A stretch of 64,000 bases of DNA from Candidatus Omnitrophota bacterium (GTDB lineage Bacteria; Omnitrophota; Omnitrophia; Omnitrophales; Aquincolibacteriaceae). A program made the translations under genes and the position numbers. The number at the start of each line of letters is the position of its first letter. Positions within the stretch are counted from its first letter, which is position 1. The notes beneath the pieces are model-generated. The model searched no databases and had not been told where the DNA came from. It saw nothing but the letters and a program-made list of their open reading frames with translations. The DNA lies in NCBI GenBank assembly GCA_022711115.1, contig JAKLFP010000003.1, positions 201,199 to 265,198 of the forward strand. Direction: 5' to 3'. This document shows positions 1 to 64,000 of this stretch, piece after piece.

Positions 1-242
1 CCATCTTGAAAGAAACCAATTGCGGTTATGAAGCCCCTAAGGACCCGAACACAAAAAAACTGCTGGCACAAAACATCAAGGGGGAGCAGTGCGCGATCGA
101 AACCTACAAAAGCCTTCTTGATTTTGTCAAAGGCAAGGACGCCATCACGGAAAAGATAGTCCTTGAGATCCTGGAAGACGAGGTGGAGCATGAAGAAGAT
201 CTCCAGGCGATGCTCGACGACATGAAATCGCCGGTCAAGTAA
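1..242 (+). CDS. ferritin-like diiron-carboxylate protein, C-terminal fragment (gene continues upstream of window start)
   Basis: The reading frame is open to the window edge, and the listed ORF 6..242 merely starts at an internal TTG. The C-terminal pattern ...AIETYKSLLDFV...ITEKIVLEILEDEVEHEEDLQAML resembles the last helices of bacterioferritin/ferritin-like proteins. Confidence 0.4.
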   Translation, partial: ILKETNCGYEAPKDPNTKKLLAQNIKGEQCAIETYKSLLDFVKGKDAITEKIVLEILEDEVEHEEDLQAMLDDMKSPVK

Positions 243-254
243 GGGCAGGATTTT

Positions 255-1070
255 GTGACAGACTCATTCGGACAGCCCCACATCCTCCTGCAGGCTCTTC
301 TCGCGGGGCTTTTTACCTGGGGGATGACGGGACTCGGTGCGGCAACGATCTTCGCGTTCAAAAAGATCAATCAGAAAATTCTGGATGTTATGCTTGGATT
401 CGCAGCCGGCGTGATGATCGCGGCAAGTTTCTGGTCGCTTCTAACCCCTTCGATCGAAATGGCCGAAGCGCAAGGCATGATCCCATGGTTGCCGGCCTTG
501 ACCGGATTCCTTCTCGGTGCCGCGTTCTTCCGCGGCATCGACAAGATCCTGCCGCACCTCCATCCCCTGCTCCCGGATGAAAAAATTGAAGGCATCAAAA
601 CCACATGGCCGAAATGCACCCTGCTGGTGTTGGCTCTGACTATCCACAATATCCCGGAAGGCCTCGCGGTCGGGGTCGCTTTTGGATCGACAGGCTCCGG
701 CGCTCATTCGATGCCGATCATGGCCGCGCTGGCGCTCGCCGTCGGGATCGGGATCCAGAATTTCCCGGAGGGATTGGCGGTCTCCTTCCCTCTTCACCGG
801 GACGGTTTCTCAAAAGGAAAAAGTTTTTGGTATGGGCTTCTTTCTGGAGTCGTTGAGCCGATTGCCGCGGTGATCGGCGCGGCTATTGTCGTGCTGGTCC
901 AGCCGCTTCTGCCTTACGCCCTGGCGTTCGCGGCGGGAGCCATGATCTTCGTGGTGGTGGAAGAGGTGATCCCCGAATCCCAACAAGGCGGCAACGGCGA
1001 TCTCGCGACTACCGGGACCATCCTTGGATTCGCTACCATGATGCTTCTCGACGTCGCGTTCGGAGCTTGA
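255..1070 (+). CDS. zupT: ZIP family divalent metal transporter (ZupT-like)
   Basis: A 271-aa polytopic membrane protein with the HNIPEGLAVG and NFPEGLAV signatures typical of ZIP/ZupT transporters. Confidence 0.8.
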   Translation: MTDSFGQPHILLQALLAGLFTWGMTGLGAATIFAFKKINQKILDVMLGFAAGVMIAASFWSLLTPSIEMAEAQGMIPWLPALTGFLLGAAFFRGIDKILPHLHPLLPDEKIEGIKTTWPKCTLLVLALTIHNIPEGLAVGVAFGSTGSGAHSMPIMAALALAVGIGIQNFPEGLAVSFPLHRDGFSKGKSFWYGLLSGVVEPIAAVIGAAIVVLVQPLLPYALAFAAGAMIFVVVEEVIPESQQGGNGDLATTGTILGFATMMLLDVAFGA

Positions 1071-1104
1071 CGGTGTGAGAAGGCCCGAACTATCAGAATA
1101 TGCC

Positions 1105-1134
1105 TTGACAGGTATATTCCATTATTGGTATATT
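1105..1134 (+). promoter_or_regulatory. putative sigma70-type promoter (-35 TTGACA 1105-1110, -10 TATATT 1129-1134) flanked by a 9-bp direct repeat, upstream of the ArsR-family gene
   Basis: TTGACA is followed by an 18-nt spacer and then TATATT. The direct repeat ggtatattc occurs at 1111-1119 and 1127-1135. The first ATG of the ArsR ORF (1140) lies 6 nt after the -10, so the transcript may be leaderless. Confidence 0.35.
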
Positions 1135-1139
1135 CAAAC

Positions 1140-1442
1140 ATGTCAAAACCTTTGATTGATCCTAAAATACTTCAAACTGCCGCAAAGATCCTTCGAGCAC
1201 TGGCGCATCCTTTGCGTCTGCGTATCATTGAAAAGCTAAAAAAAAGGAAATATTCCGTCGGGGAACTGGTCACCGCTTTGGACTTGCCTCAAGCGGTTGT
1301 CTCAAAACATTTGGCGCTTCTTAAAAACACGGGGATCTTAACCAGTAAAACAGACTGCAATTTCCGCTACTATTCGATCGCCAACAGTAAGGTCCTTGAC
1401 GTCCTGAGCTGCATCCAAAAAAGCTGTTCTAAGGAGAATTGA
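1140..1442 (+). CDS. ArsR/SmtB family transcriptional regulator
   Basis: A winged-HTH pattern LAHPLRLRIIEKL...YSVGELVTALDLPQAVVSKHLALLKNTGIL is present. The listed ORF starts at TTG 1125, but the first ATG at 1140 is more plausible. The stop overlaps the next gene's start (ATGA at 1439-1442). Confidence 0.8.
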   Translation: MSKPLIDPKILQTAAKILRALAHPLRLRIIEKLKKRKYSVGELVTALDLPQAVVSKHLALLKNTGILTSKTDCNFRYYSIANSKVLDVLSCIQKSCSKEN

Positions 1443-3898
1443 CCATGCGCATTTTAATCGTAGGAGGAGTGGCAGGAGGCGCCTCCGCGGCCGCCCGCGC
1501 GAGACGCTTATCGGAAGATGCCGAGATCATTATCTTCGAGCGGGGCGACTACGTTTCTTTCGCTAATTGCGGGCTTCCTTATCATATCGGGGGCGTCATC
1601 AAAGACCGCGAACGATTGATCGTCCAAAGCCCGAACAGCATGCGAAAAAATTTCAGGATCGATGTGCGAACCGGAACGGAAGTCCTCAAGATCGACCCAG
1701 TCAAAAAGCTCATTGTTACCAAGGAACTTTCGACAGGAACCGAACGTAAAGAACCTTATGATTTCTTGATCCTGAGCCCCGGCGCGGAACCGGCGCGTCC
1801 TCCCCTGCCAGGCATTAATTCCAGAAAAATCATGACCCTGCGAAGCTTGAATGACATGGACGCGATCAAAAAAGCCATCGATACGGATCGTCCCGAACGA
1901 GTCTTGATCCTCGGTGGCGGCTACATCGGACTGGAAATGGCGGAGGCCCTCAGAGAACGGCAGGTCAACGTGACGCTTGTCGAACTCATGAACCAGGTCA
2001 TGGGGCCCACGGACCCTGAAATGGCGGCACCCCTTCATCAAGAACTTACCCTTCACGGCGTGGATCTCCGGCTGGGGACCTCGGTCAAAGGTTTCCGTGA
2101 AGAAAAAAATATTCTTTACGCCGACCTCAGCACCGGAGAATCCCTGGCTTTCGGTTTGGCTGTCCTTGCCGTTGGCGTTAAACCGGAAACCCGCCTTGCG
2201 CGTGACGCGGGGCTGAAACTCGGAACACGCGGAGGTATTTCGGTTGACGCAGGCATGCGAACCAGCGACCCGTTCATTTACGCGGTAGGCGACGCTGTGG
2301 AGGTGAAAGATCTCGTCACAAACGAACCCTCTCTCATCCCCCTTGCCGGTCCCGCGAACCGGCAAGGACGGATCGCCGCGGATAATATTTTCGGCAGGAA
2401 CTCGACATACAAAGACACTCAAGGTACGGCGATCTGCAAAGTCTTCGGCCTTACGATCGGCATGACCGGAACAAACGAGAAAAACCTGAAGCGGCTGAAG
2501 GTCCCTTATGAAAAAATCTATATTCATGCCGCATCCCACGCAAGCTATTACCCCGGCGCGTCACCCATTAATTTAAAATTGATCTTCGATCCCAAAACAG
2601 GAAAAATCCTCGGGGCTCAAGCTGTCGGACCGGACGGGGTGGACAAGCGGATCGATGTGATCGCGGTAGCTCTGCGTGCCGGGCTGACAGTCTATGATCT
2701 TGAGGACATGGAGCTTTCTTACGCCCCGCCCTACGGCTCGGCAAAAGACCCTGTCAATTACGCCGGATTTGTCGCGGCAAATGTTCTCCGCAAAGACGTG
2801 CTTGTCTGCCACGCGGAAGACGCCTTGCATCCCAGAAAAGACCAGCAGCTTTTGGATGTCCGTACTTCCGCTGAAATCACTTCCGGCATGATCCCGGGCG
2901 CGATCCATGTCCCTCTCGACCAACTTCGGGAAAGATTGCCGGAACTTTCAAAAGATAAAGAATACCTCCCCTACTGTAAAGTCGGCCTGCGCGGCTATCT
3001 TGCCTGCCGGATCCTTTCCCAGCACGGGTTCAAATGCCGCAACCTGACCGGAGGTTATGACACTTATCAGGCAAGCCTCGGGCTTGCGGTGAAGCGACCG
3101 GTCATAAAAGACATGAGAGACGACACCGGAGCTCACGGATTCCTTGCGACAAACGAAAATCCTCACACTTCGCTTGTCAAAGAAATTGACGCATGCGGCC
3201 TGCAATGCCCAGGCCCGATCCTGCGCATCAAAACCGAGATCTCAAAGATCCAGACCGGAGAAGCTCTCCGGATCTCCGCCACGGATCCCGGGTTCGTCAC
3301 TGACATTCAGGCGTGGTGCAAAAGCACGGGGCATCAATTGCTTGAATTGAAGCCCGTTTCGGGAAAATACCAAGCCACGATCGTCAAACAGCAACCGGGA
3401 GATCCCAAGGAAACCTCCATGGATTATTCCAAAAAGAAAACCATAGTAGTCTTTAGTTCGGATTTTGATAAAGTGATGGCCGCGTTCGTCATCGCCAACG
3501 GGGCGTTGGCCATGGAAAGTGACGTAACGATGTTTTTTACTTTTTGGGGGTTGAACGTCCTGCGAAAACCCAGCCCCGGGCGCGTAAGCAAAAACTTGAT
3601 TGAAAAAATGTTCGGTTTCATGATGCCTCGCGGCGCCGACAAACTTTCCCTTTCCAAAATGAACATGGGCGGCATGGGACTTCAGATGATCAAGGGCATC
3701 ATGAAGAAAAAGAACGTCGCTTCCCTGCGCGAATTGATCGCCAGCGCCCAAGCTTCGGGCGTCCGGTTTGTCGCTTGCTCCATGTCTATGGACTTGATGG
3801 GGATCAAGAAAGAAGAATTAATCGACGGCGTCGAGACTGGCGGCGTCGCCATGTATCTTGATAACGCCCAGCAAGGCAATGTGAATCTTTTCATTTAA
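1439..3898 (+). CDS. multidomain sulfur-trafficking oxidoreductase: CoA-disulfide reductase-like FAD/NAD(P) pyridine nucleotide-disulfide oxidoreductase + rhodanese + TusA-like + DsrE/DsrF-like
   Basis: The N-terminus has the FAD-binding motif ILIVGGVAGGASAA and the redox-active SFANCGLPY. The middle has a rhodanese segment (QQLLDVRTSAEI...CKVGLRGY). This is followed by a TusA CPGP motif (CGLQCPGPILRIK) and a DsrE-like C-terminus (TIVVFSSDFDKVMAAFVIANGA). The protein is 819 aa. Confidence 0.8.
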   Translation: MTMRILIVGGVAGGASAAARARRLSEDAEIIIFERGDYVSFANCGLPYHIGGVIKDRERLIVQSPNSMRKNFRIDVRTGTEVLKIDPVKKLIVTKELSTGTERKEPYDFLILSPGAEPARPPLPGINSRKIMTLRSLNDMDAIKKAIDTDRPERVLILGGGYIGLEMAEALRERQVNVTLVELMNQVMGPTDPEMAAPLHQELTLHGVDLRLGTSVKGFREEKNILYADLSTGESLAFGLAVLAVGVKPETRLARDAGLKLGTRGGISVDAGMRTSDPFIYAVGDAVEVKDLVTNEPSLIPLAGPANRQGRIAADNIFGRNSTYKDTQGTAICKVFGLTIGMTGTNEKNLKRLKVPYEKIYIHAASHASYYPGASPINLKLIFDPKTGKILGAQAVGPDGVDKRIDVIAVALRAGLTVYDLEDMELSYAPPYGSAKDPVNYAGFVAANVLRKDVLVCHAEDALHPRKDQQLLDVRTSAEITSGMIPGAIHVPLDQLRERLPELSKDKEYLPYCKVGLRGYLACRILSQHGFKCRNLTGGYDTYQASLGLAVKRPVIKDMRDDTGAHGFLATNENPHTSLVKEIDACGLQCPGPILRIKTEISKIQTGEALRISATDPGFVTDIQAWCKSTGHQLLELKPVSGKYQATIVKQQPGDPKETSMDYSKKKTIVVFSSDFDKVMAAFVIANGALAMESDVTMFFTFWGLNVLRKPSPGRVSKNLIEKMFGFMMPRGADKLSLSKMNMGGMGLQMIKGIMKKKNVASLRELIASAQASGVRFVACSMSMDLMGIKKEELIDGVETGGVAMYLDNAQQGNVNLFI

Positions 3899-3930
3899 CC
3901 AACGTTTTCAACTACACATAAAGGAGATTT

Positions 3931-4722
3931 TTGATGAAAAATAAGAATATCATCGCATCGCTCTTAACCGTGATGTGCCTGGTTTCGGGCCTGGCTTTTC
4001 CCGTATACGCGGAAGAAACTGCGGCCACGCATCTTCCGCTGATCGGAGATGACGCCCCGGCTTTTACGGCCAAAACAACTCAAGGGACGATCAATTTTCC
4101 GGAGGATTATAAAGGGAAATGGATCATCCTCTTCAGCCATCCCGCGGACTTCACGCCGGTCTGTACGACGGAATTTATGACGTTCGCAACTATGCAGCTG
4201 GAATTCGAAAAACTCAACACGCAACTTGTCGGTCTTTCCATCGACAGCGGTTACAGCCATATCGCATGGCTCCGGACCATCAAAGAGAAAGTCGAATTTA
4301 AAGACATGAAAAATGTCGAAGTGACTTTCCCGTTAATTGAAGATATTAAAATGGATGTGGCTAAAAAGTACGGCATGCTCCAACCCACGGCAAGCACCAC
4401 GCAGGCTGTACGCGCTGTCTTTTTTATCGACCCGGCAGGAAAGATCCGGGCGATCCTTTATTATCCGCTCTCTAACGGACGCAATTTCGACGAGATCAAG
4501 CGGCTTCTGATCGCGATGCAAACCTCAGACGCTTACAAGATCGCCACCCCCGCCAACTGGCAGCCGGGCGACGACGTGATCGTCCCTCCCGCAGGTTCGT
4601 GCGGAACGGCGAAGGAACGCATGGAAAAATCCGGGCAGGGTGAACTGGACTGCAAGGACTGGTTCATGTGTTTCAAAAAGCTGTCCAAGGAGCAAGTCGA
4701 AGAAGGGCTTAAAAAGAAATAA
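3931..4722 (+). CDS. secreted 1-Cys peroxiredoxin (Prx6-like) with N-terminal signal peptide
   Basis: The signal peptide is MMKNKNIIASLLTVMCLVSGLAFPVYA. The peroxidatic motif is FTPVCTTE. A consensus RBS AAGGAG lies at 3921-3926. Confidence 0.8.
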   Translation: MMKNKNIIASLLTVMCLVSGLAFPVYAEETAATHLPLIGDDAPAFTAKTTQGTINFPEDYKGKWIILFSHPADFTPVCTTEFMTFATMQLEFEKLNTQLVGLSIDSGYSHIAWLRTIKEKVEFKDMKNVEVTFPLIEDIKMDVAKKYGMLQPTASTTQAVRAVFFIDPAGKIRAILYYPLSNGRNFDEIKRLLIAMQTSDAYKIATPANWQPGDDVIVPPAGSCGTAKERMEKSGQGELDCKDWFMCFKKLSKEQVEEGLKKK

Positions 4723-4754
4723 AGCAGACTTTCTTCAGCCTGCTTCATTGACAA

Positions 4755-4786
4755 GGGACGGTTCTCAAAAAAACCGTCCCTTTTTT
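4755..4786 (+). terminator. rho-independent terminator after the peroxiredoxin gene
   Basis: A 9-bp stem gggacggtt/aaccgtccc (4755-4763 and 4772-4780) has an 8-nt loop and is followed by the T6 tract 4781-4786. Confidence 0.6.
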
Positions 4787-4803
4787 CTTGCCATCCCCTC
4801 ACC

Positions 4804-4847
4804 TTGACAAAAAATCCTTGGAAGGATATTATTAGCATATGCTAATA
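4804..4847 (+). promoter_or_regulatory. sigma70-like promoter (-35 TTGACA 4804-4809, 17-nt spacer, -10 TATTAT 4827-4832) overlapped by a perfect 18-bp palindromic operator (tattagcatatgctaata, 4830-4847)
   Basis: This was read directly from the sequence. The palindrome is perfectly self-complementary, overlaps the -10 hexamer and the predicted transcription start, and lies 17 bp upstream of the DUF134 start codon (4864). Confidence 0.5.
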
Positions 4848-4863
4848 ACTAAACGGAAAACTC

Positions 4864-5238
4864 ATGCCTCGCCCTTTTAAATGCCGCCGCGTTTCAGGAA
4901 CCCCGGGCTCGCAATATTTCAAACCAAGGGGCATCCCGCTCCTTGACCTTGAAGAAGTCGACCTGACGCTCGACGAGTTCGAAGCGATCCGGCTCGCGGA
5001 CCTGGAGGATTTCTATCAGGAAAACGCCGCAAAAAAGATGGGCATCTCAAGACAAACATTCGGAAACATTATCGCCGGCGCACATAAAAAAATTGCCGAC
5101 GCCCTTGTGAACGGCAAGGCCCTGAAGATCTCAGAGAGCGCTTTCGCGAAAACAGCGGGACGGTCGTGTTTCCGCCACCGTAAAAAGTGCGGGCAAAACA
5201 AACTTCTTAGGGCAAAAACTGATGGAATCCACGCATGA
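4864..5238 (+). CDS. DUF134/UPF0251 family putative DNA-binding protein
   Basis: The N-terminal MPRPFKCRRV signature and a sigma-70 region-4-like HTH (MGISRQTFGNIIAGAHKKIA) are present. The stop overlaps the next start (ATGA). Confidence 0.7.
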   Translation: MPRPFKCRRVSGTPGSQYFKPRGIPLLDLEEVDLTLDEFEAIRLADLEDFYQENAAKKMGISRQTFGNIIAGAHKKIADALVNGKALKISESAFAKTAGRSCFRHRKKCGQNKLLRAKTDGIHA

Positions 5239-5417
5239 TCAGGATCGAAGAGACGCTATGCGATGGCTGCGGCATTTGCAAAGAGATCTGTCCCGTAGAC
5301 GGTGTCAGGGTCATCAACGGCAAAGCTGTTGCCAATTTGAAATGCATGGACTGCGGGACTTGCATAAGCTCTTGCCCTCCCCAGGCAATTTCCGCGAACA
5401 AGGTTGAAGCATCATGA
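5235..5417 (+). CDS. 2x[4Fe-4S] ferredoxin
   Basis: Two cysteine clusters are present, CDGCGICKEICP and CMDCGTCISSCP. The protein is 60 aa and is ATGA-coupled on both sides. Confidence 0.8.
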   Translation: MIRIEETLCDGCGICKEICPVDGVRVINGKAVANLKCMDCGTCISSCPPQAISANKVEAS

Positions 5418-6013
5418 GCCACGATTCGGTTATTCTTTCTCTTTATAAGCGAATCCGGTTATTCAGAAAATATGGCTATGATCTTCCCGCATCGAGAAAG
5501 TACCTTTTGGAAAAGTGCATCCCCTTTGTCGGGAAAGTCCTGGAAATCGGCAGCGGCAAGGGACATTTCACGGCTTGTTTGGCAAAAAAGCGTTTTAAAA
5601 TCATTTCCGTGGATCTGGATCCTGATGCATTGAGGATCTCAAAAAAACATCTCACCGCGTTAAAACTATCAAAACAGGTCCTGTTCCGAAAAATCAACGC
5701 GGAAAAACTCCCCTTCCCTTCCCGGAGTTTTAACCAGGTCGTTTCAATAGACTTTTTCCATCACGCGAAGAATCCCTTTCGGTGTCTTCGCGAAATGATG
5801 CGTGTCACGCAAAAAAATTTACTGATCGCGGACCTGAACAAAAAAGGCATGCGGGTCATGGACCGCGTCCACCAACTCGAAGGGAAAAAACATGAATCCA
5901 GCCGAATCTCATTCAAGGCTTTGAAACGGCACCTTGAGAGAAACGGATTCCTTGTCAAAAGCTACCGTCACAACTGTCATCAGATCTTTCAAGCTCAAAG
6001 GAGGGACTTATGA
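5414..6013 (+). CDS. class I SAM-dependent methyltransferase
   Basis: SAM-binding motif I VLEIGSGKGHF is followed by an acidic loop VDLD. Confidence 0.7.
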   Translation: MSHDSVILSLYKRIRLFRKYGYDLPASRKYLLEKCIPFVGKVLEIGSGKGHFTACLAKKRFKIISVDLDPDALRISKKHLTALKLSKQVLFRKINAEKLPFPSRSFNQVVSIDFFHHAKNPFRCLREMMRVTQKNLLIADLNKKGMRVMDRVHQLEGKKHESSRISFKALKRHLERNGFLVKSYRHNCHQIFQAQRRDL

Positions 6014-6375
6014 GAATCTGCATTCCAACCACCACCCGAGAAGGGAAATCCGCCCGTGTTCACGAACATTTCGGAAGCGCCCCTTTCTTCACGATATGGG
6101 ATAAGGAAAAAGACGTCATGGAGATCATCGATAATGCCAATCAGCACCACAGCCACGGCATGTGCCATCCCATGACGTCACTGGCAGAAAAGAGGATTGA
6201 TGCTGTGGTCACAGGCGGCATGGGCGCTCGTGCCGTCCAAAAACTGAACGAGGGAGGCATCAGGGCCTATCGGGCCGTTCCCGGAACCGTCGATAATACC
6301 TTGAAGCAATTTTCATATGGCGGACTTCAGGAACTGACCATTGAGAACGCCTGCGCTCAGCACGGCTGCCATTAA
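6010..6375 (+). CDS. NifX/NifB-like dinitrogenase FeMo-cofactor-binding domain protein
   Basis: MRICIPTT...HFGSAPFFTIWD...AVVTGGMGARA is typical of the NifX/NafY/NifB C-terminal (DUF269-like) family. The protein is 121 aa. Confidence 0.7.
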   Translation: MRICIPTTTREGKSARVHEHFGSAPFFTIWDKEKDVMEIIDNANQHHSHGMCHPMTSLAEKRIDAVVTGGMGARAVQKLNEGGIRAYRAVPGTVDNTLKQFSYGGLQELTIENACAQHGCH

Positions 6376-6387
6376 ACATTCCGGTTT

Positions 6388-6855
6388 ATGCGGCAAGCCC
6401 AAGAAAAGCTTAAATCCTTACAAAAACTCTTTCATTCCGCCTGCGTAGTTTGCGGAAGAAAAAATCCTCAGGGCATGAAATTGCCTTTTCAGACTTGTAA
6501 GGATGGTTCGGTCAAGGCGCGATTCTTTTGCGACCGACTCTTACAAGGCTATCCGGGTTTGATACACGGGGGCATGACTGCGGCGATCCTTGACGGGGCC
6601 ATGATGAACTGCCTTTTTGCCCACGGCCGCATCGCCGTCACGGGAGCTCTTGCGGTACGTTTTTTGTCTCCTCTTGCCGTAGAACGAACGGTCACCGTCC
6701 GAGCACGGATCAAAAAATCGATCTCCATGTGGCATATCCTGGAATCCGAACTCCGGCAGGGCAAGCGAATCCTCGCGAAAGGAACCGCCAAATTCATGGA
6801 ATGTACCGAATATTTCTTTAAACAACATGAAAGGACGCGCGAAGAAAGAAAATGA
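6388..6855 (+). CDS. PaaI/4HBT hotdog-fold thioesterase
   Basis: The pattern GLIHGGMTAAILDGAMMN is typical of PaaI-type thioesterases. An N-terminal CxxC (CVVCG) is also present. Confidence 0.65.
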   Translation: MRQAQEKLKSLQKLFHSACVVCGRKNPQGMKLPFQTCKDGSVKARFFCDRLLQGYPGLIHGGMTAAILDGAMMNCLFAHGRIAVTGALAVRFLSPLAVERTVTVRARIKKSISMWHILESELRQGKRILAKGTAKFMECTEYFFKQHERTREERK

Positions 6856-7034
6856 ATCCTTGGATCCGGTTTCTCGCTTTGGTCTGCGAACGATGTCCCC
6901 TGTGCGCGATGGCCAGACGTTTTCCGAAATCTTCATTTGCCCAGCATATGAAACGCATAGAAAAATTCTGCCCTTTTTGTTTGGCTCACGAAAAATCAAA
7001 ACAGCATGATGGAAACAGCAAAAGCTTATTCTAA
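6852..7034 (+). CDS. small Cys-rich (CxxCxxC...CxxC) zinc-ribbon-like protein, possible sixth gene of the DUF134 operon
   Basis: The start overlaps the thioesterase stop by ATGA, the same coupling pattern seen upstream. The motifs are CERCPLC and CPFC. The protein is 60 aa, and coding is uncertain. Confidence 0.3.
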   Translation: MNPWIRFLALVCERCPLCAMARRFPKSSFAQHMKRIEKFCPFCLAHEKSKQHDGNSKSLF

Positions 7035-7055
7035 ATGGAAATTTGAAGAACCGTT

Positions 7056-7994
7056 TTAGGTCAGGAGGGCAAAGCTGAAAATCCCGGACGTGGTCTGGAC
7101 CTTGTTGCTTCCGAAAACATCCTGTTGAACACCGAGCTCAAGGCGAAAATGATCGCCAAACGGCATGATGAATCCGAGAACAACGCTGGCGAGGTTCGCC
7201 GTGGCCCCGTGCCCGCCGAAATCATGAAGATAAATGAACTCGGCCTCGGGCTGCAGCCAAGATAAAACTTGATATCCCACCGCGAAATTCGAATGGGCGG
7301 TCCCGTAATAGTGCCCCGTCCGCTCCCAATGCGCGAGCGGTGAATTAAATCCGAGATTGATTGTTCCGTTCCAGCGGCCGATGTCCTTGGTAAACGCGAA
7401 CGAATTGTCCAGACTTGTATACCCCTGGCTCGCGCCGATATGATCCAGATTGCTGCGCCGGCCCGTCGGAACAAATATCGTCGGCATGTACGCGATCTCC
7501 AACCTTTTCTCCGCGGAATCATAGAACCGCCAGCGCCCCGCGATCCCAAGATCTCCCCATCCAAACCCGTGGGTTGGGCCTTCGGTTTCATCTTCCATAG
7601 AAGAACCCGTGTCCGGATCCATCATGTCCCTGAATTCGTTGTAATTATTGTTCTTATCCAAGGTGTGCTGGTACCACTGAATAATCCCGATATCGACCCC
7701 TTCATAAAGACCGATCGTCACCTGCGAATCAAAAGTTTGAGTTAAATAAGTCCCGCGTTTTTCTCGACTCCCGTTCGATTTCCATGCGAATTTCCCTCCC
7801 TGCAATGAATAGGAACTCCAGATTTCCACTTGCCCCGGATCATTGGTTGTCGCATCACTCGTCACGACCTTGGAATGTTCTTCGATCACAATATTCTCAG
7901 CCGCGTGCGTGGCGTAAACCGGGATCTGCCCGAGACAAAGCAAAAGAGTCAGCGTTATCGAAAGTTTGGAAACATTGACGCCCGATGATATCAT
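7056..7994 (-). CDS. outer-membrane beta-barrel protein (MetA-pathway/phenol-degradation-like transporter family), signal peptide
   Basis: The likely start is MISSGVNVSKLSITLTLLLCLGQIPVYA, an internal Met of ORF 7056..8042. The C-terminal pattern GIFSFALLT and aromatic-rich alternating segments support a beta-barrel. Confidence 0.45.
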   Translation of the reverse strand: MISSGVNVSKLSITLTLLLCLGQIPVYATHAAENIVIEEHSKVVTSDATTNDPGQVEIWSSYSLQGGKFAWKSNGSREKRGTYLTQTFDSQVTIGLYEGVDIGIIQWYQHTLDKNNNYNEFRDMMDPDTGSSMEDETEGPTHGFGWGDLGIAGRWRFYDSAEKRLEIAYMPTIFVPTGRRSNLDHIGASQGYTSLDNSFAFTKDIGRWNGTINLGFNSPLAHWERTGHYYGTAHSNFAVGYQVLSWLQPEAEFIYLHDFGGHGATANLASVVLGFIMPFGDHFRLELGVQQDVFGSNKVQTTSGIFSFALLT

Positions 7995-8170
7995 TTTTTT
8001 TCGGGAGGTTTCCCAGGCTTGAAGCAGTCCTTGGAACAACACCCGCCTCCTTTTTGTTTGATGAAATAAACAATCACAAGTAATACAGCCAACGCCACAA
8101 TGCCTAATGCAATCATCTCGCCTTTATCCATAAATTTCCCCCAAAAGAGAATCGTTTCGAACCCCAGAGT

Positions 8171-10159
8171 TTACTCGAACCCCAAAAGTTTACCGCCCTG
8201 GTAGACCACAAAAGAACTCGTCCACGCGAGTCCCGTCATGTACGCGATCATGAAAATCATCCATCCCCAAGAACTTGTTTCGCGTTTCACGACCGCGAAG
8301 GTTGAAAAACACTGACAGGCCAGCACATAAAATATCATAAGCGACAATCCCACCAACGGCGTATAAAGCGGTTGCCCGGTCTCCAGGGACTTGGCCTGCT
8401 GAAGAGCATGAATCAACCCTGTGGCAGATCCCTCGCCTTCCGTACGCACATGATGCACAATCGCCAGTGTACTGATCAGAAGTTCTCGCGCCGCAAAAGA
8501 AGCGATGATCCCGATCCCGATCTCCCAGTTGAATCCAAGCGGACGAATCACCGGTTCAATAATTTTTCCGAGGCGCCCGGCATAACTCGAAACAAGTTTT
8601 TGATTTTTTTCTTCATGTTCAAGAATGTCCAACCGTTCGGCCAGGGCCTCTCCCTGAAAAACAGCCGCCACTTGCTGCCGCTCATCGTAAAACTTTTTTT
8701 CGACGCTGGGGTCCTTGGGATAACTCATTAAAAACCACAAAATAATCGAGAACAGAAAAATAATACTCCCTGCCCTGTAAATGAACTCTTTGCTCCGGTC
8801 CCACATTGTCGCCAGAATCGTTTTAAAATGCGGGAAACGGTAAGGCGGTAATTCAAACACAAAAGGCATCCGGTTCCCTTTCAGGAAGGTCTTCCTGAAA
8901 AGAGCGGCCATGCCAAGCCCCGCTCCGATGCTCAGACCATACATGCCGAGCAGCGTAAAACCCTGAAGAGAGAGAACGTTGAGCAGCATGATATTCGGAA
9001 TGAACGCGGCGATCAGCAGCGTGTAAATCGGCAGTCTCGCGCTGCAACTCATGAGCGGTGCGACAAGGATTGTGGCAAGGCGGTCATTACGGTCTTCGAT
9101 CGTCCGTGTCGCCAGCACTCCGGGGACCGTGCACGCAAACGAGCTTAAAAGCGGCAAAAATGCCTTGCCGTTTAATCCTACCGCTTTCATGATACGATCC
9201 AGAACAAACACCGCGCGGGCCATATACCCCGTATCTTCAAAGAAGGCTATAAAAAAAAACAAAAGAAAGATCTGGGGCAAAAAAACAACCACATTCCCCA
9301 CACCTCCGATGACTCCGTCCACCACAAGGCTTTGGAGCGCTCCGGCGGGCAACAACTCCTTGGCCCCATGCGCCGCATATTCCACCCCGTGGGAGATCCA
9401 TTCCATAGGAATTTGCGCCCATGAGAAAATCGACTGAAAAATGAACGCCATGACTCCGAGGAAGGTCAAAATCCCCCAAAACCGGTGCGTCAAAACTTTG
9501 TCGAGTTTTTCAGACCCTGTGAACTCTTTTTTCGGGACCCATCGCAAAACTTTTCCCAAGACTGCTTCGATCCTCTGGTAGCGGACCTCGGGAGCCAAGT
9601 CAGGTTGAAACGTGTTTTCTTTTTCAGCCGCAACCGTCTTGTTCAATTCTTGTTCGATAACTTCTTTCAACTTCCGAATATTTTCACGTCTCATGCCCAC
9701 CGTAAAAACACACGGCACTTTGAGCTGCGCGCTCAACTGTTCCAGATCGATTTCCGCTCCGTTCTCTTTGGCCATATCCCACATATTCAATGTCAGCACC
9801 ACAGGAAGACCCAACTCGATTACCTGGGTCGCGAGATAAAGGTTCCGTTCGAGATTGTTGGCATCGATCACCACAACGACGAGATCCGGAAGCGGCGTGT
9901 CTTTCTGCTTTCCAAACAAAACATTTTGAACGACTTCTTCGTCAAGAGAACGCGGGATCAGGCTGTAAGCCCCAGGAAGATCCAATACTGCTATTTCTTC
10001 ACCGCTGGAAAGGGTCATTTGCCCGACACGTTTTTCCACGGTCACACCCGGATAATTGGCCGTACTATGGCGGAGCCCTGTCAACGCGTTGAAGATCGTA
10101 GTCTTCCCGGTATTGGGATTTCCGACAAGCGCAATCTCCCTTTTCTTATTGGTCTTCAT
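8171..10159 (-). CDS. feoB: ferrous iron transport protein B
   Basis: The G-domain has the P-loop GNPNTGKTT plus DLPG and TLNMWD motifs, followed by a large polytopic membrane domain. The start was chosen at MKTNKKREIALVGNPNTGKT. Confidence 0.9.
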   Translation of the reverse strand: MKTNKKREIALVGNPNTGKTTIFNALTGLRHSTANYPGVTVEKRVGQMTLSSGEEIAVLDLPGAYSLIPRSLDEEVVQNVLFGKQKDTPLPDLVVVVIDANNLERNLYLATQVIELGLPVVLTLNMWDMAKENGAEIDLEQLSAQLKVPCVFTVGMRRENIRKLKEVIEQELNKTVAAEKENTFQPDLAPEVRYQRIEAVLGKVLRWVPKKEFTGSEKLDKVLTHRFWGILTFLGVMAFIFQSIFSWAQIPMEWISHGVEYAAHGAKELLPAGALQSLVVDGVIGGVGNVVVFLPQIFLLFFFIAFFEDTGYMARAVFVLDRIMKAVGLNGKAFLPLLSSFACTVPGVLATRTIEDRNDRLATILVAPLMSCSARLPIYTLLIAAFIPNIMLLNVLSLQGFTLLGMYGLSIGAGLGMAALFRKTFLKGNRMPFVFELPPYRFPHFKTILATMWDRSKEFIYRAGSIIFLFSIILWFLMSYPKDPSVEKKFYDERQQVAAVFQGEALAERLDILEHEEKNQKLVSSYAGRLGKIIEPVIRPLGFNWEIGIGIIASFAARELLISTLAIVHHVRTEGEGSATGLIHALQQAKSLETGQPLYTPLVGLSLMIFYVLACQCFSTFAVVKRETSSWGWMIFMIAYMTGLAWTSSFVVYQGGKLLGFE

Positions 10160-10472
10160 GCCCCCCTCGATGGCGATGCTGTCTCCTGCGTTCGCAGCAA
10201 GAATCTTCGCCGTTCCTTTCCGTGTCTTTTTCGACAAGAATGCACTTCGCATCCTGCTTTCGTATAGACAAATAATAACCACGGATCCTCAGCTCCATGG
10301 GATCGGCCAGAGGCGCGCATCGCCGAACCTTGATCCATGTGCCTGGAACAAGCCCCAGCTCTTTCAGACGATAATGAAGATCCTGAGTTTCCGTAAATCC
10401 CCGGATCACACCGCTTTCTCCGGGTAATAGTCGGTCCAGGGTCGTAAGCTTTAAGTCCGGCATTTGGTGCAA
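10146..10472 (-). CDS. feoA: ferrous iron transport protein A
   Basis: An SH3-like FeoA pattern is present (LPGESGVIRGF...LKELGLVPGTWIKV). It overlaps the feoB start in a different frame. Confidence 0.7.
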   Translation of the reverse strand: MHQMPDLKLTTLDRLLPGESGVIRGFTETQDLHYRLKELGLVPGTWIKVRRCAPLADPMELRIRGYYLSIRKQDAKCILVEKDTERNGEDSCCERRRQHRHRGGHEDQ

Positions 10473-10888
10473 AGCCCCACAAGCTGGTGACAGTGAAATT
10501 CAACTTTAAATTCGAACCGCTCAGCGATCTTTTTCTGAAGTTTCTCAATGATCGGATCGCTGAACTCAACAACTTTGCTGCAAGTCCGGCAATAAAGATG
10601 ATCATGATGTTTCTTTTGATTCGCTGCCTCATAATAAGTGTCACGACTCGTTTTAAAACTCTGCTCGATCACTCCGGCCTCAAGAAGGATCGGAATGTTG
10701 CGGTAGATCGTATCGCGGGAAACACGGAGTCCTTGTTTTCCCAACCGGCGGACAAGCTCATCCACGTTAAAATGCCCGCGCTGTCGGCTGACGCCCTCAA
10801 GGAGTCTGAGACGCTCTTCCGTCACACGGAGATTTTTCTTTCGAAGAAAAGTATGGAATCGATCGTTTTTTACCGCCTGCATAAACAT
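10451..10888 (-). CDS. fur: Fur family transcriptional regulator
   Basis: A winged HTH (RVTEERLRLLEGV) and the metal-binding motifs HHDHLYCRTC...HCHQLVGLCTKC are present. It lies immediately upstream of feoAB. Confidence 0.85.
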   Translation of the reverse strand: MFMQAVKNDRFHTFLRKKNLRVTEERLRLLEGVSRQRGHFNVDELVRRLGKQGLRVSRDTIYRNIPILLEAGVIEQSFKTSRDTYYEAANQKKHHDHLYCRTCSKVVEFSDPIIEKLQKKIAERFEFKVEFHCHQLVGLCTKCRT

Positions 10889-10889
10889 C

Positions 10890-10914
10890 CTTATTAAGAT
10901 TGAGTCTTAATAAA
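10890..10914. promoter_or_regulatory. Fur-box-like AT-rich palindrome abutting the fur start
   Basis: cTTATTAAGA-ttgag-TCTTAATAAa is a 9-bp perfect inverted repeat with a 5-bp spacer, sitting 2 bp from the annotated ATG. The true start may be the downstream Met. Confidence 0.35.
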
Positions 10915-10979
10915 GATTGTACGAGGAAGAGAGGTTCCTGTCAAATAATTAGGCTTTAAGCGGCTGGGAACTGCCCAAG

Positions 10980-11840
10980 CTACGGCAAGCCGGTAAGCTG
11001 AGAAATGGATTGGCTGATACTGTAGTCGTTGATTTTAGAATCTGCAGAGTTGGTGTGAGTTTGCGTCTTCATGACCTTCGCAACCACGGTACCCGTCCGA
11101 TAGTCCAGATAGCATGTTTCTTGAACCTTAGAGCGGATATAAAGCGTGAGATTTTTAAACAACACTTTCAGGCGTTGCGTCTGGATCTGATCGGTTGTTG
11201 TTTCGACCACCGCGCAACGTCTTCCCTTGATCTCCGCGAACCCGGTGAGCGTACTTTTAGCTTGCACCTTATAGGGAGATTCCTCGATCTGCTTTACAAA
11301 AATCGAATTGAGACGAAGTGACATCGATTCCTCATAGCTCCATGCATCACCTGTTTTTACGGGATGCTCCGGAAAAAGCGGGGTCCGGGTCCAATTCATG
11401 ATCGTAAATTTTCCCTCTCTGGAATCATGTTTTCCTTGAACCAGTTTTAAGATCTCTCCGCGAGTGGAAATTTCGGTCTCTTCAATGATCTTTCCGGAAT
11501 GCCCTTCAAAAGAAGACTCCGCTAATAGCAAATAAGAATCGTTTCGCGATCCCTTCCGGTAAGTTTCAACCCGCTGATCCTTCAAATCAATCAACTTGCC
11601 GCGGCCATCCCGAACCTGCGCATAAATCTTGGTTTCTTCGCGGATTCTCAGAATGTTTCCCTCAGGAACCGATAGTCGGAGCGTCACGCCCGCCTGTTCT
11701 TCCGGACTGGGCTGCACATGCACGATCCCAAGCCTGGTAAAAGGATCCTCAAAACTCAAAGGACCTATACGGCCGCCAAGCCCCGCACATCCTGATGTAA
11801 AAACAATACTGACAAATATGAAAACAAAAGCTTTTTCCAT
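10980..11840 (-). CDS. hypothetical lipoprotein
   Basis: A lipobox is present (MEKAFVFIFVSIVFTSGC). I recognise no conserved domain. Confidence 0.45.
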   Translation of the reverse strand: MEKAFVFIFVSIVFTSGCAGLGGRIGPLSFEDPFTRLGIVHVQPSPEEQAGVTLRLSVPEGNILRIREETKIYAQVRDGRGKLIDLKDQRVETYRKGSRNDSYLLLAESSFEGHSGKIIEETEISTRGEILKLVQGKHDSREGKFTIMNWTRTPLFPEHPVKTGDAWSYEESMSLRLNSIFVKQIEESPYKVQAKSTLTGFAEIKGRRCAVVETTTDQIQTQRLKVLFKNLTLYIRSKVQETCYLDYRTGTVVAKVMKTQTHTNSADSKINDYSISQSISQLTGLP

Positions 11841-11859
11841 AAACACGACTTTTGGGAAA

Positions 11860-12147
11860 TCAGAATTTCGATTGAGCCACAACAAACATAACAGAGCTCA
11901 AAATTCCAAGCGCAGCGCCTAAAATCACTGTGTTGCGGACTTCACGCGGCTCATCGATCGGTGCGACTTGCCAATTAAACTGTTTCATGATCCACTGGTA
12001 TAAAGCTATGGATCGTTTTGGCCAAAAAATCGAAAGAACGCTAAGACCGATTCCCAAAAAACTGATCGCTAGGAAAATTATCTTAGGTGAAAAGCAACAG
12101 CACGCGAATTTACTGAGCGGACATTGCGTCATTTTGTTTCCTCCCAT
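11860..12147 (-). CDS. small hypothetical membrane protein
   Basis: Two hydrophobic segments are present. Coding is uncertain. Confidence 0.25.
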   Translation of the reverse strand: MGGNKMTQCPLSKFACCCFSPKIIFLAISFLGIGLSVLSIFWPKRSIALYQWIMKQFNWQVAPIDEPREVRNTVILGAALGILSSVMFVVAQSKF

Positions 12148-12163
12148 TCATGTTTCAAAATAA

Positions 12164-13093
12164 TCACGCTTCTGTTTTTTCCAACACAAAAAGCGGCACC
12201 GGCCCCTTAGGCGTATCATAGACAATGGTTTGACGAGGCATGCGGCCACGCATAAATGCTTCGATGTTGACCTGTCCTCCTTTTTGAAGAATCAAGGTAA
12301 CCGGTTTAAAAGATGGACCCGACTCGCTCCGAATAAAACCCATATGCACTACGTGATAATGTGATTCAATATATTTTTTTATTTCTTCCGGCAATCGATC
12401 GAAATAATGAACGGGACAAAAAGTGATAAACTCGACATTTCTTTTGAACTCTTTCAATTTGAAATCGCTTATATCCCGAGGCCACCCGCATTTTTTTTGC
12501 GCTACCACACAAACGCTATAACTCTGCACATCGCCTCTGTGAAAAAAATAACCATTTCCCGGAATCCTCTTTTTAAGATACTCGCCTGCCACATCAGAAC
12601 CATAATCCATGATCTGATAAGAAGCACGAACCGAAGCAACCACCGAAGGCATAGAGCCTATAAAAAAAGCTACTATCAAAAGATAACCAGACCTATCCTT
12701 GAGTCGCCGGTTGCACGCACGTGCGACATGCCAAAGCAAGTAAGCCGTAGAGAACGCTACGAGGAAAAGAAAAGGCATCTGATAATAGGTATGTTGATAA
12801 ATATAATCTGAAAAAATCATCCCATAGAGAAGCATCATGATAAGCCATCCGCCCACAAATCCTCTAAGTAATGGACGTCCACGGTCCCATATCATCATAG
12901 CCCCTACTCCCAAAACTGCCGCGATCAAGTAATAACGTGTAAAATTATAGTTGAGTATGCCCTCTATCATCCAGGGACTGTATTTAGCCCAGTAGGCAGG
13001 TGAAAAAATACGAAATAAATGGACACGACGCCCAATAACGTCGAAAGTGGAAGGATCTCTCCAAACAGTGAGCCAAAATAAAAAAACGATCAA
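12164..13093 (-). CDS. GT-C fold (family 39/ArnT-PMT-like) glycosyltransferase, C-terminal portion; probably the same gene as 13090..13767 (split)
   Basis: It begins with TTG and overlaps the upstream ORF's TGA stop (TTGA). A T7 homopolymer (13080-13086) sits at the junction. The combined length of 534 aa matches ArnT-like enzymes. Confidence 0.5.
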   Translation of the reverse strand: MIVFLFWLTVWRDPSTFDVIGRRVHLFRIFSPAYWAKYSPWMIEGILNYNFTRYYLIAAVLGVGAMMIWDRGRPLLRGFVGGWLIMMLLYGMIFSDYIYQHTYYQMPFLFLVAFSTAYLLWHVARACNRRLKDRSGYLLIVAFFIGSMPSVVASVRASYQIMDYGSDVAGEYLKKRIPGNGYFFHRGDVQSYSVCVVAQKKCGWPRDISDFKLKEFKRNVEFITFCPVHYFDRLPEEIKKYIESHYHVVHMGFIRSESGPSFKPVTLILQKGGQVNIEAFMRGRMPRQTIVYDTPKGPVPLFVLEKTEA

Positions 13094-13767
13094 TAACAGC
13101 GCTCCCCAAAATGAATTCTAAAAAATTTCTTAGGCAAGGTCTCCGCGTAAACACACATCCCCAAAAGAGGAATCATTCCTAACAAAAATGAGACTTTTAA
13201 AAGCAGGATGGCCATACAAGCGAGAACGCCGAGATAAAAATCCATCATTTTCCGAGAAACAATAAATTGTGCTCCGTGGTATTGAAACATAAGCATAAAA
13301 AAGAGGCCGGCAGATTCGGGCTGGAGATTTTTTGCGAAATAATTACCAAGGGGAAGAATCGCCATTATGAATGCCGTCAGTAATCCGATAAAAGAAGATC
13401 TGGAAACATAAGCAGCTAAGAGATAAGCATAAAGAATCGCTCCCAGAAAAAACAGAAGATTAAGCCCTCGAGCCGCTGCTAAAAAGTTCTCCCCAAAAAT
13501 ATGCAGGCAAAGAACCGTTTGCCATGCCGTAAGATAGCCCCCTGACATGGGCAAATATTCCTGAAAATCGACTCTGCGCGTCCAGTAATCCCCGCTTTTT
13601 ACCATGTTTCGGGCCATACTGATAAATACGTTTTCTTTCATACTGTGAAATCCAATAGCAGGAAAACTTAAATGATAGAGGCGAATCACGCAGGCAAAGA
13701 CAAGAATTGCAAGAAGTGTTAGGATTATTTTTTTACTCATGAAAACAGCAGGCTCTTTGTTTTCCAA
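13090..13767 (-). CDS. GT-C fold (family 39/ArnT-PMT-like) glycosyltransferase, N-terminal portion
   Basis: The N-terminal membrane region with KENVFISMARNMVKSGDYW resembles the GT39 DE/ARxM region. Confidence 0.5.
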   Translation of the reverse strand: MENKEPAVFMSKKIILTLLAILVFACVIRLYHLSFPAIGFHSMKENVFISMARNMVKSGDYWTRRVDFQEYLPMSGGYLTAWQTVLCLHIFGENFLAAARGLNLLFFLGAILYAYLLAAYVSRSSFIGLLTAFIMAILPLGNYFAKNLQPESAGLFFMLMFQYHGAQFIVSRKMMDFYLGVLACMAILLLKVSFLLGMIPLLGMCVYAETLPKKFFRIHFGERCY

Positions 13768-13771
13768 GATT

Positions 13772-15808
13772 CTAGGCTTCCCACGCGCTCTGATAACCGT
13801 TCACGGATTCGACATATTTCAGAAGATCATTATAAAAGGTGAGATTTGAAAGCGTCGCGCTGTCGCCGATCACGATCAGCTTGCGGCGTGCCCGCGTCAT
13901 GGCTACATTCATGCGCCGTGTATCGTTCAAAAAACCGAGCTGCCCTTCATGGTTAGACCGCACCAGTGAAACAATCACCACTTCTTTTTCCCGGCCCTGA
14001 AAAGCATCCACGCTGTCGATCTCAAGCCCCTTTAAATTTCCCGGATCATTTTTATCACCCAAAATCATGCCGTTCAAAAGCTTGACCTGGGCGTTGTAAG
14101 GGCTGATCACCGCAATCTCTTCCGAAGAAACACCGGCCTTTATCAAACGATCCAATGCTTTCACCACCAATGTTGCCTCCTGCGAGTTGTAACGGCTTTC
14201 GGTCCCCTCTTCCACTTCTTCTTCATAACCCATCCCGGCTGTGTCCAGGAATACAAAGGGTGTTAAATCCAACATCTCCGGATTGACATGCGGCAGATCC
14301 TTCAGTGTGTGGTGAATGGCGGAAGCATCCGCGTAAAGCGCACCGTCATAAAATTCCTGGGACGAAAAATTCATGATGTTTTCATGCATGCGGTATTGTT
14401 GATCCAGACGGAGCTTGGATTTTTTATCCAGGATTTCATGCAACCGCTCGAACAACGTAAACGTCAAATCTTTTTTATCGCGCTGGAACCCGCAGACCGT
14501 CGGCGGAAGCTGACAATGATCTCCGGCCATCACCACTTTGCCGGCATGAAGCAGCGGGATCCAGGTCGCCGGTTCGATCCCCTGCGTAGCCTCGTCCAAA
14601 ATCACCCAATCAAAGGCTTTGGCCTTGATCAGAGGGTCCCCACAGATCGTATGTGTGGCCACAATCACATCTGAAGCGTTCCACACCTGCTTAAAAATCT
14701 GCGCGCGGAGATCCCGGATATCATCCCGCAATTGATACACTTCTTCGCGCATTTCCCGTTTTTCTTCCCAGGACATTTCGCGCCGGTCCTGGCGGCGCTC
14801 CTTCTGTCGCGCGAATTGTTCCAGTTTCGCTTCGTTTTCATCGATCATTTTGGCAAAGGGATGCCTGGCAAGTTTATAGCTCAGGGTATGTTCTCGGATC
14901 CGTTCGCTGACGCGTGCCGGCTGTCCCAGCCGTGTCACCGGGACTTGCTTGTCGATAAGGCATTCCACCAAATGATCGCACGCCGCATTGCTCGGCGCGG
15001 AAACCAGAATGGTTTCTCCCTTTTGGAATGCTTGACGAATGATCTCCGTCAGCACCCGTGTTTTGCCTGTTCCCGGCGGTCCATGGATCAAAAGAATATC
15101 TTCCATGCTTAATGCCATGGCAACCGCTTGTTTCTGGTCTTCATTGAGTGTTTTGTCTGAAAACTCTATTTTTGCAAGCTCTATCGAATCGTTCAAACGC
15201 GGCTTTTTCAGCGCCAGGCTGATATCCCGAAGATACGCAACCTTGGAATGGTCGGCCGTACGAACCGCTTGGAGAGCTTCGTACATCCGTTCATAGGTCG
15301 TTCGGTTACCAGCACGATTCAGCTGGTAATTTTTTTCACGGCCTACCCAAGCAGGGATCCTGCCGCTGAATGCCACCGTAATTTTCCAGCGGTCCTTCTC
15401 GTAAACCGTGCCTGTCGGACAATCCAGAACCGGTGTTTGAAACCCGGAAAGCGTGACCATATCGCCAACGCTTAGGGAATATCGCGGTAAGGGACGACCG
15501 TTCTCGAAGGCAAAGGTCAGAAGCCGCTGACCGGAAGGGTTGTAATGTGTTTCCAAAAGGTCGAGACGAAAAAGGGCTTTCCCCCGTTTTTCTCTTTGGT
15601 CGGGATCCTGATCCAAAACTTCTGCTTTAAAGCGAGTTTGCTCTTCGCGCTCTTCATGGCGAAGCAGCCGCGTCAACGACAAGAAATGTTTTTCAATGAA
15701 AACCTCATCGCCAATCCAGATCCTGCGTTCCTCTTTTTTCTCCGCCGGTTTGGGCGGTAGCGGCGGAAGCTTTTTTTTATGAGGTTTATCGCGAAAGGTT
15801 CTCGACAT
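13772..15808 (-). CDS. superfamily 1 helicase, Upf1/IGHMBP2-like (AAA_11/AAA_12)
   Basis: Walker A LIHGPPGTGKT, Walker B VILDEATQ, and the motifs QYRMH and VDAFQGREKEVVIVS are present. The protein is 678 aa. Confidence 0.8.
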   Translation of the reverse strand: MSRTFRDKPHKKKLPPLPPKPAEKKEERRIWIGDEVFIEKHFLSLTRLLRHEEREEQTRFKAEVLDQDPDQREKRGKALFRLDLLETHYNPSGQRLLTFAFENGRPLPRYSLSVGDMVTLSGFQTPVLDCPTGTVYEKDRWKITVAFSGRIPAWVGREKNYQLNRAGNRTTYERMYEALQAVRTADHSKVAYLRDISLALKKPRLNDSIELAKIEFSDKTLNEDQKQAVAMALSMEDILLIHGPPGTGKTRVLTEIIRQAFQKGETILVSAPSNAACDHLVECLIDKQVPVTRLGQPARVSERIREHTLSYKLARHPFAKMIDENEAKLEQFARQKERRQDRREMSWEEKREMREEVYQLRDDIRDLRAQIFKQVWNASDVIVATHTICGDPLIKAKAFDWVILDEATQGIEPATWIPLLHAGKVVMAGDHCQLPPTVCGFQRDKKDLTFTLFERLHEILDKKSKLRLDQQYRMHENIMNFSSQEFYDGALYADASAIHHTLKDLPHVNPEMLDLTPFVFLDTAGMGYEEEVEEGTESRYNSQEATLVVKALDRLIKAGVSSEEIAVISPYNAQVKLLNGMILGDKNDPGNLKGLEIDSVDAFQGREKEVVIVSLVRSNHEGQLGFLNDTRRMNVAMTRARRKLIVIGDSATLSNLTFYNDLLKYVESVNGYQSAWEA

Positions 15809-15823
15809 GGATTGTCCTGAAAA

Positions 15824-16240
15824 TCATTCTCCGATGATCTTGACGATCACCCGTTTACGCCTTTGACCGTCGAACTCGGCATAAAAAATCCTCTCCCAAG
15901 TCCCGAGATCCAGCCGGCCCTTCGTGATGGCAACCACGACTTCACGGCCAAAAAGCTGGCGTTTGACATGGGCGTCGCCGTTGTCTTCTCCGGTCCGGTG
16001 ATGGCGATAGCCTTTCAGATCGTAGGGCGCGATTTTTTCAAGAAAGCCGTCAAAGTCCTGGATCAGCCCATCTTCATCATCATTGATGTAAACGCTTGCG
16101 GTGATGTGCATCGGATTCACAAGACAAAGACCTTCCTGGACGCCGCTATTGCGGACCGCTTCCTCCACTTGATTTGTAATATTCATGTAGTCTCGCTTTT
16201 TCTTGGTCTCAAAATAAAGATATTCGGTGTGTGTTTTCAT
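15824..16240 (-). CDS. YjbQ/UPF0047 family secondary thiamine-phosphate synthase-like protein
   Basis: Typical YjbQ segments are present ([16 protein letters not shown]...[19 protein letters not shown]). Confidence 0.75.
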
Positions 16241-16303
16241 CAGAACCCCTCCCTCGAGAATACGCGCAGATTATACAGCGAAAAGGCAGGGGCGAGAATA
16301 GGA

Positions 16304-18034
16304 TCAAACCTTGGAATTGAATTTGGAAGCCAGCTTTGTTTTTTCAGGATCCACAGAAAGCACAAAAAAATAGAACCGATTCGTGAACATATCGGATTTT
16401 ATTTTCCGACTAAATCCTTCCATTGCTTCCGATTCGAATTTTTTTTCATAAACCACGTAAAGATCAGAACACGATGGCAACTTCAGCTTGTCATCCTTGA
16501 GAGCTTTTCCGTAGACCCAAAGACAATTTTCACACATGGCCCTCAGTGAGGGTACCGGATAGCGCGTAATGATCGCAAAGGTCCGAAAATCAGGGCTGTT
16601 TTTGCTTTGTATTTTTTGACGTAAAGCCGCAACCCGCTTCATAAACTGCATCTGAAAGGTCCTTTGATCAAAAAAAAGCTCGTCCACATCATAGGTCTCT
16701 AAAACATCCACAATTTCTTCTTCAATAATAGGATTTTTTCTCTCCTTAAGAAATTGGCCGTAATAAGCCAGAAAAAAAATAATCACCAGCATTCCCAATC
16801 CCATCCAAATCTGCCGCTGCCTGAAGGCTGATATTTCCTTGCCCGCAAAGCGTCCAAGAAGTCTCGATAGGCCTTCGATCCCCTCAGCCGTAGTCACCGC
16901 CAAAAAAGGCAGAAGGATCAGAGTGTGCCGGGAAGGTCCATAGGGCAAATTCTTGAGAGGGACCATCCCCCACCAGGTCAAGATCGCTAACCCGATAAAA
17001 AGCCCTAAAAAACGCGTCTTTTTTTCAGGACTCAAAACGAAATTCACAACCCCAAATAGGAAACTCACAAACAATCCTATTGCAAAAAACTTGAAAAGAG
17101 GATGTGTTTCGGGGAAAAAGCCCGTTTTGGCTTCAATGATCACGAAAAGATTATGAAAGTAGAACCAGAGAACATATTTTATCTGCGCCCAAAGTCCGGA
17201 CGGAAAATTTTTACCGGGCAACCCGTATTCTCCGGAAGCTCCCAAAGCCCATTGAGTCCCCTGATAAAAATCGTAAAAACGCTTCTCCAGAAAAAAGTGC
17301 CAAATCGGCCAAAGAAAGATGAGGCACAGGATACCGCTGAAAAGAAAATTTCGTAAGACGAGGGCCTTATTTTCCGAGTCGGGGAAATAAAACAAAAAAA
17401 GAGAAAGATAAAAGGCCGGAATGAACAGAAACATCTGATATTGCATGGAACATGTCACAGCGATCACAACACTTGTCACGCATGCACTTCGGAGATTGAA
17501 GGAGGGCGCATGATAATACAGGGCTAAAAGAAAAAAAAGAATGACGACCCCCAAAACTCCGATGGCATAGCTATGCATTTGCTTGGCGTACGCAATGTTA
17601 TCCCAGGAACACGCAACAAGAACAATCGCAAGAAAAGCCTTATGCCAGTTCTTTTTATCATAGACCCTGTAAAAAGCCCATAACATGACAAGGGCAAGAC
17701 ATCCTGCCACGCATGAAGGAAGTCTCCCCCAAAATAAAAACTCACGGTAATTCATGTCCGGTGACACCAGAAAATATGTGAAAAGATATTCAAAAGGGGC
17801 GTTGGTTAAAGCCCTTGAAAGATGGAGGGGATCCTGCATTTTTTTTCCATCAAGAACACCAAGCAAAATCCCCAGATCGTCGGTATTTGTGAAATACCCT
17901 TCCAGTTGATAGAAACGCGCAAAAAAACCGATGCTAAAGACAACGCTGAATAGCAGGACAATGCCTTTGTTCTTTCGTAACCTTTCAGCAAGTTTTAAAA
18001 AAAAGTCGCGCATAGGCCTCATCATCTCTGGCAC
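16304..18034 (-). CDS. polytopic membrane protein, putative GT-C fold glycosyltransferase
   Basis: The protein is 576 aa with more than 10 predicted TM segments and an aromatic-rich loop pattern. Confidence 0.4.
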   Translation of the reverse strand: MPEMMRPMRDFFLKLAERLRKNKGIVLLFSVVFSIGFFARFYQLEGYFTNTDDLGILLGVLDGKKMQDPLHLSRALTNAPFEYLFTYFLVSPDMNYREFLFWGRLPSCVAGCLALVMLWAFYRVYDKKNWHKAFLAIVLVACSWDNIAYAKQMHSYAIGVLGVVILFFLLALYYHAPSFNLRSACVTSVVIAVTCSMQYQMFLFIPAFYLSLFLFYFPDSENKALVLRNFLFSGILCLIFLWPIWHFFLEKRFYDFYQGTQWALGASGEYGLPGKNFPSGLWAQIKYVLWFYFHNLFVIIEAKTGFFPETHPLFKFFAIGLFVSFLFGVVNFVLSPEKKTRFLGLFIGLAILTWWGMVPLKNLPYGPSRHTLILLPFLAVTTAEGIEGLSRLLGRFAGKEISAFRQRQIWMGLGMLVIIFFLAYYGQFLKERKNPIIEEEIVDVLETYDVDELFFDQRTFQMQFMKRVAALRQKIQSKNSPDFRTFAIITRYPVPSLRAMCENCLWVYGKALKDDKLKLPSCSDLYVVYEKKFESEAMEGFSRKIKSDMFTNRFYFFVLSVDPEKTKLASKFNSKV

Positions 18035-18167
18035 CTATCGATATTTTTATTATCCTTCACTCCGCTAAAACAGTTGCGGATCCATCCCCTTCCAAAAAGG
18101 AAGCAATAAAAAGAAAACCGCCATTCAGGGATCGAATGGCGGTCAAAAACACATTCCTCTAAAAATT

Positions 18168-18599
18168 TTACTTCGTCAGGAAATCACCCACCGGAAGCAA
18201 GATCGTTTCTGGTTCGATGGAGGACCTGTAGTTTGTTTTCCCGGGGAAAGGCGACGTAAAAACATCATAGACCCCTGAGCCTAATCTGCGAAACATATAG
18301 ATGGTCCCCCAAAAAATATCTGTGAAAAAACCCGTCATAACATCCGGGGTCTTTTCCATCGAGGGAGGGATCTGATAAAAGTATTCGCCGGGGCTTGTGA
18401 CAATATTCGTAAGACCGCGAGAAAGTTTTCCGATAGCCTTACCGGTATCACAAGGATATCCTTTCTTGCTGATGTAGGAAGTATCTACCGTATTGTTCGT
18501 TTCTTCGGCATAAGCAGAAAAACTTGATACCATCACAATCAAAAGCATAAGAACTATGATCTTCCTGCGCATTTTTTTCTCCTTTTCCTTATTAAACAA
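18168..18599 (-). CDS. secreted protein, resembles exosortase-system-associated TIGR04073 family
   Basis: A signal peptide is present. The paired motifs KLSRGLTNIVTSPGE and RRLGSGVYDVFTSPFP recall that family. The call is made from memory. Confidence 0.35.
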   Translation of the reverse strand: MFNKEKEKKMRRKIIVLMLLIVMVSSFSAYAEETNNTVDTSYISKKGYPCDTGKAIGKLSRGLTNIVTSPGEYFYQIPPSMEKTPDVMTGFFTDIFWGTIYMFRRLGSGVYDVFTSPFPGKTNYRSSIEPETILLPVGDFLTK

Positions 18600-18655
18600 T
18601 TTTACCCTCTACATACATCGGCTATTCTTGATGTTCTTTTACTATTTTCGGCAGC

Positions 18656-19207
18656 CTAGGAAGAGTACCCTTCTTCCTCGAAATTTTCTGTCTGAAACAC
18701 CTCGAGAGTGGCTTTATCAAGTTCTGCTGCAGTCATCTGTGCTTTCTCCAACGCACAGCTTGTAAAAAAAGTCCGCTGGTCCCAGCCCGTCTCAACCGCC
18801 ACTTCAGGAAGATAAACGCCTTTTTTCCGGCCGCAATTAACAATGATCCCATCCAGACCTATCCGGATATCCTTGTAAGAGGCCACGGGTTTCGGTACAG
18901 TCAAAATAGAAATGTGAATCTTGATAAGCCTGAGCTCATTCAGGTTTACAGGGGGAAATCGCGGATCATCAAAAGCCGCGGCAAGCGTCATTTCCCGAAT
19001 ACTTTGCCGGAGTGGTTCATAACCGAGGATCTGGCCGATGCAGCCGCGAAGCATTTTTTCTTTCTTGAGTGTCACAAAAATTCCACGCTTTGCTTCCAGC
19101 AGATCGGCGCTTAGGCACAGTTCTGGTTCGGGATTCCTTTGCAAACTCACCTCTAAAATCTTTCGCGAATAACCCAAGATTGTTTTTTTATCGCTCTCAC
19201 TGAACAC
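18656..19207 (-). CDS. amrA: AmmeMemoRadiSam system protein A (AMMECR1 domain)
   Basis: The AMMECR1 signature RGCIG is present, and the architecture is typical. Confidence 0.85.
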   Translation of the reverse strand: MFSESDKKTILGYSRKILEVSLQRNPEPELCLSADLLEAKRGIFVTLKKEKMLRGCIGQILGYEPLRQSIREMTLAAAFDDPRFPPVNLNELRLIKIHISILTVPKPVASYKDIRIGLDGIIVNCGRKKGVYLPEVAVETGWDQRTFFTSCALEKAQMTAAELDKATLEVFQTENFEEEGYSS

Positions 19208-19254
19208 GTTTTTCAGGGCCTCCTTTTTATAATCCAGTCCGCAAGCTAAAAACT

Positions 19255-20079
19255 TTATTGAAACGCCATGGCCGCATAACCGACTACCGATCCACGTTCT
19301 CCCGTCACATCTCCTGAATTCGCATACCGAATCAATGAAGGGCTTTTCCAGTTCATTTTTTTCGCAAGCGAGAGCAGGGTCAGGACAGGTCCCATGCCGC
19401 AGGCTTCCGCTTCTTCTTTTTGGTAGGCCTCATAAATGGCTTCGACATTTCCGCTTTCGAAGAGTGAAATTACTTTTTGGTCCTTCGCCACGGCAATTTG
19501 ATAAGGATAAAAATGAGAAAGGTCCGTCGTCGCCACAACCAGCACATTCTTTTCTTTGATTCCTTCGGCCAAACCCTCCGCCAGCGCTTTAGCCGTGACC
19601 CTATCTTGCATCCCGATATAGACCGGTACGATTTTCAATCCCGGAAGCACTATCTGGAGAAAAGGGATCTGGACCTCCAAAGAATGTTCTTCAAGACGTC
19701 CCGCGAACGCATGGGCCAGCAAGGGATGAAAACCTTGTATTTTGTGAGCCAGCTCCCGGTCTACCGGCACGGATCCAAGAGGCGTTTCGTAGGCATCGAC
19801 ATCATCCACCCAAACACCGCGAAGAAAGAGGTGATGCAAAAAAGCTATGATCACAACGCTATCGAATGTCCGCCCTTCGATCATCTTGTACGCCTCGGCG
19901 GCAATTTGACCGGAATAATCGTACCCTGCATGCGGAACGATCAAGGCGTGAACATCCGGATTCGATTTCGTGGAAGCTCTGGAAAGAAAGTTTTTGATTT
20001 GGTGTTCCAGGACATGAGGCTCGTCCGGATAGAATTGCCCGCTTACAAACGGCTTACGAACCTTCCCTTGTTCCTTCAT
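19255..20079 (-). CDS. amrB: AmmeMemoRadiSam system protein B (MEMO1 family)
   Basis: Memo-like motifs are present (VSGQFYP, ALIVPHAGYDYSG). Confidence 0.85.
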   Translation of the reverse strand: MKEQGKVRKPFVSGQFYPDEPHVLEHQIKNFLSRASTKSNPDVHALIVPHAGYDYSGQIAAEAYKMIEGRTFDSVVIIAFLHHLFLRGVWVDDVDAYETPLGSVPVDRELAHKIQGFHPLLAHAFAGRLEEHSLEVQIPFLQIVLPGLKIVPVYIGMQDRVTAKALAEGLAEGIKEKNVLVVATTDLSHFYPYQIAVAKDQKVISLFESGNVEAIYEAYQKEEAEACGMGPVLTLLSLAKKMNWKSPSLIRYANSGDVTGERGSVVGYAAMAFQ

Positions 20080-20149
20080 AGGCAGCCATTCTCCGGGCGA
20101 TTTTTTATTCCGGCGCGGCGGTAATCTTTCTGAAAAAAATACAACTGCT

Positions 20150-21661
20150 CTATTTAAAAACAGTGTTGTCAGGGCCCTGCGAAGATGCTTGCTTGATGAT
20201 CTGGAGAAAAACTTTTACTATCTGCGGATCAAAATGCGTTCCGGACCCTGCCTCTATGATTTTGATCGCTTCCTCTTGGCTGAGCGCCTTACGGTATGGC
20301 CGGCCTGTTGTCAGGGCATCATAAGTATCGACAATCGATAGAATCCTGGCGCTCAAGGAGATTTCATTCCCTTTGACTCCGTCAGGATAACCGGAGCCAT
20401 CGTAGTATTCATGATGATGACGGATAATCTCACGGAGATTCTTGAAAGAGCTGAGTGGGGCAATAATTTTCTCACCTTTCTCGGCATGACTTTGCATCAC
20501 TTTCAATTCTTCCGGAGTCAGCTGGTTCGGTTTTAAAAGCACATCGTCCTCAATCGCGACTTTTCCCACATCATGAAGAAAGGCAGCATCCCGCAAGGTT
20601 TGAATGTCTTTGATATCCATATTCAAAGTCTCAGCAATGCGGACTGCATATTTCGAGACACGTTCCAAATGTCCTCGCGTATACGAATCCCGCTCCTCTA
20701 CAGCGACCGCCAGCGCTCCGATCGTTTCGACATAACTCCGTTCGGCGCTTTCCATAAGTCTGGAATTTTCCGCCGCAACAGCAACCTGGCTCGCGACATT
20801 TTCTAATAACGCTGTATCCTCCGATGTAAAAACCTGTTCATTTTTCTTATTCAGCACCATCGCGCAACCTCGATGCTGACTTTGAAAACGGAGAGGGATG
20901 CAGAGCAGGGATCTGTAGGACAGTTCCGACGGATCTTGAGAAGTTCCGTTGTCTTCTTTCGTGTGATTGATGATCAGGGGTCTTTTTTCCTGGCTCATCC
21001 AGTTCAGCGTTGAGTTTTTCTGAGCCGCCATGGATAATATTTTTTCGCGTTCTTTCCCCCAAGCCACCACTTTCCGGAAGTGTTTTTCCTCGCCTTTTTC
21101 ATCAACCATGATCAAAACGCCGCTCTCGGCATCCATGGCTTTGGTCATGCTTTCCACGATCAAGTCCAAAAAACTTTCTTCTTTCTGTTCGGAAGTGATC
21201 ACATTCCCGATCTTTTTAAGAAGGTCTTGAATCACAGCCTTGGATTGTTCCAGTTTGGAAACCTGCTGCTCCAGATCCTGGTTTACATTATTAAAGACCT
21301 TGACCAGACTGCGAATTTCCTCGGATTGATCCTTCATATCCATCTGAAGTGCCTGAACCTTGCCTTCCGCAAGCTGGTTTGCCGTTCTGGCCATCGTCTT
21401 AATCACGGAAGCAATCCTCCGGATGATCCAATAACCCACCAGCGACGAAGCAAGTGCAAGAACACCGAGCCATTGCAAGTCGACGCGATACCCTTGACGC
21501 GACATGGGATTCAAGTGGAATAAAATCATATAGGTCATGAGCCCGATCGGGACAAGGGCCATCAGGAAAAAAGCTATCCCAGCCTGATGGGCAATCGTGG
21601 CATTTTCGATGGATTGCAGCTTTATTAACTTTTTGGTATGTTCTTCGGCTTTTTGCGTCAT
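20150..21661 (-). CDS. HD-GYP domain c-di-GMP phosphodiesterase with N-terminal TM/HAMP and GAF-like region
   Basis: HD and GYP signatures are present (HDVGKVAI... HHHEYYDGSGYPDG). Two TM helices are followed by a coiled-coil HAMP-like region. Confidence 0.85.
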   Translation of the reverse strand: MTQKAEEHTKKLIKLQSIENATIAHQAGIAFFLMALVPIGLMTYMILFHLNPMSRQGYRVDLQWLGVLALASSLVGYWIIRRIASVIKTMARTANQLAEGKVQALQMDMKDQSEEIRSLVKVFNNVNQDLEQQVSKLEQSKAVIQDLLKKIGNVITSEQKEESFLDLIVESMTKAMDAESGVLIMVDEKGEEKHFRKVVAWGKEREKILSMAAQKNSTLNWMSQEKRPLIINHTKEDNGTSQDPSELSYRSLLCIPLRFQSQHRGCAMVLNKKNEQVFTSEDTALLENVASQVAVAAENSRLMESAERSYVETIGALAVAVEERDSYTRGHLERVSKYAVRIAETLNMDIKDIQTLRDAAFLHDVGKVAIEDDVLLKPNQLTPEELKVMQSHAEKGEKIIAPLSSFKNLREIIRHHHEYYDGSGYPDGVKGNEISLSARILSIVDTYDALTTGRPYRKALSQEEAIKIIEAGSGTHFDPQIVKVFLQIIKQASSQGPDNTVFK

Positions 21662-21854
21662 CAGAAATAGTGACTCCCGTCATGACAATTCAAGCCAGCA
21701 GACTTCATCCGGTCGGTGCCGGAAAAACCTTCTAAAACCAGATGAAAGCTCTTTTAACTCTTTACGCCTTGATTATTCTATCCTAAAAAGACTCCCTTCA
21801 CCTGGATTTTATAGGACTAATGGATTATAATAACATAAACATAAGGATTCAACT

Positions 21855-22919
21855 ATGGATGCAATATTATCTCAAAAACTCAAAATTGCATTTTTCGATG
21901 CAAAACCTTATGACATCGATACGTTCGACGGTATCCAAAAAGATCCCTCTTTCCAGATCACCTATTTCAACAGCCACCTGAATTTACAGACCGCCCCGTT
22001 GACCAAAGGATTTGATGTCGTGTGCATTTTCGTCAACGACACCGTCACAAAAGAAGTTGCCGAAATTCTTTACCAAAACGGGATCAAACTCATCGCCATC
22101 CGCGCGGCCGGCTACAACAATATCGATCTTCAGGCCATTTTCAAAAAAATTCATGTGGTCCGCGTTCCGGCTTATTCCCCTCACGCCGTTGCCGAGCATG
22201 CCGTCGCACTGATGCTGACTCTGAACAGGAAAATCCATAAGGCTTACTACCGGACAAGAGATAATAATTTTACGCTCGGAGGGCTTTTGGGATTCGATAT
22301 GCACAAGAAAACCGCGGGCGTCATCGGCACGGGACAGATCGGAAAAGCAGCGATCGAGATTCTGAAAGGATTCGGCATGAAAGTCCTTGCCTATGATCTT
22401 TTTCAGGACAAGGCATTCCAGGCAAAAACAGGTTTTGACTATGTGGACCTCGATACACTTTTTAAAAACTCCGATATCATTACCCTGCATTGCCCGCTCA
22501 CCAAAGAAACTCACCATCTGATTCATGACCAAACCCTTGCCAAAATGAAGCAAGGCGTCATGATCATCAACACCGGTCGCGGCATGCTCATCGATTCCAG
22601 GGCATTGATCGAAGGGTTGAAAACCGGTAAGGTCGGTTATGCGGGACTAGACGTTTATGAGGAAGAAAGCGAATATTTCTTTGAGGATTTTTCCAATTCC
22701 GTCATCACGGATGACGTACTCGCCAGGCTTTTATCGTTTAATAATGTCGTGATCACGTCCCACCAGGGATTTTTTACCAAAGAAGCCCTGCACAATATTG
22801 CTGAAACAACTTTGAACAATATCAAGGAATATTTCATGAAGCAAAATCTGCCGAATGAAATCTGCTACAAATGCAGTACCACTTCATGCCCGCGCAAAAC
22901 CACAGGGCAATGTTTCTAG
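21855..22919 (+). CDS. ldhA: D-isomer-specific 2-hydroxyacid dehydrogenase (D-lactate dehydrogenase-like) with extra Cys-rich C-terminal tail
   Basis: The NAD-binding motif GVIGTGQIGKAA and the catalytic region around LHCPLTKETHHLI are present. An unusual roughly 20-aa tail CYKCSTTSCPRKTTGQCF follows. Confidence 0.8.
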   Translation: MDAILSQKLKIAFFDAKPYDIDTFDGIQKDPSFQITYFNSHLNLQTAPLTKGFDVVCIFVNDTVTKEVAEILYQNGIKLIAIRAAGYNNIDLQAIFKKIHVVRVPAYSPHAVAEHAVALMLTLNRKIHKAYYRTRDNNFTLGGLLGFDMHKKTAGVIGTGQIGKAAIEILKGFGMKVLAYDLFQDKAFQAKTGFDYVDLDTLFKNSDIITLHCPLTKETHHLIHDQTLAKMKQGVMIINTGRGMLIDSRALIEGLKTGKVGYAGLDVYEEESEYFFEDFSNSVITDDVLARLLSFNNVVITSHQGFFTKEALHNIAETTLNNIKEYFMKQNLPNEICYKCSTTSCPRKTTGQCF

Positions 22920-23001
22920 CGGTGTGTTATTTAAACTTGATGGGCTTACAGCGCTGTCCCGCAAAAGCGATCGTAAAGCGGTATGAACTTCAGGAGATAT
23001 T

Positions 23002-23361
23002 ATGGAAAAAAATCTAAAAAAAACCGTCATGGAATCACAGAATTTTATCGGCAGGTCTTTATCACTCAACACGTTGGTGGATTATCAAAAAAATTCCGTT
23101 GTCAGCAAACAGATCCTGAATAAAAAAGCCGGGACTCTCACGCTGTTCGCCTTTGACAAAGGCGAAGGGCTAAGCGAGCACACGGCCCCCTACGACGCCT
23201 CGATCCTGATCCTGGACGGCAAAGCCCAGATCCTGATCGACGGCAAGCCTCACGAAGTCAAAAAAAACGAGCTGATCATCATGCCCGCTCATATTCCCCA
23301 TGCGGTCAAAGCCGTCGAGCGTTTTAAAATGTTGCTCATCATGATCCGATCTGTAGAATAA
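23002..23361 (+). CDS. cupin domain protein
   Basis: A cupin two-motif pattern is present (G.GLSEHTAP...IIMPAHIPHAV). Confidence 0.6.
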   Translation: MEKNLKKTVMESQNFIGRSLSLNTLVDYQKNSVVSKQILNKKAGTLTLFAFDKGEGLSEHTAPYDASILILDGKAQILIDGKPHEVKKNELIIMPAHIPHAVKAVERFKMLLIMIRSVE

Positions 23362-23431
23362 ACCCTGTCCGGCACCGGGTCTTGAATTCAAGATCTGGTG
23401 TCACATCGGTATTTAAGGCAAGGAGATTTTT

Positions 23432-24727
23432 TTGGTTCAATTTTTAAATCAGTTTTTTAAATTCAGCGAAAGAAAAACCACTCTCCTTACAGAAGTAATC
23501 GCTGGAAGCACGACCTTTCTGGCGATGGCCTACATCATTTTTGTCAATCCGAACATCCTGGCCGTCACCGGCATGGACAAAACAGCTTTGATCACCATCA
23601 CCTGTCTCGTGACCGCACTGGCGACCTTGATGACCGGCATTTTTGCAAACGCCCCGATCGCCATGGCGCCCGGCATGGGACTCAATGCCTTTTTTGCTTA
23701 TACGCTTGTGCTCTCGGGGCATATCCAATGGCCCACCGCTTTGGGGATCGTGTTCCTTTCCGGACTTTTCTTTTTCATCCTGACTTTGCTGGACCTCCGC
23801 CAAAAGATCGTGGAGGCCATTCCCCGCCCCATCATTTCAGCCGTTTCGGTGGGTATCGGTTTTTTCATCACCTTTATTGGCCTCGTGAATCTTGGCATTG
23901 TCCAAAAGAACGACGTCACCATCGTTTCCGCCGGACCGATCACCCCGACCGTGCTCATCGGTTTGGCGGGTTTTTTCGTCATGATCTTTTTGGAAACAAA
24001 AAAGGTCAAAGGCGCGATGATCCTCGGTATTTTGACCGCAACGTTGATCGCGCTCCTTACGGGAAATGCCCCATGGCCAAAGGAATTATTCTCGTTCGAT
24101 ATCAAGCTCTTGCCGATCGCCTTCAAAATGGATCTGGATGGCGCGGTCAAATGGAGTTTCATGAGCGCGATTTTCAGTTTGATGTTCATGCACTTGTTTG
24201 ACAGCATCGGTTCGCTCGTTGCCTGTTGTAATCAGGCGAAATTTGTGGACAAAAACGGGCGCATCCGCAGCCTAGACCGTCTGCTGTCGCTGGATGCCTT
24301 AGCCAGTATGTTGGGCGCATGGCTTGGAAGTTCTACAATCACGGCTTATGTCGAATCCGCGACCGGCATCGGCCAAGGCGGCCGAACGGGATTTACTTCC
24401 GTGATTACCGCGTTTTTATTCTTGCTGGGTATTTTGTTCATTCCTGTCATCATGATCGTCCCGACTTACGCGACAGCGCCCGCGCTGATCCTGGTGGGTT
24501 TTTACATGATGAGAGAAGTTAAAGATATTGATTTTGCCAATATCGAGGAAGGATTCCCGGCCTTTGTGATCATCGTGATGATCGCGCTGAGTTACAGCAT
24601 CGCCACTGGTTTGGCGTTCGGATTCCTCAGTCACGTACTCTTTAAAAGCATGCGATTAAAGTTCCGCGAGATTAATCCCGTGATGTGGGTCATTGCAGGT
24701 TTATCTTTGCTCCATTTTGTTTTTTAA
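23432..24727 (+). CDS. NCS2 family purine permease (AzgA-like adenine/guanine/hypoxanthine permease)
   Basis: The N-terminal pattern FKFSERKTTLLTEVIAGSTTFLAMAYIIFVNP is typical of the AzgA/PbuG subfamily. There are about 12-14 TM helices. Confidence 0.85.
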   Translation: MVQFLNQFFKFSERKTTLLTEVIAGSTTFLAMAYIIFVNPNILAVTGMDKTALITITCLVTALATLMTGIFANAPIAMAPGMGLNAFFAYTLVLSGHIQWPTALGIVFLSGLFFFILTLLDLRQKIVEAIPRPIISAVSVGIGFFITFIGLVNLGIVQKNDVTIVSAGPITPTVLIGLAGFFVMIFLETKKVKGAMILGILTATLIALLTGNAPWPKELFSFDIKLLPIAFKMDLDGAVKWSFMSAIFSLMFMHLFDSIGSLVACCNQAKFVDKNGRIRSLDRLLSLDALASMLGAWLGSSTITAYVESATGIGQGGRTGFTSVITAFLFLLGILFIPVIMIVPTYATAPALILVGFYMMREVKDIDFANIEEGFPAFVIIVMIALSYSIATGLAFGFLSHVLFKSMRLKFREINPVMWVIAGLSLLHFVF

Positions 24728-24815
24728 ACCCGAAAAAACTAAAATCCCTTTTCCATCACCCATTCAGAAAAATTCTTACTGTTTTTAACTTGCGCGATCG
24801 AAATCGGTTTTTCGA

Positions 24816-26129
24816 TTATTGACTCCAGAGATGTTTGCGGGTTTCGCTGACAATTACCCTATTCAGAAGAATAAGAGACATAAGATTGGGAATGGCCATG
24901 AATGCATTCGCAATATCAGCAAAAGCCCAGACCGTGGGCATGGTCACGACCGAACCCACCATCACTGCCGCAACCCAAAGCCAACGGTAGGGCAGAACAG
25001 CCGCATGACCCAAGAGATATTCGATCGCCCGTTCCCCGTAATAAGACCAGCCAAGAATCGTTGAGAAAACAAATGTAAGTAAGCCTGCACAGAGAATGAT
25101 CGGCCCAATCACCGGAATATCCGCAAAGGCGGCCTTCGTCAGTGTGGCGCCATTGAGACCGTTCATCCATTCCCCGGAATTGACCAACACCAGACCGGTC
25201 ATAGCGCATACCACGACCGTATCCCAAAAGGTGCCGGTCGAGGACACAAGCGCTTGATCTACGGGATTTTTTGTTTTTGCAACCGCGGCCACAATCGGCG
25301 CGCTACCGAGTCCTGATTCATTGGAAAAAAGCCCGCGCGCCACACCGTAGCGCATGGCATCGCGAATACCCGCGCCAATAAATCCACCGACTGCGGCTTG
25401 CCCGTGAAAAGCGCTGCTGAGAATAAGAGCCACGGTGGTAGGAAGGGTCTGCCAGTGCATGCAAAGAATGATCAAGCACCCGCCGCAATAACTGATTGCC
25501 ATGAAAGGAACAAGCATGCCGCAGACTTTTGAGATCGATTGAATACCGCCCAAGATGACAAGCGCCGTGAAAAAGGTCATGATCACGCCGCTGATCCATG
25601 GCGAAATATGAAAGGTTTCTTGTACAAGAGATGAAATCGAATTAGCCTGCACCGTATTGCCAATCCCGAACGCCGCAATCGAAGTGAAGACCGCAAAACA
25701 GATCCCCATCCATTTCGACTTAAGACCAAGGCTCATGACATACATCGGCCCGCCGGCAAAATGTCCTTTGTGCGTTTTGATCCTGTATTTGATGGAAAGC
25801 ACGGCTTCCGCGTATTTGGTCGCAATCCCGAACACGCCCGTAAGCCACATCCACAGGACGGCTCCCGGACCGCCCAGGGCAATGGCGGTGGCAACACCGA
25901 CAATATTCCCCGTGCCGATCGTCGCCGCGAGCGCCGTGGTCAGCGCTCCGAAGTGCCCCACGTCACCTCGGCCATCGGAACTTTTTCGCAAAGACAGACG
26001 GATAGCCTTCCCGATATAACCCTGAATCCATCGCAGCCGAAAGGTAAGAAAAAGGTGCGTACCGAAAAGCAGAAGAATAAGCGGCCAACCCCAAACGATA
26101 TCGCTGATACTGCCAAGAATTTTCCCCAA
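24816..26129 (-). CDS. alanine/glycine:cation symporter (AGCS family)
   Basis: The conserved segment GHFGALTTALAATIGTGNIVGVATAI is typical of sodium:alanine symporters. Confidence 0.85.
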   Translation of the reverse strand: MGKILGSISDIVWGWPLILLLFGTHLFLTFRLRWIQGYIGKAIRLSLRKSSDGRGDVGHFGALTTALAATIGTGNIVGVATAIALGGPGAVLWMWLTGVFGIATKYAEAVLSIKYRIKTHKGHFAGGPMYVMSLGLKSKWMGICFAVFTSIAAFGIGNTVQANSISSLVQETFHISPWISGVIMTFFTALVILGGIQSISKVCGMLVPFMAISYCGGCLIILCMHWQTLPTTVALILSSAFHGQAAVGGFIGAGIRDAMRYGVARGLFSNESGLGSAPIVAAVAKTKNPVDQALVSSTGTFWDTVVVCAMTGLVLVNSGEWMNGLNGATLTKAAFADIPVIGPIILCAGLLTFVFSTILGWSYYGERAIEYLLGHAAVLPYRWLWVAAVMVGSVVTMPTVWAFADIANAFMAIPNLMSLILLNRVIVSETRKHLWSQ

Positions 26130-26193
26130 AAAATCTCCTATTTCATCTCAAACACGCTCTGGCAGTGCGTTTGCTTGCACTTGTGTCTGTCTT

Positions 26194-26751
26194 TTAAAAC
26201 TGAATCTTGACGTCCTGGGTATCTTCTTTCGGGATTTCCAAGAGAGTACGACGCTGATAGCCGAGCGAATTGGCGACAAACACATCCGGCAGCTGCTGAA
26301 TCCTGATGTTGTAAACATTAACGCTTTCGTTGAAGAATTCACGCCGATCCGCAATTTCGTTTTCAAGACCGGAAATACGGCCTTGTAATTGTAAAAAATT
26401 CTGGTTCGCTTTCAGGTCCGGATAATTTTCCGAAACAGCAAAAAGCGTTTTGAGTCCGGCGGCAAGCTGGTTTTCGGCCTTGGTTTTGTCTTCGATAGAG
26501 GTCGCGTTCATAAAAGCCGTCCGTGCCTGCGTGAGCTTCTCCAAAAGACCTTGTTCATATTGCATGTAGCCTTTGCAGGTATCGATCAGCTTCGGCAATT
26601 CATCATGCCGCTGCTTCAAAAGTACGTCGATATTGGCCCACGCCTTGTCGATATTGTTCCGAACCTGAATTAATCCGTTGTAAATCCCCACAAAATAACC
26701 GACCAGACCCATCACCGCAAAAATCACCACCGCAAGAATCACGAGGCTCAT
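26194..26751 (-). CDS. LemA family protein
   Basis: An N-terminal TM helix is followed by the LemA signature (IYNGLIQVRNNIDKAWANIDVLLKQRHDELPKLI). Confidence 0.85.
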   Translation of the reverse strand: MSLVILAVVIFAVMGLVGYFVGIYNGLIQVRNNIDKAWANIDVLLKQRHDELPKLIDTCKGYMQYEQGLLEKLTQARTAFMNATSIEDKTKAENQLAAGLKTLFAVSENYPDLKANQNFLQLQGRISGLENEIADRREFFNESVNVYNIRIQQLPDVFVANSLGYQRRTLLEIPKEDTQDVKIQF

Positions 26752-26787
26752 AAGAATTCTCCTTTTTCAGAGGGACTTTTCCCTTTT

Positions 26788-27561
26788 TTAAAAAATACTC
26801 GGAAAATACTGTTTGATTAAAATAAAAAGGCACACCACCGTAAGGATGGGGCCTCCGTACAAAAAAAGATACAACTGCCAGGTCATCGAATCCAGCAATT
26901 CTTTTTCGCTCTTGTCCGAAAGACAAAAAAAAGAACCTTCTTTCTGGATGCAAATATTCTCGCTGCTTTTTTCGGAAAGTTCCACGAGAGGGTTTTTTGT
27001 CGCGGTCCCCATGACATAAAGGTTGTCGCCGGGACAAACATAATGTTCCGTACAGCGGAGCGGCTTGTCAAAACCCATAAACCCGCGCGGCGATATCCCC
27101 AACTCGATCAACCCTTGTTCAAAAGCGGCTTTATCCGGACCACGGCTTAACGACCCCATATTAAACTTCCGGTCGTCCTTCAGATAAAGTTCGGCGCCCA
27201 CGGGATTCACCAAGGTCTTGCCCGTTTCATCCTCCAAATAAAACCATTCGGGCGTGCAAAACTCCTTGAGGGTTACCCAGTGGCTGCTTTTGCCAGAACT
27301 CCGTTTTTCTTCGACCTTATAATGAAAAAAAACGCAATCTGTTTTGGAAAAGGGCGTCTTCATCGTGCCTTTAAACGGCTTGGCAGTCCCGTTGATTTCT
27401 ACAAGCCCCATCGCCATCGCACGGATGGTGGAGGTCGGAATGTTTTCGATCAGTTTTCGTTTGTTGCGGATTTTGAATCCTCGAAAAAAGCCGATCACAC
27501 CACAAACGATACCTGCGAGCAGCCAAAATAAAAGGTCATTGTCAGAATTTCTAGTACTCAT
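26788..27561 (-). CDS. membrane-anchored protein, possibly GIDE-domain (LemA-associated)
   Basis: There is an N-terminal TM helix and a C-terminal TM helix. The position next to LemA matches the common bacterial LemA/GIDE pairing. The domain call is from memory only. Confidence 0.4.
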   Translation of the reverse strand: MSTRNSDNDLLFWLLAGIVCGVIGFFRGFKIRNKRKLIENIPTSTIRAMAMGLVEINGTAKPFKGTMKTPFSKTDCVFFHYKVEEKRSSGKSSHWVTLKEFCTPEWFYLEDETGKTLVNPVGAELYLKDDRKFNMGSLSRGPDKAAFEQGLIELGISPRGFMGFDKPLRCTEHYVCPGDNLYVMGTATKNPLVELSEKSSENICIQKEGSFFCLSDKSEKELLDSMTWQLYLFLYGGPILTVVCLFILIKQYFPSIF

Positions 27562-27583
27562 GGATACTCTTTACTGTCTGGCA

Positions 27584-27961
27584 CTATGGTTTCGAATTAC
27601 CCTGCTTTTCTAAAATCCACTGCATGATGATATCGACTACTTTGGAGATCTCTTCACCTGTAAGTACCCGACCCTTGGCAATCCCGTACCATTTCAACAA
27701 ACATCCGCGGCAACAAGTAGCCGTGGCATGTTGCGCCTTGAATGCCGGATGGCCTTTGAATGGAGTTTGTTGACCATCGTTCGGAGGCTCTGCAGGAGCA
27801 AGCCGTTTCTCAATAAAATCAACCGTATGTTCCCTGATCTTTGCGATTCCGATGCGCTTTATATAATCATGGTCTTTTTGATCGAGTTTGAAACGTGAGC
27901 GGAATTTAGAAGAGGCTAATAAGCTTGCGCGATTTTCATCGTTGATCATGATGGATCCCAT
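27584..27961 (-). CDS. DUF4186 family protein
   Basis: This is the conserved small-protein pattern with the CCRGCLLKWYGI motif. Confidence 0.55.
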   Translation of the reverse strand: MGSIMINDENRASLLASSKFRSRFKLDQKDHDYIKRIGIAKIREHTVDFIEKRLAPAEPPNDGQQTPFKGHPAFKAQHATATCCRGCLLKWYGIAKGRVLTGEEISKVVDIIMQWILEKQGNSKP

Positions 27962-28012
27962 TTAAAATATTTTACCATTTCAGCCGAACAAAATTGAGCG
28001 CATAATATTCTT

Positions 28013-29086
28013 ATGAAAGATATTGTCCCGACTCGATACTGGCAAAAAGTAAACGACACTCATATCCAGTGCACCCTTTGCCCGCGCCATTGTAAATTGG
28101 CGGAAGGCCAGCGCGGTTTTTGTTTTGTGCGCGCCTGCCAGAATGGCCAGATCGTGCTTACCACCTACGGCCGCTCCAGCGGTTTTTGTGTGGATCCCAT
28201 CGAAAAAAAGCCTCTTTATCATTTCCTGCCGGGAACACCAATCCTTTCGTTCGGCACTGCGGGCTGCAACCTCGGCTGCCAATTCTGCCAGAACTGGGAT
28301 ATCAGCAAAGCGAATGAAACCGATGTCCTCGCAGATACCGCATCACCGGAAAAAATCGCCATGACGGCAAAAAACTTGAAATGCCGCAGTGTGGCCTTCA
28401 CCTATAATGAACCGCATGTTTTTCATGAATACGCCATTGACTCGGCCAAGGAATGTCGCAAACTCGGGATTAGAACCGTAGCCGTCACGGCTGGTTATGT
28501 TTGCAAGGAACCACGCATTGAATTCTACGAATGGATAGATGCGGCGAACGTGGATTTGAAAGCCTTCACGGATGATTTCTACCAAAAATATACGGCCAGT
28601 CATCTTGCGCCTGTTCTGGAAACTTTGCTCTATATTAAAAAAGAAACCAAGGTGTGGCTGGAAATCACAACGCTTCTGATCCCATCCCTGAATGATTCCG
28701 AAAAAGAGATTCACGCCATGACAAACTGGATCCTGGAAAATCTCGGACCTGACGTCCCGCTTCATTTCACGGCATTTCATCCGGCCTGGAAAGTGGACTT
28801 CCCGCCTACTCCGCTTGCAACGCTTCAAAAAGCCCGCGCGATCGCCCTGAAGAACGGCCTCCGCTATGTCTACACCGGCAATGTCGACAATCCCGAAGGC
28901 GAAACGACTTATTGTCATGCCTGCAATAAAAAATTGATCGGCCGGGATGGATTTGAAATCACGGATTGGAATTTAAAAGAGAACGGCGCCTGCAAATCCT
29001 GCGGGACAATGGGTTCGGGCATTTTGGAACCCCAGCCAGGCACCTGGGGCTCGAAGCGATTGCCGGTCAGAATGAAGGAAGATTGA
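28013..29086 (+). CDS. amrS: AmmeMemoRadiSam system radical SAM enzyme
   Basis: The N-terminal CxxC is CTLCPRHC, the radical SAM CxxxCxxC is CNLGCQFCQNW, and the C-terminal Cys-rich region is CHACN...CKSCG. Confidence 0.85.
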   Translation: MKDIVPTRYWQKVNDTHIQCTLCPRHCKLAEGQRGFCFVRACQNGQIVLTTYGRSSGFCVDPIEKKPLYHFLPGTPILSFGTAGCNLGCQFCQNWDISKANETDVLADTASPEKIAMTAKNLKCRSVAFTYNEPHVFHEYAIDSAKECRKLGIRTVAVTAGYVCKEPRIEFYEWIDAANVDLKAFTDDFYQKYTASHLAPVLETLLYIKKETKVWLEITTLLIPSLNDSEKEIHAMTNWILENLGPDVPLHFTAFHPAWKVDFPPTPLATLQKARAIALKNGLRYVYTGNVDNPEGETTYCHACNKKLIGRDGFEITDWNLKENGACKSCGTMGSGILEPQPGTWGSKRLPVRMKED

Positions 29087-29090
29087 AACG

Positions 29091-32000
29091 CTATTCGTTG
29101 GCCAAATAAAATTTGATGGCTCGCTCGAGCAGATAATGCAAAAGCACATCTTTATAAGAAAGCGACTCGTGATAAAAAGGTTTGATACTGACATCTTCTT
29201 TTTTTAGAAGCCGGCTGCTTAGTCGAAAAAATCTGATAGAACCATCGCCGGCATTGGGAATACGTTTGACACTATTTTGGGAACGCACTTGCTTTCTTGG
29301 GTCACTCGTTTGCGCCAACACATCCTGCAGAGTATTTTGCTCAGAAGTGATTTCAGATTGTTTGGCTAACGGCTGACTTTCGGTTTGAGAACCGGCGATC
29401 ATGGTTGCCGCGAGTCCTATCACACCGGCGGGAACGGTGCGGTCATAATAGGAAAAATTGTCCTGAATCTGGCTCCAAGCAAAATTCAAAAGCCCATAGC
29501 CGATGCCCCAAGGGTTAAATAATGAAAAAATTTGAGTCACGGAATTGTAGTTGACCAACGCATAAGTATGACTAGGAACGACGCCGCTTCCGGAGACAGG
29601 ATTGCTTTTGGCCGTGAAGGTGAGGAGCGTATTCGGAGTGTTCCACGAATTCACGACCACGTTCCATTGGCTCGGATCCGGCAACCAGCCTGTTGTAACC
29701 GCATTTCCGGAAATAGCCTCGAGCGCATATGAGGAACTTCCCCATCCGATCGCGCGGTAACTATTCGAGTTTTTACCCCACTTTTCATGGATCTGGACAA
29801 ACGCCTTCTCGGCAAGAGCTGCCCATAATTCGGCATTATAATCGTAGGCAAAAGCACCGCGATTGGCGTATACAAAAACCCACGACGGTTCAACCGGCAC
29901 CTGACGATCCACGGTGACATAATCTGCAATACCCTCCTTAAAAAATCGTACGGTATAAGTTCCGTCACCGTTATCGATGAACATATCTGCGATGACATCC
30001 GGAGTCCGGCGAGCCGTTTCCGCAAGAGCGGCCAGAAAATAGCAGTCTGATGTAGCCCCCTGCACAATATCGGAATAACTGATCCCATTGACAAAAAGAC
30101 GTCCCACAGCAGCTCCACGATAGCTGCCGTCTTCCGCAACCGGACGGTCGAGTCCTAGAAACCATTTATTCACAAGCTTTTGAAGTTGCGCGGCCGAAGA
30201 TCCGGGCATTAAATTCCCCAAGGCCGTCTCCTGATAAACAGCATTAGCCTGGTTCCCAAGAATAACGGCATTCGCGAGGACATGAACATAATCAAGTTCT
30301 TTATAAAAAGCAGGACGATTTTGCATCTCCTGCAAGAGTGAAAATTCCACTGCCGAAACAAGACCTTCATCCTGAACCGCGTTTAAAATGGACAACAGAT
30401 CAGCCCGATTCAAAATGCCGTCGGATAAATCCGCCTGAATCAAAGAAGCCAAAGCAGTATCCGGACTCACGGTATAGTTGGACCCGTTTACTCTAAAATA
30501 AATCGTTTGGCCATTGAGTTGCGTGATTTGGATTCGGGTCATCAAGGCAAAGGTCTGTATATCGCTGGCCCAGGTACGGAACGTGTCCATGATCCCGTCA
30601 AAGAGCAGTTTTGCATTGATGGCCGTGCCGGTGCGATAATCGGCCGTTAGGGTCGTGAAATCGGGAACCGCATTCGGTGAAATATCAAAAGAAAGCTGAC
30701 TCAGCGTACCCATCAGAAAACCACTCCCCGTTACGGTAATTTGACATCTTGGAGGCACACTTCCGCTGATATAGGCCGCGCTCACTATTGTCCCAGCACT
30801 CAAGGCCGCTTGAAACTGAGCCACGTAATTTTTAACTTGAGGAGACGGTTGCTGCTCGAGATGAACGCCAGTAGCGTCACGATAGGCCTTGTAGTAGGAG
30901 TTCTCCAGTCTAAAGTATGTCGTTTGATCCTCATCTTTGCCCGTAATCATGAGCTGCATCATCGCGTAAAGTGTCTGAATATCGTTCAGTTTTGAGATCG
31001 GCGACATTTTCAAAGCCTGGAATAACATGCTCGCAGGAACTGTGATGTCAGCCGCCGAACCTTTATAGTTAGCCCGAATCGAACCTGCCACCAATTGACC
31101 GTTCGGCGAAAGATTGAAGAACAGATCCTTGAAGGAACCTTGCATGTTCGGCCAGGGGTCATAAACATGCACTTCATATTCAGGATTGGCGCAAAGAGAG
31201 CAAAAAGATATTTGTGTTTCATAGTTATATGTAAAGAGAGCTTGCAATTGAGTCACATAATTCTGAACCGCGGTTCTGAAGGCTTGATACGATTGATTTT
31301 GATAATTGAAATAAATCACACCGTTGACAATAGAAGTCACATTCAATTGCGTCAAGGCCACAAGGGATGCGACATCATTTTTAAGAAAAGGCGATTGATG
31401 GAATGTGAGAAAAAGCAGATTCGAATCGATGCCAGCAATACCCTGATAACTTACCTGAAGGGTCGGAATATCGAGCGTTCCATTCTGTTTAATTACAAAT
31501 TCCATCCGGTTCAAGGCACCGGTCGCTGCGGCAGCATTGGTCACAATGACTTTATAGCCGGAGGTCCTGTAAACGTAGTGAAACGTCAAACTTCCGATGC
31601 TGTTTTTAAACGAAGAGAGTGTGGCCACAACAGGTGCCGGAATATCCATATCGGTTGATTGTTTGATAAGATCAACAAGATAACTTGTCCGGACCGACAT
31701 CGGATCTGTCCACACAAGCCATGAAGGTGAAGATACGGAAGTAATGTTCGCTGTGATGCTGCCGCTGGCCGAATCAACAACGATCCGGGTGATCTGAGAT
31801 CTCCAATTCCCTCCCTGACAATTGATATCACTACAGGTGGTCCGCCAGATGGAAGAAAGAACATAACCTGCCGCATAATTAAATTGGGCCTGCGTACCGG
31901 TCTTCAAATCCACCACTTGTTTGATGTTGTATTGACCACCATAAGTCATTATGACGATCTTGCCCACATCCATCAAAACACCATTTCGGGTTTCAGATAT

Positions 32001-32354
32001 AAATGCATTGATCTCATTGGAGTTCTGGGGATTCACAGAGACTCGGATATTCAACGGCACGCCGTTTGTACCATAATATTTTTGCAAGGCCGGCATCACC
32101 TGTGATGTGAGATTATCCATGGGTGTTGCCACACTAAGCGGTCCAAAAGGCACAAGGCTTCCGGAGGGAATCGATGTCTGCGTTGAAGTTTGTGAAGAAG
32201 TAGAGTTCGTTTGCGTTCCTTCAAAAGTCTGTGTGGGCATACTTTGGGCAAGCGGGTCCTTCTGCGTAGTTGGGGCCAAAAGTGCAAACCCCGTCGGCAT
32301 TATTTGGGTACTCACTAACAGGAAAGCCATTAGAACTGCTAAAGATTTTTTCAT
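29091..32354 (-). CDS. large secreted protein with C-terminal calpain-like cysteine protease (peptidase C2) domain; N-terminal region paralogous to a segment of the adjacent 2462-aa protein
   Basis: The signal peptide is MKKSLAVLMAFLLVSTQIMPTGFA. The calpain triad context is QGATSDCYFLAALA (Cys codon 30042-30044), SHTYALV (His) and FNPWG (Asn codon 29514-29516). The protein is 1087 aa. Confidence 0.8.
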   Translation of the reverse strand: MKKSLAVLMAFLLVSTQIMPTGFALLAPTTQKDPLAQSMPTQTFEGTQTNSTSSQTSTQTSIPSGSLVPFGPLSVATPMDNLTSQVMPALQKYYGTNGVPLNIRVSVNPQNSNEINAFISETRNGVLMDVGKIVIMTYGGQYNIKQVVDLKTGTQAQFNYAAGYVLSSIWRTTCSDINCQGGNWRSQITRIVVDSASGSITANITSVSSPSWLVWTDPMSVRTSYLVDLIKQSTDMDIPAPVVATLSSFKNSIGSLTFHYVYRTSGYKVIVTNAAAATGALNRMEFVIKQNGTLDIPTLQVSYQGIAGIDSNLLFLTFHQSPFLKNDVASLVALTQLNVTSIVNGVIYFNYQNQSYQAFRTAVQNYVTQLQALFTYNYETQISFCSLCANPEYEVHVYDPWPNMQGSFKDLFFNLSPNGQLVAGSIRANYKGSAADITVPASMLFQALKMSPISKLNDIQTLYAMMQLMITGKDEDQTTYFRLENSYYKAYRDATGVHLEQQPSPQVKNYVAQFQAALSAGTIVSAAYISGSVPPRCQITVTGSGFLMGTLSQLSFDISPNAVPDFTTLTADYRTGTAINAKLLFDGIMDTFRTWASDIQTFALMTRIQITQLNGQTIYFRVNGSNYTVSPDTALASLIQADLSDGILNRADLLSILNAVQDEGLVSAVEFSLLQEMQNRPAFYKELDYVHVLANAVILGNQANAVYQETALGNLMPGSSAAQLQKLVNKWFLGLDRPVAEDGSYRGAAVGRLFVNGISYSDIVQGATSDCYFLAALAETARRTPDVIADMFIDNGDGTYTVRFFKEGIADYVTVDRQVPVEPSWVFVYANRGAFAYDYNAELWAALAEKAFVQIHEKWGKNSNSYRAIGWGSSSYALEAISGNAVTTGWLPDPSQWNVVVNSWNTPNTLLTFTAKSNPVSGSGVVPSHTYALVNYNSVTQIFSLFNPWGIGYGLLNFAWSQIQDNFSYYDRTVPAGVIGLAATMIAGSQTESQPLAKQSEITSEQNTLQDVLAQTSDPRKQVRSQNSVKRIPNAGDGSIRFFRLSSRLLKKEDVSIKPFYHESLSYKDVLLHYLLERAIKFYLANE
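31274..32093. repeat. paralogous segment (copy 1) shared between the two giant genes, about 80% DNA identity with 36507..37326
   Basis: The encoded peptide LQKYYGTNGVPLNIRVSVNPQNSNEINAFISE...GKIVIMTYGGQYNIKQVVDLKTGTQAQFNYAAGYVLSSIWRTTCSDINC is nearly identical to the copy in the 2462-aa gene. Antisense ORFs 31884..32105 and 37117..37302 mirror each other. Boundaries are approximate. Confidence 0.75.
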
Positions 32355-32682
32355 TCTAAAGCCTCCGATAAAATTTATAAATCTCGATCAAATTTCTCTA
32401 CATTAAAGAGTTTTATTTTGTGTTAAAAAAGTTAAAACCATTTTAACTTTCTTTCGCTAAAAGATAGCATTTCTCTCATTAATGTCAAAAATGCGTTTAT
32501 GGAAGATTCTTCTTGCTATGAATTGATTTTTGGTATTTTAAGGAGTAACTTTTACAAAATTCTAAGAGGAAATCTTTAAACCAAAACGTGGAATTGTGAA
32601 TCAAAATAATCCATTGGCAGGATGAAGGTCTTTGATTAAAAACACCTGGTTCATACAACTAATGTTTGTGTCGTGATCCTTT

Positions 32683-35600
32683 TCAGACTGTAGCAGAAAG
32701 CAACGACCCCATAAGAACCCACACACCATTTATAAGCTGATACCAATTACTGTTATAGTAGATCCATTGCCCTGCCGGTTCAGAAAAAGCCGTATAGGAA
32801 ATCCCGTTATATCTAAAAACGATATCAAAACCCTGAATATTCGCCCCAGACCGAGACCTTGTGTTGGAAGTGCTCGATAAGTATTCAAAACTTTTGGCCC
32901 GAAGTGATAACTGCATCATTAAAAATTGTTCCGCACTTTCCAGGGGCTGCATCACTTCCGCTTCTGCCTCAGCATAGGTATAAAATGTTCCGGTCCTCGG
33001 ATTTATCACATCCCGGATCGCACCCGTCACCAGTTTCGATGCCAACCCATGAAAGCTGCTATCCGGAATCCGGTCCACAAGCCACTGCTGTCGATTGATA
33101 TCATGCTTATTGAAATTTAAAAGCCGCATCCAGTTCGCTGTCACCTGGTGTGCCCGCCATTCCATATGCGCTGCATCATCAACGACATCGATCGAGTGTT
33201 TCATTTCATGTGCCAGGATCGGTAAGGCAAGACGAGCTGAGGCAGCGCCTTGCGTTCCGCTGAGCGCCGTTAAATCACAGTAAAAGATAAGCACTTTATC
33301 AACAGTCGCTTGGATTGCAACACCCATCCCTGAAAAAATCCAACTAGCACTCGCTGAAGCATAAAAAGGATGTTCCTGCAATTGTCTTAAGACCAGATGA
33401 TACGGACTGCGTAAATAAGTGAGAAACGTCGCACTGTCTGTCTGCATGCCCAAGGCAATCATTTGTCTCATGGCGTTTCTCGCTTGGGCGTTGATCCCCT
33501 CCGCCACGAAGGTTTCATAGGTCGTCGTGACAAAATAGCTGGCCGGTTGTATCGAGCGAAAACTATTTTGAATATTGGTATACAGTTCCCTCGAAAAATT
33601 CTGCCGGCTTAGCAGCACATCCACAAAAAGCTGTCCCGATGAGTTGTAATAATCTGTGGTGTCCCCGTTCGCGTAGGTCCGCTTCGAATAATCCGGTGTG
33701 GTGTTGGTGCCCGTATAGCAATACTGCTGGGTCCATGCTGGCGTGCCGTTTGCGGCATATTGTGTCCTGACACTTAATCTCCCGAAAACGTCATTTTGAA
33801 CAACCGAGATCTGGGAACCCGCCGGCGCGGCAACGTCCACATCCACCAGCTTAGTCTGGCCGTTCCAATGCAAGCTGATCCTCACAACCGACCCACCCGG
33901 CAGCTGGATGCTTTCATATCCGACAAACCGGAAATTCTGGATCCCGGTACCAAAAATTTGCGCCACAATCTGTGGATTACCTGAGAGAATGCTGAAGGCC
34001 GCAGCTGTTTTTTCCTGCCTCGCAATTATGTCAGGCGATGCTCCGAGAACTCTGACGGCTTGAAAGGTTGCGGCATAGGCGTTCGCTTCCGAAACAAGAA
34101 TCGCTACATTAGGGTCTGCCGCTACATCAACCGAATGGGTTGCTTCATGAGCCACTCTCGGCACTATCCAGTTTCTTCGAGTCATGGAGTCTTGAGGAAG
34201 CGCAAGAAAAGGCTCGAGGGGCATTACAACGATATCGTAAGCTTCCGACGACATTGCGAATTGACTCAAAGCTTCGGGAGTGAGATTGATCCCTTTTAAG
34301 AACAGCACGGGAAACGAAGCTCCTGCCGGGAGAATGTGATTAACCGGATCCGTCATAAAAGCATAGGCTTGCGCCACAAGGTCCAAGTTTTGAGCGGTTG
34401 CCTGCACAGATTCCAGGAACTGCGCGGCAGTGATCTGTGTAAGAGGATCCTCCTGCCGCAACCCCGCAAACAAAGCGTCATAAGGAAGATACGTGCCCTG
34501 CAGGTTCACGATCCATTGGCCATTGTAATAGATCAATCCGCCGGAGAGATCGGAAAAAATATTTTGAAAAATATTTTGATTGGTACCGCTGTAAGAAAAA
34601 ACCATGTCATACCCGTTGTTCATTATTCCAAAATGATCTCTGTTTGCAGACGAGCTTGAGATGAACTGCAAAGAATTCATGCCCATACTCGCCAAATAAA
34701 GAATGGCGCTAGATTGATAAGGCGGTAAAAATTGAGAAAAAACAACACTTCGCAACCGACGTTCATTCCATTCGGTATTGTAAGTCGCCATTGCATTCGC
34801 AAGATCTTGGCTGGCAGAATTCAATTGGGCCAAGAGCGCCTGGAGTTCTGCCTCGCTCTTATAATTCAAATCACCGATGATCATCATCTGTGGATTTCGA
34901 GCGCTAAGCCCTAACATCTGAGCTCTTTGCATTTCAATTGATTCGAAATTAACCACTTGATCAAATTGATTCTGCGCGAGGCATTTCCAGTTCCAAATCA
35001 TTTTTTTCAGAGTATTGTAGGTTAGCAGGGTGTCTGCCTGCATGGGCGGCTCGATCACTGTACCGAAAACCTGAACTTTTGCGGCAGCAAAAGTCGCCCC
35101 TATCGCATTGATTTCCTGACTGAAAACAGAAAAATCCTGCGCTCTTCGGGCATTAAATTCTGTGGATTGGGTTATAAGAGATTGGATGACAGACTGAACA
35201 TTGTTGATCAAGGACATTTGGATATTTACCGAATGCCATGACGAGTCAACAAAAACCCAAAAACTCGTATCGGAAATTGCATGAACAAAAACAGTCTTAT
35301 GCCCGCCTCCTGGAAGCTGGAAGGTAAGTTCGCGCCCTGTAAGAATGACTGAATCCTTTGTCATAGACGCAACACGACTCGACTCAAAGACCATTTTCGT
35401 AATGCCCGATGCAAGAAGATTCAGTTGCGCGGCCCAAACAAGCCGGATGGCTCTTTCCCGTGAAATACCGTTCGCGAAATAATAATTTTGGACCAGAGTT
35501 CCTTCCGTGGATCCATCACCGGCAACATCGATCATATATTTTTCTTCGTTGATGGAGACTTGCGGGCTACCTAACATCTCCATCCATCTTACGGTTTCCG

Positions 35601-38600
35601 CTCTCGCATATTTTTCCGACGCCACCATCGGAGAATTGCAAATGCCTTTAACCCCGCAGTAAACATGCGCCATTTCATGCGCCATAAAGCTAGCCATTCC
35701 TCCCTTGGTGTTATCATTAAGTAAGGGGACAGAACCCAAATCAAGCGTAACGGTTGCCGTGGCAGCGACGCCATATCCGCCGCCGACATGAGGGGAACTG
35801 GGATTCGTCAAAATAATGAAATGGCGAAGCGTACTTAAAAGCTGCCCGAACCTTGCCGCATCTCGGTTCATTGCATACGCTATGAGATCTGTTAGGAAAT
35901 TCCGTTCAGAAGTTGTAGGCGCATGCGCGATAAACTCAGCGTAAGTCATGTTGCCAAAACTTTCTCGAATATAAGGAAATGCATTTTTTGTATTATTAAA
36001 TTCGATTTCCGTCATGGTCGTCCGATCCAGAAGCGCATCGACAAAACGCTGGCCGGCAGAATTATAATAATCGATATCGCCATTCGCATAAGTCCGCTTG
36101 GAATAATCCGGCGTGATGTTCGCGCCGGTGTAGTAATACTGCTGCGTCCATAAAAGCGTCCGGTTATCATATTGAGTCATCAGAGCTAAACGACCGATGG
36201 AATCATATCGTTTGATCGTCGCCTGAGAACCACTGACAAGCCATTGATACCACACGCCGTTGTAATAGATCCATTGACCGGATAGATCTGAAAAAGCATT
36301 GTAGAGAGTACTGCCGCGTCTGAAGACGATATTGTAGCCCTGAACACTTGTCCCAAAGCGGGAGGCCGTCGTGGAAGTGCTTGAAATATATTCAAAGCTA
36401 TTGGGGGCAAAGCTGAACTGGGTCATAAGAAATTGCTCCGCGCTATCCAGCGGCACTGACGGAAGAAGATAAATCTGTGTGGACGGTGCCGGGGCTTTAA
36501 AAATCACATAGGAAAGAGTTTGATACACAAATTTGATAGAACCGCTGGAGCCCGCCTGAACGTTACTGATTCGTGGCAACATGGTCAGCGCAGCCACATC
36601 ACTAATGCCGGGTTGTAAAAGTTTCATGCCCTCGAATAACAATGAACCGTTTGGCGTTAGATTTGTTGTCGCGCCTTTATAAGTCAACTGAAGAGTCGTT
36701 AAGTCGATGGTTCCATTCCGCCTGACCACAAATTCCATCCGGCTTAAGCCACCGACAATCGCGGTTGGATTGGTGACAATAACTTTATAACCTCCGGTGA
36801 CATAGAAATAATGAAATGTCAAACTGCCGATATTGTTCTTAAATGAGGAGAGTGTGGCCGCAACAGGTACGGGAATGTCCATGTCTGTTGATTTTTTGAT
36901 AAGATCCGCAAAACTGGTGAAACTCACGGACGTTGCATCTGTCCATACAAGGAATGTAGGCGACGAAACTGAAGTAACAGTCGCAGTGCCACTGCTGGTC
37001 GAAGAATCAAGGGTGGTAACACTGATCTGTGATTTCCAATACCCTCCTCGACAATTGATATCACTGCAGGTCGTTCGCCAGATAGAAGAAAGGACATAGC
37101 CTGCCGCGTAATTGAATTGAGCCTGCGTGCCAGTCTTGAGATCCACAACGCGGCTGATGTTATACTGGCCACCATAGGTCATGATCACGATCTTCCCCAC
37201 ATCTTTCATGACGCCATTCTGGAGTTCGGATATAAATACATTGATCTCGTTAGAGTTTTGAGGATTCACAGAAACACGGATATTCGCCGGCAACCCGCTT
37301 AGCCCATAATATTTCTGCAACGTCTGCATCAAGGGCGTTTCATCCTGATACGTCACAATCGTACCATTGCGATAGATCTTATAAAACTTCCCCTGCCACC
37401 CAAGATGAATAGCTCCTGTCGGTTCCACGCTGTAAATCGTACTTTGAGTGAGGCGGATAAGTGCATCTCGATCCGCAGTAATGGCTGGAGTTAAAAGTTT
37501 GATCGCGGAAAACAATAATTGCTGATCCAAAGATGTGATATCCTGATAGCTGATACTTTGGATGGCGTCCAGACTTCCATTGGCAAGCAGTGAAAAAGAT
37601 GCGGATACAAAGGTCCCTCTCGGATGAGTGTTGTTATTGATAATCTCGGTAAGAAGTTTGCCAGCACCCGTGTCATAACGCAAACTGACCTTCAAACCAC
37701 TAGGAAGCATGGATTGTAACGTGATGGCATTCTGTAAACTGTAAGCAGCTGTTTGAAGGATTTTGTTTGTTTTTGCATTGGTATGCCAAACAATTGCCGC
37801 ATCCATGCTTTGAGCAATCGAAGTCAATTGCTGTTGGGTTTGGAGAAGTTCAGTTCGCGTGGCAAAATAAACATTGGTCATAAACTGTGCGGCCTGCTGC
37901 AACACGTAACCATCAAGGCCCAATTCATTGGCTCGCTGGACCTCGGCGATGCTGAATTCGACCACGCTGTCATATGCATTAGTCAGCATCTTTTTCCCGT
38001 TCCACAAAATCTTCAGAATTGTGGTAAACGATAGAAGAAGATCGGGATCCGTCGGCGGAGTAACAATAGTCCCGTTAATTGTTAATACAGCACTTGCAAA
38101 TGTGGAGCCCGACACATCGATCGGTCCGAAAAGAGCGGTAAAAGTTTGATTTAAAAGGGTCGTGATCGTATTGGCTTTTGTTGCGAGCTGTTGCTGCAAG
38201 GCTTCGATCGAGGTTATTAATTCGAAATTATTATAAAAATCATGCCAGGTGCCGTCAAAGAGTGAAATAGTTTCATTGGAAGTACCAGGATTGATGATAT
38301 TCGAAACAAAAATGGTAGCGGTCTGAAATTCAACCGTATGACCAGTAACCGTGCCAGAACCACGTGTCATAGATCCCGCGGTCACCGAGACCAGTTGCGG
38401 GACTACTTTGGAATCGCTCGTCTGCTGCGCTACTTGGTAGATTCTGGCAATTTCTTCGGGCGAGCGCATGAAGAGCGCGCTTTCATTAAAAACAACCTGC
38501 CTTCCGGAATAAAATGTCTCAGCAAAAAGCGGCCCTGTGATAACTTCTTGCCAATGAGATCCGTTCAAATAAATTTGGCTATTCCAGGGATCGATCCACC

Positions 38601-40071
38601 AATATCTTCCGAAAGCAGGTCGATCGCCGCCCATCCAATAACGCATGTTATCTAGTGGTATCTCGCCGAAATTATAATAAACCCGAGAACTTACTGTTGA
38701 TGTGCCCGGAATTAAAAAAGTTTGATAAGCATAACCGGAGAGATTGCTTTGACCATACTCGGGAATAAAATGATACGAATCATTGCCTCCGAAGATTTCC
38801 GCCCAGCCAGCATGTTCTTTGATCCAATTGATGGCGTTGATTTCTCGCCACTCCGTATATTGCTCATTATGCCCAAAGCCTGCTTGCCCGAATTCGCCGG
38901 GAACATCGAGAGGATCAATCCCATAAAGAGAATCTGTCTCGCCGCCAATAGCATGATATCCTTCATGAAGAATGATCCCTATCACACCGGAACGACCAGC
39001 GCCCAAAGTTTGATCCGGTTTAAACATACGAGCCCCTAAGGAGATTTGCGCGCTTGCCCAACCCATGCTGGAATACCAAAACCTTGTAGAACCACAAACA
39101 GGCCTGACGTAATCGGCGCTTATCACGTGAACAGTCTGTTTAAATTTATTCCAGAAATCAGCTGCAAAATGCCTGAGAGATGTTAATACATCCAATATGA
39201 CTTGAGTGGTGCTGGCTAAGAAACCACTGATATACCCGAAAATCATGGATCGGTAATGTTCCGTCCATTCTGCATACCATTCGTCTCGAGTGATATCACG
39301 CTCCGCCTGACTGTACATTAGATTTGGCTCATTGGGCTGACTAAGCGTTCCATCGCCAGGAGATAGGTCATACGCTTCTCCTGCACTTTGATCGAAAATC
39401 GCACTGCCCTGTTCATCCCGATAAACCATGTAGCGTTGATTATTTTGTTCGTAATAAATAACTCCTTTTTCATTGACTGTTTCAATTTTGATTTCAGTAA
39501 GCTTACTTAGCGCATTTTGAACATTGATATCATTTTGCGTTGATTCGCTCATTCCCTTAAAAATCAGATCGCCGTCGACATTCTCCACACCGGAATAAAC
39601 AGTTTCTTTGACTTCGCTGAATGTTCCGTCTGCTTTTAAACTAACCTTCATGAATTTGAATTTGCCATTTCCTTGAACATCTGAAAGGTTGTGAACTACA
39701 ACAAAATACTCATTCGCTTCCGGATCGTACCGGGTTTCAATGGAATAGCTTTTCCCAAGGTTCTTTTGAAGCTGATCCACCAAAGCCTTCGCGGTAACAG
39801 GTAATTCAGGTTGAAGTTTATCTTCCGGCATTGCGGGTGAAATCGGACTCGGCTCTTGAAGGCTTCCGGAGGGAAGTTCCGGTGCAGATTTATCCGGCAA
39901 CACGGTACTGGATAGGGCATCTACAGTTTTAGTTTGCTGGCTTCTTGGATCTGAAAGTGTAATGGGTTCATCCGCATAGACCGGAGACAGAGGGGTGACG
40001 GAAAAAAAGCACATCAAAATACTCAGGTATAAAGATATCCCCTTAGTGCACAGCCTCATGTTAAATTTCAC
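32683..40071 (-). CDS. giant secreted multi-module protein (2462 aa) with four HExxH zincin-like motifs, YD-repeat-like segments and a triplicated beta-rich module
   Basis: The signal peptide ends ...PLSPVYA. A Pro-rich linker follows. The HExxH motifs are HEGYH (codons about 38953-38967), HEMAH, HEATH and HEMKH. The YD-like segments are YDSIGRLALMTQYDNRTL...PDYSKRTYANGD and a second copy. The three copies of the SFEY..SSTS..QG..IVF..AFS..GQWIYYN module are detailed in the findings. Confidence 0.8.
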   Translation of the reverse strand: MKFNMRLCTKGISLYLSILMCFFSVTPLSPVYADEPITLSDPRSQQTKTVDALSSTVLPDKSAPELPSGSLQEPSPISPAMPEDKLQPELPVTAKALVDQLQKNLGKSYSIETRYDPEANEYFVVVHNLSDVQGNGKFKFMKVSLKADGTFSEVKETVYSGVENVDGDLIFKGMSESTQNDINVQNALSKLTEIKIETVNEKGVIYYEQNNQRYMVYRDEQGSAIFDQSAGEAYDLSPGDGTLSQPNEPNLMYSQAERDITRDEWYAEWTEHYRSMIFGYISGFLASTTQVILDVLTSLRHFAADFWNKFKQTVHVISADYVRPVCGSTRFWYSSMGWASAQISLGARMFKPDQTLGAGRSGVIGIILHEGYHAIGGETDSLYGIDPLDVPGEFGQAGFGHNEQYTEWREINAINWIKEHAGWAEIFGGNDSYHFIPEYGQSNLSGYAYQTFLIPGTSTVSSRVYYNFGEIPLDNMRYWMGGDRPAFGRYWWIDPWNSQIYLNGSHWQEVITGPLFAETFYSGRQVVFNESALFMRSPEEIARIYQVAQQTSDSKVVPQLVSVTAGSMTRGSGTVTGHTVEFQTATIFVSNIINPGTSNETISLFDGTWHDFYNNFELITSIEALQQQLATKANTITTLLNQTFTALFGPIDVSGSTFASAVLTINGTIVTPPTDPDLLLSFTTILKILWNGKKMLTNAYDSVVEFSIAEVQRANELGLDGYVLQQAAQFMTNVYFATRTELLQTQQQLTSIAQSMDAAIVWHTNAKTNKILQTAAYSLQNAITLQSMLPSGLKVSLRYDTGAGKLLTEIINNNTHPRGTFVSASFSLLANGSLDAIQSISYQDITSLDQQLLFSAIKLLTPAITADRDALIRLTQSTIYSVEPTGAIHLGWQGKFYKIYRNGTIVTYQDETPLMQTLQKYYGLSGLPANIRVSVNPQNSNEINVFISELQNGVMKDVGKIVIMTYGGQYNISRVVDLKTGTQAQFNYAAGYVLSSIWRTTCSDINCRGGYWKSQISVTTLDSSTSSGTATVTSVSSPTFLVWTDATSVSFTSFADLIKKSTDMDIPVPVAATLSSFKNNIGSLTFHYFYVTGGYKVIVTNPTAIVGGLSRMEFVVRRNGTIDLTTLQLTYKGATTNLTPNGSLLFEGMKLLQPGISDVAALTMLPRISNVQAGSSGSIKFVYQTLSYVIFKAPAPSTQIYLLPSVPLDSAEQFLMTQFSFAPNSFEYISSTSTTASRFGTSVQGYNIVFRRGSTLYNAFSDLSGQWIYYNGVWYQWLVSGSQATIKRYDSIGRLALMTQYDNRTLLWTQQYYYTGANITPDYSKRTYANGDIDYYNSAGQRFVDALLDRTTMTEIEFNNTKNAFPYIRESFGNMTYAEFIAHAPTTSERNFLTDLIAYAMNRDAARFGQLLSTLRHFIILTNPSSPHVGGGYGVAATATVTLDLGSVPLLNDNTKGGMASFMAHEMAHVYCGVKGICNSPMVASEKYARAETVRWMEMLGSPQVSINEEKYMIDVAGDGSTEGTLVQNYYFANGISRERAIRLVWAAQLNLLASGITKMVFESSRVASMTKDSVILTGRELTFQLPGGGHKTVFVHAISDTSFWVFVDSSWHSVNIQMSLINNVQSVIQSLITQSTEFNARRAQDFSVFSQEINAIGATFAAAKVQVFGTVIEPPMQADTLLTYNTLKKMIWNWKCLAQNQFDQVVNFESIEMQRAQMLGLSARNPQMMIIGDLNYKSEAELQALLAQLNSASQDLANAMATYNTEWNERRLRSVVFSQFLPPYQSSAILYLASMGMNSLQFISSSSANRDHFGIMNNGYDMVFSYSGTNQNIFQNIFSDLSGGLIYYNGQWIVNLQGTYLPYDALFAGLRQEDPLTQITAAQFLESVQATAQNLDLVAQAYAFMTDPVNHILPAGASFPVLFLKGINLTPEALSQFAMSSEAYDIVVMPLEPFLALPQDSMTRRNWIVPRVAHEATHSVDVAADPNVAILVSEANAYAATFQAVRVLGASPDIIARQEKTAAAFSILSGNPQIVAQIFGTGIQNFRFVGYESIQLPGGSVVRISLHWNGQTKLVDVDVAAPAGSQISVVQNDVFGRLSVRTQYAANGTPAWTQQYCYTGTNTTPDYSKRTYANGDTTDYYNSSGQLFVDVLLSRQNFSRELYTNIQNSFRSIQPASYFVTTTYETFVAEGINAQARNAMRQMIALGMQTDSATFLTYLRSPYHLVLRQLQEHPFYASASASWIFSGMGVAIQATVDKVLIFYCDLTALSGTQGAASARLALPILAHEMKHSIDVVDDAAHMEWRAHQVTANWMRLLNFNKHDINRQQWLVDRIPDSSFHGLASKLVTGAIRDVINPRTGTFYTYAEAEAEVMQPLESAEQFLMMQLSLRAKSFEYLSSTSNTRSRSGANIQGFDIVFRYNGISYTAFSEPAGQWIYYNSNWYQLINGVWVLMGSLLSATV
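36507..37326. repeat. paralogous segment (copy 2) inside the 2462-aa gene, homologous to 31274..32093
   Basis: See copy 1. The coordinates were derived from the 5233-bp offset between mirrored antisense ORFs and are approximate. Confidence 0.75.
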
Positions 40072-40289
40072 ATCTCCCTTTCTTCTTAAAATAGTGTTCC
40101 TAGCTCTATTTAAAAAGTAGCTCTAAAAGCTATAGAAGTAAAATTATAGTTATTAATAGACATTAATTTTTAGTTTTTACTATAAATTATATGCGCCTCT
40201 TAAATGCCTTTAAGCATCCGATAATCGCTTATGAAGGATAGCTGCCAGAAAGCCAAGAGATTAGATTTCAGGAATGTGAATGATTGCTC

Positions 40290-40835
40290 TCAACGATTTT
40301 TTCTGAGAAGCTGATCACTGTAGGAGTCGGCGATGAGGTCGCGTTTTTTGACACCTAAAAGCTGTTGATAATATTCACATCGCGCTTTAAGTTTTATGGC
40401 TTGTTTTGCAGGACCAAACACTTCGATCTCTACAAATTTTCCGAGTCCTCTCACCTGATCGATATGGAATTTTGTATTGCGAATGAAATAGATTTCGCGC
40501 TTTTTATCGACCACAGTCAAAATCCCCAAGGCATGAGAAAGAAGCTTCTTCAGGACGGTCAGGGACGGTTCTCTTGCGGAGAACCGTCCCTGTTTGCTAA
40601 GCTTACAGAGAATGGCGTCGCAGCGCTTGGAATTCTTCTGATCCGTGCGCTTGTAATAAATGAGGGCATTCTCGATATTCCCCTTGCGGAGCTTTAAACG
40701 ACCGGTCGGGACGCAGAAGTAGGTATCGATCTGGTGGTCGAGGCCTTTATAAACGGCTTTTTGGCCTCTGAGAATCTGGCGCACACCGGCCGGATTATGA
40801 CACCTAGCTTTGATCTCGATACTGATGCGGTTCAT
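40290..40835 (-). CDS. CYTH domain protein (class IV adenylate cyclase CyaB-like / triphosphatase)
   Basis: It starts SIEIKARC, matching the EIE(R/I)K CYTH signature. Its length of 181 aa and the C-terminal FVEIEV motif fit the family. Confidence 0.65.
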   Translation of the reverse strand: MNRISIEIKARCHNPAGVRQILRGQKAVYKGLDHQIDTYFCVPTGRLKLRKGNIENALIYYKRTDQKNSKRCDAILCKLSKQGRFSAREPSLTVLKKLLSHALGILTVVDKKREIYFIRNTKFHIDQVRGLGKFVEIEVFGPAKQAIKLKARCEYYQQLLGVKKRDLIADSYSDQLLRKNR

Positions 40836-40966
40836 GAAACGACTCCTCTATAAACGTCGTCGCGAGGCCGTCGCAGACGTGCCGTGGCGATCTCCCGATT
40901 TGGGGCTTGAATATTAAGAGATTGCTTCCTTCCTGTCTTGCTGTCGCAATGACACTCTCAAAATCT

Positions 40967-41788
40967 TTAGAACGGAAGCTTTATTTTTTTCTTGAGGTCG
41001 CTCGCCGTGTGGGTCACGCTCTTGGCTAGTGTCTTAGCCTGTTCTTCCACAACATCTCCGGCTTGACCGGCAAACTGGCCTGCGTATTGGCTTGCCATAT
41101 CCGTGGCACTGCCCAGAACCCCGGAAATGCTTCCGGTGAGGGCATTCACATTGAAACCGCTGAGCATGGCAAGCGGCGTTTTGGTCATGACCTTGTAAAC
41201 AATCAACTTCACAAGCTGGTTCGGGTCCGTAATATTTTGAAAAGTTTCATCCAATCCCACGTTAAAATCCGTGGTAGAAGCCGTGCCGCCGGTATAATTG
41301 ATAAAAGCGGCTTTCCCGACCTTGAGATGGAGCAAATCGACTTGAAACGCCAGGCCCTTTCCCTTTTGCTCAGGTGCCGGTTGGGCAGGCTGTTGGGCCT
41401 CACCGCCTTTTTGTTGCAATGCCTTTAACGAATCAAGATTGAGCGCTCCCTTCTCGTTCCGCACCACATTGAATTGTTTCAAATCAAATTCGACTTGCTT
41501 GAAATGGAGCTTTCCGGTCAAAATGGCGGCGCGCTGATAAGCTATAAGGATTTTCGGAATTTCTACCAGGATTGTGTCATGAAAACCGGCGGGATTCTTG
41601 AGCACTAAGCCTTCCATGTCCACCGAGGTATTCAGGATATCTAGATCAAACTTCTGAATGGAAAGCGACATCCCCGTCAAGATTTTTGCGCCGGTCTCCA
41701 ACACGGCCTTGATCACAATATTGCGCGCGAGCAATAACACGGCAAGCAAAGCAAGAACGATCACAAAAAAACCTACTATTTTTTTCAT
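40967..41788 (-). CDS. membrane-anchored hypothetical protein (AsmA-like/DUF748-like N-terminal anchor)
   Basis: It has a single N-terminal TM helix and a Gln/Ala-rich linker. I recognise no catalytic motif. Confidence 0.35.
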   Translation of the reverse strand: MKKIVGFFVIVLALLAVLLLARNIVIKAVLETGAKILTGMSLSIQKFDLDILNTSVDMEGLVLKNPAGFHDTILVEIPKILIAYQRAAILTGKLHFKQVEFDLKQFNVVRNEKGALNLDSLKALQQKGGEAQQPAQPAPEQKGKGLAFQVDLLHLKVGKAAFINYTGGTASTTDFNVGLDETFQNITDPNQLVKLIVYKVMTKTPLAMLSGFNVNALTGSISGVLGSATDMASQYAGQFAGQAGDVVEEQAKTLAKSVTHTASDLKKKIKLPF

Positions 41789-41799
41789 ATCCCCCCCTT

Positions 41800-42486
41800 T
41801 TATTTGTTGAATGAGTTCGAAATGGGTATGACTTGACTGCCATCCGGACTGATTTGAGAAGCAATGTCGGCCCGGCCATTGGCTTCACACCAACGCCTGA
41901 CCGTTCTCAAAACAGCCGGGAGCCATTCCTGATGATAGCCCAGCATCAACATTTCCCGGTAGATATCTTCGAATTTTTCGTCTGTGTATTTGATCTTGTA
42001 GATCGCAGCAATCAATCCCGTACGGTCCTTACCTGCAGCGCAGTGAATCAATACCGGTTGCTCCGACGGATTGGATACCACGTCAAGGATCTGATCGATC
42101 AGACCCAGATCCTGATCTTCCCTAGCATCCATCGGGAAATAATAGTATCGCAATCCCAATTTCTGAGCCAATTTCTTTTCAACGCCTTGTTTTTCTTCAT
42201 CCTCACGCAAGTTGACGACTGTTTTTAGCCCGTGCACTTTCATCCGCCTCAAGGACTCTTCGTTGGGCTGTGCGGAACGCCAAATCCCAGGGGACACAAG
42301 ATGGAAGTTATGCTGTTTCGCAACAACGGATGTGGTTGAGGCCTTATCCTTGGGAAATCGCGCAATGGATTGGGAAAGTCCGTGAGGGCGGACAACCATG
42401 CTGGTTTTTAAAACAGATAACACACCGACCATCAGAAAAAAACCAACCAGGCTTCCGAGCAATATCCTGAAAAAGCTTTTTTTCAT
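41800..42486 (-). CDS. secreted protein-tyrosine/dual-specificity phosphatase
   Basis: It has an N-terminal signal/TM segment and the CX5R P-loop HCAAGKDRTG. Confidence 0.75.
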   Translation of the reverse strand: MKKSFFRILLGSLVGFFLMVGVLSVLKTSMVVRPHGLSQSIARFPKDKASTTSVVAKQHNFHLVSPGIWRSAQPNEESLRRMKVHGLKTVVNLREDEEKQGVEKKLAQKLGLRYYYFPMDAREDQDLGLIDQILDVVSNPSEQPVLIHCAAGKDRTGLIAAIYKIKYTDEKFEDIYREMLMLGYHQEWLPAVLRTVRRWCEANGRADIASQISPDGSQVIPISNSFNK

Positions 42487-42496
42487 CTTCCAGACC

Positions 42497-44290
42497 TCAT
42501 GTTTTGACGGGTTGCTGACTCATTCTTTTAAAAATCGCTTCTTCCACGACCATTTCTTTCCGCGCGCGAATACGGGCCAGATGCTGTTCCAGGCGTTCGG
42601 CGGGCACACCCAGTTGTTCCAGCACCACGCGGTTAAGCTCATGACTCGCTTCCCATTCCTCCATGACTACCATATCGGCCCCAAGCTCGTAAAGCGGAGC
42701 CGTCTGATTTTCATAACGGGTCCGGACTGCGAGAATGACTTCCGGATTCAAGTCCTGAACCACACGGATAATTTGTGACATGCTGAGTGTGTCAGGAAAA
42801 CTGACGACCACGGCTTTTGCCCGGGATATGCCGACACGTTTCATGACCTCCCGATTAGCGGCATCGCCATAAATCACCTTCATATGCAACTTCTTGGCTT
42901 CACGCACCTTCAAAGGATTCATTTCAATGATCACAAAAGGAATCTTTTCCGTTATAAAGGCATTCGCAAGATCCCGGCCCGTAGGCCCGAACCCGCAAAG
43001 AATAACATGCCCTGTAAGTGAAGATAAAGAACGATCCTCTCGGGTCCAGTTCTTGGGCGGTACTCCGAAGATCACGAACCTTCCGAGAATCTTGAGCATC
43101 AGCGGAATGGAAGCGAACAAAAGCGGCGTCAGCAACATGGTCAAAAACGCTGTCGAAAGCAAAACCTGATAAAGCTCCAGATTAATATGTCCGGAACTGC
43201 GAGCCATTTCGATCAAAAGGAACGAAAATTCCCCGATCTGAGAAAGAATCACTCCGGTCATCATCGCCACTCGAGGCGGGAACCCGAAGGCCATGATGAT
43301 GATAGTCATAATGACAAAGTTGATAAAAAGCACGAAGCTTACTGTCAAAAAGACTAGTTCAATATGCTGGAAGAAGAAACCTATGTCAAAAAGGAGGCCT
43401 ATCGAAACAAAAAAGATACTCACGAAAAGATGGCGAAACGGTATGATATCGCCTATGAGCTGATGCGAAAAACCCGTGTTCGCAAACATGAATCCCGCCA
43501 AAAGGGCTCCGATCGCCATCGAAAGTCCCAAGGCGCTGCTCAGCCAGGTCATGCCGAGACAGACCACCACCGAAAAAAGAAAAAAAATCTCGCGGCTACG
43601 GATCACCGCAACGCGATACAGCAGCTGCGGCAAAAGAAAGCGGGAAAACACAAAAGCGCTTAAGAGAAGCAGGAGTGTTTTAAGAAAAGCAAAAATCAGC
43701 GCGATTTCGATGGATTCGATCGATTGCCCGAAAACAGAAAGGAAAATCATGATCGGCACAACCGCCAAGTCCTGGAAGATCAGGATCGAGATTGAAATAC
43801 GCCCGTGCGGCGTGTCGATCTCCCCCCTGTCCATGAGGTATTTCAGAACGATCGCTGTGGAACTAAGTGCAATCACAGCCCCAAGGAAAAAACCTTCGTA
43901 AAAACCCCAGCCGCACCACCACCCAAAAATCAAAGACAGTCCGATGGAAACCAGAATTTGCATTGTCCCACCCCAAATCGCAATATTCTGCATCCCACGC
44001 AAGCGTTCAAAGGAAAACTCCAGTCCAATAGTCAGCATCAAAAGAACGACACCCATCTCGGCGAGTGAGCGGATATGTTCGGGATCGGAAAGGATTCTGA
44101 AACCATGAGGTCCGATAAGGACCCCGGTCAGAAGAAAGCCAAGGATTGCGGGCAACCGGAATTTTTCAAAAAAAACAGCGACGGCCGTAGCGATCATCAA
44201 AACCAGAAGAAGTTCATTAAAAAAAGCCGTATTCGCCATGGGCCCCGTCAGATTGGTGGATTGAGATGTGCTGCTGCTGATATTATACAA
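42497..44290 (-). CDS. CPA2 family monovalent cation:proton antiporter (KefB/KefC-like) with C-terminal RCK/TrkA-N domain
   Basis: A 13-TM Na_H exchanger domain is followed by the Rossmann motif HVILCGFGPTGRDLA. Confidence 0.85.
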   Translation of the reverse strand: MYNISSSTSQSTNLTGPMANTAFFNELLLVLMIATAVAVFFEKFRLPAILGFLLTGVLIGPHGFRILSDPEHIRSLAEMGVVLLMLTIGLEFSFERLRGMQNIAIWGGTMQILVSIGLSLIFGWWCGWGFYEGFFLGAVIALSSTAIVLKYLMDRGEIDTPHGRISISILIFQDLAVVPIMIFLSVFGQSIESIEIALIFAFLKTLLLLLSAFVFSRFLLPQLLYRVAVIRSREIFFLFSVVVCLGMTWLSSALGLSMAIGALLAGFMFANTGFSHQLIGDIIPFRHLFVSIFFVSIGLLFDIGFFFQHIELVFLTVSFVLFINFVIMTIIIMAFGFPPRVAMMTGVILSQIGEFSFLLIEMARSSGHINLELYQVLLSTAFLTMLLTPLLFASIPLMLKILGRFVIFGVPPKNWTREDRSLSSLTGHVILCGFGPTGRDLANAFITEKIPFVIIEMNPLKVREAKKLHMKVIYGDAANREVMKRVGISRAKAVVVSFPDTLSMSQIIRVVQDLNPEVILAVRTRYENQTAPLYELGADMVVMEEWEASHELNRVVLEQLGVPAERLEQHLARIRARKEMVVEEAIFKRMSQQPVKT

Positions 44291-44866
44291 AATCTGAAAG
44301 GAAATGAAAATGAAGCTTTGTGGGTTGTATCAATAATGCTGTTGTCTTAATCATTCATGCCGTTATTATTTTCCTGTATCGTTTTTTAGCACGAGATTTA
44401 TTCCATGCCGTTTCTAAAATCGCTCAGCATTTCACGTTTAAAAGAATCCACCCCTTTCATCCCTGTGACCCTCCCAGCTTCGCTGCCCAGGGTTCTTCTT
44501 TAACCGTTTCCGCAATCGCCAGCACCACCTAACCAAACATAAAAAGCTCGATTAGACACAGCCAAACTATTTTTATGCAGTTTTCCTTAGTGAATAAATT
44601 TGAATTTAAGACGTTTATAGAATGGGATGGGCTATTTGTACCGCTTTTGAATGTATCAAAAAAATTATCGCCTGAGGCCTTATAAATTTCAAGATATATG
44701 ATCAAAATTGCTATAAGGATACTTTTTAAAATGTATGAAAGACTTTTTTTGCTATAAAATGGATCTTGAATCTGAATTGATACTTGTCTAAACTTAGTAG
44801 TAGGAACAAGGGGCATGAGACCCCGGAGGCAAGACGATGAAAAAAGCAAAGTTCTTGATAAAAAAA

Positions 44867-45283
44867 ATGAATGATTCCAGAAAAAAATTTCCTAACCAAC
44901 AAACAGGCTTTACCCTTATAGAGGTCATGCTTGCTTTACTTATCATGGCCGTTGCGATCGGCAGCTACGTGGGGACCAATATGCTTATCCAACGGAACGC
45001 GGAAGTTCAGTTTGAACGCAGTATTGCCGTCCAAGACGCCAACAGGGTCATTGAGAGAATGCGGAATGCCGCCATCAGTGGAATATTTCCCGGTAATGTT
45101 GTGGCGGCATTCCCGAATGGCGGTTTTGTCCTCGGATTCACAAACCTGACCAGTGAGGTCGTGAATGTTCATTATACCTCGACAACTTCCGACCCGCTGG
45201 ATGCAACGGTAACTGTGAATTGGCAGTCCCATACCGGGCGAGGTTCAACTTTAGCATTGAGATCCATGCTAACACAGAGGTGA
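44867..45283 (+). CDS. prepilin-type N-terminal cleavage/methylation domain protein (minor pilin/pseudopilin-like)
   Basis: GFTLIEVMLALLIMAVAIGSY is the class III signal-peptide motif G|FTLIE. The start was chosen at the internal Met (MNDSRKK) of ORF 44837..45283. Confidence 0.65.
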   Translation: MNDSRKKFPNQQTGFTLIEVMLALLIMAVAIGSYVGTNMLIQRNAEVQFERSIAVQDANRVIERMRNAAISGIFPGNVVAAFPNGGFVLGFTNLTSEVVNVHYTSTTSDPLDATVTVNWQSHTGRGSTLALRSMLTQR

Positions 45284-45288
45284 CAGGC

Positions 45289-45843
45289 ATGTTAAAACGA
45301 CTAGGGAAAAAGCATCGCGGCTTTACGATCATTGAACTTGTTCTTGTGGCGTTTTTATCATCGTTCATCATCCTTGGCTCTTTCGCAGCCTTCACCGTCG
45401 GCAATGAACAAGCCCAACTGAGCCAAACTAAAATGACTCTTGAAAGTTCTGCGCGGGACGCACTTTATAAAATGGCGCAGGAGATACGCCAGTCGGCGCC
45501 GAGCAGGATCACGATTGCTGCTGGCGGAGCCAGCATCCTGTTTGCGGTACCCGATCCGGCCAATCTCATCACAGCAACTTACGGCGTTAATTGGGCGGGT
45601 TGTCACATGATTCGTTATGCTCTCGGAGGCGTTAATAACCGACAACTCATCCGAACGGATGTATCGGCAAATCAATCATCCGTTATCGCAAACGATATCA
45701 CAGCCCTTCAGTTTGCAATGGGTGTTTCTCAAATTCGCGTTATTTCTATAACACTCTCGACCCAACGGACGCTGATCAGCGGACGTCCGGTCCCGGACAC
45801 TCCCCTGCAGCTGACGGCACAAGTGGAGGTACGCAACACATGA
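45289..45843 (+). CDS. prepilin-type N-terminal domain protein (minor pilin-like)
   Basis: The motif is RGFTIIELVLVAFLSSFIILG. The start was chosen at MLKRLGKK, internal to ORF 45220..45843. Confidence 0.65.
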   Translation: MLKRLGKKHRGFTIIELVLVAFLSSFIILGSFAAFTVGNEQAQLSQTKMTLESSARDALYKMAQEIRQSAPSRITIAAGGASILFAVPDPANLITATYGVNWAGCHMIRYALGGVNNRQLIRTDVSANQSSVIANDITALQFAMGVSQIRVISITLSTQRTLISGRPVPDTPLQLTAQVEVRNT

Positions 45844-47027
45844 AAAAATTTCCAAGAGCAAGAGCTCAACGAGGGTTTATTCTTGTTTCTGTTTATCTGG
45901 TCATTACAGGTCTTTCGATCGCGTCGGTGGCCTATTTCGCCAGAAGCAACGCCTTTCTGCAATCTGCCGAACGTGACCGAAACAGACTGATTGCTTTTAA
46001 TATGGCTGAAACGGCCGTCGATGTTGCTCTCACTCAGCTGAACATGAATAAAAGCTACACGGGAACCAACGGCTATGTTCCGTTTGACACGACTTCGGTG
46101 CCCGGAGGTTATTCGGTGGTAGTCACCACGCCCAACGGCAACCCGAGTATCCGAGTGATTCAAGCTTCAGGATTTGCTCCGGATAATACTGCAACATCCC
46201 GTGCCGCCCAAAGCGCAAACATTATCGCGTATGCCGAGATCCAGCCAAATCCTCTTTTTAATTTTGCGGTCTTTGCAAAAGATTCCATCAGCTTGACCAG
46301 CAGCGGCAGTGTTGCAAGCGTGGATAGTTACAACTCAACCAATGGCGCCTACAATCCTGCTACTGCCGGGAGTAATGGGCACATCGCTGCAAATTCCATT
46401 ACCCTCGACACGATTTCCCTTTCTGGAAATACTTTGGTTAAAGGAGACGCCTTTGTCGGTCCTGGAGGGGATCCTGACATGGGAATTAAGATTGGTCCGA
46501 ATTCGAGCATCACAGGCACCAAATCGGTATTACCCGCACCCATTGTTTATCAGCCTATCACTACAACGCTTCCGGTTTCCGGTGCAATCAGCATCAGCGG
46601 AAATACTGTGCAAAATCTGCTTCCGGGCACTTATCATTTTTCGTCTATCAGTATTACCGGACAGGCTTTGCTCAATATTACGGGGGCCGTAAAGATTTAC
46701 GTGGACGGTCCAGTGGACATCAGCGGACAAGGCATTGCCACCGCGGGCAATCTTCCGACTAATTTTCTTCTTTATGCCAGTGGAACCGACACGGTAAAAA
46801 TTAACGGCCAAGGAAACCTTTATGCAGGCATCTATGCCCCCAATGCGGTGGTAGAAAACGTTGGAAACGCCGCCTTTCTCGGCGCGGCAATCGCCAGTGA
46901 TTACAAACAGACCGGCAATAGCACCATCCACTTTGATGAAGCGCTCATGACGGTACAGAACGATGAGTTCGCTAAGATGAAAGTCAAGTCATGGCAGGAA
47001 TTGAACAGCTTGACTTGGGGGACTTAA
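45840..47027 (+). CDS. PilX-like N-terminal domain protein with Gly/Asn/Thr-rich beta-helix-like repeats (putative pilus tip/adhesin), paralog 1
   Basis: The N-terminal segment is QRGFILVSVYLVITGLSIASVAYF. The repetitive segment is G-N-T...I-x-G. The last 11 aa are identical to paralog 2. Confidence 0.5.
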   Translation: MKKFPRARAQRGFILVSVYLVITGLSIASVAYFARSNAFLQSAERDRNRLIAFNMAETAVDVALTQLNMNKSYTGTNGYVPFDTTSVPGGYSVVVTTPNGNPSIRVIQASGFAPDNTATSRAAQSANIIAYAEIQPNPLFNFAVFAKDSISLTSSGSVASVDSYNSTNGAYNPATAGSNGHIAANSITLDTISLSGNTLVKGDAFVGPGGDPDMGIKIGPNSSITGTKSVLPAPIVYQPITTTLPVSGAISISGNTVQNLLPGTYHFSSISITGQALLNITGAVKIYVDGPVDISGQGIATAGNLPTNFLLYASGTDTVKINGQGNLYAGIYAPNAVVENVGNAAFLGAAIASDYKQTGNSTIHFDEALMTVQNDEFAKMKVKSWQELNSLTWGT

Positions 47028-47031
47028 TCCA

Positions 47032-48222
47032 ATGTCCATCATACGAGGAAGTTCAAAAATCCCTCGTAACGAACAGGGTTTTATATTAGTGGCTGTTTAT
47101 TTGGTGGTGATGGCGCTTTCGATAGGATCTTTTAGTCATTTTGAGCGCAGTAACGTCTTTTTCCAAGCGGCAGAAAGGGATCGCAACAAAGTTATCGCGT
47201 TTAATATGGCAGAAACTGCTTTGGATGTTGCGCTAGCTCAACTCGCATCAGATAAAAACTATTCCGGAACCAACGGTTATGTTTCGTTTGATACCCCGTC
47301 TTTCCCCGGCGGCTATAGCATTGCCATCACCACGCCAGACAATCATCCGAATATTCGAACGGTTCAAGCAACAGGATTCGCTCCGGATAACACCATGACT
47401 TCCCGCGCCGCCCAACGATCAAGTATCGTTGCTTATGCTAAAATTCAGGCAAATCCCCGCTTTAATTTTGCCGTATTCGCAGAGGATAGTGCCCGCTTTA
47501 CGGGAAATGCAGAAGTCGATAGCTATAATTCAAATAATGGCAACTATGGCGGTACTAACAAAGCAGATGAGGGGGATGTAGGCACAAACAGCATCGTGGC
47601 AGGATCCGTCACTTTAAATGGCAATGCCACTATTAAAGGAGATGTATCCATTGGTCCCGCTGGAAATCCCAATACAGCCATTGCTACGTCAGGCAATGCG
47701 ATGATTACTGGTACCAGAACCGCAGCATCACAACTCACCGAGATTCCGGTTGCTTCCACCAATATTGTTTCTTCAGGAGCTCTAAGCATCAGTGGGAATA
47801 ATACGGTTACTTTAATGCCCGGCGCATACCGTTATGCTTCTCTGAAAATTACGGGGAATGGTCAGCTTAATCTCGCGGGGGCTGTAACCATCTATGTGGA
47901 TGGAAGCGTGGATATTGCTGGAAATGGTATCGCCACATCGGCCAATAAACCTCCCAACTTCCTACTTTACGTGACCACTGCCACTACTGTTAAAATTGCC
48001 GGCAACGGGGATCTTTACGCGGGTATTTATGCTCCCACTTCGGATATCAAAAATACAGGCAATGGAACTATTTATGGAGCTGCCGTCGGTAAAACCTATG
48101 ATCAAACTGGAAACGGTGCTATTCATTTTGATGAGGCTCTGAAACAAGTGCAGGGAGACGGTGGAGGAAAACTCAAAGTCACTGCATGGCAGGAATTGAA
48201 CAGCTTGACTTGGGGGACTTAA
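47032..48222 (+). CDS. PilX-like N-terminal domain protein, paralog 2
   Basis: The architecture is the same as 45840..47027. The final 38 nt of coding DNA are identical between the two copies. Confidence 0.5.
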   Translation: MSIIRGSSKIPRNEQGFILVAVYLVVMALSIGSFSHFERSNVFFQAAERDRNKVIAFNMAETALDVALAQLASDKNYSGTNGYVSFDTPSFPGGYSIAITTPDNHPNIRTVQATGFAPDNTMTSRAAQRSSIVAYAKIQANPRFNFAVFAEDSARFTGNAEVDSYNSNNGNYGGTNKADEGDVGTNSIVAGSVTLNGNATIKGDVSIGPAGNPNTAIATSGNAMITGTRTAASQLTEIPVASTNIVSSGALSISGNNTVTLMPGAYRYASLKITGNGQLNLAGAVTIYVDGSVDIAGNGIATSANKPPNFLLYVTTATTVKIAGNGDLYAGIYAPTSDIKNTGNGTIYGAAVGKTYDQTGNGAIHFDEALKQVQGDGGGKLKVTAWQELNSLTWGT

Positions 48223-48242
48223 TGAATGAAGGGTGTAGGGGT

Positions 48243-48310
48243 GAAATTTAGGGTATAGGGAAAATAACAACAATCATCTATGGCCATTCGCTATACCCTC
48301 TCCCCTGGCC
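48243..48310. terminator. putative bidirectional terminator/stem-loop between convergent genes
   Basis: The imperfect long hairpin aggggtgaaatttagggtatag...ctataccctctcccct is followed by ccctatttttttt. Confidence 0.35.
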
Positions 48311-48661
48311 CTATTTTTTTTCTTCCCAAACGCATAACTTCGGAAATTGTAAAAATCCTTCCCACTTAAGGTAAGAAACTCCCAGATAAGTTTTCCCGGT
48401 CGCTTTTTCGAGGAACCGGAAAACCCCGGGCGCCAGATCAGCGATTTTGGTGTATTTTTCACCTTTCGGAATCTCACCCATCGGAATATGAGTAGCGCCG
48501 TGACAGTCTTTGCAGAATTTATCGTTTACCATGAAACTATAGGCCCGAAAATAAAACTGATTCGCAGGATGGTTTTTGTCAATACCGGGAATATCCTTAG
48601 GCGACGGCGCACAACCGGCCATGAACACAACCGTAAGCATCCAAAAGATTTGATGCTTCAT
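48311..48661 (-). CDS. small lipoprotein with c-type heme-binding motif (CxxCH)
   Basis: The lipobox is LTVVFMAGC. A single CKDCHG motif is present. Confidence 0.4.
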   Translation of the reverse strand: MKHQIFWMLTVVFMAGCAPSPKDIPGIDKNHPANQFYFRAYSFMVNDKFCKDCHGATHIPMGEIPKGEKYTKIADLAPGVFRFLEKATGKTYLGVSYLKWEGFLQFPKLCVWEEKK

Positions 48662-48737
48662 TTTCCACCTTCATGCGCCTTTTAAAAAGGCAACGCGGAT
48701 TAGCGGATTATTGGACTCCCGTTTTATTTTTTAAAAA

Positions 48738-50129
48738 CTACCAATTCCCCGTTTTTTGCAATTTGGGTTGAGGGTGATGCCGGATGGCAGCGATTGCTTC
48801 CTGGAGAAGCGATTCCGGGAGTGACGAATCCTTGAGTTCTCCGTTCAGGAACTTTTCATAACCGCTCAAGTCCATGAGGCCATGCCCGCTATAACAAAAG
48901 AGGATGTTTTTCTGCTTCCCTTCTTCACGCGCTTTGACCGCTTCCTCAATCGTGCAGGCAATCGCATGACTCGTTTCAGGAGCGCAGATAGCCCCTTCCG
49001 TCCTGGCCCAAAGCAACGCAGCTTCATAACATTTCACCTGATCGATCGCCTGCGGCTCCAGGAGCCCTTCGATGACACCCTGACTCACCAGCGGCGCCAT
49101 GCCGTGATAGCGCAAACCGCCGGCATGGATCGGCTCCGGAATGAAAGAATGTCCGAGCGTGTGCATGGGAAGCAGCGGGGTCATGCGTGCCACATCGCCA
49201 AAATCGTAGGAAAAAGGACCGCGCGTCAATGTGGGGCAGGCCGTCGGTTCCACGGGAATAATTTTGATCTTTGCTCCGTGGATTTTTTCGCACACAAAGG
49301 GAAACGAAATGCCGGCAAAATTACTGCCGCCCCCCGCACATCCGATCACAATATCCGGATTCTTGATACCTGCCATTTTTAGCTGCTTCTGCGCTTCGAG
49401 CCCGATAATGGTCTGATGAAGCATCACATGATTGAGCACACTACCCAAACAATAGCGTGTCTTCCCGCTCGGGTCCATGACCGCTTCCTCAATGGCTTCG
49501 CTAATAGCAATCCCAAGGCTGCCCGGCGTTCGTGGGTCTTTTTTGAGGACCTCGCGCCCCGCACGGGTTTCATGACTCGGACTCGCGACACAATTGGCAC
49601 CCCAAACTCGCATCATGATTTTGCGAAACGGTTTTTGATCAAAACTGATCCGGACCATGAATACTTTGCATTCAAGGCCAAGAAGCTGGCTGGCAAAAGC
49701 AATCGCACTGCCCCACTGACCGGCCCCGGTTTCAGTCGTAAGTTTCTTGATCCCGAACTGTTTGTTATACCAAGCTTGAGCTACGGCAGTATTGGGTTTA
49801 TGACTTCCGGCCGGGCTGAGACTTTCATCTTTGTAATAGATATGGGCCGGCGTTTTAAGATATTGCTCCAGATACACTGCGCGTTTGAGCGGGGCAGGAC
49901 GCCACCGGTAAAGCAATTCGAGCACTTCTTCCGGGATATCAATCCATCGCTCGGTACTCACCTCTTGTTCAATCAAGTTCATGGGAAATACTTTTTCGAG
50001 CATATCCGGAGAAATGGGCTTTCCGTCCGGGCCGAGCGGCGGCTGCAACGGTGTCGGAAGGTCCGCGGCCAGGTTATACCATCTTTTCGGAATATCTCTA
50101 TCGCTCAGCGTCACCTTGATTTCTTTCAC
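48738..50129 (-). CDS. TrpB2-type tryptophan synthase beta subunit-like PLP-dependent enzyme
   Basis: The PLP lysine lies in the context SLSPAGSHKPNTA. The protein is 463 aa with the typical TrpB2 N-terminal extension. Confidence 0.85.
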   Translation of the reverse strand: MKEIKVTLSDRDIPKRWYNLAADLPTPLQPPLGPDGKPISPDMLEKVFPMNLIEQEVSTERWIDIPEEVLELLYRWRPAPLKRAVYLEQYLKTPAHIYYKDESLSPAGSHKPNTAVAQAWYNKQFGIKKLTTETGAGQWGSAIAFASQLLGLECKVFMVRISFDQKPFRKIMMRVWGANCVASPSHETRAGREVLKKDPRTPGSLGIAISEAIEEAVMDPSGKTRYCLGSVLNHVMLHQTIIGLEAQKQLKMAGIKNPDIVIGCAGGGSNFAGISFPFVCEKIHGAKIKIIPVEPTACPTLTRGPFSYDFGDVARMTPLLPMHTLGHSFIPEPIHAGGLRYHGMAPLVSQGVIEGLLEPQAIDQVKCYEAALLWARTEGAICAPETSHAIACTIEEAVKAREEGKQKNILFCYSGHGLMDLSGYEKFLNGELKDSSLPESLLQEAIAAIRHHPQPKLQKTGNW

Positions 50130-50758
50130 TATTTTTTCCTTTCTATTTGAGTGGGTCCCAAAAATAAAAAATCGATGAGAAACAAAGCCCCTATTAAAAC
50201 AGCTTTCCCCGCTACATCCGCATTAAAAGGAAACACAATCCCGAAATGATCGTGCTTCATGATCCCTTCTTCGACCGTGCTTGTCGGTCTTTTTGAGATT
50301 TTTCCCGTCACTTCATTGGCTTTATAAATATGGAATATTTCCGGATCGTTCAGATGTTCTCTGACTTCATACATTTCTTGCCCCGCGGCATTCAGGATCT
50401 GATAGCGATACATCACGGGTTGTTTTGCTTTTGTTTTTATTTTTATTTTTTTAACCAAACCTAAAAAATTCTCCGATTCGCCTGAAACCTCCATTTCGTC
50501 CCGGAAAAAACCGATTTTTTTTTGGTAATACAAAACTTGCTTGCCCTTTTTATCCAAAACATGGAGCGTGTATGATTTGCCGGCGCTCAACGTTTCTATG
50601 GCAGGCACCGACTTCTTGAAAGGCGCCACATAAAAAACCTCTTCGTCCATGATGCCGGTCAGACAGAAAATGGGTTTCCACTCCGCCGTCGACGGCAAAC
50701 TGGTATATTCTTTTTTTTCACGTATCGCCAATGAATCAAGCTCTTTAAGCATTTCCAT
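50129..50758 (-). CDS. hypothetical protein (stop overlaps trpB2-like start)
   Basis: The ORF is 209 aa. Its C-terminus is hydrophobic. I recognise no motifs. Confidence 0.35.
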   Translation of the reverse strand: MEMLKELDSLAIREKKEYTSLPSTAEWKPIFCLTGIMDEEVFYVAPFKKSVPAIETLSAGKSYTLHVLDKKGKQVLYYQKKIGFFRDEMEVSGESENFLGLVKKIKIKTKAKQPVMYRYQILNAAGQEMYEVREHLNDPEIFHIYKANEVTGKISKRPTSTVEEGIMKHDHFGIVFPFNADVAGKAVLIGALFLIDFLFLGPTQIERKK

Positions 50759-51034
50759 GTTTTTATCAGCCTTAATAAGTTTTATTGAAGCAACGCTGCT
50801 TACGAAAAATCAATCGCCGGATTTGATCTGCCATTGAAATAATTTTTAAAAGGTTGCAAGCTGCGAACGAATGCGCCATGGCTTTTAAAACGCCCGGCAC
50901 GCGTCCTGAATTTGTTTTGATGGCATGAAAGAATTTTTTGGCATTTCTATATTTTTTCCAAGACCCAATGATTGAATCCGTCTCATGGCTTCTCTTTCTT
51001 TGATAAAATACGGCGAATGTCATTCTATCTTCTA

Positions 51035-51865
51035 TCAAGACATTCGCAAATAGCGGCGTGCCATAGCGATCAGGAAAAGAGGGGTAAATAAAATCCCGGA
51101 CAAGGCCTCGGCCGCAGCAATACCTCGGACCCATCCCATCGGCAAATAATCACCGTACCCGACTGTCGTATAGGTGATCATACTCAAATAAAGTGATTCG
51201 CCGAATCCGATTTTCTGGACAAACCCTCCCGTTAAAATCATTCCTGAAAAGTGGTAAAAAAGCGCGCTAAAAAAAATAACACCGGCTGCGAGGCCTAAAA
51301 CACGGAACGGCTTTTCCCCATAGCCCCAAATAAAACCATGCAAGGAACCCAAAAACCATTTGGAAAAAATCAAAAACCTCTCTTTAAAAGAAATACCCGA
51401 AAGATGAATGGCTTCAGGACCTTGACCTGCGCTTCCTTGGGTAAAAGTCTTCCAGAGGCGCATCAGCCGCGCATCCTGGGATCGGATATAGCAATAAGAA
51501 TATTTTCTGAAGTCTCCTTCTTTCTCATAAAGAAGTGCGGCTTCATGAAAAAGCGTTTCCGTATAGGCGTAATCTTTGGCCTCGAAGGCCTGGATCGCGG
51601 CAAGTTCATTGCGGGTCGCGGCATTACGGAGCGGCTGCCAACCAGTATGGATATTCCAACAAGCCGCCGCAGAGGCATAACAAGCAGCGGCTTTCCTATG
51701 TTCTCCGAGATCCTGGTACTTCTTTGCGGCACGTTCAAATGCCTGAAAGGCTTGATCTATTTTGCCTTCCGCCCGAAGCCTGTGGGCTTCGCGCTCCATG
51801 GCAATCGTAGATTCCATTTTTGATATAGGTTCACTCGGAATGATATTCAAAGTTTTAAAATCCAT
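51035..51865 (-). CDS. two-TM potassium channel (Ion_trans_2) with N-terminal soluble helical-repeat domain
   Basis: The selectivity filter TTVGYGD is flanked by two TM helices. Confidence 0.7.
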   Translation of the reverse strand: MDFKTLNIIPSEPISKMESTIAMEREAHRLRAEGKIDQAFQAFERAAKKYQDLGEHRKAAACYASAAACWNIHTGWQPLRNAATRNELAAIQAFEAKDYAYTETLFHEAALLYEKEGDFRKYSYCYIRSQDARLMRLWKTFTQGSAGQGPEAIHLSGISFKERFLIFSKWFLGSLHGFIWGYGEKPFRVLGLAAGVIFFSALFYHFSGMILTGGFVQKIGFGESLYLSMITYTTVGYGDYLPMGWVRGIAAAEALSGILFTPLFLIAMARRYLRMS

Positions 51866-51957
51866 GGGCGGTATTTTACCTTATCAGCACGTTTGCCACC
51901 AGCGACAACTTCCAGTCCCGTTCCCAAACCACGCCCTGCGGCCATCGGGAACAAGGT

Positions 51958-52605
51958 CTAACTCAATTCGTCAACACAATCCATAATAAACTTTGTCTTT
52001 TTGGCAATCATCTCGTCGGTGACTTGCTCCGGTTCAGGCGGATCAAAGTGAAAAGGCTTTCCGATCCTAAGCCCCAACTTCTTTCTTTTCATCGAAAACG
52101 AATAAGGCGGCAAAGCTTCTTCCGTTCCAAAAATCCCGATAGGGATAATGAGACATCCCGTTTTAAGCCCAAGAATGGCGGCGCTGTTTCCTATCCTTCT
52201 CTCCGGAACCGGCTTCCCTTCTCGCACGCAATCGCACCGATGCCAGGCATAGTAACCCTCCGGGAAAATAATAAGGATCCGGCCCTCCTTCAACGCATGA
52301 CTTGCTTTCACAACCGTGCCGTTCACAACAATCACCGGCCAAAGCCGGCAGAACCATTGAAGGTGTGGGTTATGATATGTTTTCTTGCCGATGACCCAGG
52401 AAACTCTGGCAAGAGTCTTTCCTTTAAGAAGCCATGTCCCGATCAGTGGTACATCGAGATAACTTTGATGATTGGCAACAACGATGACAGGGCCGCCCTT
52501 TGGAAAATTTTCGGAACCTTCGACCCAAAAACCGAAGTAATGTTCTATGAGAAACGCAAGGAGTTTGGTCGCTATACGGAATATCAAGTTTCGAAAGAAT
52601 CCCAT
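51958..52605 (-). CDS. plsC: 1-acyl-sn-glycerol-3-phosphate acyltransferase (lysophospholipid acyltransferase)
   Basis: The HX4D motif VVANHQSYLD and the FPEG motif are present. Confidence 0.8.
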   Translation of the reverse strand: MGFFRNLIFRIATKLLAFLIEHYFGFWVEGSENFPKGGPVIVVANHQSYLDVPLIGTWLLKGKTLARVSWVIGKKTYHNPHLQWFCRLWPVIVVNGTVVKASHALKEGRILIIFPEGYYAWHRCDCVREGKPVPERRIGNSAAILGLKTGCLIIPIGIFGTEEALPPYSFSMKRKKLGLRIGKPFHFDPPEPEQVTDEMIAKKTKFIMDCVDELS

Positions 52606-52638
52606 AAAATCCCCCTGTGGGCACCTCTTAAATGACGA

Positions 52639-54021
52639 TCACTTTTCTATATAAAGATGTGCGCTTATTTTACAAGCTATTTCTTTTGCTTGGAAGATGC
52701 AATCTGAGATCCCAAAACCATAAAAACTATTTCCGGTGAGATAAAGTCCGGGAAACAGCTTTAGTTTTTCCTGCAGGGTTGCCATCCGGCCGGCATGCCC
52801 CACCTGATACTGGGGCAATACATCCGGATAACGCTCTACAGACATGAAACAAGGCCGTGCCATAATGCCAAAAATCTTCCGCAAATCCTCCATGACCTTA
52901 GGCAGAAGCAGGTCATCTTTCACCTCAGCATTTTCCCCATGGATAAAAGCCCGCAGGTAAAGATGCTGGCCATCCGGCGTTTTGCCTAACCATTTCAGAC
53001 TCGAAAAAATATTTTTCCGATCATCCGCCGGCACGATAAACCCGAAATCCAAATTGGGATGCAGGATATCCTCGGTTTTGAAAATAACATTCACTGCTAC
53101 GATGGTACCGTAAGAGATGCCTGACAATTCCCGGAAAAGTTCGGGCATAGATCCTTTTATAAGCTTTGAGGCATCAGAGGCCGTCATCGCCAGACAGACA
53201 TCATCCGCCGGCAACATCTCCCCATGCTCCAGAATCACTTTCCATCCGGCATCGTATTCGCAACTTTGCACTTTTGAATGAGTCCTTAGCTCACAGTCCT
53301 CTAATTGCCGAACAAGCCCGTGAATAAAAGTTTCCAGACCGCCACGAAAAGTGAAAAATCTGTTTCGTTGTAAACATTTGTTTTTCTCCCGCCAGAAAGC
53401 TTTTCCCAAACTCCCGCATGTCCGCTCCGCTTTTTTAAACCCTGGGAAAACCTCCTGCACGCTTAAGGTTTCCGGATCCGCCATATAGACGCCTCGAATC
53501 AGCGGACGAATCACCTCATGGAAAAAGCCGGTGCCTAATCGCCTTCTGAAAAAATACCCAACGCTTTCGTCCGAATTTTCTTTCCGGCAAGGAATCCACG
53601 GCTCAAGCGCCATACGACATTTTGCGGCAGGGCTTAAAAGGGGCAACCGAAAAATCTCTTTTATGCTCAAAGCGGAAAAAGAAGACAAATTTTCAGGAAT
53701 CGAGAAAATTTTTTGTCCCTTTAAAATAAAAAAACGCCGGAAACACGGATTGGCCTCAAGAAGTTCACCCTGGATCCCCAGTTCCCGACAAAGTGCCAAC
53801 GCTACTTCCCCTCCTTCGCCGCTGCCGTAAAAAGCGTCAGCCCCGGCCTCTATGAGAGTGTGGCCGCACGAAAGCGTCCGGACCACGCCTCCGAAACGGT
53901 GGTTAGCCTCTAGCACTTTGATTTGTACGGAAGATTTTTCTTGCCTCGCAAAGCGCGATAGATAATAGGCTGCACTGAGGCCTGAAATCCCTCCTCCGAT
54001 GATCACAATATGCCGGCTCAT
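52639..54021 (-). CDS. protoporphyrinogen/coproporphyrinogen III oxidase (HemY/CgoX family FAD-dependent amine oxidase)
   Basis: The N-terminal FAD motif HIVIIGGGISGLSAAYYL is present. The length of 460 aa fits the family. Confidence 0.75.
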   Translation of the reverse strand: MSRHIVIIGGGISGLSAAYYLSRFARQEKSSVQIKVLEANHRFGGVVRTLSCGHTLIEAGADAFYGSGEGGEVALALCRELGIQGELLEANPCFRRFFILKGQKIFSIPENLSSFSALSIKEIFRLPLLSPAAKCRMALEPWIPCRKENSDESVGYFFRRRLGTGFFHEVIRPLIRGVYMADPETLSVQEVFPGFKKAERTCGSLGKAFWREKNKCLQRNRFFTFRGGLETFIHGLVRQLEDCELRTHSKVQSCEYDAGWKVILEHGEMLPADDVCLAMTASDASKLIKGSMPELFRELSGISYGTIVAVNVIFKTEDILHPNLDFGFIVPADDRKNIFSSLKWLGKTPDGQHLYLRAFIHGENAEVKDDLLLPKVMEDLRKIFGIMARPCFMSVERYPDVLPQYQVGHAGRMATLQEKLKLFPGLYLTGNSFYGFGISDCIFQAKEIACKISAHLYIEK

Positions 54022-54065
54022 AACAATCTCAAAGAAATGATTTTTGTTGAAATTTGATGAGGGAT

Positions 54066-54653
54066 TTAATGGACCGCTGATTTTTCGGAAACATTCTTTG
54101 CCGTATCATCGGTTTCACCACCCGCGTTACGGTGCGCGGGAATACCCGCCGTCGAATCTGACGCGGCGTCATCGGCTGCCGATTTTTCAGTAATAGAAGA
54201 TCCTTCAGGAACTAGGACGCGTATCGTCACAGGATCGCTCCAAATCGGTTCCGCCACATCTCCATTTTCACTCATACGCTTAAATCCGAGACGAAAAGTG
54301 ACGGGACCTGTTTTTTCCGGTTTGGGGATATAAAGAATGATGTTTTTTGTATAAGCCGCTCCGTTCCCGAGCGTGATTTCTTCCATGCCATTGTCGGCAC
54401 AGGTCCAAGGCTGGATCAATACACCGGCATGATCTGTCACCCAGTGTTTCTCATAAGAACAGTCATTCGTCCAAAAACCAGCAAAAACTTTATCTTGATT
54501 GATCACTTGAACGTTGACCAGAAACATCATGCCGGCTTTGACAATACGTTGATCCGGAAACGCTTTCACCGCAAGCGTTGGATCCTCGGCCTGTACACAA
54601 AAAGGCACCATAAAAAAAAGAACGGCGGATAAAAAGCCGACGCTTTTTTTCAC
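54066..54653 (-). CDS. secreted hypothetical protein
   Basis: A signal peptide is present (MKKSVGFLSAVLFFMVPFCVQA). The C-terminus is acidic and disordered. Confidence 0.4.
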   Translation of the reverse strand: MKKSVGFLSAVLFFMVPFCVQAEDPTLAVKAFPDQRIVKAGMMFLVNVQVINQDKVFAGFWTNDCSYEKHWVTDHAGVLIQPWTCADNGMEEITLGNGAAYTKNIILYIPKPEKTGPVTFRLGFKRMSENGDVAEPIWSDPVTIRVLVPEGSSITEKSAADDAASDSTAGIPAHRNAGGETDDTAKNVSEKSAVH

Positions 54654-54658
54654 AGCTT

Positions 54659-54886
54659 TTAGCTGACCTTGAGATAGGGGTATTGGTTTTTAATGCACTT
54701 CTGGAAATAAGTCCCATGCGAAGGGGCGGCCATCAGCGCATAATAAACATCGGCTGGAATATTCCGATAACGATAGACACCCCCGGCGCGAAATACGACC
54801 TCTAAAATTGATGTCGTCTGATCATAACCGATCAAAGCGATATCACGCGACCTCACGGGTTTGACGTCCATTTCAGTAACCATCAC
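54659..54886 (-). CDS. KTSC domain protein
   Basis: The pattern ALIGYDQTTSILEVVFRAGGVYRYRNIPADVYYALMAAPSHGTYF is typical of the KTSC domain. Confidence 0.65.
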   Translation of the reverse strand: MMVTEMDVKPVRSRDIALIGYDQTTSILEVVFRAGGVYRYRNIPADVYYALMAAPSHGTYFQKCIKNQYPYLKVS

Positions 54887-54917
54887 TCACCTGTTCATTT
54901 TTATAGACTAAAAAAGT

Positions 54918-55382
54918 TTAAGGATTTTCCTTTAGAGCTTTTTCAAGTTCCTGAAAAAGCTCGATAAAAACATCGCGTACTGGACGAAAATTTCCATCCG
55001 GGAATTTAAAGTACATAATCTGATTCCCCACAAGCGACCGGTAGCAGTGCTTTTTGATCCACACCACAGGATCTTCATCATGATAATTCGTCATCAAATA
55101 AGCGAACCCGAGAGGATAACAAAACGTCATGGAATATTCGCTGCCTTCATATTGAAGAATGACCGGTAACGGTCTGAAATAATTCAAGCCAAAAACAAGT
55201 TTTGCAAGATTGTTTTGAGATGTCCGAAGATATTCCTGATAGGCCTCCGTCTGTTTCACCGGAGGCAACGGGCGCGAAGAGGCGTCCGAAGAAACATCGG
55301 AAGGCCTGCGTGCAGCTCCCATGGAAACCAACGAAAGCAAAATAATAAGAGTGATAATACCGCGATTCACATGTTGTTTCAT
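54918..55382 (-). CDS. secreted hypothetical protein
   Basis: A signal peptide is present. I recognise no domain. Confidence 0.35.
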   Translation of the reverse strand: MKQHVNRGIITLIILLSLVSMGAARRPSDVSSDASSRPLPPVKQTEAYQEYLRTSQNNLAKLVFGLNYFRPLPVILQYEGSEYSMTFCYPLGFAYLMTNYHDEDPVVWIKKHCYRSLVGNQIMYFKFPDGNFRPVRDVFIELFQELEKALKENP

Positions 55383-55441
55383 AACTGAAATCTCAATTCC
55401 CGCCGTGCTTATGAAGGCATTGTTGATGCATCATACGTATA

Positions 55442-55777
55442 TTAAATCGATTCGTCAAACGTCCAATTCACCTGCAAATGATAATTCTTGATTTCTTCTT
55501 TATGGCCTTTCAATTGAAAATAGAAATTTGCGATACCTCCCTGCGCGAGCTTTTCCGGATCCGTTGCCGTGCTGATCCCCATCATGGGCACCCGGCTCCC
55601 ATTGAAGATTACTAACTGTGCCCGGATATTTTTGATGGGATGACCGATATTGTTAATCACAATCCCGCGCAACCCCGCCCCATCCGTTTCATTAAAATGG
55701 GTGCTAGCGCCTTTAATGATGACTTCGCGAGGCAATTTTTGAAAATTTTCAATTTCCGGAAAAGATTCTATTCCCAT
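55442..55777 (-). CDS. hypothetical protein
   Basis: The ORF is 111 aa with no recognisable motif. Confidence 0.3.
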   Translation of the reverse strand: MGIESFPEIENFQKLPREVIIKGASTHFNETDGAGLRGIVINNIGHPIKNIRAQLVIFNGSRVPMMGISTATDPEKLAQGGIANFYFQLKGHKEEIKNYHLQVNWTFDESI

Positions 55778-55891
55778 AACCTTTTACCACGGCATGAAAT
55801 CCCCTCCACCTTCGCTTGACTTCTCTTATTTGAGAAGCCAGGGAATCCCGCCTGGCCACCTGTTATAGGAACGGCCAAAAAACCGAATTCT

Positions 55892-57358
55892 TCATACTAT
55901 TTTTTCTTCTTCGATCCCCCTCTCGCTTTCCGGTAAAAGATTGCTAAGAAACTCTTCAAATTCATCTTCAAGAGCCAAATACGGCATGGGCTTAAAGCCT
56001 GTGATCCGCTCCACTGTATCCAGGATCTTAATATCAAAAGGATCACACATCGCAAGCTTCACCGATCCTTCGACAATACCGATCGGCACCACCCTGTGGC
56101 GATGGATGAACTCCGAAGTGAAAAGGCGAAGAACCTCAGGCTCGGGGCTCCACTCTTTCAAACTGAAAAAAGGAACCTTCAGCTTTTTCTCAAGCATTTT
56201 CCCCACGTCATGGCTTGAGATAAGATTCATCGCGATCAAAGTCTGGCCGAGGCGCTGTCCGGTCTCAAAATGTTTTTTAAGTGCTAATCCCAGCTGTTCT
56301 TCCGTAATCAAGCCTGCATTCAAAAGAACCTGTCCAAAAGGATCCGTGCGCTTTTTGACCGTTTTCGATTTGACTTCGGGTTCCAAAATATGGACTGCAT
56401 CATCGAGTTTTTTAATGGGTGAAGAGCGGCGGTCCTGCAGATAATGACTCCCCGGTTGGGTCTTGAGAAAGGCTTTGACCTCAGCGGCATCCTGGGCCAT
56501 TTCCCGAAGGCTTACATAATTCCGGTAAAGATTCGTACACCCGGCCACGGAACAGGACATCAAAGCAAAATTTTCCATTTTGCCGCGGCGGTTCTCAACG
56601 CGAATGAATCCGGCTTCCCTGTCCGTTTTGCTGTAATAAGTCGGCATGATCCTGTCAAAATCATCAAGGAATTGCCTGGCAAAAACCTCTTCGAGTTCTG
56701 CCGGAAGCACGACCACAAAATCATCGCCTCCGATATGACCGACAAAACATTCTCCGTCCCCAGCGACGGCATAACTGACGGCCACCAGCAGTCTCGCCGT
56801 TTGAAGGATCACATCGTCACCTTTCTGGAAACCATACCGGTCATTGAAAGCTTTGAAATGATTAATATCGATGTAAAGAATGGAAAACTTTTCGCTGTTC
56901 TGGATCTTTTTGTTCACGATCTTTTCGATCGCATGATTTCCCGGCAAATGTGTCAGCGCATTTGCCTCAACGCGCTCCATGGTTTTCGCGATGTTGAGAT
57001 TCACGCGCAATTGGAGCACCAGCGGATTAAAGGGTTTGACGAGAAAATCATCAAAGCCTTTCTCATGGCCCATCATCAACTCCATGAGCTTCCCCTCTTC
57101 GGTCAGCATGATCACGGGAACGGCCATGAGATGCGATTTGGAACGTATGGCTTGAATCAACATCTTGCCATCCACGGGCTCCATGTCCGTTGAAATCAGG
57201 ATCAGATCGACCACATCGCGTTCCAGAAGTTTGAGGGCCTGCCTGCTTTTGGTAGCTTCGAAAACCTTGTGATGACGGGCTGTCAACCGCATAACAATAA
57301 GCTCTCGCGTCGCATTATCTTTTTCAGCCACTAGGATTTTTTTGCCTTTGTCTTTCAC
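55892..57358 (-). CDS. response regulator: REC + GGDEF-like (degenerate GGDDF) + C-terminal MshEN/GspE-N-like domain
   Basis: The REC acid pocket and a phospho-Asp region (LILISTDMEP) are present. The GGDEF-like motif reads HIGGDDFVVV. The C-terminal roughly 130 aa resemble the T2SSE_N/MshEN fold. Confidence 0.7.
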   Translation of the reverse strand: MKDKGKKILVAEKDNATRELIVMRLTARHHKVFEATKSRQALKLLERDVVDLILISTDMEPVDGKMLIQAIRSKSHLMAVPVIMLTEEGKLMELMMGHEKGFDDFLVKPFNPLVLQLRVNLNIAKTMERVEANALTHLPGNHAIEKIVNKKIQNSEKFSILYIDINHFKAFNDRYGFQKGDDVILQTARLLVAVSYAVAGDGECFVGHIGGDDFVVVLPAELEEVFARQFLDDFDRIMPTYYSKTDREAGFIRVENRRGKMENFALMSCSVAGCTNLYRNYVSLREMAQDAAEVKAFLKTQPGSHYLQDRRSSPIKKLDDAVHILEPEVKSKTVKKRTDPFGQVLLNAGLITEEQLGLALKKHFETGQRLGQTLIAMNLISSHDVGKMLEKKLKVPFFSLKEWSPEPEVLRLFTSEFIHRHRVVPIGIVEGSVKLAMCDPFDIKILDTVERITGFKPMPYLALEDEFEEFLSNLLPESERGIEEEKIV

Positions 57359-57442
57359 TTTATTTCCTTAATGGTGACAAGGGCTATCCTGATTACCTTC
57401 TGAAATAAATCAAAATCAGGGTTGCCCTTGTCTTTCATTCCC

Positions 57443-58228
57443 TTAGAAGCTTTCCTTCTTCGATGGGAACTGTCCCTTAATCACATCCTGGCAATAAGAT
57501 TGGACTGCTTTTTTGATGATAGTTTCGAGATCCGCGTAGCGGCGGACAAAGCGCGGACTCACATTGGAACGAATCCCGAGGATATCTTGAAGTACTAGAA
57601 CTTGCCCGTCGGTCTCAGGGCCCGCCCCGATCCCGATTGTCGGACACTTCACAGCTTGAGTAATCTCTGCAGCAAGCTTTGCGGGGATACATTCAAGAAC
57701 AATGGCAAAGACCCCTAAGCGGTCCAACATTTTGGCATCCTCCAGAATCACCTTGGCTTCTTCCGGAGTTTTCCCCTGAACATGAAATTGACTGCCGCTT
57801 GTCTGCGGCAACATACCAAGATGCCCCATGACAGGAATACCCAAGGCAATAAGTTTTTGAACTTGATTCAAAACTTTGCTGCCGCCTTCCAATTTCACCG
57901 CATCCGCATGGCCTTCCTCCAGGAATCTTTTTGCGTTTTTAAGCGCAATCTCCGGGTCATCATAAGAATGTGCGGGCATGTCTGCAACAACAAGGCCTTT
58001 TCGCACGGCCTGGGAAACCGCCACGGTGTGATAAAGCATATGCTCCATCGTCACGCCTAATGTATTCTCATGCCCGAGAAGCACCATCGCAACGGAGTCG
58101 CCGATCATCAGAATATCCACCCCCGCTTCATCCGCAATCCTGGCGCTTGGATAGTCATAAAGGCTGAGAACGGTAATTTTGCTGCCAGCTTGTTTTTTTT
58201 CGTAAATATTTTTGGGAGTTAGTTTCAT
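57443..58228 (-). CDS. panB: 3-methyl-2-oxobutanoate hydroxymethyltransferase
   Basis: The PanB signature is VDILMIGDSVAMVLLGHENT...GHLGMLPQ. Confidence 0.9.
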   Translation of the reverse strand: MKLTPKNIYEKKQAGSKITVLSLYDYPSARIADEAGVDILMIGDSVAMVLLGHENTLGVTMEHMLYHTVAVSQAVRKGLVVADMPAHSYDDPEIALKNAKRFLEEGHADAVKLEGGSKVLNQVQKLIALGIPVMGHLGMLPQTSGSQFHVQGKTPEEAKVILEDAKMLDRLGVFAIVLECIPAKLAAEITQAVKCPTIGIGAGPETDGQVLVLQDILGIRSNVSPRFVRRYADLETIIKKAVQSYCQDVIKGQFPSKKESF

Positions 58229-58288
58229 TTATCCTTGAGCGCAACGCTCAACGTGAGACAGTCGTTGCGCCTTACACGCTTAGCGATT

Positions 58289-59149
58289 CTATTTTTGCCA
58301 TTCATATGCGGTTATCAAATTTTCCATGAGCATCGTCACGGTCAACGGCCCGACACCGCCCGGAACCGGTGTCACAAACCCAGCCCTTTTCACGGTTTCC
58401 TCGAACTCGACATCGCCTTGAAGTTTCCCGTCCACTTCGGTTGTCCCGACATCAATCACAACCGCTCCCGGTTTGACCCATGCCCCCCGAACAATCCCTG
58501 GTTTCCCGACACAAGCCACCACCACTTCGCTCGCGCCAACGGTTTTCCGCAGATCTTCCGTTGAAGTACCTGAATTGCAGACAAACGTCGTCACACGCGA
58601 TTCTCCCAAAAGAAGCTGAAGAGGACGTCCGACAATCGCGCTCTGCCCGATGATGGTGGCTTTTTTCCCTCGCAACATCATTCCCGTGGACTTAATCAAT
58701 GTATAAGCCGCAAAAGCGGTGGGAGGGATAAGGCGACCACGGCGAAGCACGATCAGCCCAAGACTCGTCGGATGAATACCTTCCACATCTTTATGCGGGT
58801 CCATGGCAAGCAGTACTTTTTCCGAATCAAATCCCGCCGGAAGCGGCATGGAGATGAAAATGCCATGAACACTTTTGTCGACACTGAGTGCTTGAACTTT
58901 TCCGATAAGCTCTTTTTCTGTTTTGACCTGGTCTGCCGTCACACGGCGAAATTCGATGCCAAGTTTCGCCGCGAGTTTTTCCTGCTGATTGATATACCAA
59001 GCAGAAGACGGATTGTCGCTTGTCTGAACCGCAACAAGACACGGCCTCGGAAGCCCTGTGGAGGTCAGGGTCTGAATTTTATCCAAGATTTTTTGCTGGA
59101 GATCAGAGGCGATCACCTTTCCTTCAAGTCTTTTGGCTTCCACTTTCAA
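58289..59149 (-). CDS. folD: bifunctional methylenetetrahydrofolate dehydrogenase/methenyltetrahydrofolate cyclohydrolase
   Basis: The FolD motifs are GKVIASDL, ATIIGQSAIVGRP and VPGGVGPLT. Confidence 0.9.
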   Translation of the reverse strand: MKVEAKRLEGKVIASDLQQKILDKIQTLTSTGLPRPCLVAVQTSDNPSSAWYINQQEKLAAKLGIEFRRVTADQVKTEKELIGKVQALSVDKSVHGIFISMPLPAGFDSEKVLLAMDPHKDVEGIHPTSLGLIVLRRGRLIPPTAFAAYTLIKSTGMMLRGKKATIIGQSAIVGRPLQLLLGESRVTTFVCNSGTSTEDLRKTVGASEVVVACVGKPGIVRGAWVKPGAVVIDVGTTEVDGKLQGDVEFEETVKRAGFVTPVPGGVGPLTVTMLMENLITAYEWQK

Positions 59150-59751
59150 ATTCCTTTCTCAAAACGGTTCCGGAGCTCCGCGAGAGCTTTTTCAGCCCGT
59201 TCCTTGTGATCTTTGTTTTTCATATAAACGACGTTGATATGAGCGGTATGAAAAGCACCTTCAAATGCGGCTGCCAAAAGAGATTGGCTGACAATCAGGT
59301 CATTCGCCACAGCGCCTTTGACAAGACCTTTCATATGCGCGTTCCATTCCCTCGCCATTACGATCATGAGGGCAAGATCCGCCTGAAGACGAAAGGCGTT
59401 CTGAAGCGCATCCTCGAGCTTCTCGGGTCCCGTCTTGTCCCGGTAGCAAGCCATGACATCGTCATAAACCTTAGCGTCTAGATTGACAACCTGGAGCGTA
59501 TCCCCGCGCGTTTTTTCCAGGGAATCAATGATCTCCTGCATCCGTTGACGATTGGCTTCTTCTTGGAATTTCTGCTCTGGTGTCAGATCCGCCTTAAGTT
59601 TTCTTTTAAGAGCAATCCTCGCTACCATCTGTGTCAGCCCCATCCCCAATGCCCCGACATAAGCGGAAACACTACCGCCGCCCGGCACAGCTTCCTCGCT
59701 GGCTAGTTTGTCGAGATAAGTCGTCAGACTGAGCTCTGTGTAATTTTTCAT
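59146..59751 (-). CDS. cyclodeaminase/cyclohydrolase family protein (FtcD/FchA-like methenyl-THF cyclohydrolase)
   Basis: The N-terminal pattern LASEEAVPGGGSVSAYVGALG is typical. The stop overlaps the folD start. Confidence 0.75.
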   Translation of the reverse strand: MKNYTELSLTTYLDKLASEEAVPGGGSVSAYVGALGMGLTQMVARIALKRKLKADLTPEQKFQEEANRQRMQEIIDSLEKTRGDTLQVVNLDAKVYDDVMACYRDKTGPEKLEDALQNAFRLQADLALMIVMAREWNAHMKGLVKGAVANDLIVSQSLLAAAFEGAFHTAHINVVYMKNKDHKERAEKALAELRNRFEKGI

Positions 59752-59819
59752 AATATCCCCTTTAGATAAAAAAAATCACTTTTTCTTTTGCTTTCTCAGT
59801 TGCCTAAAACGGCTTGGAA

Positions 59820-60227
59820 CTATTTTTTCCGCAACGTCACCAGTGCTTTTTCGTTGTGATTTGTTGAAATGACCAAAAGACACGGCCCATAAGAGACCGG
59901 GGCGCTGGCATAAACATTCAGAATATCCACATTCCGGGCTGCAAGTTTCTTAGTCACGCGCATCAAAACACCCGGTTTATCCTCAACCTCCAGGAGCAAC
60001 ACCCCATTTTCCTGAGCTTTAAAACCGCCTTTGGCGAGCAAATCCTTGGTACGCAATGGATCATCGGTAACCAAATTCATCAGCGCCACACCTCCAGCCA
60101 CTTGGGCCGAGATCGCAAGAATATCGATCCCATGATCTGCCAAAATCGAAGTGACCTTGGAAAGCGCGCCGACTTTATTGGCCGTAACCACAACATGCTC
60201 CTTCCCCAACTTCACGCTTTGAATCAT
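59820..60227 (-). CDS. tandem ACT domain protein
   Basis: Two ACT-like beta-alpha-beta-beta-alpha-beta units are present (GALSKVTSILADHGIDI; GVLMRVTKKLAARNVDI). Confidence 0.65.
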   Translation of the reverse strand: MIQSVKLGKEHVVVTANKVGALSKVTSILADHGIDILAISAQVAGGVALMNLVTDDPLRTKDLLAKGGFKAQENGVLLLEVEDKPGVLMRVTKKLAARNVDILNVYASAPVSYGPCLLVISTNHNEKALVTLRKK

Positions 60228-60331
60228 GGTAAAGCCCTCCTTTTTGAATCATGGCTCATCAAAGCCACTGTCAACGAACGGATTATTATACTCTAGAGAA
60301 AAACTTTTTTATAGTTTCCCGAAGGAGGGTC

Positions 60332-61834
60332 TCAACTCCAAGCGGCACGGCGCTGAAGCGCTTTCTGGTAAACCTCTTCATATTTCTTCGCGGAATCCAG
60401 CCAGGAAAAATGCTCCAGCATCGCCCGCTTGCGCATCTGCGCCAGATGCTGCGGCCGGTCAAAAAAAGTGCTGACCGCCCATCCGATCGTGTCATAGATA
60501 GCCCTGGGCGTGGCGTCATAAAAAAGGAAACCTGTTCCCGAACCTGTTTTTTCGTCGTATTGGGCGACCGTATCCCGAAGCCCGCCTGTCGCTCGGACGA
60601 TCGGCAATGTCCCGTATTTCATGCTGTAAATCTGGTTCAGTCCGCACGGTTCATACAGCGACGGCATGAGAAAAAAATCCGCTCCAGCTTCCACCAAATG
60701 GGCCTTATGATTGTTATAACCGATCCATGTCCCGACCCTTCCCCCACAATATGCGGGAAGCCCGCCGAAAAAATCTTCCTGCCCTTTATCACCGCTCCCG
60801 ACAATCGCAAATTGTACGGACATATCCCGTAAAATACTGTGCATCACAATGGCAAGGTGTTGAAATCCTTTTTGTTCCGCAAAACGGGAGACGATTCCCA
60901 CGATCGGCACATTGTCTTTTTCTTCCAGCAAAAATTCTTTTTGAAGCGCTTGCTTGCATTTTTTCTTCCCCGACATATCTCGTGCAGAATAAGTTGTTGG
61001 AATAAGCTTGTCGGTCTCCGGATCCCAGTGATCGTAATCAGCCCCATTCAGAATTCCAAAAAGATCCGCCTGCCTTCTTTGGATATAAACCGAAAGCCCG
61101 TTTCCGCCCGGTTCGGACATAATTTCCTGAGCGTAACTTGGGCTGACAGTGGTGACGGCATCCGCGTAAAAAATCGCGCCTTTCATGAAATTAACACCGC
61201 CGAAATTCTCAAACTTGGAGTCCGTAAAATTTTCGGACCCAAGAGCCAGAAAAGGATAAACATCGGCTTTGAAAGTTCCTTGATAAGCAATGTTGTGTAT
61301 GGAAAAAACGCTCGCGGTTTTTTGAAAAAAAGGATTCCTGGATTCCCAGATCTTCAAATAAGGCGGGATCAACGCCGTTTGCCAATCGTGACAATGGATA
61401 ATATCCGGCTGGAATTTAAGGTCCTGACAAAGTTGGATACAGGCGCGTGCAAAAAAGCCGAAACGCTCGGGATTATCCAGAAATTCCCACCGACCGTCAT
61501 CATAAAGACCGGCGCGACCGAAATAATGTTCATGCTCGATAAAGTAAACTGTAAAACCATCGATCTGAGCTTCAAAAACCTGGCACCAGAGAACACCGTT
61601 CCCCGTTGCGACCCCCATGGATCCTAAGACCGATTTAAGTCCATATTGCTCATGACTGATCGCCCAGTAACGGGGCAAGACCAACCGGACATCATGACCG
61701 CGTTTTTTAAGGATCTTCGGCAACGCACCGCAGACATCTCCCAACCCTCCGGTCTTGACGAACGGGACTGCTTCCGACGCTGCAAAAAGGATTTTAAGAG
61801 GCTTTTTTTTAACTGATTTCGCTGGATGCTTCAT
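60332..61834 (-). CDS. glgA: glycogen synthase (ADP-glucose type)
   Basis: The N-terminal KTGGLGDV motif and the C-terminal GT-B motifs are present. The protein is 500 aa. Confidence 0.9.
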   Translation of the reverse strand: MKHPAKSVKKKPLKILFAASEAVPFVKTGGLGDVCGALPKILKKRGHDVRLVLPRYWAISHEQYGLKSVLGSMGVATGNGVLWCQVFEAQIDGFTVYFIEHEHYFGRAGLYDDGRWEFLDNPERFGFFARACIQLCQDLKFQPDIIHCHDWQTALIPPYLKIWESRNPFFQKTASVFSIHNIAYQGTFKADVYPFLALGSENFTDSKFENFGGVNFMKGAIFYADAVTTVSPSYAQEIMSEPGGNGLSVYIQRRQADLFGILNGADYDHWDPETDKLIPTTYSARDMSGKKKCKQALQKEFLLEEKDNVPIVGIVSRFAEQKGFQHLAIVMHSILRDMSVQFAIVGSGDKGQEDFFGGLPAYCGGRVGTWIGYNNHKAHLVEAGADFFLMPSLYEPCGLNQIYSMKYGTLPIVRATGGLRDTVAQYDEKTGSGTGFLFYDATPRAIYDTIGWAVSTFFDRPQHLAQMRKRAMLEHFSWLDSAKKYEEVYQKALQRRAAWS

Positions 61835-61922
61835 TTAGAGACCCATCCTTGTGCCTATGCTTTAAGGACGGAAGATTATAGCGAAGAAAAGAGAATTTCG
61901 CACCGCAAATCCGCACAGTCGT

Positions 61923-63044
61923 TTAGGCTGCGGGAAATGTGAAGAAAAAGGTGGAACCTTGGCCCGGTTGTGAATCGACCCAGATACGTCCATGGTAGCG
62001 TTCCACGATCTTTTGGCATGTCGCAAGGCCAATCCCGGAACCCGAATATTGTTTACGTGTTGTCAGTTTTTCGAACATAATAAAAACACGCTTAAGATCT
62101 TCCGGCGGAATTCCAATGCCGTTATCCTTCACGGAGAAAATCCATTCCTTCCCTCTAAGAACCCCAGAGATATGGACACAAGGTTTTGTTTCGCAATACT
62201 TTAAGGCATTTCCGATCAGATTCTGAAAAAGCAACCCTGCTAATCCGGGATTCATGGCAATCTCCGGTAAGGGGTCATAGGTTATTTTTGCTTCCTTCTC
62301 TTTGACCAGAGAAGCAAGGTTATCGACCACGCCAAGGATGGTTTTGTTGAGATCTACGGAAGGAACCGTCGTTTCTATTTTCATCACCCTTGAATAATCC
62401 AGCAGAGACCTGATAAAAATACGCATCCTTTCAATGTTTTTCAGAATCCTTCCCGTAAAGTCCTTGGATTCCACATCCGCCGAAGAGTTATATTTTTCAT
62501 CAAGTAATTCCGTGTATCCTAAAATAGTCGCCAAAGGCGATTGAAGGTCATGCGCGGCCTTGAAAGCGAAGGTCTCCAATTCATGGTTGGAACGGGCCAA
62601 CTCCTTGGATGCTTCCTCGAGTTTTTGTTCTTTTAAGCGAATCGCCAGCGTCATCCAGCAAATAATGCTAAAGGTCGCGATACGAATGGCGGCATTCCAG
62701 ATCAGAAGCAAAAATCTACCCGGATGTTCCACATGCCACTGCGCGAAAACCCACAGCAGTCCGGTTAACACGACCATCAGCCATCCATCCCGGCTCCCGA
62801 AATACCATGCCATCAGCATAATGGAAGGAATATAGAAAATATAGAAAGTAAGTTCTTCGCCGGTAAGACAATCCAGATAGAAAATGAGGAAAGTAGCCAG
62901 GAGAATAAAAACTCTCAAAAAGAATTTCTTGCTTCGAGGATTTTTGAAGAACCCGAGCTTCTGATTCATAGTAATCGATAGTATAAGCTGAGCATAACCG
63001 CTGTCAACGCACAACCATAGGCCTCCCTTCAAAACTTCCGCCAC
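61923..63044 (-). CDS. membrane sensor histidine kinase (HisKA + HATPase_c)
   Basis: The H-box is AHDLQSPL, the N box LFQNLIGNALKY, and the G boxes DNGIGI and GSGIGL. Four N-terminal TM helices are present. The likely start is the internal Met (about 62969). Confidence 0.8.
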   Translation of the reverse strand: MAEVLKGGLWLCVDSGYAQLILSITMNQKLGFFKNPRSKKFFLRVFILLATFLIFYLDCLTGEELTFYIFYIPSIMLMAWYFGSRDGWLMVVLTGLLWVFAQWHVEHPGRFLLLIWNAAIRIATFSIICWMTLAIRLKEQKLEEASKELARSNHELETFAFKAAHDLQSPLATILGYTELLDEKYNSSADVESKDFTGRILKNIERMRIFIRSLLDYSRVMKIETTVPSVDLNKTILGVVDNLASLVKEKEAKITYDPLPEIAMNPGLAGLLFQNLIGNALKYCETKPCVHISGVLRGKEWIFSVKDNGIGIPPEDLKRVFIMFEKLTTRKQYSGSGIGLATCQKIVERYHGRIWVDSQPGQGSTFFFTFPAA

Positions 63045-63070
63045 TAGCGTTCTCTTGCTATAATCTTTGC

Positions 63071-64000
63071 ATGTCTCTCTTAAGTGTGATTATCCCAACC
63101 TATAATCGGAAAGAACTTCTGCCTCGCGCGGTTCATTCTGTCCTCGCGCAAAAGGGTGTTCCTTTCGAACTGATCATTGTGGATGATGGATCAAGCGATG
63201 AAACAGACAACTTGGTTCGAGAAAAATTTAATTGTTGTCATTGCGAGCAAAGCGAAGCAATCTCGCCTTTAAAAACAGATTGCCACGTCGCCCTACGGGC
63301 TCCTCGCAATGACACAACTATAAGATATTTACATCAGGACCACCGCGGTCCTTCCGCAGCACGAAATCTGGGAATCCGACAGGCTAAAGGCGAATGGATC
63401 GCGTTTCTGGATTCGGATGATGAATGGAAAACGGGAAAACTCAAAGCGCAAATGGCTTTTTTTGAGAAAAATCCAGATTTCCTGATCTGCCAGACCGAAG
63501 AGATCTGGATTCGAAACGGCCAACGCGTCAATCCCATGAAAAAGCATCAAAAATACGGCGGCTGGATTTTTGAAAAATGCCTGCCGCTTTGTGTAATCAG
63601 CCCATCCGCGGTCATGCTGCACCGAAAACTTTTTGATGAAGTCGGTCCTTTTGACGAATCGCTCCCCGCCTGCGAAGACTACGATCTGTGGCTCAGGATC
63701 GCTTCATGTTATCCTGTCGGACTGATCGAAAAACCCTATGTGATCAAATACGGCGGTCACGCGGATCAGCGTTCCCGGGAATTTCCGGCCATGGATTTAT
63801 TCAGGATCCGTTCACTTTCAAAAATCCTCGCAGCCAATAGACTCACCTCCGCACAGTCTGATGCCGCACGCAAAACATTGGACGAAAAAGCCCGAATTTA
63901 TATTCAGGGCGCGCTTAAACGAGGAAAAACATCGGAAGCTAAAGAGGTTGAAGCATGGGTGCAACAATCGACGGGCAACGCGTCACACAAACCCTGCTAA
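63071..64000 (+). CDS. family 2 glycosyltransferase carrying an in-frame roughly 27-aa insertion from a palindromic repeat element
   Basis: The GT2 motifs are VIIPTYNR, DDGSSDET, the DSDD-type FLDSDDEW, and ARNLGI. The insert peptide is NCCHCEQSEAISPLKTDCHVALRAPRNDT. Confidence 0.8.
   Translation: MSLLSVIIPTYNRKELLPRAVHSVLAQKGVPFELIIVDDGSSDETDNLVREKFNCCHCEQSEAISPLKTDCHVALRAPRNDTTIRYLHQDHRGPSAARNLGIRQAKGEWIAFLDSDDEWKTGKLKAQMAFFEKNPDFLICQTEEIWIRNGQRVNPMKKHQKYGGWIFEKCLPLCVISPSAVMLHRKLFDEVGPFDESLPACEDYDLWLRIASCYPVGLIEKPYVIKYGGHADQRSREFPAMDLFRIRSLSKILAANRLTSAQSDAARKTLDEKARIYIQGALKRGKTSEAKEVEAWVQQSTGNASHKPC
63236..63314. mobile_element. MITE/REP-like 79-bp palindromic element with perfect 12-bp terminal inverted repeats, inserted in frame in the GT2 gene
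   Basis: The terminal repeats are tgtcattgcgag (63236-63247) and ctcgcaatgaca (63303-63314). The interior can fold partially (gcgaagcaatc / gattgc). Its conceptual translation (CHCEQSEAIS...LRAPRNDT) matches a repeat-derived peptide family I recall from many metagenome annotations. Confidence 0.5.

Follow-up and report, generated by a model that had tools for sequence, protein, structure and literature searches.

The locus described here raises the question of what recognises the perfect palindrome that lies across the promoter of a DUF134 gene, and to what effect. It is part of a 64-kb stretch of DNA that was analysed as a whole and is referred to below as the window. Judged from its sequence, the arrangement appears to be that of a classical repressor and its operator, here in a large family without a previously reported function or site. 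The DUF134/UPF0251 family (3,661 clusters at 90% identity were found) is spread over many anaerobic phyla and over conjugative plasmids of Klebsiella, Citrobacter and E. coli, and the NCBI naming of its members is still ‘hypothetical’ or ‘DUF134 domain-containing protein’. In the full-text literature outside subscription journals, we found no functional study of DUF134, UPF0251 or COG1342 and no mention of the palindrome motif; the statement in a preliminary description of this DNA that DUF134 has no defined binding site agrees with the searchable literature and with the NCBIfam name (‘hypothetical protein’). We consider it very probable that the DUF134 protein is an autorepressor of its own five-gene operon and acts through the palindrome at 4829-4848.

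Promoter, palindrome and operon in the window

The features of the window needed for the argument are the following:

1125-1442, ArsR gene
1439-3898, gene for an 819-aa CoA-disulfide-reductase/rhodanese-type protein, paired with ArsR
3931-4722, 1-Cys peroxiredoxin gene, the upstream neighbour
4753-4782, plus strand, intrinsic terminator of the peroxiredoxin gene (11-bp stem with 6 GC pairs, then a T-run)
4804-4809, plus strand, -35 hexamer TTGACA (from the sequence, the promoter scan and the profile of related promoters)
4827-4832, plus strand, -10 hexamer TATTAT, the last four bases of which are the outer part of the left operator arm
4829-4848, symmetric and without strand, candidate operator, perfect 20-bp palindrome (from its perfect arms, conservation, specificity and covariation)
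4839-4840, plus strand, transcription start predicted from the promoter geometry, about 7 nt past the -10 hexamer and at the palindrome centre
4864-5238, plus strand, DUF134 (UPF0251) gene, 124 aa, proposed repressor (from the PF02001 match and the fold)
5235-5417, plus strand, 2x[4Fe-4S] ferredoxin, 60 aa, start overlapping the DUF134 stop (ATGA)
5414-6013, plus strand, SAM-dependent methyltransferase, 199 aa, overlapping the preceding stop codon
6010-6375, plus strand, NifX-like/Nitro_FeMo-Co (IPR003731) cluster-binding protein, 121 aa (PF02579)
6388-6855, plus strand, hotdog-fold (4HBT/PaaI-type) thioesterase, 155 aa, at the end of the putative operon
8171-10888, minus strand, fur-feoA-feoB, with fur itself at 10451-10888, 6 kb from the DUF134 site

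The terminator at 4753-4782, which is kept in the closest relatives, ends the upstream unit, and the DUF134 promoter therefore opens a new one. This promoter (TTGACA, a 17-nt spacer and TATTAT) matches the consensus at 11 of 12 positions and is one of just two promoter-like sites found by the consensus scan in 3500-7500, in line with the strong, near-consensus promoter of the preliminary description. The same description had the palindrome overlap both the -10 hexamer and the predicted start, as it does, spanning approximately -10 to +10. Its length had been given as 18 bp; the sequence concerned (tattagcatatgctaata, 4830-4847) is self-complementary, but the true extent is 20 bp (4829-4848), made up of two 10-nt arms, TTATTAGCAT and ATGCTAATAA, which according to the repeat finder are 100% complementary and have no spacer between them. 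The element includes GCATATGC outside the -10 hexamer, and the DUF134 ATG at 4864 lies 16 nt past it.

Within the 64-kb window this is the longest perfect palindrome and the sole one with arms of at least 8 nt. The window holds no second copy of the 18-mer at up to three mismatches (0.01 expected), no further palindrome copies or half-sites and, when scanned with the DUF134 position weight matrix, no other site of 12 bits or more upstream of any gene. No regulon larger than the operon emerges from the window. A first-order Markov model gives an expectation of 0.075 palindromes of 20 bp per window, and 15 of 200 simulations contained one; in isolation the palindrome is only mildly improbable, and its significance rests on comparative data.

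Other symmetric or structured elements were also noted in the window. A 9-nt inverted repeat (AAAATCCTT/AAGGATATT) occupies 4811-4830 in the promoter spacer; it was considered as a second site and rejected, since it is lost even in relatives with a 94% identical DUF134, and is probably due to chance. An Rfam scan of 4600-5000 gave no family at the gathering score, the best match being PyrR on the opposite strand (27 bits vs 54), mostly over the upstream terminator. On the minus strand, fur-feoA-feoB has a near-consensus promoter, in which TTGACA (10944-10939) and TACAAT (10921-10916) are 17 nt apart; directly after the -10 hexamer comes a 23-bp palindrome, TTATTAAGA-CTCAA-TCTTAATAA (10913-10891), which reaches the ribosome-binding site. 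The palindrome is probably a Fur autoregulation box and is clearly unlike the DUF134 operator.

The stop and start codons of the five ORFs in 4864-6855 overlap or nearly abut. In the closest relatives, three Logan contigs with a 94% identical DUF134, the gene order is that of the window; their promoter spacer differs from it at five positions, while the operator differs solely at the position that is variable throughout the family. One further locus (L007, 104-1015) lacks the ferredoxin gene of the window, and its DUF134 ORF continues into the methyltransferase to give 303 aa, through a genuine fusion or through a frameshift in the sequencing.

Conservation and specificity of the site

We compared 80 loci from metagenomes and another 80 from GTDB species genomes, with DUF134 proteins 52-84% identical to that of the window. 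They represent at least 12 phyla, with lineages including Omnitrophota, Planctomycetota, Syntrophales/Smithella, Elusimicrobia, Acidobacteriota/Aminicenantes, Spirochaetota, Nitrospirota/Thermodesulfovibrionales, Lentisphaerota, Clostridia, Bacteroidota, Chlorobiaceae, Margulisiibacteriota and others. The upstream regions of DUF134 orthologues were where the preliminary description had proposed to look for the palindrome, and far from being absent there, a site of at least 18 bits was found within 1.5 kb upstream of 147 of the 148 non-redundant DUF134 genes, in 141 of them within 200 nt of the ATG. The remaining gene (L103) has its site 1.9 kb upstream, at the operon head. The 110 nt before the start codons show TTGACA, an unconserved spacer and then TATTATTRGCATATGCYAATAA, and the family consensus of the operator is TTATTRGCATATGCYAATAA, with the half-site TTATTRGCAT. 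Profiles calculated from 47 and 33 unique related promoters (types A and B, respectively, described below) have an information content of approximately 2 bits per position at the -35 hexamer and across the 20-22 bp of the site, and of approximately zero in the spacer and flanks.

As a measure of specificity independent of any matrix, the window's own 20-mer was searched with up to three mismatches across 937,524 bases of related loci. It gave 150 matches, 143 of which fall in the 3.5% of the sequence that lies within 200 nt upstream of DUF134 starts. Six of the seven outlying matches are at operon heads where a gene for a DsrE-like or TrmO-like partner precedes DUF134, and the seventh (L146) stands before a gene for an Mrp/NBP35-type ATPase. 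On these comparisons, the palindrome is most likely the conserved DNA target of the DUF134 family.

The seventh match is a second full-strength operator (TTATTGGCATATGCTAATAA, 1539-1560 of L146), 2.4 kb upstream of DUF134, and the ATPase gene that it fronts (1676-2521) is of the Fe-S carrier type; it is the only clear regulon member outside the DUF134 operon among the loci fetched. Two sites at one operon head, with DUF134 not the first gene, were seen in L154 (3440-3496) and L157 (2592-2613 and 3499-3520). The cores of these sites carry one mismatch (GCTTATGC, GCATTTGC), and the L154 pair is arranged in tandem, 35 bp apart.

The site is kept at 48-52% protein identity in enterobacterial IncF plasmids, Salinivibrio and Acetoanaerobium, where the core reads GCATATGCCA or GCAAATGCCA, precedes the DUF134 or the NifX gene and is often in tandem. 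When PLSDB was searched by tblastn, 198 plasmid records had DUF134 genes (approximately 48-52% identity); most were conjugative and of the IncF type, from Klebsiella, Citrobacter, E. coli and Enterobacter. These genes are annotated just as ‘DUF134 domain-containing protein’ and are followed by a ‘NifB/NifX family molybdenum-iron cluster-binding protein’. The promoter on E. coli pKTa005_1 has ATTATTGGCATATGCCAC and a second, weaker copy, that of the Klebsiella plasmid has two tandem copies (TATATTGCATATGCCAG and TATATAGCATATGCCAATAA), and that of Acetoanaerobium consists of TTGACA, 17 nt and TAAAAT, followed by TAATTAGCAAATGCCAATAA. On the Salinivibrio megaplasmid (L165, 4053-4102), tandem strong sites (AGTTTGCATATGCCATAAAT, ATTTTGGCATATGCCATTTAT) lie between DUF134 and the NifX-family gene, which would have its own operator-controlled promoter. 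The gene order DUF134-NifX-PaaI is shared by the Salinivibrio and Klebsiella plasmids. Among the fusion proteins at 42-49% identity, one (L167) is associated with a recognisable palindrome resembling type B that keeps the ATG half-site signature, whereas of those with altered helices one (L170) has a degenerate site and the other (L168) nothing clear.

The E. coli and Klebsiella IncF plasmids (L164, 3443-3492; L172, 3940-3995) carry DUF134-NifX(-PaaI thioesterase-Dps) with one or two operator-like sites, and the Klebsiella module adjoins an ArsR/SmtB regulator and an FAD-dependent oxidoreductase, similar to the ArsR pairing in the window. A search of 5,426 complete E. coli genomes found the L164 variant in just one.

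The DUF134 protein and its proposed mode of action

The window protein matches PF02001 over residues 3-89 with 83.6 bits (cut-off 27) and, in part, the NCBIfam model PRK04217 ‘hypothetical protein’ (57 bits vs a cut-off of 115). In alignments of 17 and 67 sequences that include it, the N-terminal MPRPxKCR...YFKPRGIP and the helix SRQTFGNI are invariant or nearly so. An AlphaFold2 monomer model built on the 67-sequence alignment has pLDDT values above 90 for residues 31-90, the only confident part, in which a strand, three helices (36-47, 52-59 and 63-83) and a final strand are predicted, the helix-turn-helix (HTH) comprising 52-59 and 63-83. A search of the PDB with the window sequence detected no relative, and no structure of the family is deposited. 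With Foldseek the best matches of the model were region 4 of ECF sigma factors (SigR, SigD, SigC, SigE), the DNA-binding domain of DeoR and GerE, superposing with an rmsd of 0.5-1 Å over 40-50 residues at a probability of 1.00; the E-values are only 0.01-0.3, modest because the domain is small. The model and these matches confirm the sigma-70 region-4-like HTH that had been predicted for the first downstream gene.

Protein and DNA are connected by residue 68, which falls within the first turns of helix 63-83, the predicted recognition helix (SRQTFG-N/R-II), and the mutual information of which is the highest of any alignment column. Where position 5 of the half-site is T (108 loci), 107 of the 108 proteins have Asn68; where it is G (39 loci), Arg68 is found without exception. 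The preferred contacts of these residues are, respectively, with adenine and with guanine. A protein with Ile68 (L080/L136) is accompanied by a unique operator variant, TTGTCAT, Asn68 is kept in all plasmid, Salinivibrio and Acetoanaerobium proteins, and the L167 fusion, with its type-B-like site, has Arg68. It should be noted that on a neighbour-joining tree calculated with this column masked, the Asn/Arg pattern needs only about two changes, so that the covariation would amount to one or two coupled events rather than 147 independent ones, and could reflect shared ancestry. That the operator base tracks a residue of the predicted recognition helix suggests that DUF134 itself, and not another regulator, is the binder.

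Long-form DUF134 proteins (P0086, P0107, P0120 and those of many loci) have a C-terminal CxxC...CPxC segment resembling a zinc ribbon, together with a Gly/Arg-rich tail ending in Cys (...GGGRGRGRCRR); DUF5320, a frequent neighbour, is likewise Gly/Arg-rich. The tail of the window protein (residues 95-124) is basic, contains two Cys and exceeds that of the 94% identical relatives by 25 residues.

We propose that DUF134 would bind as a dimer, which is assumed from the symmetry of the site, with one sigma-region-4-like HTH on each 10-bp half-site, and that Asn68 at the start of the recognition helix would read the base pair at half-site position 5. With both the -10 hexamer and the predicted transcription start under the site, the bound protein should exclude RNA polymerase from the near-consensus sigma-70 promoter, with the effect that DUF134, the ferredoxin, the methyltransferase, the NifX-like protein and the thioesterase would all be repressed.

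The placement of the site relative to the promoter falls into two types. In type A (approximately 86 loci, the window included) the site lies over -10/+1, its centre 35-37 nt past the first base of the -35 hexamer; the left arm provides the -10 hexamer, and the right one reaches to approximately +10. In type B (approximately 40 loci, most of them from Syntrophales, with others from Acidobacteriota, Spirochaetota and Nitrospirota) this distance is 18-19 nt, and the site fills the 17-nt spacer, with the right arm supplying TATAAT. Both placements are typical of repression and are predicted to occlude RNA polymerase, and the occurrence of one sequence in two promoter positions means that it is conserved as a site and not merely as a promoter.

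These geometries bear on the possibility that DUF134 does bind the site but acts as an activator, a dual regulator, a nucleoid-type or an anti-sigma-like factor, for which its sigma region 4 fold and the type B position between -35 and -10, the one used by MerR-type activators, might be cited. MerR-type activation depends on a 19-20-nt spacer, however, and the DUF134 promoters do not have it; they are near-consensus with an optimal 17-nt spacer and so need no activator, and a type A site over -10 to approximately +10 is incompatible with activation. We therefore regard these modes of action as unlikely.

A different regulator, of the Fur or ArsR family encoded nearby or a global one, might instead occupy the operator, DUF134 being then merely one of the genes regulated. 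The window does encode both Fur (10451-10888, minus strand) and ArsR (1125-1442), the outer arms of the operator (TTATTA...TAATAA) resemble the AT-rich arms of the fur-promoter palindrome, and orp-type clusters in Desulfovibrio vulgaris are under another regulator, OrpR (PMC8359166, PMC3897727), which illustrates that other regulators exist. Against this, DUF134 is the only gene invariably found beside the site across at least 12 phyla and plasmids, no other gene of the window has a site upstream at 12 bits, and the operator base covaries with a DUF134 residue. Fur as the binder was rejected, as its own promoter carries a different palindrome, TTATTAAGA-N5-TCTTAATAA, with another core and another spacing. 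A regulator other than DUF134 appears to us quite improbable.

The least credible reading, to which we give hardly any weight, is that the element is a DNA or RNA structure (a cruciform, a 5'-UTR hairpin or an attenuator), a conserved extended promoter or a chance palindrome: perfect palindromes can fold, the -10 hexamer forms part of this one and chance produced a 20-bp palindrome in approximately 7% of simulated windows, but its presence in 147 of 148 loci excludes chance, conservation runs 16 bp past the -10 hexamer, type B uses the identical sequence at another promoter position, no Rfam family reached threshold, and the mRNA, predicted to start at the palindrome centre, would contain just one arm. 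A hairpin or cruciform was moreover rejected on account of the sole variable core position, R at -4 and Y at +4, which varies mostly asymmetrically, so that base-pairing between the arms is not under selection. Among 72 unique sites the R/Y combinations are A..C in 21 (a non-complementary pair), G..T in 30, G..C in 11 and A..T in 8, perfect symmetry as in the window being the minority state; this pattern argues for a degenerate protein contact and against a structural constraint.

Partner genes, possible signal and known systems

Autorepression by DUF134 would have to be relieved by a signal, and the gene surroundings offer some indications of its nature. The constant partner of DUF134 is the NifX-like gene, which lies downstream on the same strand within 3.5 kb in 88 of the 112 loci with enough sequence; relatives of the methyltransferase are downstream in 19 of the 112. 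At least 25 distinct protein clusters, with 42-100% identity to the query fusion, combine DUF134 and the NifX-like domain in one chain. The downstream counts were made by reference-based tblastn; clustering merged DUF134, NifX and methyltransferase through the fusion proteins. The window NifX-like protein also has a partial match, far below cut-off, to the C-terminal domain of MrpORP. Other genes repeatedly found near DUF134 encode MinD/ParA-type ATPases with ferredoxin inserts, DUF5320, TrmO-N-like, MBL-fold, C_GCAxxG_C_C and DsrE-like proteins, PaaI/4HBT thioesterases, SAM methyltransferases and PAS-sigma-54 activators. Next to the module, the window and some relatives have sulfur-handling genes, such as those for rhodanese, DsrE, ArsR paired with a reductase (FAD-dependent or of the CoA-disulfide type) and a Cys/Met PLP enzyme.

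Domains of the NifX type (IPR003731) bind complex Fe-S species (PMC5524996). From the NifX-like partner and the sulfur-handling neighbours, our guess is that the signal has to do with Fe-S, sulfide or thiometallate status, with the NifX-like protein as the sensing module. Relief of repression might then depend on the state of an iron-sulfur, sulfide or metal-cluster pool, for which the sensor would be the NifX-like partner or, as another guess, the conserved Cys-containing N- and C-terminal segments of DUF134. A more specific suggestion, which we put forward tentatively and consider possible rather than probable, is that DUF134 and the NifX-like protein are a split one-component sensor, fused in some organisms, in which the NifX-like domain binds an Fe-S, thiometallate or sulfide-derived cluster and controls DUF134 at TTATTRGCATATGCYAATAA. 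If true, this would be a very widespread and previously unrecognised cluster- or sulfide-responsive transcription switch, with orp-type and Fe-S carrier genes of anaerobes and of enterobacterial plasmids under its control. Whatever the signal, the candidate operator, the predicted specificity residue and the predicted mode of action make DUF134 a directly testable transcription factor, for which the plasmid-borne homologues provide a genetically tractable system. The site may also give a handle on the poorly understood NifX-like and orp-type clusters, as finding what derepresses the DUF134 promoter should show the purpose of their proteins.

The orp (orange protein complex) cluster of D. vulgaris Hildenborough is activated by the Fe-S redox sensor OrpR together with sigma-54 and IHF; found specifically in anaerobes, it still has no clear function (PMC8359166, PMC3897727, PMC6345978). 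Several of its protein families recur near DUF134 in related loci, namely NifX-like proteins (Orp5/Orp8-like), MinD-type ATPases with two [4Fe-4S] motifs (Orp3/Orp4-like), the Mrp/NBP35 ATPase (Orp9/MrpORP-like) and PAS-containing sigma-54 activators (OrpR-like). Orp7 (DVU2107) we take to be a DUF134 protein. The only orp member in the window operon is the NifX-like protein (Orp5/Orp8-type), without the MinD-type ATPases (Orp3/4) and the Mrp/NBP35 protein (Orp9), and the window promoter is of the sigma-70 type with the DUF134 palindrome, whereas that of orp is of the sigma-54 type with an OrpR site (GGGCGYRTTTTGCGCCC).

A second parallel is IssA, an Fe-S storage protein with a cationic, Gly-rich tail containing a single Cys, the expression of which responds to sulfide and iron (PMC5524996). 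IssA shares an IPR003731-type domain with the window NifX-like protein (6010-6375), in which a Cys/His-rich C-terminus (ENACAQHGCH) takes the place of the Gly-rich tail. The Gly/Arg-rich, Cys-containing tails of the long-form DUF134 proteins and of their DUF5320 partners do resemble that of IssA.

As for the DNA-binding domain, the three-helix core of the DUF134 model superposes on sigma-70/ECF region 4 and on the LuxR-GerE HTH, with SRQTFGN aligned with the start of the recognition helix, although no sequence similarity to any solved structure is detectable. Unlike sigma factors, DUF134 is without regions 2 or 3, and while sigma region 4 targets a single -35 hexamer, the candidate target of DUF134 is a palindrome, implying a dimer.

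A further comparison is with the classical autoregulated HTH repressors (LexA, TetR, Fur and B. subtilis DeoR). DUF134 differs from these families in being a sigma-region-4-like domain of approximately 95 residues without a recognisable ligand-binding domain, and in its conserved, basic and Cys-containing N-terminal segment (MPRPxKCRR...YFKPRGIP). It resembles them in the symmetric operator that overlaps the promoter, in the position of the regulator gene at the head of the operon and in the tandem sites seen in some relatives.

Follow-up and report, generated by a model that had tools for sequence, protein, structure and literature searches.

A six-gene operon of an uncultured Omnitrophota bacterium with a predicted DUF134 operator over its promoter and a probable NifX-like carrier of metal-sulfur species

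Described relatives and the organisation of the Omnitrophota operon

Among the described relatives of the locus reported here are the orange-protein (ORP) clusters of Desulfovibrio (Orp3/4/5/8/9, MrpORP), in which ORP binds a Mo-Cu-S cluster and MrpORP's Di-Nase domain a [3Fe-4S] cluster (PMC6345978), and IssA of Pyrococcus furiosus, an iron-sulfur storage protein that binds thioferrate and in which it is the domain itself to which iron and sulfur are bound (PMC5524996). NifX, NafY and the C-terminal domain of NifB, which carry precursors of the FeMo-cofactor, share the fold and the family (PF02579, IPR003731). Further relatives come from structural genomics (TM1290, TM1816, MTH1175 and PH0822) and were deposited as hypothetical proteins without a function.

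The region analysed here lies in a window of 64,000 nt (the whole stretch of DNA that was examined) and corresponds to one sigma-70-transcribed six-gene operon of an uncultured Omnitrophota bacterium. On the forward strand, it encodes successively a DUF134 protein (4864-5238; 124 aa), a ferredoxin (5235-5417; 60 aa), a SAM methyltransferase (5414-6013; 199 aa), a NifX-like protein (6010-6375; 121 aa), a hotdog protein (6388-6855; 155 aa) and a small Cys-rich protein (6852-7034; 60 aa). The ORF list, the sequence and the profile matches agree on these six ORFs, on their families and on four ATGA overlaps, all as given in a preliminary description of the region. As in the ORP clusters, single-domain IPR003731 proteins and ferredoxin-type partners occur in an anaerobe-specific context; binding of metal-sulfur clusters is established for the ORP proteins whereas here it is suggested by likeness. 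The ORP operons depend on sigma-54 promoters and a dedicated activator, whereas the present operon has a sigma-70 promoter and a predicted DUF134 autorepressor. Neither a sigma-54 activator nor a MinD-like Fer4 ATPase or other ATPase was found in or beside it; a SAM methyltransferase, a hotdog protein and a small Cys protein are added, and the NifX-like protein differs in its Cys/His signature. IssA is also a stand-alone IPR003731 protein from an anaerobe with an iron-related context, but it has conserved acidic residues and a long Gly-rich cationic C-terminal tail, whereas the NifX-like protein lacks such a tail, ends in NACAQHGCH and would rely on His/Cys. Nor is the latter an orthologue of NifX, with which it has the HFG motif in common: its score for NifX proper (TIGR02663) is 17.1 bits for a cut-off of 112, no nif genes were found at positions 1-12000 of the window, within about 10 kb on each side or in related loci, and neither lineage nor context is nitrogen-fixing.

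The 5' boundary of the operon is set by a terminator-like hairpin (4753-4782, forward strand; perfect 11-bp stem, 8-nt loop, followed by TTTTTCTT) that ends an upstream peroxiredoxin gene. Four of the five junctions are ATGA overlaps (5235-5238, 5414-5417, 6010-6013 and 6852-6855), as expected from a single tightly coupled operon, the fifth, between the NifX-like and hotdog genes, being a gap of 12 nt. Such NTGA overlaps are more frequent than chance, with only ca. 4 among ca. 47 other same-strand junctions according to a crude gene call over the whole window (binomial estimate, p ~3e-4), and 16 of 17 related genomes retain the 4-nt overlap between the methyltransferase and NifX-like genes. 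An AGGAGG Shine-Dalgarno motif occurs 8 nt upstream of the NifX-like gene, within the methyltransferase gene. Mis-called starts, which could have produced artefactual overlaps, were considered but the starts hold, because the N-termini align residue for residue with those of orthologues (M1 and the invariant C4 of the NifX-like protein in 18 of 18 sequences; F17, G21, Y22 and D23 of the methyltransferase) and no alternative in-frame start codon precedes these conserved residues in the sequence. The stoichiometric co-expression that had been deduced from the overlaps is an overreach, since these indicate translational coupling and not a measured stoichiometry.

The DUF134 protein and the palindrome over its promoter

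The first product of the operon matches PF02001 (DUF134/UPF0251; 83.6 bits for a cut-off of 27, residues 3-89), a family represented by thousands of proteins from anaerobic bacteria and archaea; this protein alone has 3,661 relatives. No functional study of DUF134, UPF0251 or COG1342 was found in the open literature, and the COG annotation reads "predicted DNA-binding protein". N-terminal beta-hairpins with a conserved MPRPxKCRR..FKPxG are followed by a helix-turn-helix resembling region 4 of sigma-70. The AlphaFold model (pLDDT 85-93 over this domain) displays the helix-turn-helix fold, which superposes on region 4 of ECF sigma factors at 0.7-0.9 A over ca. 50 residues, and at 0.6-0.9 A over 40-50 residues when DeoR helix-turn-helix domains are included. 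The recognition helix, SRQTFGNI, is invariant among the aligned orthologues. Only a single Cys, C7, is nearly invariant, so that a ligand site within the protein is not obvious.

A sigma-70-type promoter matching 11 of 12 consensus positions precedes the operon (4804-4832, forward strand), with TTGACA at 4804-4809, a 17-nt spacer and TATTAT at 4827-4832. From the third base of this -10 hexamer extends a perfect 20-bp palindrome (4829-4848, no strand assigned; TTATTAGCAT and ATGCTAATAA being its two halves), the predicted DUF134 operator, which spans the expected transcription start. Its register to the TATTAT hexamer is fixed across the loci compared, and the same promoter occurs in the same register in 18 of 21 loci picked by protein rather than by DNA. 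In the 64-kb window, the palindrome is single even when up to 3 mismatches are allowed (0.01 expected by chance); it occurs once in each related locus, always upstream of DUF134. This was the case in all 16 other Omnitrophota genomes, which were retrieved via the methyltransferase protein and are therefore unbiased with regard to the DNA element, and the palindrome was also found in loci of Elusimicrobiota, Margulisiibacteriota and Planctomycetota. DUF134 directly adjoins it in 75 of 82 metagenome loci, which were picked by exact match to the 20-mer alone and do not inform on the frequency of operator-less DUF134 genes; in four of the other seven, DUF134 is nevertheless found within the operon or next to it.

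Recognition helix and operator further covary across three DUF134 subfamilies in which the design and position of the palindrome are alike: subfamily a combines the helix SRQTFGNII with TTAT-TGG-CATATG-CCA-ATAA, subfamily b HRSTVSRIL with TTAT-GCA-CATATG-TGC-ATAA, and subfamily c SRGTIQRLL with TTAT-GTG-CATATG-CAC-ATAT. The palindrome thus has the location found in autoregulated repressor operons: it lies across the core promoter of the operon that encodes the regulator, and it is conserved together with the latter. Its presence upstream of DUF134 in every related genome, the adjacency in 75 of the 82 loci and the subfamily-specific pairs of helix and palindrome indicate that DUF134 is most likely the autorepressor of its own operon, acting at the 20-bp palindrome. 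The preliminary description had named DUF134 as a possible regulator of the operon, a role that is likely given this strong comparative evidence of a conserved operator. In its way of working, DUF134 would be comparable to IscR, SufR, ArsR/SmtB, CsoR and NikR, as a small dimeric regulator encoded by the first gene, with a palindrome over the -10 and metal or iron-sulfur genes under control; it is not a member of these families, since its modelled fold, a sigma-70 region-4-type helix-turn-helix behind N-terminal beta-hairpins, is unrelated to theirs.

It is very unlikely that the palindrome is instead the site of another nearby regulator (Fur, NikR, ArsR or DtxR), DUF134 being simply the first structural gene. 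Genes for such regulators do occur within a few kb in many loci and the ends of the palindrome are AT-rich, as in many metalloregulator boxes; however, each of these regulators is present in a minority of loci while DUF134 is the sole constant neighbour, the fur gene of two loci (L006 and L008) is preceded by a different palindrome, and three DUF134 subfamilies with distinct recognition helices have each their own palindrome variant at the same position. An Rfam scan of the whole window detected no RNA family, indicating that the conserved element is not a known riboswitch or leader, and an RNA hairpin is unlikely since transcription is expected to start within the palindrome. A sigma-54 reading of the TGGCA...TGC motif was rejected, the distance from GG to GC being 5 nt rather than the 10 nt of the sigma-54 consensus.

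The NifX-like protein, the methyltransferase and the variable genes

The NifX-like protein consists of a single Nitro_FeMo-Co domain (PF02579; 74.1 bits for a cut-off of 26.3) and is 100% identical to a protein of a Candidatus Omnitrophota MAG. All its orthologues have 121-122 aa, and the protein ends here at residue 121, directly after the domain. Its invariant Cys and His residues are C4, H20 (HFGSA), H46, H47, H49 and C52 (NxHHxHGxCxPM), and C115, H118 and H121 in a C-terminal NACxxHxCH motif, of which C120 is kept in 17 of 18 sequences. By sequence, its closest solved relatives are TM1290 (1rdu), TM1816 (1t3v, 1o13), MTH1175 (1eo1) and PH0822 (2yx6), with E-values from 3e-12 to 2e-7, followed by the ORP structure 2wfb at 2e-4. 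TM1290 has AHGTG aligned to the HHSHGMC loop of the NifX-like protein, and in the two alignments compared the C-terminal CxxHxCH motif is seen in neither TM1290 nor TM1816. By analogy with this family, the protein is probably a binder or carrier of metal-sulfur species that would use its invariant Cys/His pocket. Family precedent points to an Fe-S-type cluster as the most likely ligand, an assignment made by analogy because the protein has neither the CxHFGxCE of the MrpORP domain nor a cationic tail like that of IssA. Nickel or zinc would also be possible ligands, with which the His-rich site and the adjacent genes, among them NikR, CbiM and ZIP, are equally compatible.

The methyltransferase is of the class I SAM type (Methyltransf_11, 67.6 bits), with a GxGxG motif, an acidic D67 and an AlphaFold model (pLDDT 90) that displays the alternating strand-helix pattern; G46, G48, G50, D67 and A96, from the SAM-binding motifs, are invariant in the family alignment. 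It belongs to a small and distinct family, for which 1.84 billion proteins yielded 89 cluster representatives (E<=1e-30). Members occur fused to DUF134 (P0027) or to NifU_N (P0314) and a distant one again follows a DUF134 gene, the contexts of two other distant relatives (P0296 and P0337; DUF5320 proteins, rubrerythrins) being uninformative or unrelated. Foldseek searches with the model retrieved only generic small-molecule methyltransferases (AtmM, RebM, TM1293 and others), from which no substrate can be inferred. Assignments to the DVU_1556 family (45.7 bits for a cut-off of 155), to ArsM (42.5 for 510) and to MenG/UbiE (44.4 for 158) were rejected. No literature was found on DVU_1556-family methyltransferases together with C_GCAxxG_C_C proteins, and the match to the C_GCAxxG_C_C model is also below its own cut-off. 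The invariant H116, H117 and C124 were considered as a special metal site but map to the region that normally follows motif II in class I methyltransferases; other invariant His and Cys residues are H153, H160, C188 and H189.

The remaining products are optional members of the operon. The ferredoxin carries two CxxCxxCxxxCP motifs within 60 aa (C9/12/15/19-P and C37/40/43/47-P), with Fer4 matches on two stretches, as in 2x[4Fe-4S] bacterial ferredoxins; among the Omnitrophota genomes compared it was found only in L006, L007 and L010, and it is present in 6 of the 55 operator-selected loci, i.e. those with enough downstream sequence. The hotdog protein, described before as a PaaI thioesterase, can be assigned to the 4HBT superfamily (32.7 bits for a cut-off of 20.6) and not more specifically, its score for the TIGR02286 equivalog being 18.4 for a cut-off of 118.9. 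A CxxCG motif at its N-terminus and an HGG...D helix are present, THEM4 and PA5202 are the nearest relatives of solved structure, and the hotdog gene occurs in L003 and L006, in locus L023 of Elusimicrobiota and in 8 of the 55 loci. The 60-aa Cys-rich protein (CExCPLC ... CPFC) has no Pfam or other family match; it is 67% identical in L006 and L029, where five Cys are conserved, and its gene is always found directly after the hotdog gene, overlapping its end.

Across the 16 other Omnitrophota genomes, only the DUF134, methyltransferase and NifX-like genes are constant, the ferredoxin, hotdog and small Cys genes varying in presence; outside this phylum, DUF134 and NifX-like remain as the constant pair. 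The NifX-like gene was detected in 48 of the 55 loci, so that the previously noted association with DUF134 is indeed widespread, and a methyltransferase of the same family in 17, none being found in the Elusimicrobiota and Planctomycetota loci examined. Co-occurrence thus holds for the DUF134/NifX-like pair, to which the methyltransferase is added in Omnitrophota, and fails for the set of six. This variable content does not support the fixed, multi-step tailoring pathway proposed earlier. A small cofactor or metabolite pathway in which the six proteins would provide electrons, methylation, a scaffold and thioester hydrolysis is quite improbable: the genes are tightly coupled, the methyltransferase, hotdog and ferredoxin are typical enzyme types, and MBL-fold and C_GCAxxG_C_C proteins extend the operon in relatives, but each of the ferredoxin, hotdog, small Cys, GCAxxG and MBL genes occurs in a minority of genomes and in varying combinations, most operator-controlled operons have no methyltransferase, a biosynthetic core enzyme such as a ligase, radical SAM protein or synthase never occurs, and the genes around the operon encode metal transporters and metal regulators.

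Elsewhere, this operator also governs genes for NifU_N, Mrp/NBP35, MinD/ParA-Fer4 and DsrE-like proteins and for further NifX paralogues. The neighbouring genes include Fur-FeoAB, ZIP, ZnuA/ABC-3, ferritin, NikR-CbiMQO and DtxR and, in one case (L146), a NifX-like gene and a NifU_N-methyltransferase fusion lie next to a gene in which a CDF metal exporter is joined to a NifX-like domain. Together, these neighbours and co-controlled genes suggest a role in metal or iron-sulfur handling rather than in the metabolism of a thioester-linked compound. In small genomes, neighbourhoods of this kind may also arise because metal genes tend to cluster in general, irrespective of function. Since the NifX-like protein is related to ORP and the operator controls, in some lineages, MinD/ParA-Fer4 and Mrp/NBP35 ATPases that mirror Orp3, Orp4 and Orp9 (PMC6345978), the operon could be regarded as a reduced ORP complex acting in cell division instead of metal handling. 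This is hardly credible, because the operon has no ATPase, sigma-54 promoter or sigma-54 activator, the neighbours are metal and not division genes, and the division role of ORP is itself only putative (PMC6345978).

Methylation-based detoxification, in which the NifX-like protein would present sulfide, a thiol or a metalloid (As, Se, Te) to the methyltransferase and DUF134 would sense the toxic species, is improbable as well. It is consistent with three unrelated types of methyltransferase in operator-controlled operons (the present family, a TrmO_N-like type and a second class I family), with a paralogous DUF134 controlling an ArsP_1 / SO_0444-like efflux permease with thioredoxin, with nearby sulfur genes (a CoADR-rhodanese-TusA-DsrE fusion, DsrE-like, YeeE/YedE) and with ArsM-type models among the weak best NCBIfam matches of the methyltransferase. 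However, the latter belongs to no named family, including ArsM, and has no conserved Cys triad, ca. 60% of the operons under the operator have no methyltransferase of any type, and neither arsenate reductase nor Acr3/ArsB genes occur nearby.

Proposed mechanism and implications

We consider it rather probable that the operon is repressed by its own first product, DUF134, and that it provides the His/Cys-rich NifX-like protein for the handling of iron-sulfur or other metal-sulfur species, with the methyltransferase and accessories as helpers. A DUF134 dimer bound to the 20-bp palindrome would cover the -10 hexamer together with the transcription start and so keep RNA polymerase away. Its release would follow a signal, probably a metal, sulfide or an iron-sulfur species, for which the NifX-like partner may act as a relay. 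The 121-aa NifX-like protein would itself be the main cargo, its Cys/His pocket holding or carrying a metal-sulfur species. The SAM methyltransferase, translationally coupled to it, would be an Omnitrophota-specific addition acting on the NifX-like protein, on its load or on the ligand of DUF134, and the ferredoxin (as electron source), the hotdog protein and the small Cys protein would be interchangeable accessories.

A broader and tentative proposal, unlikely in its entirety, is that DUF134 proteins form a widespread class of repressors of anaerobes responding to metal or iron-sulfur status, whose specificity could be read from three bases (NNN in TTAT-NNN-CATATG-NNN-ATAA) that correspond to the recognition helix, and that the coupled methyltransferase, fused elsewhere to NifU_N or DUF134, would perform an undescribed SAM-dependent methylation of the species held (cluster or persulfide sulfur, bound metal or metalloid) or of one of the Cys/His ligands in these proteins.

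The main new result is the DUF134 operator and the regulatory link that it suggests for a family so far uncharacterised. With a conserved operator and three covarying specificities, a "predicted DNA-binding protein" becomes a directly testable regulator-operator pair. The operator also defines a regulon of NifX-like, NifU-like, Mrp/NBP35, MinD-ferredoxin and DsrE-like proteins together with methyltransferases, SAM methyltransferases having repeatedly been recruited to these proteins. This regulon could open up the poorly understood iron-sulfur and metal-sulfur handling of strict anaerobes, including the unexplained clusters of the ORP type.

Promoter, palindrome and DUF134 as probable regulator

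The operon at 4864-7034 (+), encoding a DUF134 protein, a ferredoxin, a SAM methyltransferase, a NifX-like protein, a hotdog protein and a small Cys protein, is preceded by a terminator-like hairpin at the end of the upstream peroxiredoxin gene (4753-4782) and by a predicted sigma-70 promoter that matches 11 of 12 consensus positions (TTGACA at 4804, a 17-nt spacer and TATTAT ending at 4832). A perfect 20-bp palindrome, TTATTAGCAT-ATGCTAATAA (4829-4848), extends from base 3 of the -10 hexamer to a point 15 nt short of the DUF134 start codon. The 64-kb window contains no other copy, even at three mismatches, for a chance expectation of 0.01. Because the Rfam search returned no RNA family and transcription is expected to start inside the palindrome, the element is most naturally read as a DNA operator.

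Of the 16 Omnitrophota loci that were selected by protein, 15 have a single occurrence of the pattern TTATTRGCATATGCYAATAA, in each case immediately before DUF134, and the 16th has a close variant. The complete arrangement of promoter and palindrome is seen in 18 of 21 loci selected by protein. This arrangement also occurs in loci of Elusimicrobiota, Margulisiibacteriota and Planctomycetota, the palindrome of the latter being located upstream of a TrmO-like gene at the operon head. In the converse test, metagenome contigs were scanned with only the 20-mer as query, which returned at least 119 loci; among the matches listed, 82 loci had 450 nt or more on either side, and in 75 of these a DUF134 gene was directly adjacent. 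The seven exceptions include one divergent DUF134 falling below the threshold used, two loci with the order operator, Mrp/NBP35, DUF134 (one of which has a NifX-like gene before DUF134) and one in which a NifX-like gene comes after the operator and DUF134 is convergent. An exact 20-bp operator with no DUF134 nearby was seen in loci L135 (1781-1800), L128 (709-728) and L050 (3749-3768); one copy lies in a cysteine-desulfurase-like ORF, another amid small phage-like ORFs and the third ahead of a 453-aa ORF. These copies may have arisen by chance or may mark additional members of the regulon.

Two other DUF134 subfamilies have operators of the same design in which the inner triplet is changed together with the recognition helix. 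In subfamily a, that of the studied operon, helix SRQTFGNII is paired with TTAT-TGG-CATATG-CCA-ATAA and with DUF134 and NifX-like genes; in subfamily b, HRSTVSRIL is paired with TTAT-GCA-CATATG-TGC-ATAA; and in subfamily c, SRGTIQRLL with TTAT-GTG-CATATG-CAC-ATAT. Subfamily b corresponds to a second paralogue found in related loci (L005, 5027-5308; L006, 3005-3307; L008, 3280-3570; L009, 2631-2924; all on the minus strand), which heads an operon for an ArsP_1 / SO_0444-like (Cu/Zn efflux-like) permease and a Thioredoxin_3 protein, and which in L009 comes after a peroxiredoxin. The paralogue is served by a TTGACA / TATTAT promoter of its own, which the palindrome TTATGCACAT-ATGTGCATAA overlaps; both the paralogue and this palindrome are absent from the 64-kb window. 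The third subfamily (L147, 3540-4642, and L148) has TATGTGCAT-ATGCACATA as its operator, placed in the same register relative to the promoter, and heads an operon of DUF134, methyltransferase and DUF5320 type: a distant member of the methyltransferase family again lies behind a DUF134 gene, with two DUF5320-like Gly/Arg-rich proteins and no NifX-like gene in the operon.

The HTH of the DUF134 structure model is confident (pLDDT 85-93) and superposes at 0.7-0.9 A on ECF sigma region 4, including a region-4 structure bound to -35 DNA. Operator conservation, the converse test, subfamily covariation and the HTH model, taken together, lead us to infer that DUF134 binds the operator and, by the usual standards of comparative genomics, is an autorepressor. 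No functional study of DUF134 was found in the searchable literature.

Gene content across genomes

The feature is real and its preliminary description accurate: the six ORFs occur at the exact positions reported, and the four ATGA overlaps are present in the sequence at 5235, 5414, 6010 and 6852. Pfam and NCBIfam searches upheld the family calls for DUF134 as first gene (Pfam 83.6 bits), the ferredoxin (60 aa, two CxxCxxCxxxCP motifs), the class I SAM methyltransferase and the NifX-like protein (Nitro_FeMo-Co, 74.1 bits). The product initially called a PaaI thioesterase is indeed a 4HBT hotdog protein, yet the PaaI assignment was too specific, with 18.4 bits against an equivalog cut-off of 118.9. 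The last ORF (60 aa) had no family match in the Pfam/NCBIfam search; it is kept in two other genomes with five invariant Cys, and in each case it overlaps the hotdog gene at the end of the latter. The objection that the overlaps might reflect mis-called starts was checked and does not hold: residues conserved in orthologue alignments (C4 in the NifX-like protein; F17, G21, Y22 and D23 in the methyltransferase) sit right behind the ATG codons and no alternative in-frame start occurs in the sequence at these N-termini, so that the starts are immovable. Such overlaps involve four of the five junctions in the operon versus ca. 4 among ca. 47 other same-strand junctions in the window, as counted from a crude gene call.

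A profile scan with the methyltransferase, using one genome per species, yielded 16 Omnitrophota loci (methyltransferase identity 38-64%), all with the order DUF134, methyltransferase, NifX-like; the last two genes overlap by 4 nt in 16 of 17 genomes. Among these loci, the ferredoxin is found in 3 further genomes, the hotdog protein in 2 and the small Cys protein in 1 as well as in one metagenome locus; a C_GCAxxG_C_C protein occurs in 7 genomes and an MBL-fold protein in 5. One lineage has a DUF134-methyltransferase fusion protein of 299 aa, found in independent assemblies. The NifX-like protein of the window has a 100% identical counterpart in the annotation of a Candidatus Omnitrophota MAG, and all close methyltransferase homologues bearing a name are from Omnitrophota.

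Beyond this phylum, DUF134 and the NifX-like protein are ca. 70-80% identical and retain all Cys/His residues, and arrangements differ: DUF134, NifX-like and hotdog in Elusimicrobiota; TrmO_N-like, DUF134 and NifX-like in Planctomycetota; DUF134 followed by a YibE/F membrane protein in Margulisiibacteriota. A NifX-like gene is present, among the matches listed, in 48 of the 55 operator-selected loci with enough downstream sequence, and its product is a near-constant cargo of operator-controlled operons.

Genomic surroundings

Upstream of the operon, the window encodes a ferritin fragment, a ZIP protein, an ArsR regulator with a CoADR-rhodanese-TusA-DsrE fusion and a peroxiredoxin; downstream are an outer-membrane protein, a FeoB-associated protein, FeoB, FeoA and Fur. 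Neighbours in relatives include ZnuA/ABC-3, CbiM, NikR-CbiMQO and DtxR.

At 1125-3898, the ArsR-family gene overlaps (TTGA) that of the 819-aa fusion, a CoA-disulfide-reductase-like flavoprotein with rhodanese, TusA and DsrE_2 domains that is likely a persulfide- or polysulfide-handling enzyme; in metagenome loci L036 and L094, the same pair immediately precedes the DUF134 operon. The 1-Cys-type peroxiredoxin (3931-4722; PRK13189, 342 bits) has an N-terminal hydrophobic leader that would suggest export, which is unusual for this type. The convergent iron-uptake operon (7056-10888, -) comprises Fur, FeoA, FeoB, the FeoB-associated Cys-rich membrane protein (46 aa, 7991-8131) and a Phenol_MetA_deg-type outer-membrane protein; only 22 nt separate its end from the stop codon of the DUF134 operon, with no terminator predicted between the two. 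In L006 and L008 the iron-uptake and DUF134 operons run divergently, with a distinct palindrome, CTTATTAAGAyTAAGTCTGAATAAG, between them, adjoining the fur start. Elsewhere in the window, two very large ORFs (1087 and 2462 aa) occupy 29091-40071 (-).

Proposed role of the operon

NifX-like orthologues retain C4, H20 (HFGSA), H46, H47, H49 and C52 (NxHHxHGxCxPM) and, in the C-terminal NACxxHxCH motif, C115, H118 and H121, with C120 in 17 of 18 sequences. The nearest relatives with solved structures, TM1290, TM1816, MTH1175 and PH0822, come from structural genomics and are of unknown function, and the orange protein (ORP) is a weaker match; membership tests placed the protein outside both NifX proper and IssA. 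Inorganic metal-sulfur species are what characterised members of this domain family bind: FeMo-cofactor precursors in the case of NifB, NifX and NafY. For IssA the ligand is thioferrate, with iron and sulfur bound by the isolated domain (PMC5524996), and for ORP it is a Mo-Cu-S cluster (PMC6345978). Genes under the same operator elsewhere encode NifU_N scaffold-like proteins, MinD/ParA ATPases with ferredoxin inserts, Mrp/NBP35 ATPases, DsrE-like proteins, further NifX paralogues, DUF5320 proteins and a ZraP-like protein with YeeE/YedE proteins. From this domain-family precedent, the same-operator genes and the metal-gene neighbours, the studied operon is therefore read as a self-regulated unit that binds, carries or buffers metal-sulfur species. 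By family precedent and partner genes, the favoured ligand of the NifX-like protein would be an Fe-S cluster; nickel or zinc is possible, since the pocket is rich in His and NikR, CbiM and ZIP are among the neighbours.

The methyltransferase belongs to a small family (at E<=1e-30, 1.84 billion proteins yielded 89 cluster representatives). Its SAM motifs are intact and its model is confident, the fold indicating only a generic small-molecule methyltransferase; NCBIfam cut-offs ruled out ArsM, UbiE and the DVU_1556 family. TM1293 of Thermotoga maritima (1vlm) was among its Foldseek matches and is presumably, by locus numbering only, three genes from TM1290, the closest solved NifX-like relative; on that numbering, the two may represent an independent methyltransferase / NifX-like neighbourhood. 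In L146 (3304-6217), a NifU_N-methyltransferase fusion lies directly behind a 105-aa NifX-like gene with a 4-nt overlap, a Cation_efflux + ZT_dimer (CDF) transporter fused to a Nitro_FeMo-Co domain is found upstream of the latter, and the set, which ends with a Zn_ribbon_8 protein, is located downstream of, and under, a PAS / sigma-54 activator. Unrelated methyltransferases, TrmO_N-like and of a second class I family, occur in operator-controlled operons. The consistent links of the methyltransferase (translational coupling to the NifX-like gene, the fusions, and the distant member behind a DUF134 gene) and these unrelated types therefore indicate that methylation is a recurrent, optional add-on; its target could be Cys/His of a partner protein, bound sulfur, a metalloid or the ligand of the regulator.

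As interpretation, the tailoring pathway initially proposed should give way to a DUF134-autorepressed metal-sulfur carrier operon with lineage-specific accessories. The closest described system, the Desulfovibrio ORP cluster, has the domain family in common and, in some lineages, DUF134-operator loci share ORP-type ATPases; however, it is sigma-54-regulated whereas the studied operon combines sigma-70 and DUF134, and composition also differs. The operon would work like autoregulated metal/Fe-S operons (IscR, SufR, ArsR-type), although DUF134 belongs to none of those families. The main value of the unit is to provide a concrete operator and regulon for DUF134, an uncharacterised and widespread regulator family.

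Follow-up and report, generated by a model that had tools for sequence, protein, structure and literature searches.

We lean toward the view that CalpA and BigB, encoded side by side in the 64,000-nucleotide stretch of DNA analyzed here (the window), are long-diverged paralogues belonging to a small family of mosaic proteases exported through Sec. The family is probably extracellular or surface exposed and, as judged by the source names of its members, which point to Candidatus Omnitrophota, restricted to that phylum. Its common chassis would consist of a signal peptide, a low-complexity linker with a short PSGSL-type motif, a core of ∼105 aa, and ∼130-aa copies of a repeat termed X. On this chassis, CalpA bears a single cysteine peptidase domain of the calpain type, in which the triad is complete, and BigB bears three HExxH...E units and one doubtful copy, mostly followed by a small helix-plus-sheet domain. 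The catalytic parts would break down extracellular proteins, plausibly at the surfaces of prey or hosts; such a target is plausible because a predatory or epibiotic lifestyle has been proposed for the phylum. Part of this is already known, as CalpA is annotated as a C2 protease at NCBI.

Gene layout and secretion leaders

The initial annotation described two adjacent, co-oriented genes of 1,087 and 2,462 aa, and the ORFs are exactly as claimed, both on the minus strand (Table 1). The public gene calls begin slightly inside these ORFs (1,079 aa for CalpA and 2,458 aa for BigB); the 1,087-aa form of CalpA is likewise present at NCBI. Identical entries from Candidatus Omnitrophota MAGs exist for both proteins, namely HOW59220.1, named "C2 family cysteine protease," for CalpA and "hypothetical protein PLO78_05775" for BigB.

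The CalpA ATG is preceded by GGAGG at a distance of 7 nt, and a convergent radical-SAM gene lies 4 bp downstream of CalpA. The 328-bp spacer between the two genes contains one sigma-70-like site (32488-32461), no terminator-like site, and no ORF; the promoter and terminator scan gave the same counts as in shuffled sequence. When the whole window was searched in all six frames with the three family profiles, no further copies were retrieved. The tandem pairing noted initially was absent from both related loci recovered. Pilin-like genes occur 5 kb from the locus, with no demonstrable linkage to CalpA or BigB.

Table 1. Features of the CalpA/BigB locus, in window coordinates
Feature	Coordinates	Strand	Details
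Gene A (CalpA)	29091..32354	-	1087 aa ORF
CalpA C-terminal tail	29094..29468	-	aa 963-1087; 125 aa; no matches
CalpA Peptidase_C2 (calpain) catalytic domain	29469..30101	-	aa 752-962; Cys771, His929, Asn947
CalpA X-repeats 2 and 3	30459..31268	-	aa 361-494 and 504-633
CalpA shared segment	31275..32099	-	aa 86-360; conserved core aa 86-190 (31785-32099) and first X-repeat aa 238-362
CalpA predicted Sec signal peptide	32283..32354	-	aa 1-24, MKKSLAVLMAFLLVSTQIMPTGFA; judged by eye
Intergenic spacer CalpA/BigB	32355..32682	-	328 bp, AT-rich
Gene B (BigB)	32683..40071	-	2462 aa ORF; 2458 aa counted from ATG at 40059
BigB HExxH unit 4 and small domain copy 3	32728..33615	-	aa 2153-2448; HEMKH aa 2288-2292 (33196-33210)
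BigB YD-like linker copy 2	33616-33798	-	aa 2092-2152
BigB HExxH unit 3 and variant small domain	33799..34461	-	aa 1871-2091; HEATH aa 1975-1979 (34135-34149)
BigB small helix+sheet domain copy 2	34504..34728	-	aa 1782-1856
BigB helical region, repeat copy	34735-35463	-	aa 1537-1779; ∼29% identity to aa 537-778
BigB HExxH unit 2	35464..36036	-	aa 1346-1536; HEMAH aa 1465-1469 (35665-35679), downstream Glu
BigB YD-like linker 1	36037..36234	-	aa 1280-1345
BigB small helix+sheet domain copy 1	36244..36453	-	aa 1207-1276, FEYISSTS...DLSGQWIYYNGVWYQ
BigB shared segment	36484..37353	-	aa 907-1196; conserved core and X-repeat c (aa 1066-1194)
BigB X-repeat b	37366..37735	-	aa 779-903
BigB helical region 1	37738..38463	-	aa 537-778
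BigB region around first HExxH	38464..39282	-	HEGYH aa 369-373 (38953-38967); divergent or unrelated zincin-like stretch
BigB X-repeat a	39412..39804	-	aa 90-220
BigB predicted Sec signal peptide	39970..40059	-	aa 5-34, MRLCTKGISLYLSILMCFFSVTPLSPVYA; judged by eye

Both N-termini have a Sec-type appearance when read by eye, in agreement with the classical signal peptides first proposed for them. The predicted junctions fall between MKKSLAVLMAFLLVSTQIMPTGFA and LL in CalpA and between MRLCTKGISLYLSILMCFFSVTPLSPVYA and DE in BigB, and secretion-type leaders are found on these two proteins and on most close relatives. Sec would carry CalpA and BigB across the inner membrane. In CalpA, the signal peptide is followed by a Ser/Thr-rich linker, the conserved shared module, three X-repeats, a pre-calpain region, the calpain domain, and the 125-aa tail.

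The shared segment and its possible roles

CalpA residues 86 to 360 and BigB residues 914 to 1192 are 63% identical over 279 aa (E value of 1e-103). A segment of ∼270 aa had been described as nearly identical in protein and ∼80% identical in DNA; this holds for the shared core, meaning the first ∼95 codons (84% protein and 80% DNA identity), but not for the entire segment, where DNA identity is 67%. Within the core, a dN of 0.10 against a dS of about 1.07 indicates that the duplication is old and that purifying selection on the copies has been strong. A recent duplication or gene conversion as the source of the shared segment was rejected on the basis of this dS of ∼1 and a third-position identity of 50 to 60%. 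A run of ∼55 residues in the core is almost wholly invariant in four proteins, which represent three or more genomes; seven copies of the core are known in all. The latter half of the segment is X, a ∼130-aa lineage-specific internal repeat present in three copies in each protein.

The conserved core is matched by nothing in the domain libraries searched. More broadly, no known adhesin, Ig, or cadherin domain matched the non-calpain parts, including the shared segment and the X repeat, in Pfam or NCBIfam profile searches; the option that the segment is a common adhesin repeat, named at the outset as one that would overturn the interpretation, was thus not realized. A match to the MpAFP Ig repeat (E value of 3e-6) broke down into four identical 31-residue matches with individual E values of ∼10 and was treated as a beta-hairpin coincidence. 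The shared module had no match among GTDB species representatives and a single fragment (L006) in JGI metagenomes, and nothing from the family was found in viral contigs. The core and the X repeats might serve as a noncatalytic binding or anchoring scaffold, either on the cell's own envelope or on a target surface.

It is also conceivable, but in our view improbable, that the shared module is a pro-domain that, as an intramolecular chaperone or inhibitor, would hold the proteases in a latent state until it is removed by cleavage once they have been exported. Propeptides of secreted proteases are usually N-terminal, and the module has an N-terminal or nearly N-terminal position in CalpA, P0002, P0003, and probably P0008, whose sequence is truncated at the N-terminus; in the first three, which are complete, it comes directly after the signal peptide and linker. 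Its first ∼75 residues were modeled, with low confidence, as a helix and an antiparallel sheet, an arrangement often seen in propeptides and inhibitors of proteases. In BigB and in P0006 (a third paralogue from the same MAG), however, the module is internal (aa 907 to 1196 and aa 740 to 1025), with ∼900 and ∼740 aa upstream of it, respectively, and one almost invariant module would need to regulate a cysteine protease and a metalloprotease alike. Nor was there a PepSY, FTP, or inhibitor_I-type Pfam match at any threshold: 26 sequences of the HExxH unit plus small domain gave no PepSY or FTP match up to an E value of 5, and the isolated pieces likewise gave none. Foldseek returned only insignificant cystatin- and NTF2-like matches (E values of >0.4). 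The proposal that the small domain or the start of the shared module is PepSY or propeptide-like was dropped on these grounds.

Calpain and HExxH parts on a common chassis

The catalytic domain of CalpA (aa 752 to 962) matched Pfam PF00648 with an E value of 2.1e-20 and 73.4 bits (cutoff, 23.8), and phmmer matched 19 calpain PDB sequences (best E value of 1.4e-7). Its Cys, His, and Asn are in register with the catalytic residues of m-calpain 1kfu; QGATSDC771YFLAA, SH929TYAL, and FN947PWG align with QGALGDCWLLAA, GHAYSV, and RNPWG of 1kfu/1zcm. At the sequence level, the assignment of CalpA to the calpain family, with an intact triad, is solid. The Cys/His/Asn core noted initially is therefore real, but the protein does not end in it, as a 125-aa tail lies beyond. 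P0005 and P0006 have a C-terminus of the form PLFGFE...ELTQ, and a resemblance of the CalpA tail to it was rejected (224/500 shuffles scored as high); the motif common to P0005 and P0006 is itself significant (0/500 shuffles).

Secreted bacterial calpain homologues of varied architecture are on record (PMC4631099). Like CalpA, these members of MEROPS family C2, e.g., Tpr of Porphyromonas gingivalis, combine a Peptidase_C2 domain bearing the Cys/His/Asn triad with a signal peptide, lack EF-hand and C2-like domains, and show unusual lineage-specific architectures and a patchy distribution (PMC4631099). Unlike them, CalpA has an N-terminal 630 aa (shared core and three X repeats) and a 125-aa tail that match no described domain, and it is paired with a multi-HExxH protein on a common chassis.

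BigB contains four HExxH motifs (aa 369, 1465, 1975, and 2288), and four modules had been proposed around them. Three of the motifs sit in clearly homologous units of ∼190 aa, whereas the first (HEGYH) is only marginal against the unit profile and is not convincingly part of the unit family. The unit is usually followed by the small helix-plus-sheet domain. The YD-repeat-like character mentioned for BigB comes down to two short stretches (YDSIGRL...WTQQYYYTG.N.TPDYSKRTY) with just one or two hairpins per linker, and no Pfam RHS/YD model matched. The same linker pattern was also seen on a single contig of 4.3 kb, whose assignment to Candidatus Woesebacteria is probably a binning error.

An exhaustive HMMER search found the unit in only 30 of 1.84 billion representative proteins, in arrays of two to five per protein. 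Copies are mutually 16 to 28% identical. Among 46 copies from ∼30 divergent proteins, the first His was kept in 44, the Glu in 45, and the second His in 44, and a further Glu 12 to 20 residues downstream was present in every copy (46/46) and invariant in alignments A3 and A4. All four residues are invariant in a 26-sequence alignment with a mean column identity of 24%. A few copies have degenerate motifs (RELAH, HDMAY, and HEAGA), as happens in tandemly duplicated enzyme domains. HExxH followed by a Glu-bearing helix is the classical gluzincin peptidase signature. In an AlphaFold2 model of BigB unit 4 and its small domain, the downstream Glu, a presumptive ligand, lies on the next helix (H140-153) within the confident part.

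Beyond the motif, the link to zincins is less firm. All Pfam matches of the unit were below cutoff (M91, 14.7 bits; SprT, 12.3 bits; DUF6782, E values of 0.006 to 0.015), NCBIfam gave no match, and the unit profile reached E values of ≥0.6 against PDB (BepA and acutolysin). The recurring weak Pfam and PDB matches are all to zincins (DUF6782 three times, Peptidase_M91 twice, SprT-like, BepA/M48 with an E value of ∼0.6, and acutolysin). An hhalign comparison with E. coli M48 proteases aligned the strand and HExxH-helix region with 44% probability, and two structure models were both too weak to confirm a zincin fold. The zincin-like label given initially is thus upheld by the invariant H-E-H...E signature but not by membership beyond the motif level.

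The closest comparison is with compact gluzincins, i.e., M48/M56 enzymes (BepA, HtpX, and LoiP), "minigluzincins," and SprT-like, Peptidase_M91 (NleD), and DUF6782 proteins. As in these, the HExxH helix follows hydrophobic strands, a conserved Glu lies on the next helix 12 to 20 residues downstream, and the catalytic unit is small (∼150 to 190 aa). The unit differs from them in its own conserved flanks (LLDR..I(T/S)..EF upstream and DHIPDNNY.G downstream) and in its tandem arrays, usually with the trailing small domain, and no match was significant. We read the HExxH...E unit as a putative new gluzincin-like zinc metallopeptidase module.

A different assignment, which we judge unlikely, would make the two proteins surface adhesins or scaffolds, with the HExxH units acting as some other metal-dependent hydrolase or as binding modules and the calpain domain serving only self-processing or maturation. 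Most of the length of both proteins is a scaffold made up of X repeats, repeated helical regions, and small beta-rich domains; the unit lacks a significant peptidase-family link and a confirmed fold, the motif is lost in some copies, and some calpain homologues are not peptidases (PMC4631099). The near-invariance of H, E, H, and Glu among such divergent copies is nevertheless difficult to account for unless the units have a metal or catalytic site. The intact calpain triad and the gluzincin signature of the units also argue for proteases.

That the catalytic parts are exchanged on a common chassis follows from P0002, the positional orthologue of CalpA in a related genome, which lies beside the same radical-SAM gene. 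The two proteins share aa 1 to 365 of CalpA at 52% identity, after which P0002 has three HExxH units in place of the calpain domain. The claim of a shared module with different catalytic parts is borne out likewise within the window, where a module under strong constraint accompanies calpain in CalpA and HExxH units in BigB.

Such exchange raises the question of polymorphic toxins or effectors, to which the locus had been likened. Here, the shared module would act as a trafficking domain, bringing interchangeable toxic protease "warheads" into the cells of competitors or prey (Rhs, CDI, MAFB-type), an explanation to which we give little credence. Polymorphic toxin systems (Rhs/YD, CDI, and MafB), reportedly described by Zhang, Aravind and co-workers in 2012, share with this family a conserved N-terminal part with exchangeable C-terminal enzymatic parts (here, CalpA versus P0002), short YD-like hairpins, and some mobile-element neighbors. 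Such genes adjoin family genes at two other loci (a serine recombinase with DUF2924 at one and an ORF6N-like gene at the other), and the weak Pfam matches of the unit include effector-type zincins (Peptidase_M91). The family differs in having no immunity gene, known trafficking domain, or Rhs shell. No small immunity-type ORF lies downstream, where the radical-SAM gene converges on CalpA, or in the ORF-free spacer, and no neighbor gene, including any immunity or secretion partner, is conserved across loci. Outside calpain, Pfam and NCBIfam gave no match to a trafficking, pre-toxin, or Rhs-core domain. In addition, the family has Sec leaders instead of T5/T6/T7 signals, its catalytic units are repeated internally as mid-protein tandem arrays rather than forming a single C-terminal tip, and the shared module is internal in BigB and P0006.

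Relation to other Omnitrophota proteins and significance

Omnitrophota are abundant, uncultivated, and very small, and they are suspected of living on other cells; to our knowledge, the molecules of their cell-cell interface are essentially unknown. Long secreted proteins linked to predation have been discussed for the phylum (10.1101/2023.11.21.568195). The very long proteins described from it, "Archaeovorins" and dockerin-type giants (10.1101/2023.11.21.568195, 10.64898/2026.06.07.730766), resemble CalpA and BigB in being secreted or membrane-associated mosaics with peptidase content, and they are discussed as predation factors. Unlike these giants (>10,000 aa), CalpA and BigB are 10 to 50 times smaller and lack dockerin, glycosyl hydrolase/transferase, C39, and S8 domains as well as transmembrane helices. 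Calpain or HExxH modules are mentioned in neither report (10.1101/2023.11.21.568195, 10.64898/2026.06.07.730766).

Beyond the family of exported mosaic proteases that we favor, a bolder proposal may be made, although as one joint claim we regard it as doubtful. The HExxH...E unit and the small domain behind it would represent a novel group of zinc metallopeptidases of family rank, confined to Omnitrophota and arranged in tandem arrays; the ∼105-aa core and the PSGSL motif at a fixed position after the leader would act as a novel signal for surface targeting or for a second export step; and possibly predatory or epibiotic nanobacteria would swap catalytic "warheads" (calpain or zincin arrays) at the same locus against host protein surface layers.

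The locus adds a predicted secreted bacterial calpain, a rare kind of protein, and a candidate zinc-peptidase module that is repeated within proteins and for which Pfam, NCBIfam, and the PDB sequence set have no entry. It also adds an extremely constrained domain in otherwise different secreted proteins, with exchange of catalytic parts at one genomic position. If the HExxH units are peptidases, they would constitute a new peptidase family, and if the shared core recognizes a particular partner, it could provide a handle on attachment to, or export onto, targets; if neither holds, the proteins would represent a lineage-specific set of mosaic exoproteins.

Gene pair and surroundings

The initial annotation had described two long, co-oriented genes, both opening with classical signal peptides. 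ORF calling and translation recovered the calpain-bearing CalpA and the multi-HExxH BigB with boundaries exactly as first proposed, and by eye both products show a Sec-like leader (MKKSLAVLMAFLLVSTQIMPTGFA and MRLCTKGISLYLSILMCFFSVTPLSPVYA) in which an n-region is followed by a hydrophobic stretch and a cleavage motif of small residues. Neither leader contains a lipobox. Both proteins are probably exported across the inner membrane. A promoter and terminator scan placed one sigma-70-like site in the CalpA-BigB spacer and no terminator-like site after BigB, with sites no more numerous than in shuffled sequence. The database copies, identical to the window, are named [quoted passage not shown] by NCBI (BigB) and [quoted passage not shown] (CalpA; HOW59220.1). 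Ordinary chromosomal genes flank the pair, among which the AsmA-like neighbor of BigB is consistent with a diderm envelope. No rRNA, tRNA, or Rfam family was found in the window.

Other features of the window were also recorded. The three AmmeMemoRadiSam genes do not lie together: AMMECR1 (18656-19207) and Memo (19255-20079) are adjacent on the - strand, ∼8 kb from their radical-SAM partner (28013-29086, +), whose end lies 4 bp from the calpain-gene stop codon. A LemA and GIDE-domain (E3-ligase-like, membrane) gene pair (26194-27561, -) is missing from L003, an otherwise syntenic relative. About 5 kb upstream of BigB, four clustered pilin-like genes (44837-48222, +) comprise two with an N-terminal methylation motif and two with DUF7305, one of the latter also carrying a putative ice-binding-like adhesive domain. 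ORFs of 301, 309, 225, and 576 aa lie at 10980-13767 (-) and 16304-18034 (-); those of 301, 309, and 576 aa had no Pfam match. An 819-aa fusion (1439-3898, +) unites pyridine-nucleotide-disulfide oxidoreductase, rhodanese, TusA, and DsrE-like domains in an all-in-one sulfur-transfer architecture.

Table. Coordinates of the gene pair, its protein modules, and related features (BigB parts run from N to C terminus)
Feature	Location	Strand	Remark
CalpA ORF	29091-32354	-	1087 aa; ORF call and translation
BigB ORF	32683-40071	-	2462 aa; ORF call and translation
CalpA-BigB spacer			328 bp, AT-rich
Spacer upstream of BigB			218 bp
Genes upstream of BigB			CYTH, DUF748/AsmA-like, PTPase, Na+/H+ exchanger
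Genes downstream of CalpA			convergent radical-SAM (AmmeMemoRadiSam set), then DUF4186, GIDE, LemA, Na:Ala symporter
CalpA X repeats	aa 238-362, 361-494, 504-633
BigB part 1			signal peptide
BigB part 2	aa 90-220		X repeat
BigB part 3	aa 369		HEGYH region
BigB part 4	aa 537-778		helical region
BigB part 5	aa 779-903		X repeat
BigB part 6	X at aa 1066-1194		shared core plus X
BigB part 7	aa 1207-1276		small domain
BigB part 8			YD-like linker
BigB part 9	aa 1465		unit 2 (HEMAH)
BigB part 10	aa 1537-1779		helical region again
BigB part 11			small domain
BigB part 12	aa 1975		unit 3 (HEATH) with variant small domain
BigB part 13			YD-like linker
BigB part 14	aa 2288		unit 4 (HEMKH)
BigB part 15			small domain
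[VIL]P[SP][GD]S[LV] motif, CalpA	aa 63-69; 32148-32168
[VIL]P[SP][GD]S[LV] motif, BigB	aa 67-73; 39853-39873
[VIL]P[SP][GD]S[LV] motif, relatives	P0006 aa 59; P0013 aa 63; P0024 aa 63
Degenerate unit, P0006	aa 1652-1946		RELAH
Degenerate unit, P0011	aa 36-338		RELAH
Degenerate unit, P0007	aa 634-925		HDMAY
Degenerate unit, P0009	aa 1332-1607		HEAGA
P0006 gene	L011:10001-17080		locus tag PLO78_07395

Shared segment: a core and a repeat

CalpA 86-360 and BigB 914-1192 are 63% identical over 279 aa (BLASTP, E 1e-103), with similarity unevenly spread. A segment of ∼270 aa, nearly identical in protein and ∼80% identical in DNA, had been proposed; this holds for the first ∼95 codons (84% protein identity, 93 to 97% in 30-codon windows; 80% DNA identity) but not for the whole, where DNA identity is 67% and protein identity drops to 17 to 50% over the last ∼60 codons. 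Nei-Gojobori estimates between the two genes gave a dS of 1.07 and a dN of 0.10 for the core and a dS of ∼1.03 and a dN of 0.19 to 0.28 for aa 181 to 300. Because of these core values and a third-codon-position identity of just 50 to 60% along the whole segment, the copies are old and the core is under strong purifying selection. The same third-position identity, with a dS of ∼1, excludes recent duplication or gene conversion as the origin of the segment.

The segment consists of an N-terminal unique core (∼105 to 150 aa) and a C-terminal copy of X, a lineage-specific repeat of ∼130 aa that also occurs in the database relatives P0005, P0006, P0008, P0013, and P0024. Both are undescribed domains. 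Core plus X is complete in CalpA, BigB, and the relatives P0002 and P0003 and more divergent in P0006 and P0008, while a metagenome fragment (L006) covers the segment only partway. A four-protein alignment contains a ∼55-residue stretch that is nearly all invariant, and the core follows the pattern ...GK[IV]VIMTYGGQY.I..VVDLKTGTQAQFNY..GYVLSSIWRT.CSD[IV].C.GG.W[RK]SQ.... That the module works as a propeptide is unlikely, given its internal position in BigB and P0006 and the two catalytic classes it would need to serve; tentatively, the core and X repeats might instead form a binding or anchoring scaffold.

Separately, a motif of the form [VIL]P[SP][GD]S[LV]x[EP]xxP[ILA]S occupies a nearly fixed position ∼60 aa from the N terminus, 30 to 40 aa past the predicted signal-peptide cut, in proteins that differ in downstream architecture. 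The motif could mark a site of processing, sorting, or modification.

Predicted catalytic domains

The calpain-type Cys/His/Asn core proposed for CalpA was borne out. Pfam Peptidase_C2 matched aa 752 to 962 (E 2e-20; 73.4 bits versus a cutoff of 23.8), and CalpA matched 19 calpain PDB sequences by phmmer, with Cys771 (QGATSDCYFLAA), His929 (SHTYAL), and Asn947 (FNPWG) aligned to the m- and mu-calpain catalytic residues. Profile match and triad together make CalpA a member of peptidase family C2, a family already known and already present in its PGAP name. Contrary to the initial claim, the core does not end the protein; a 125-aa tail, which had no match in domain searches, comes after the catalytic domain. 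Secreted bacterial calpain homologs with diverse architectures, a patchy distribution, and no Ca sites have been described (Rawlings 2015, PMC4631099); CalpA is likewise of family C2 and secreted type, and no EF-hand or C2-like domain was found in it. Among relatives, P0005 (aa 2022-2044) and P0006 (aa 2338-2359) have in common a C-terminal motif, PLFGFE(E/K)(S/A)..(F/Y)..(I/L)L.ELT(Q/E), with a basic stretch before it. This likeness is significant (0/500 shuffles), and the motif, which the CalpA tail lacks, may be a C-terminal sorting signal.

No Pfam match above cutoff was obtained in BigB, which self-comparison resolved as a mosaic. Four HExxH modules had been counted; three are secure, homologous units, and the first (aa 369) is doubtful because it scores marginally against a profile of 46 unit copies. 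Units 2 to 4 are homologous to one another and to the units of P0002 and P0003 (three in each); at identities of 17 to 35%, the motif residues H, E, and H and a Glu 12 to 20 residues downstream do not vary. When 1.84 billion representative proteins were searched exhaustively with HMMER, only 30 carried the unit (E up to 1e-3). Signal peptides occur in most of the closest, and the distant ones include some very long, membrane-anchored proteins. Across the unit copies, the motif residues are kept in 44/46 (H), 45/46 (E), and 44/46 (H), the downstream Glu in 46/46, and the D of DHIPDNNY.G in 39/46. Four copies with degenerate motifs (RELAH twice, HDMAY, and HEAGA) retain the downstream Glu; such motif-less units may be pseudoenzyme copies within otherwise intact arrays.

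Gluzincins combine HExxH with a Glu helix, and the H-E-H...Glu conservation suggests that the unit has a metal or catalytic site of this type. That BigB and its relatives are noncatalytic adhesins is hard to reconcile with these invariant residues; with moderate confidence, we favor zinc metallopeptidases for the BigB units. Against PDB sequences, the unit profile reached just BepA/M48 (E 0.6 to 0.8) and acutolysin (E 0.83). Pfam hits on unit proteins were all subthreshold (DUF6782 in three members, Peptidase_M91 in two, SprT-like in one), and hhalign against four aligned Escherichia coli M48 proteases gave 44% probability over 40 columns, namely the strand preceding HExxH and the HExxH helix. 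Because none of these comparisons (Pfam, PDB profile, M48 hhalign) showed significant similarity to a known peptidase family, the units are gluzincin-like at the motif level but can be placed in no existing family. An AlphaFold2 unit model from 8 sequences (pLDDT 67) has a low-confidence upstream half and is confident from the HExxH helix on (helices H111-133, H140-153, and H158-170); the small domain, which usually comes after the unit, is modeled as a helix plus a six-stranded sheet (pLDDT above 90).

Relatives, distribution, and proposed role

Word-indexed searches with CalpA and BigB returned their own database copies plus one or two homologs each; the family is very small. P0002 (1450 aa) is placed at CalpA's position because it adjoins orthologous radical-SAM (82% identical) and Na:Ala symporter (89% identical) genes. 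It is 52% identical to CalpA over residues 1 to 365, beyond which three HExxH units replace the X repeats and calpain domain. P0003 (1259 aa), which comes after the orthologous CYTH gene and thus at BigB's position, carries the shared module directly behind its leader and is 47% identical to BigB 1854-2443; an ORF6N-like gene, not a second family member, comes after it, and the contig ends short of any radical-SAM gene. Since these relatives differ from the proteins at the CalpA and BigB positions, the CYTH to radical-SAM segment appears variable between genomes, and predicted catalytic parts are exchanged on a common N-terminal chassis between positional orthologs. The tandem pair was seen in neither of the two, the P0002 contig ending ∼500 bp upstream, where a neighbor may follow.

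A third paralog in the same MAG (prefix PLO78), P0006 (2359 aa), has a divergent shared module and five units, and its gene adjoins a divergently oriented large serine recombinase gene and a DUF2924 gene (L011:7737-17080). The serine recombinase/DUF2924 neighbors and the ORF6N/KilA-N-like gene that follows the family gene in L005 hint that family genes are located in mobile or variable regions. Because no neighboring gene is common to the loci, no partner dedicated to secretion, immunity, or maturation is seen. The suggested likeness to polymorphic toxins has one point of agreement, the chassis-and-warhead pattern; it fails on the defining features of such systems, as no immunity gene, known trafficking domain, or Rhs shell was found at the locus.

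No copy of the shared module was found in 185,579 GTDB species representatives or in viral contigs, and one was found in JGI metagenomes. Source names, where given, are Candidatus Omnitrophota. A three-unit fragment (P0007; L014:13-2949, JAGVFE010000039.1) is carried by a 4.3-kb contig from a Candidatus Woesebacteria (CPR) bin; this is probably misbinning, the alternative being that the family extends beyond Omnitrophota.

At the level of sequence, CalpA and BigB are two old paralogs with export-type leaders, a common constrained core, and a lineage-specific repeat, the former with an intact calpain domain and the latter with a rare HExxH...E unit in three copies. They would act outside the cytoplasm, at the cell surface or beyond, and their substrates would be environmental proteins or those of other cells. 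Such substrates agree with proposals that Omnitrophota live as predators or depend on hosts, and long secreted proteins of the phylum have been discussed as cell-envelope-degrading effectors (10.1101/2023.11.21.568195; 10.64898/2026.06.07.730766). Neither work mentions calpain or HExxH modules, and CalpA and BigB are not among the giant Omnitrophota proteins described. The system is genuinely uncharacterized, not categorically strange: CalpA and BigB would be secreted mosaic proteases in which one conserved domain is new and the HExxH unit is a candidate for a new peptidase family.
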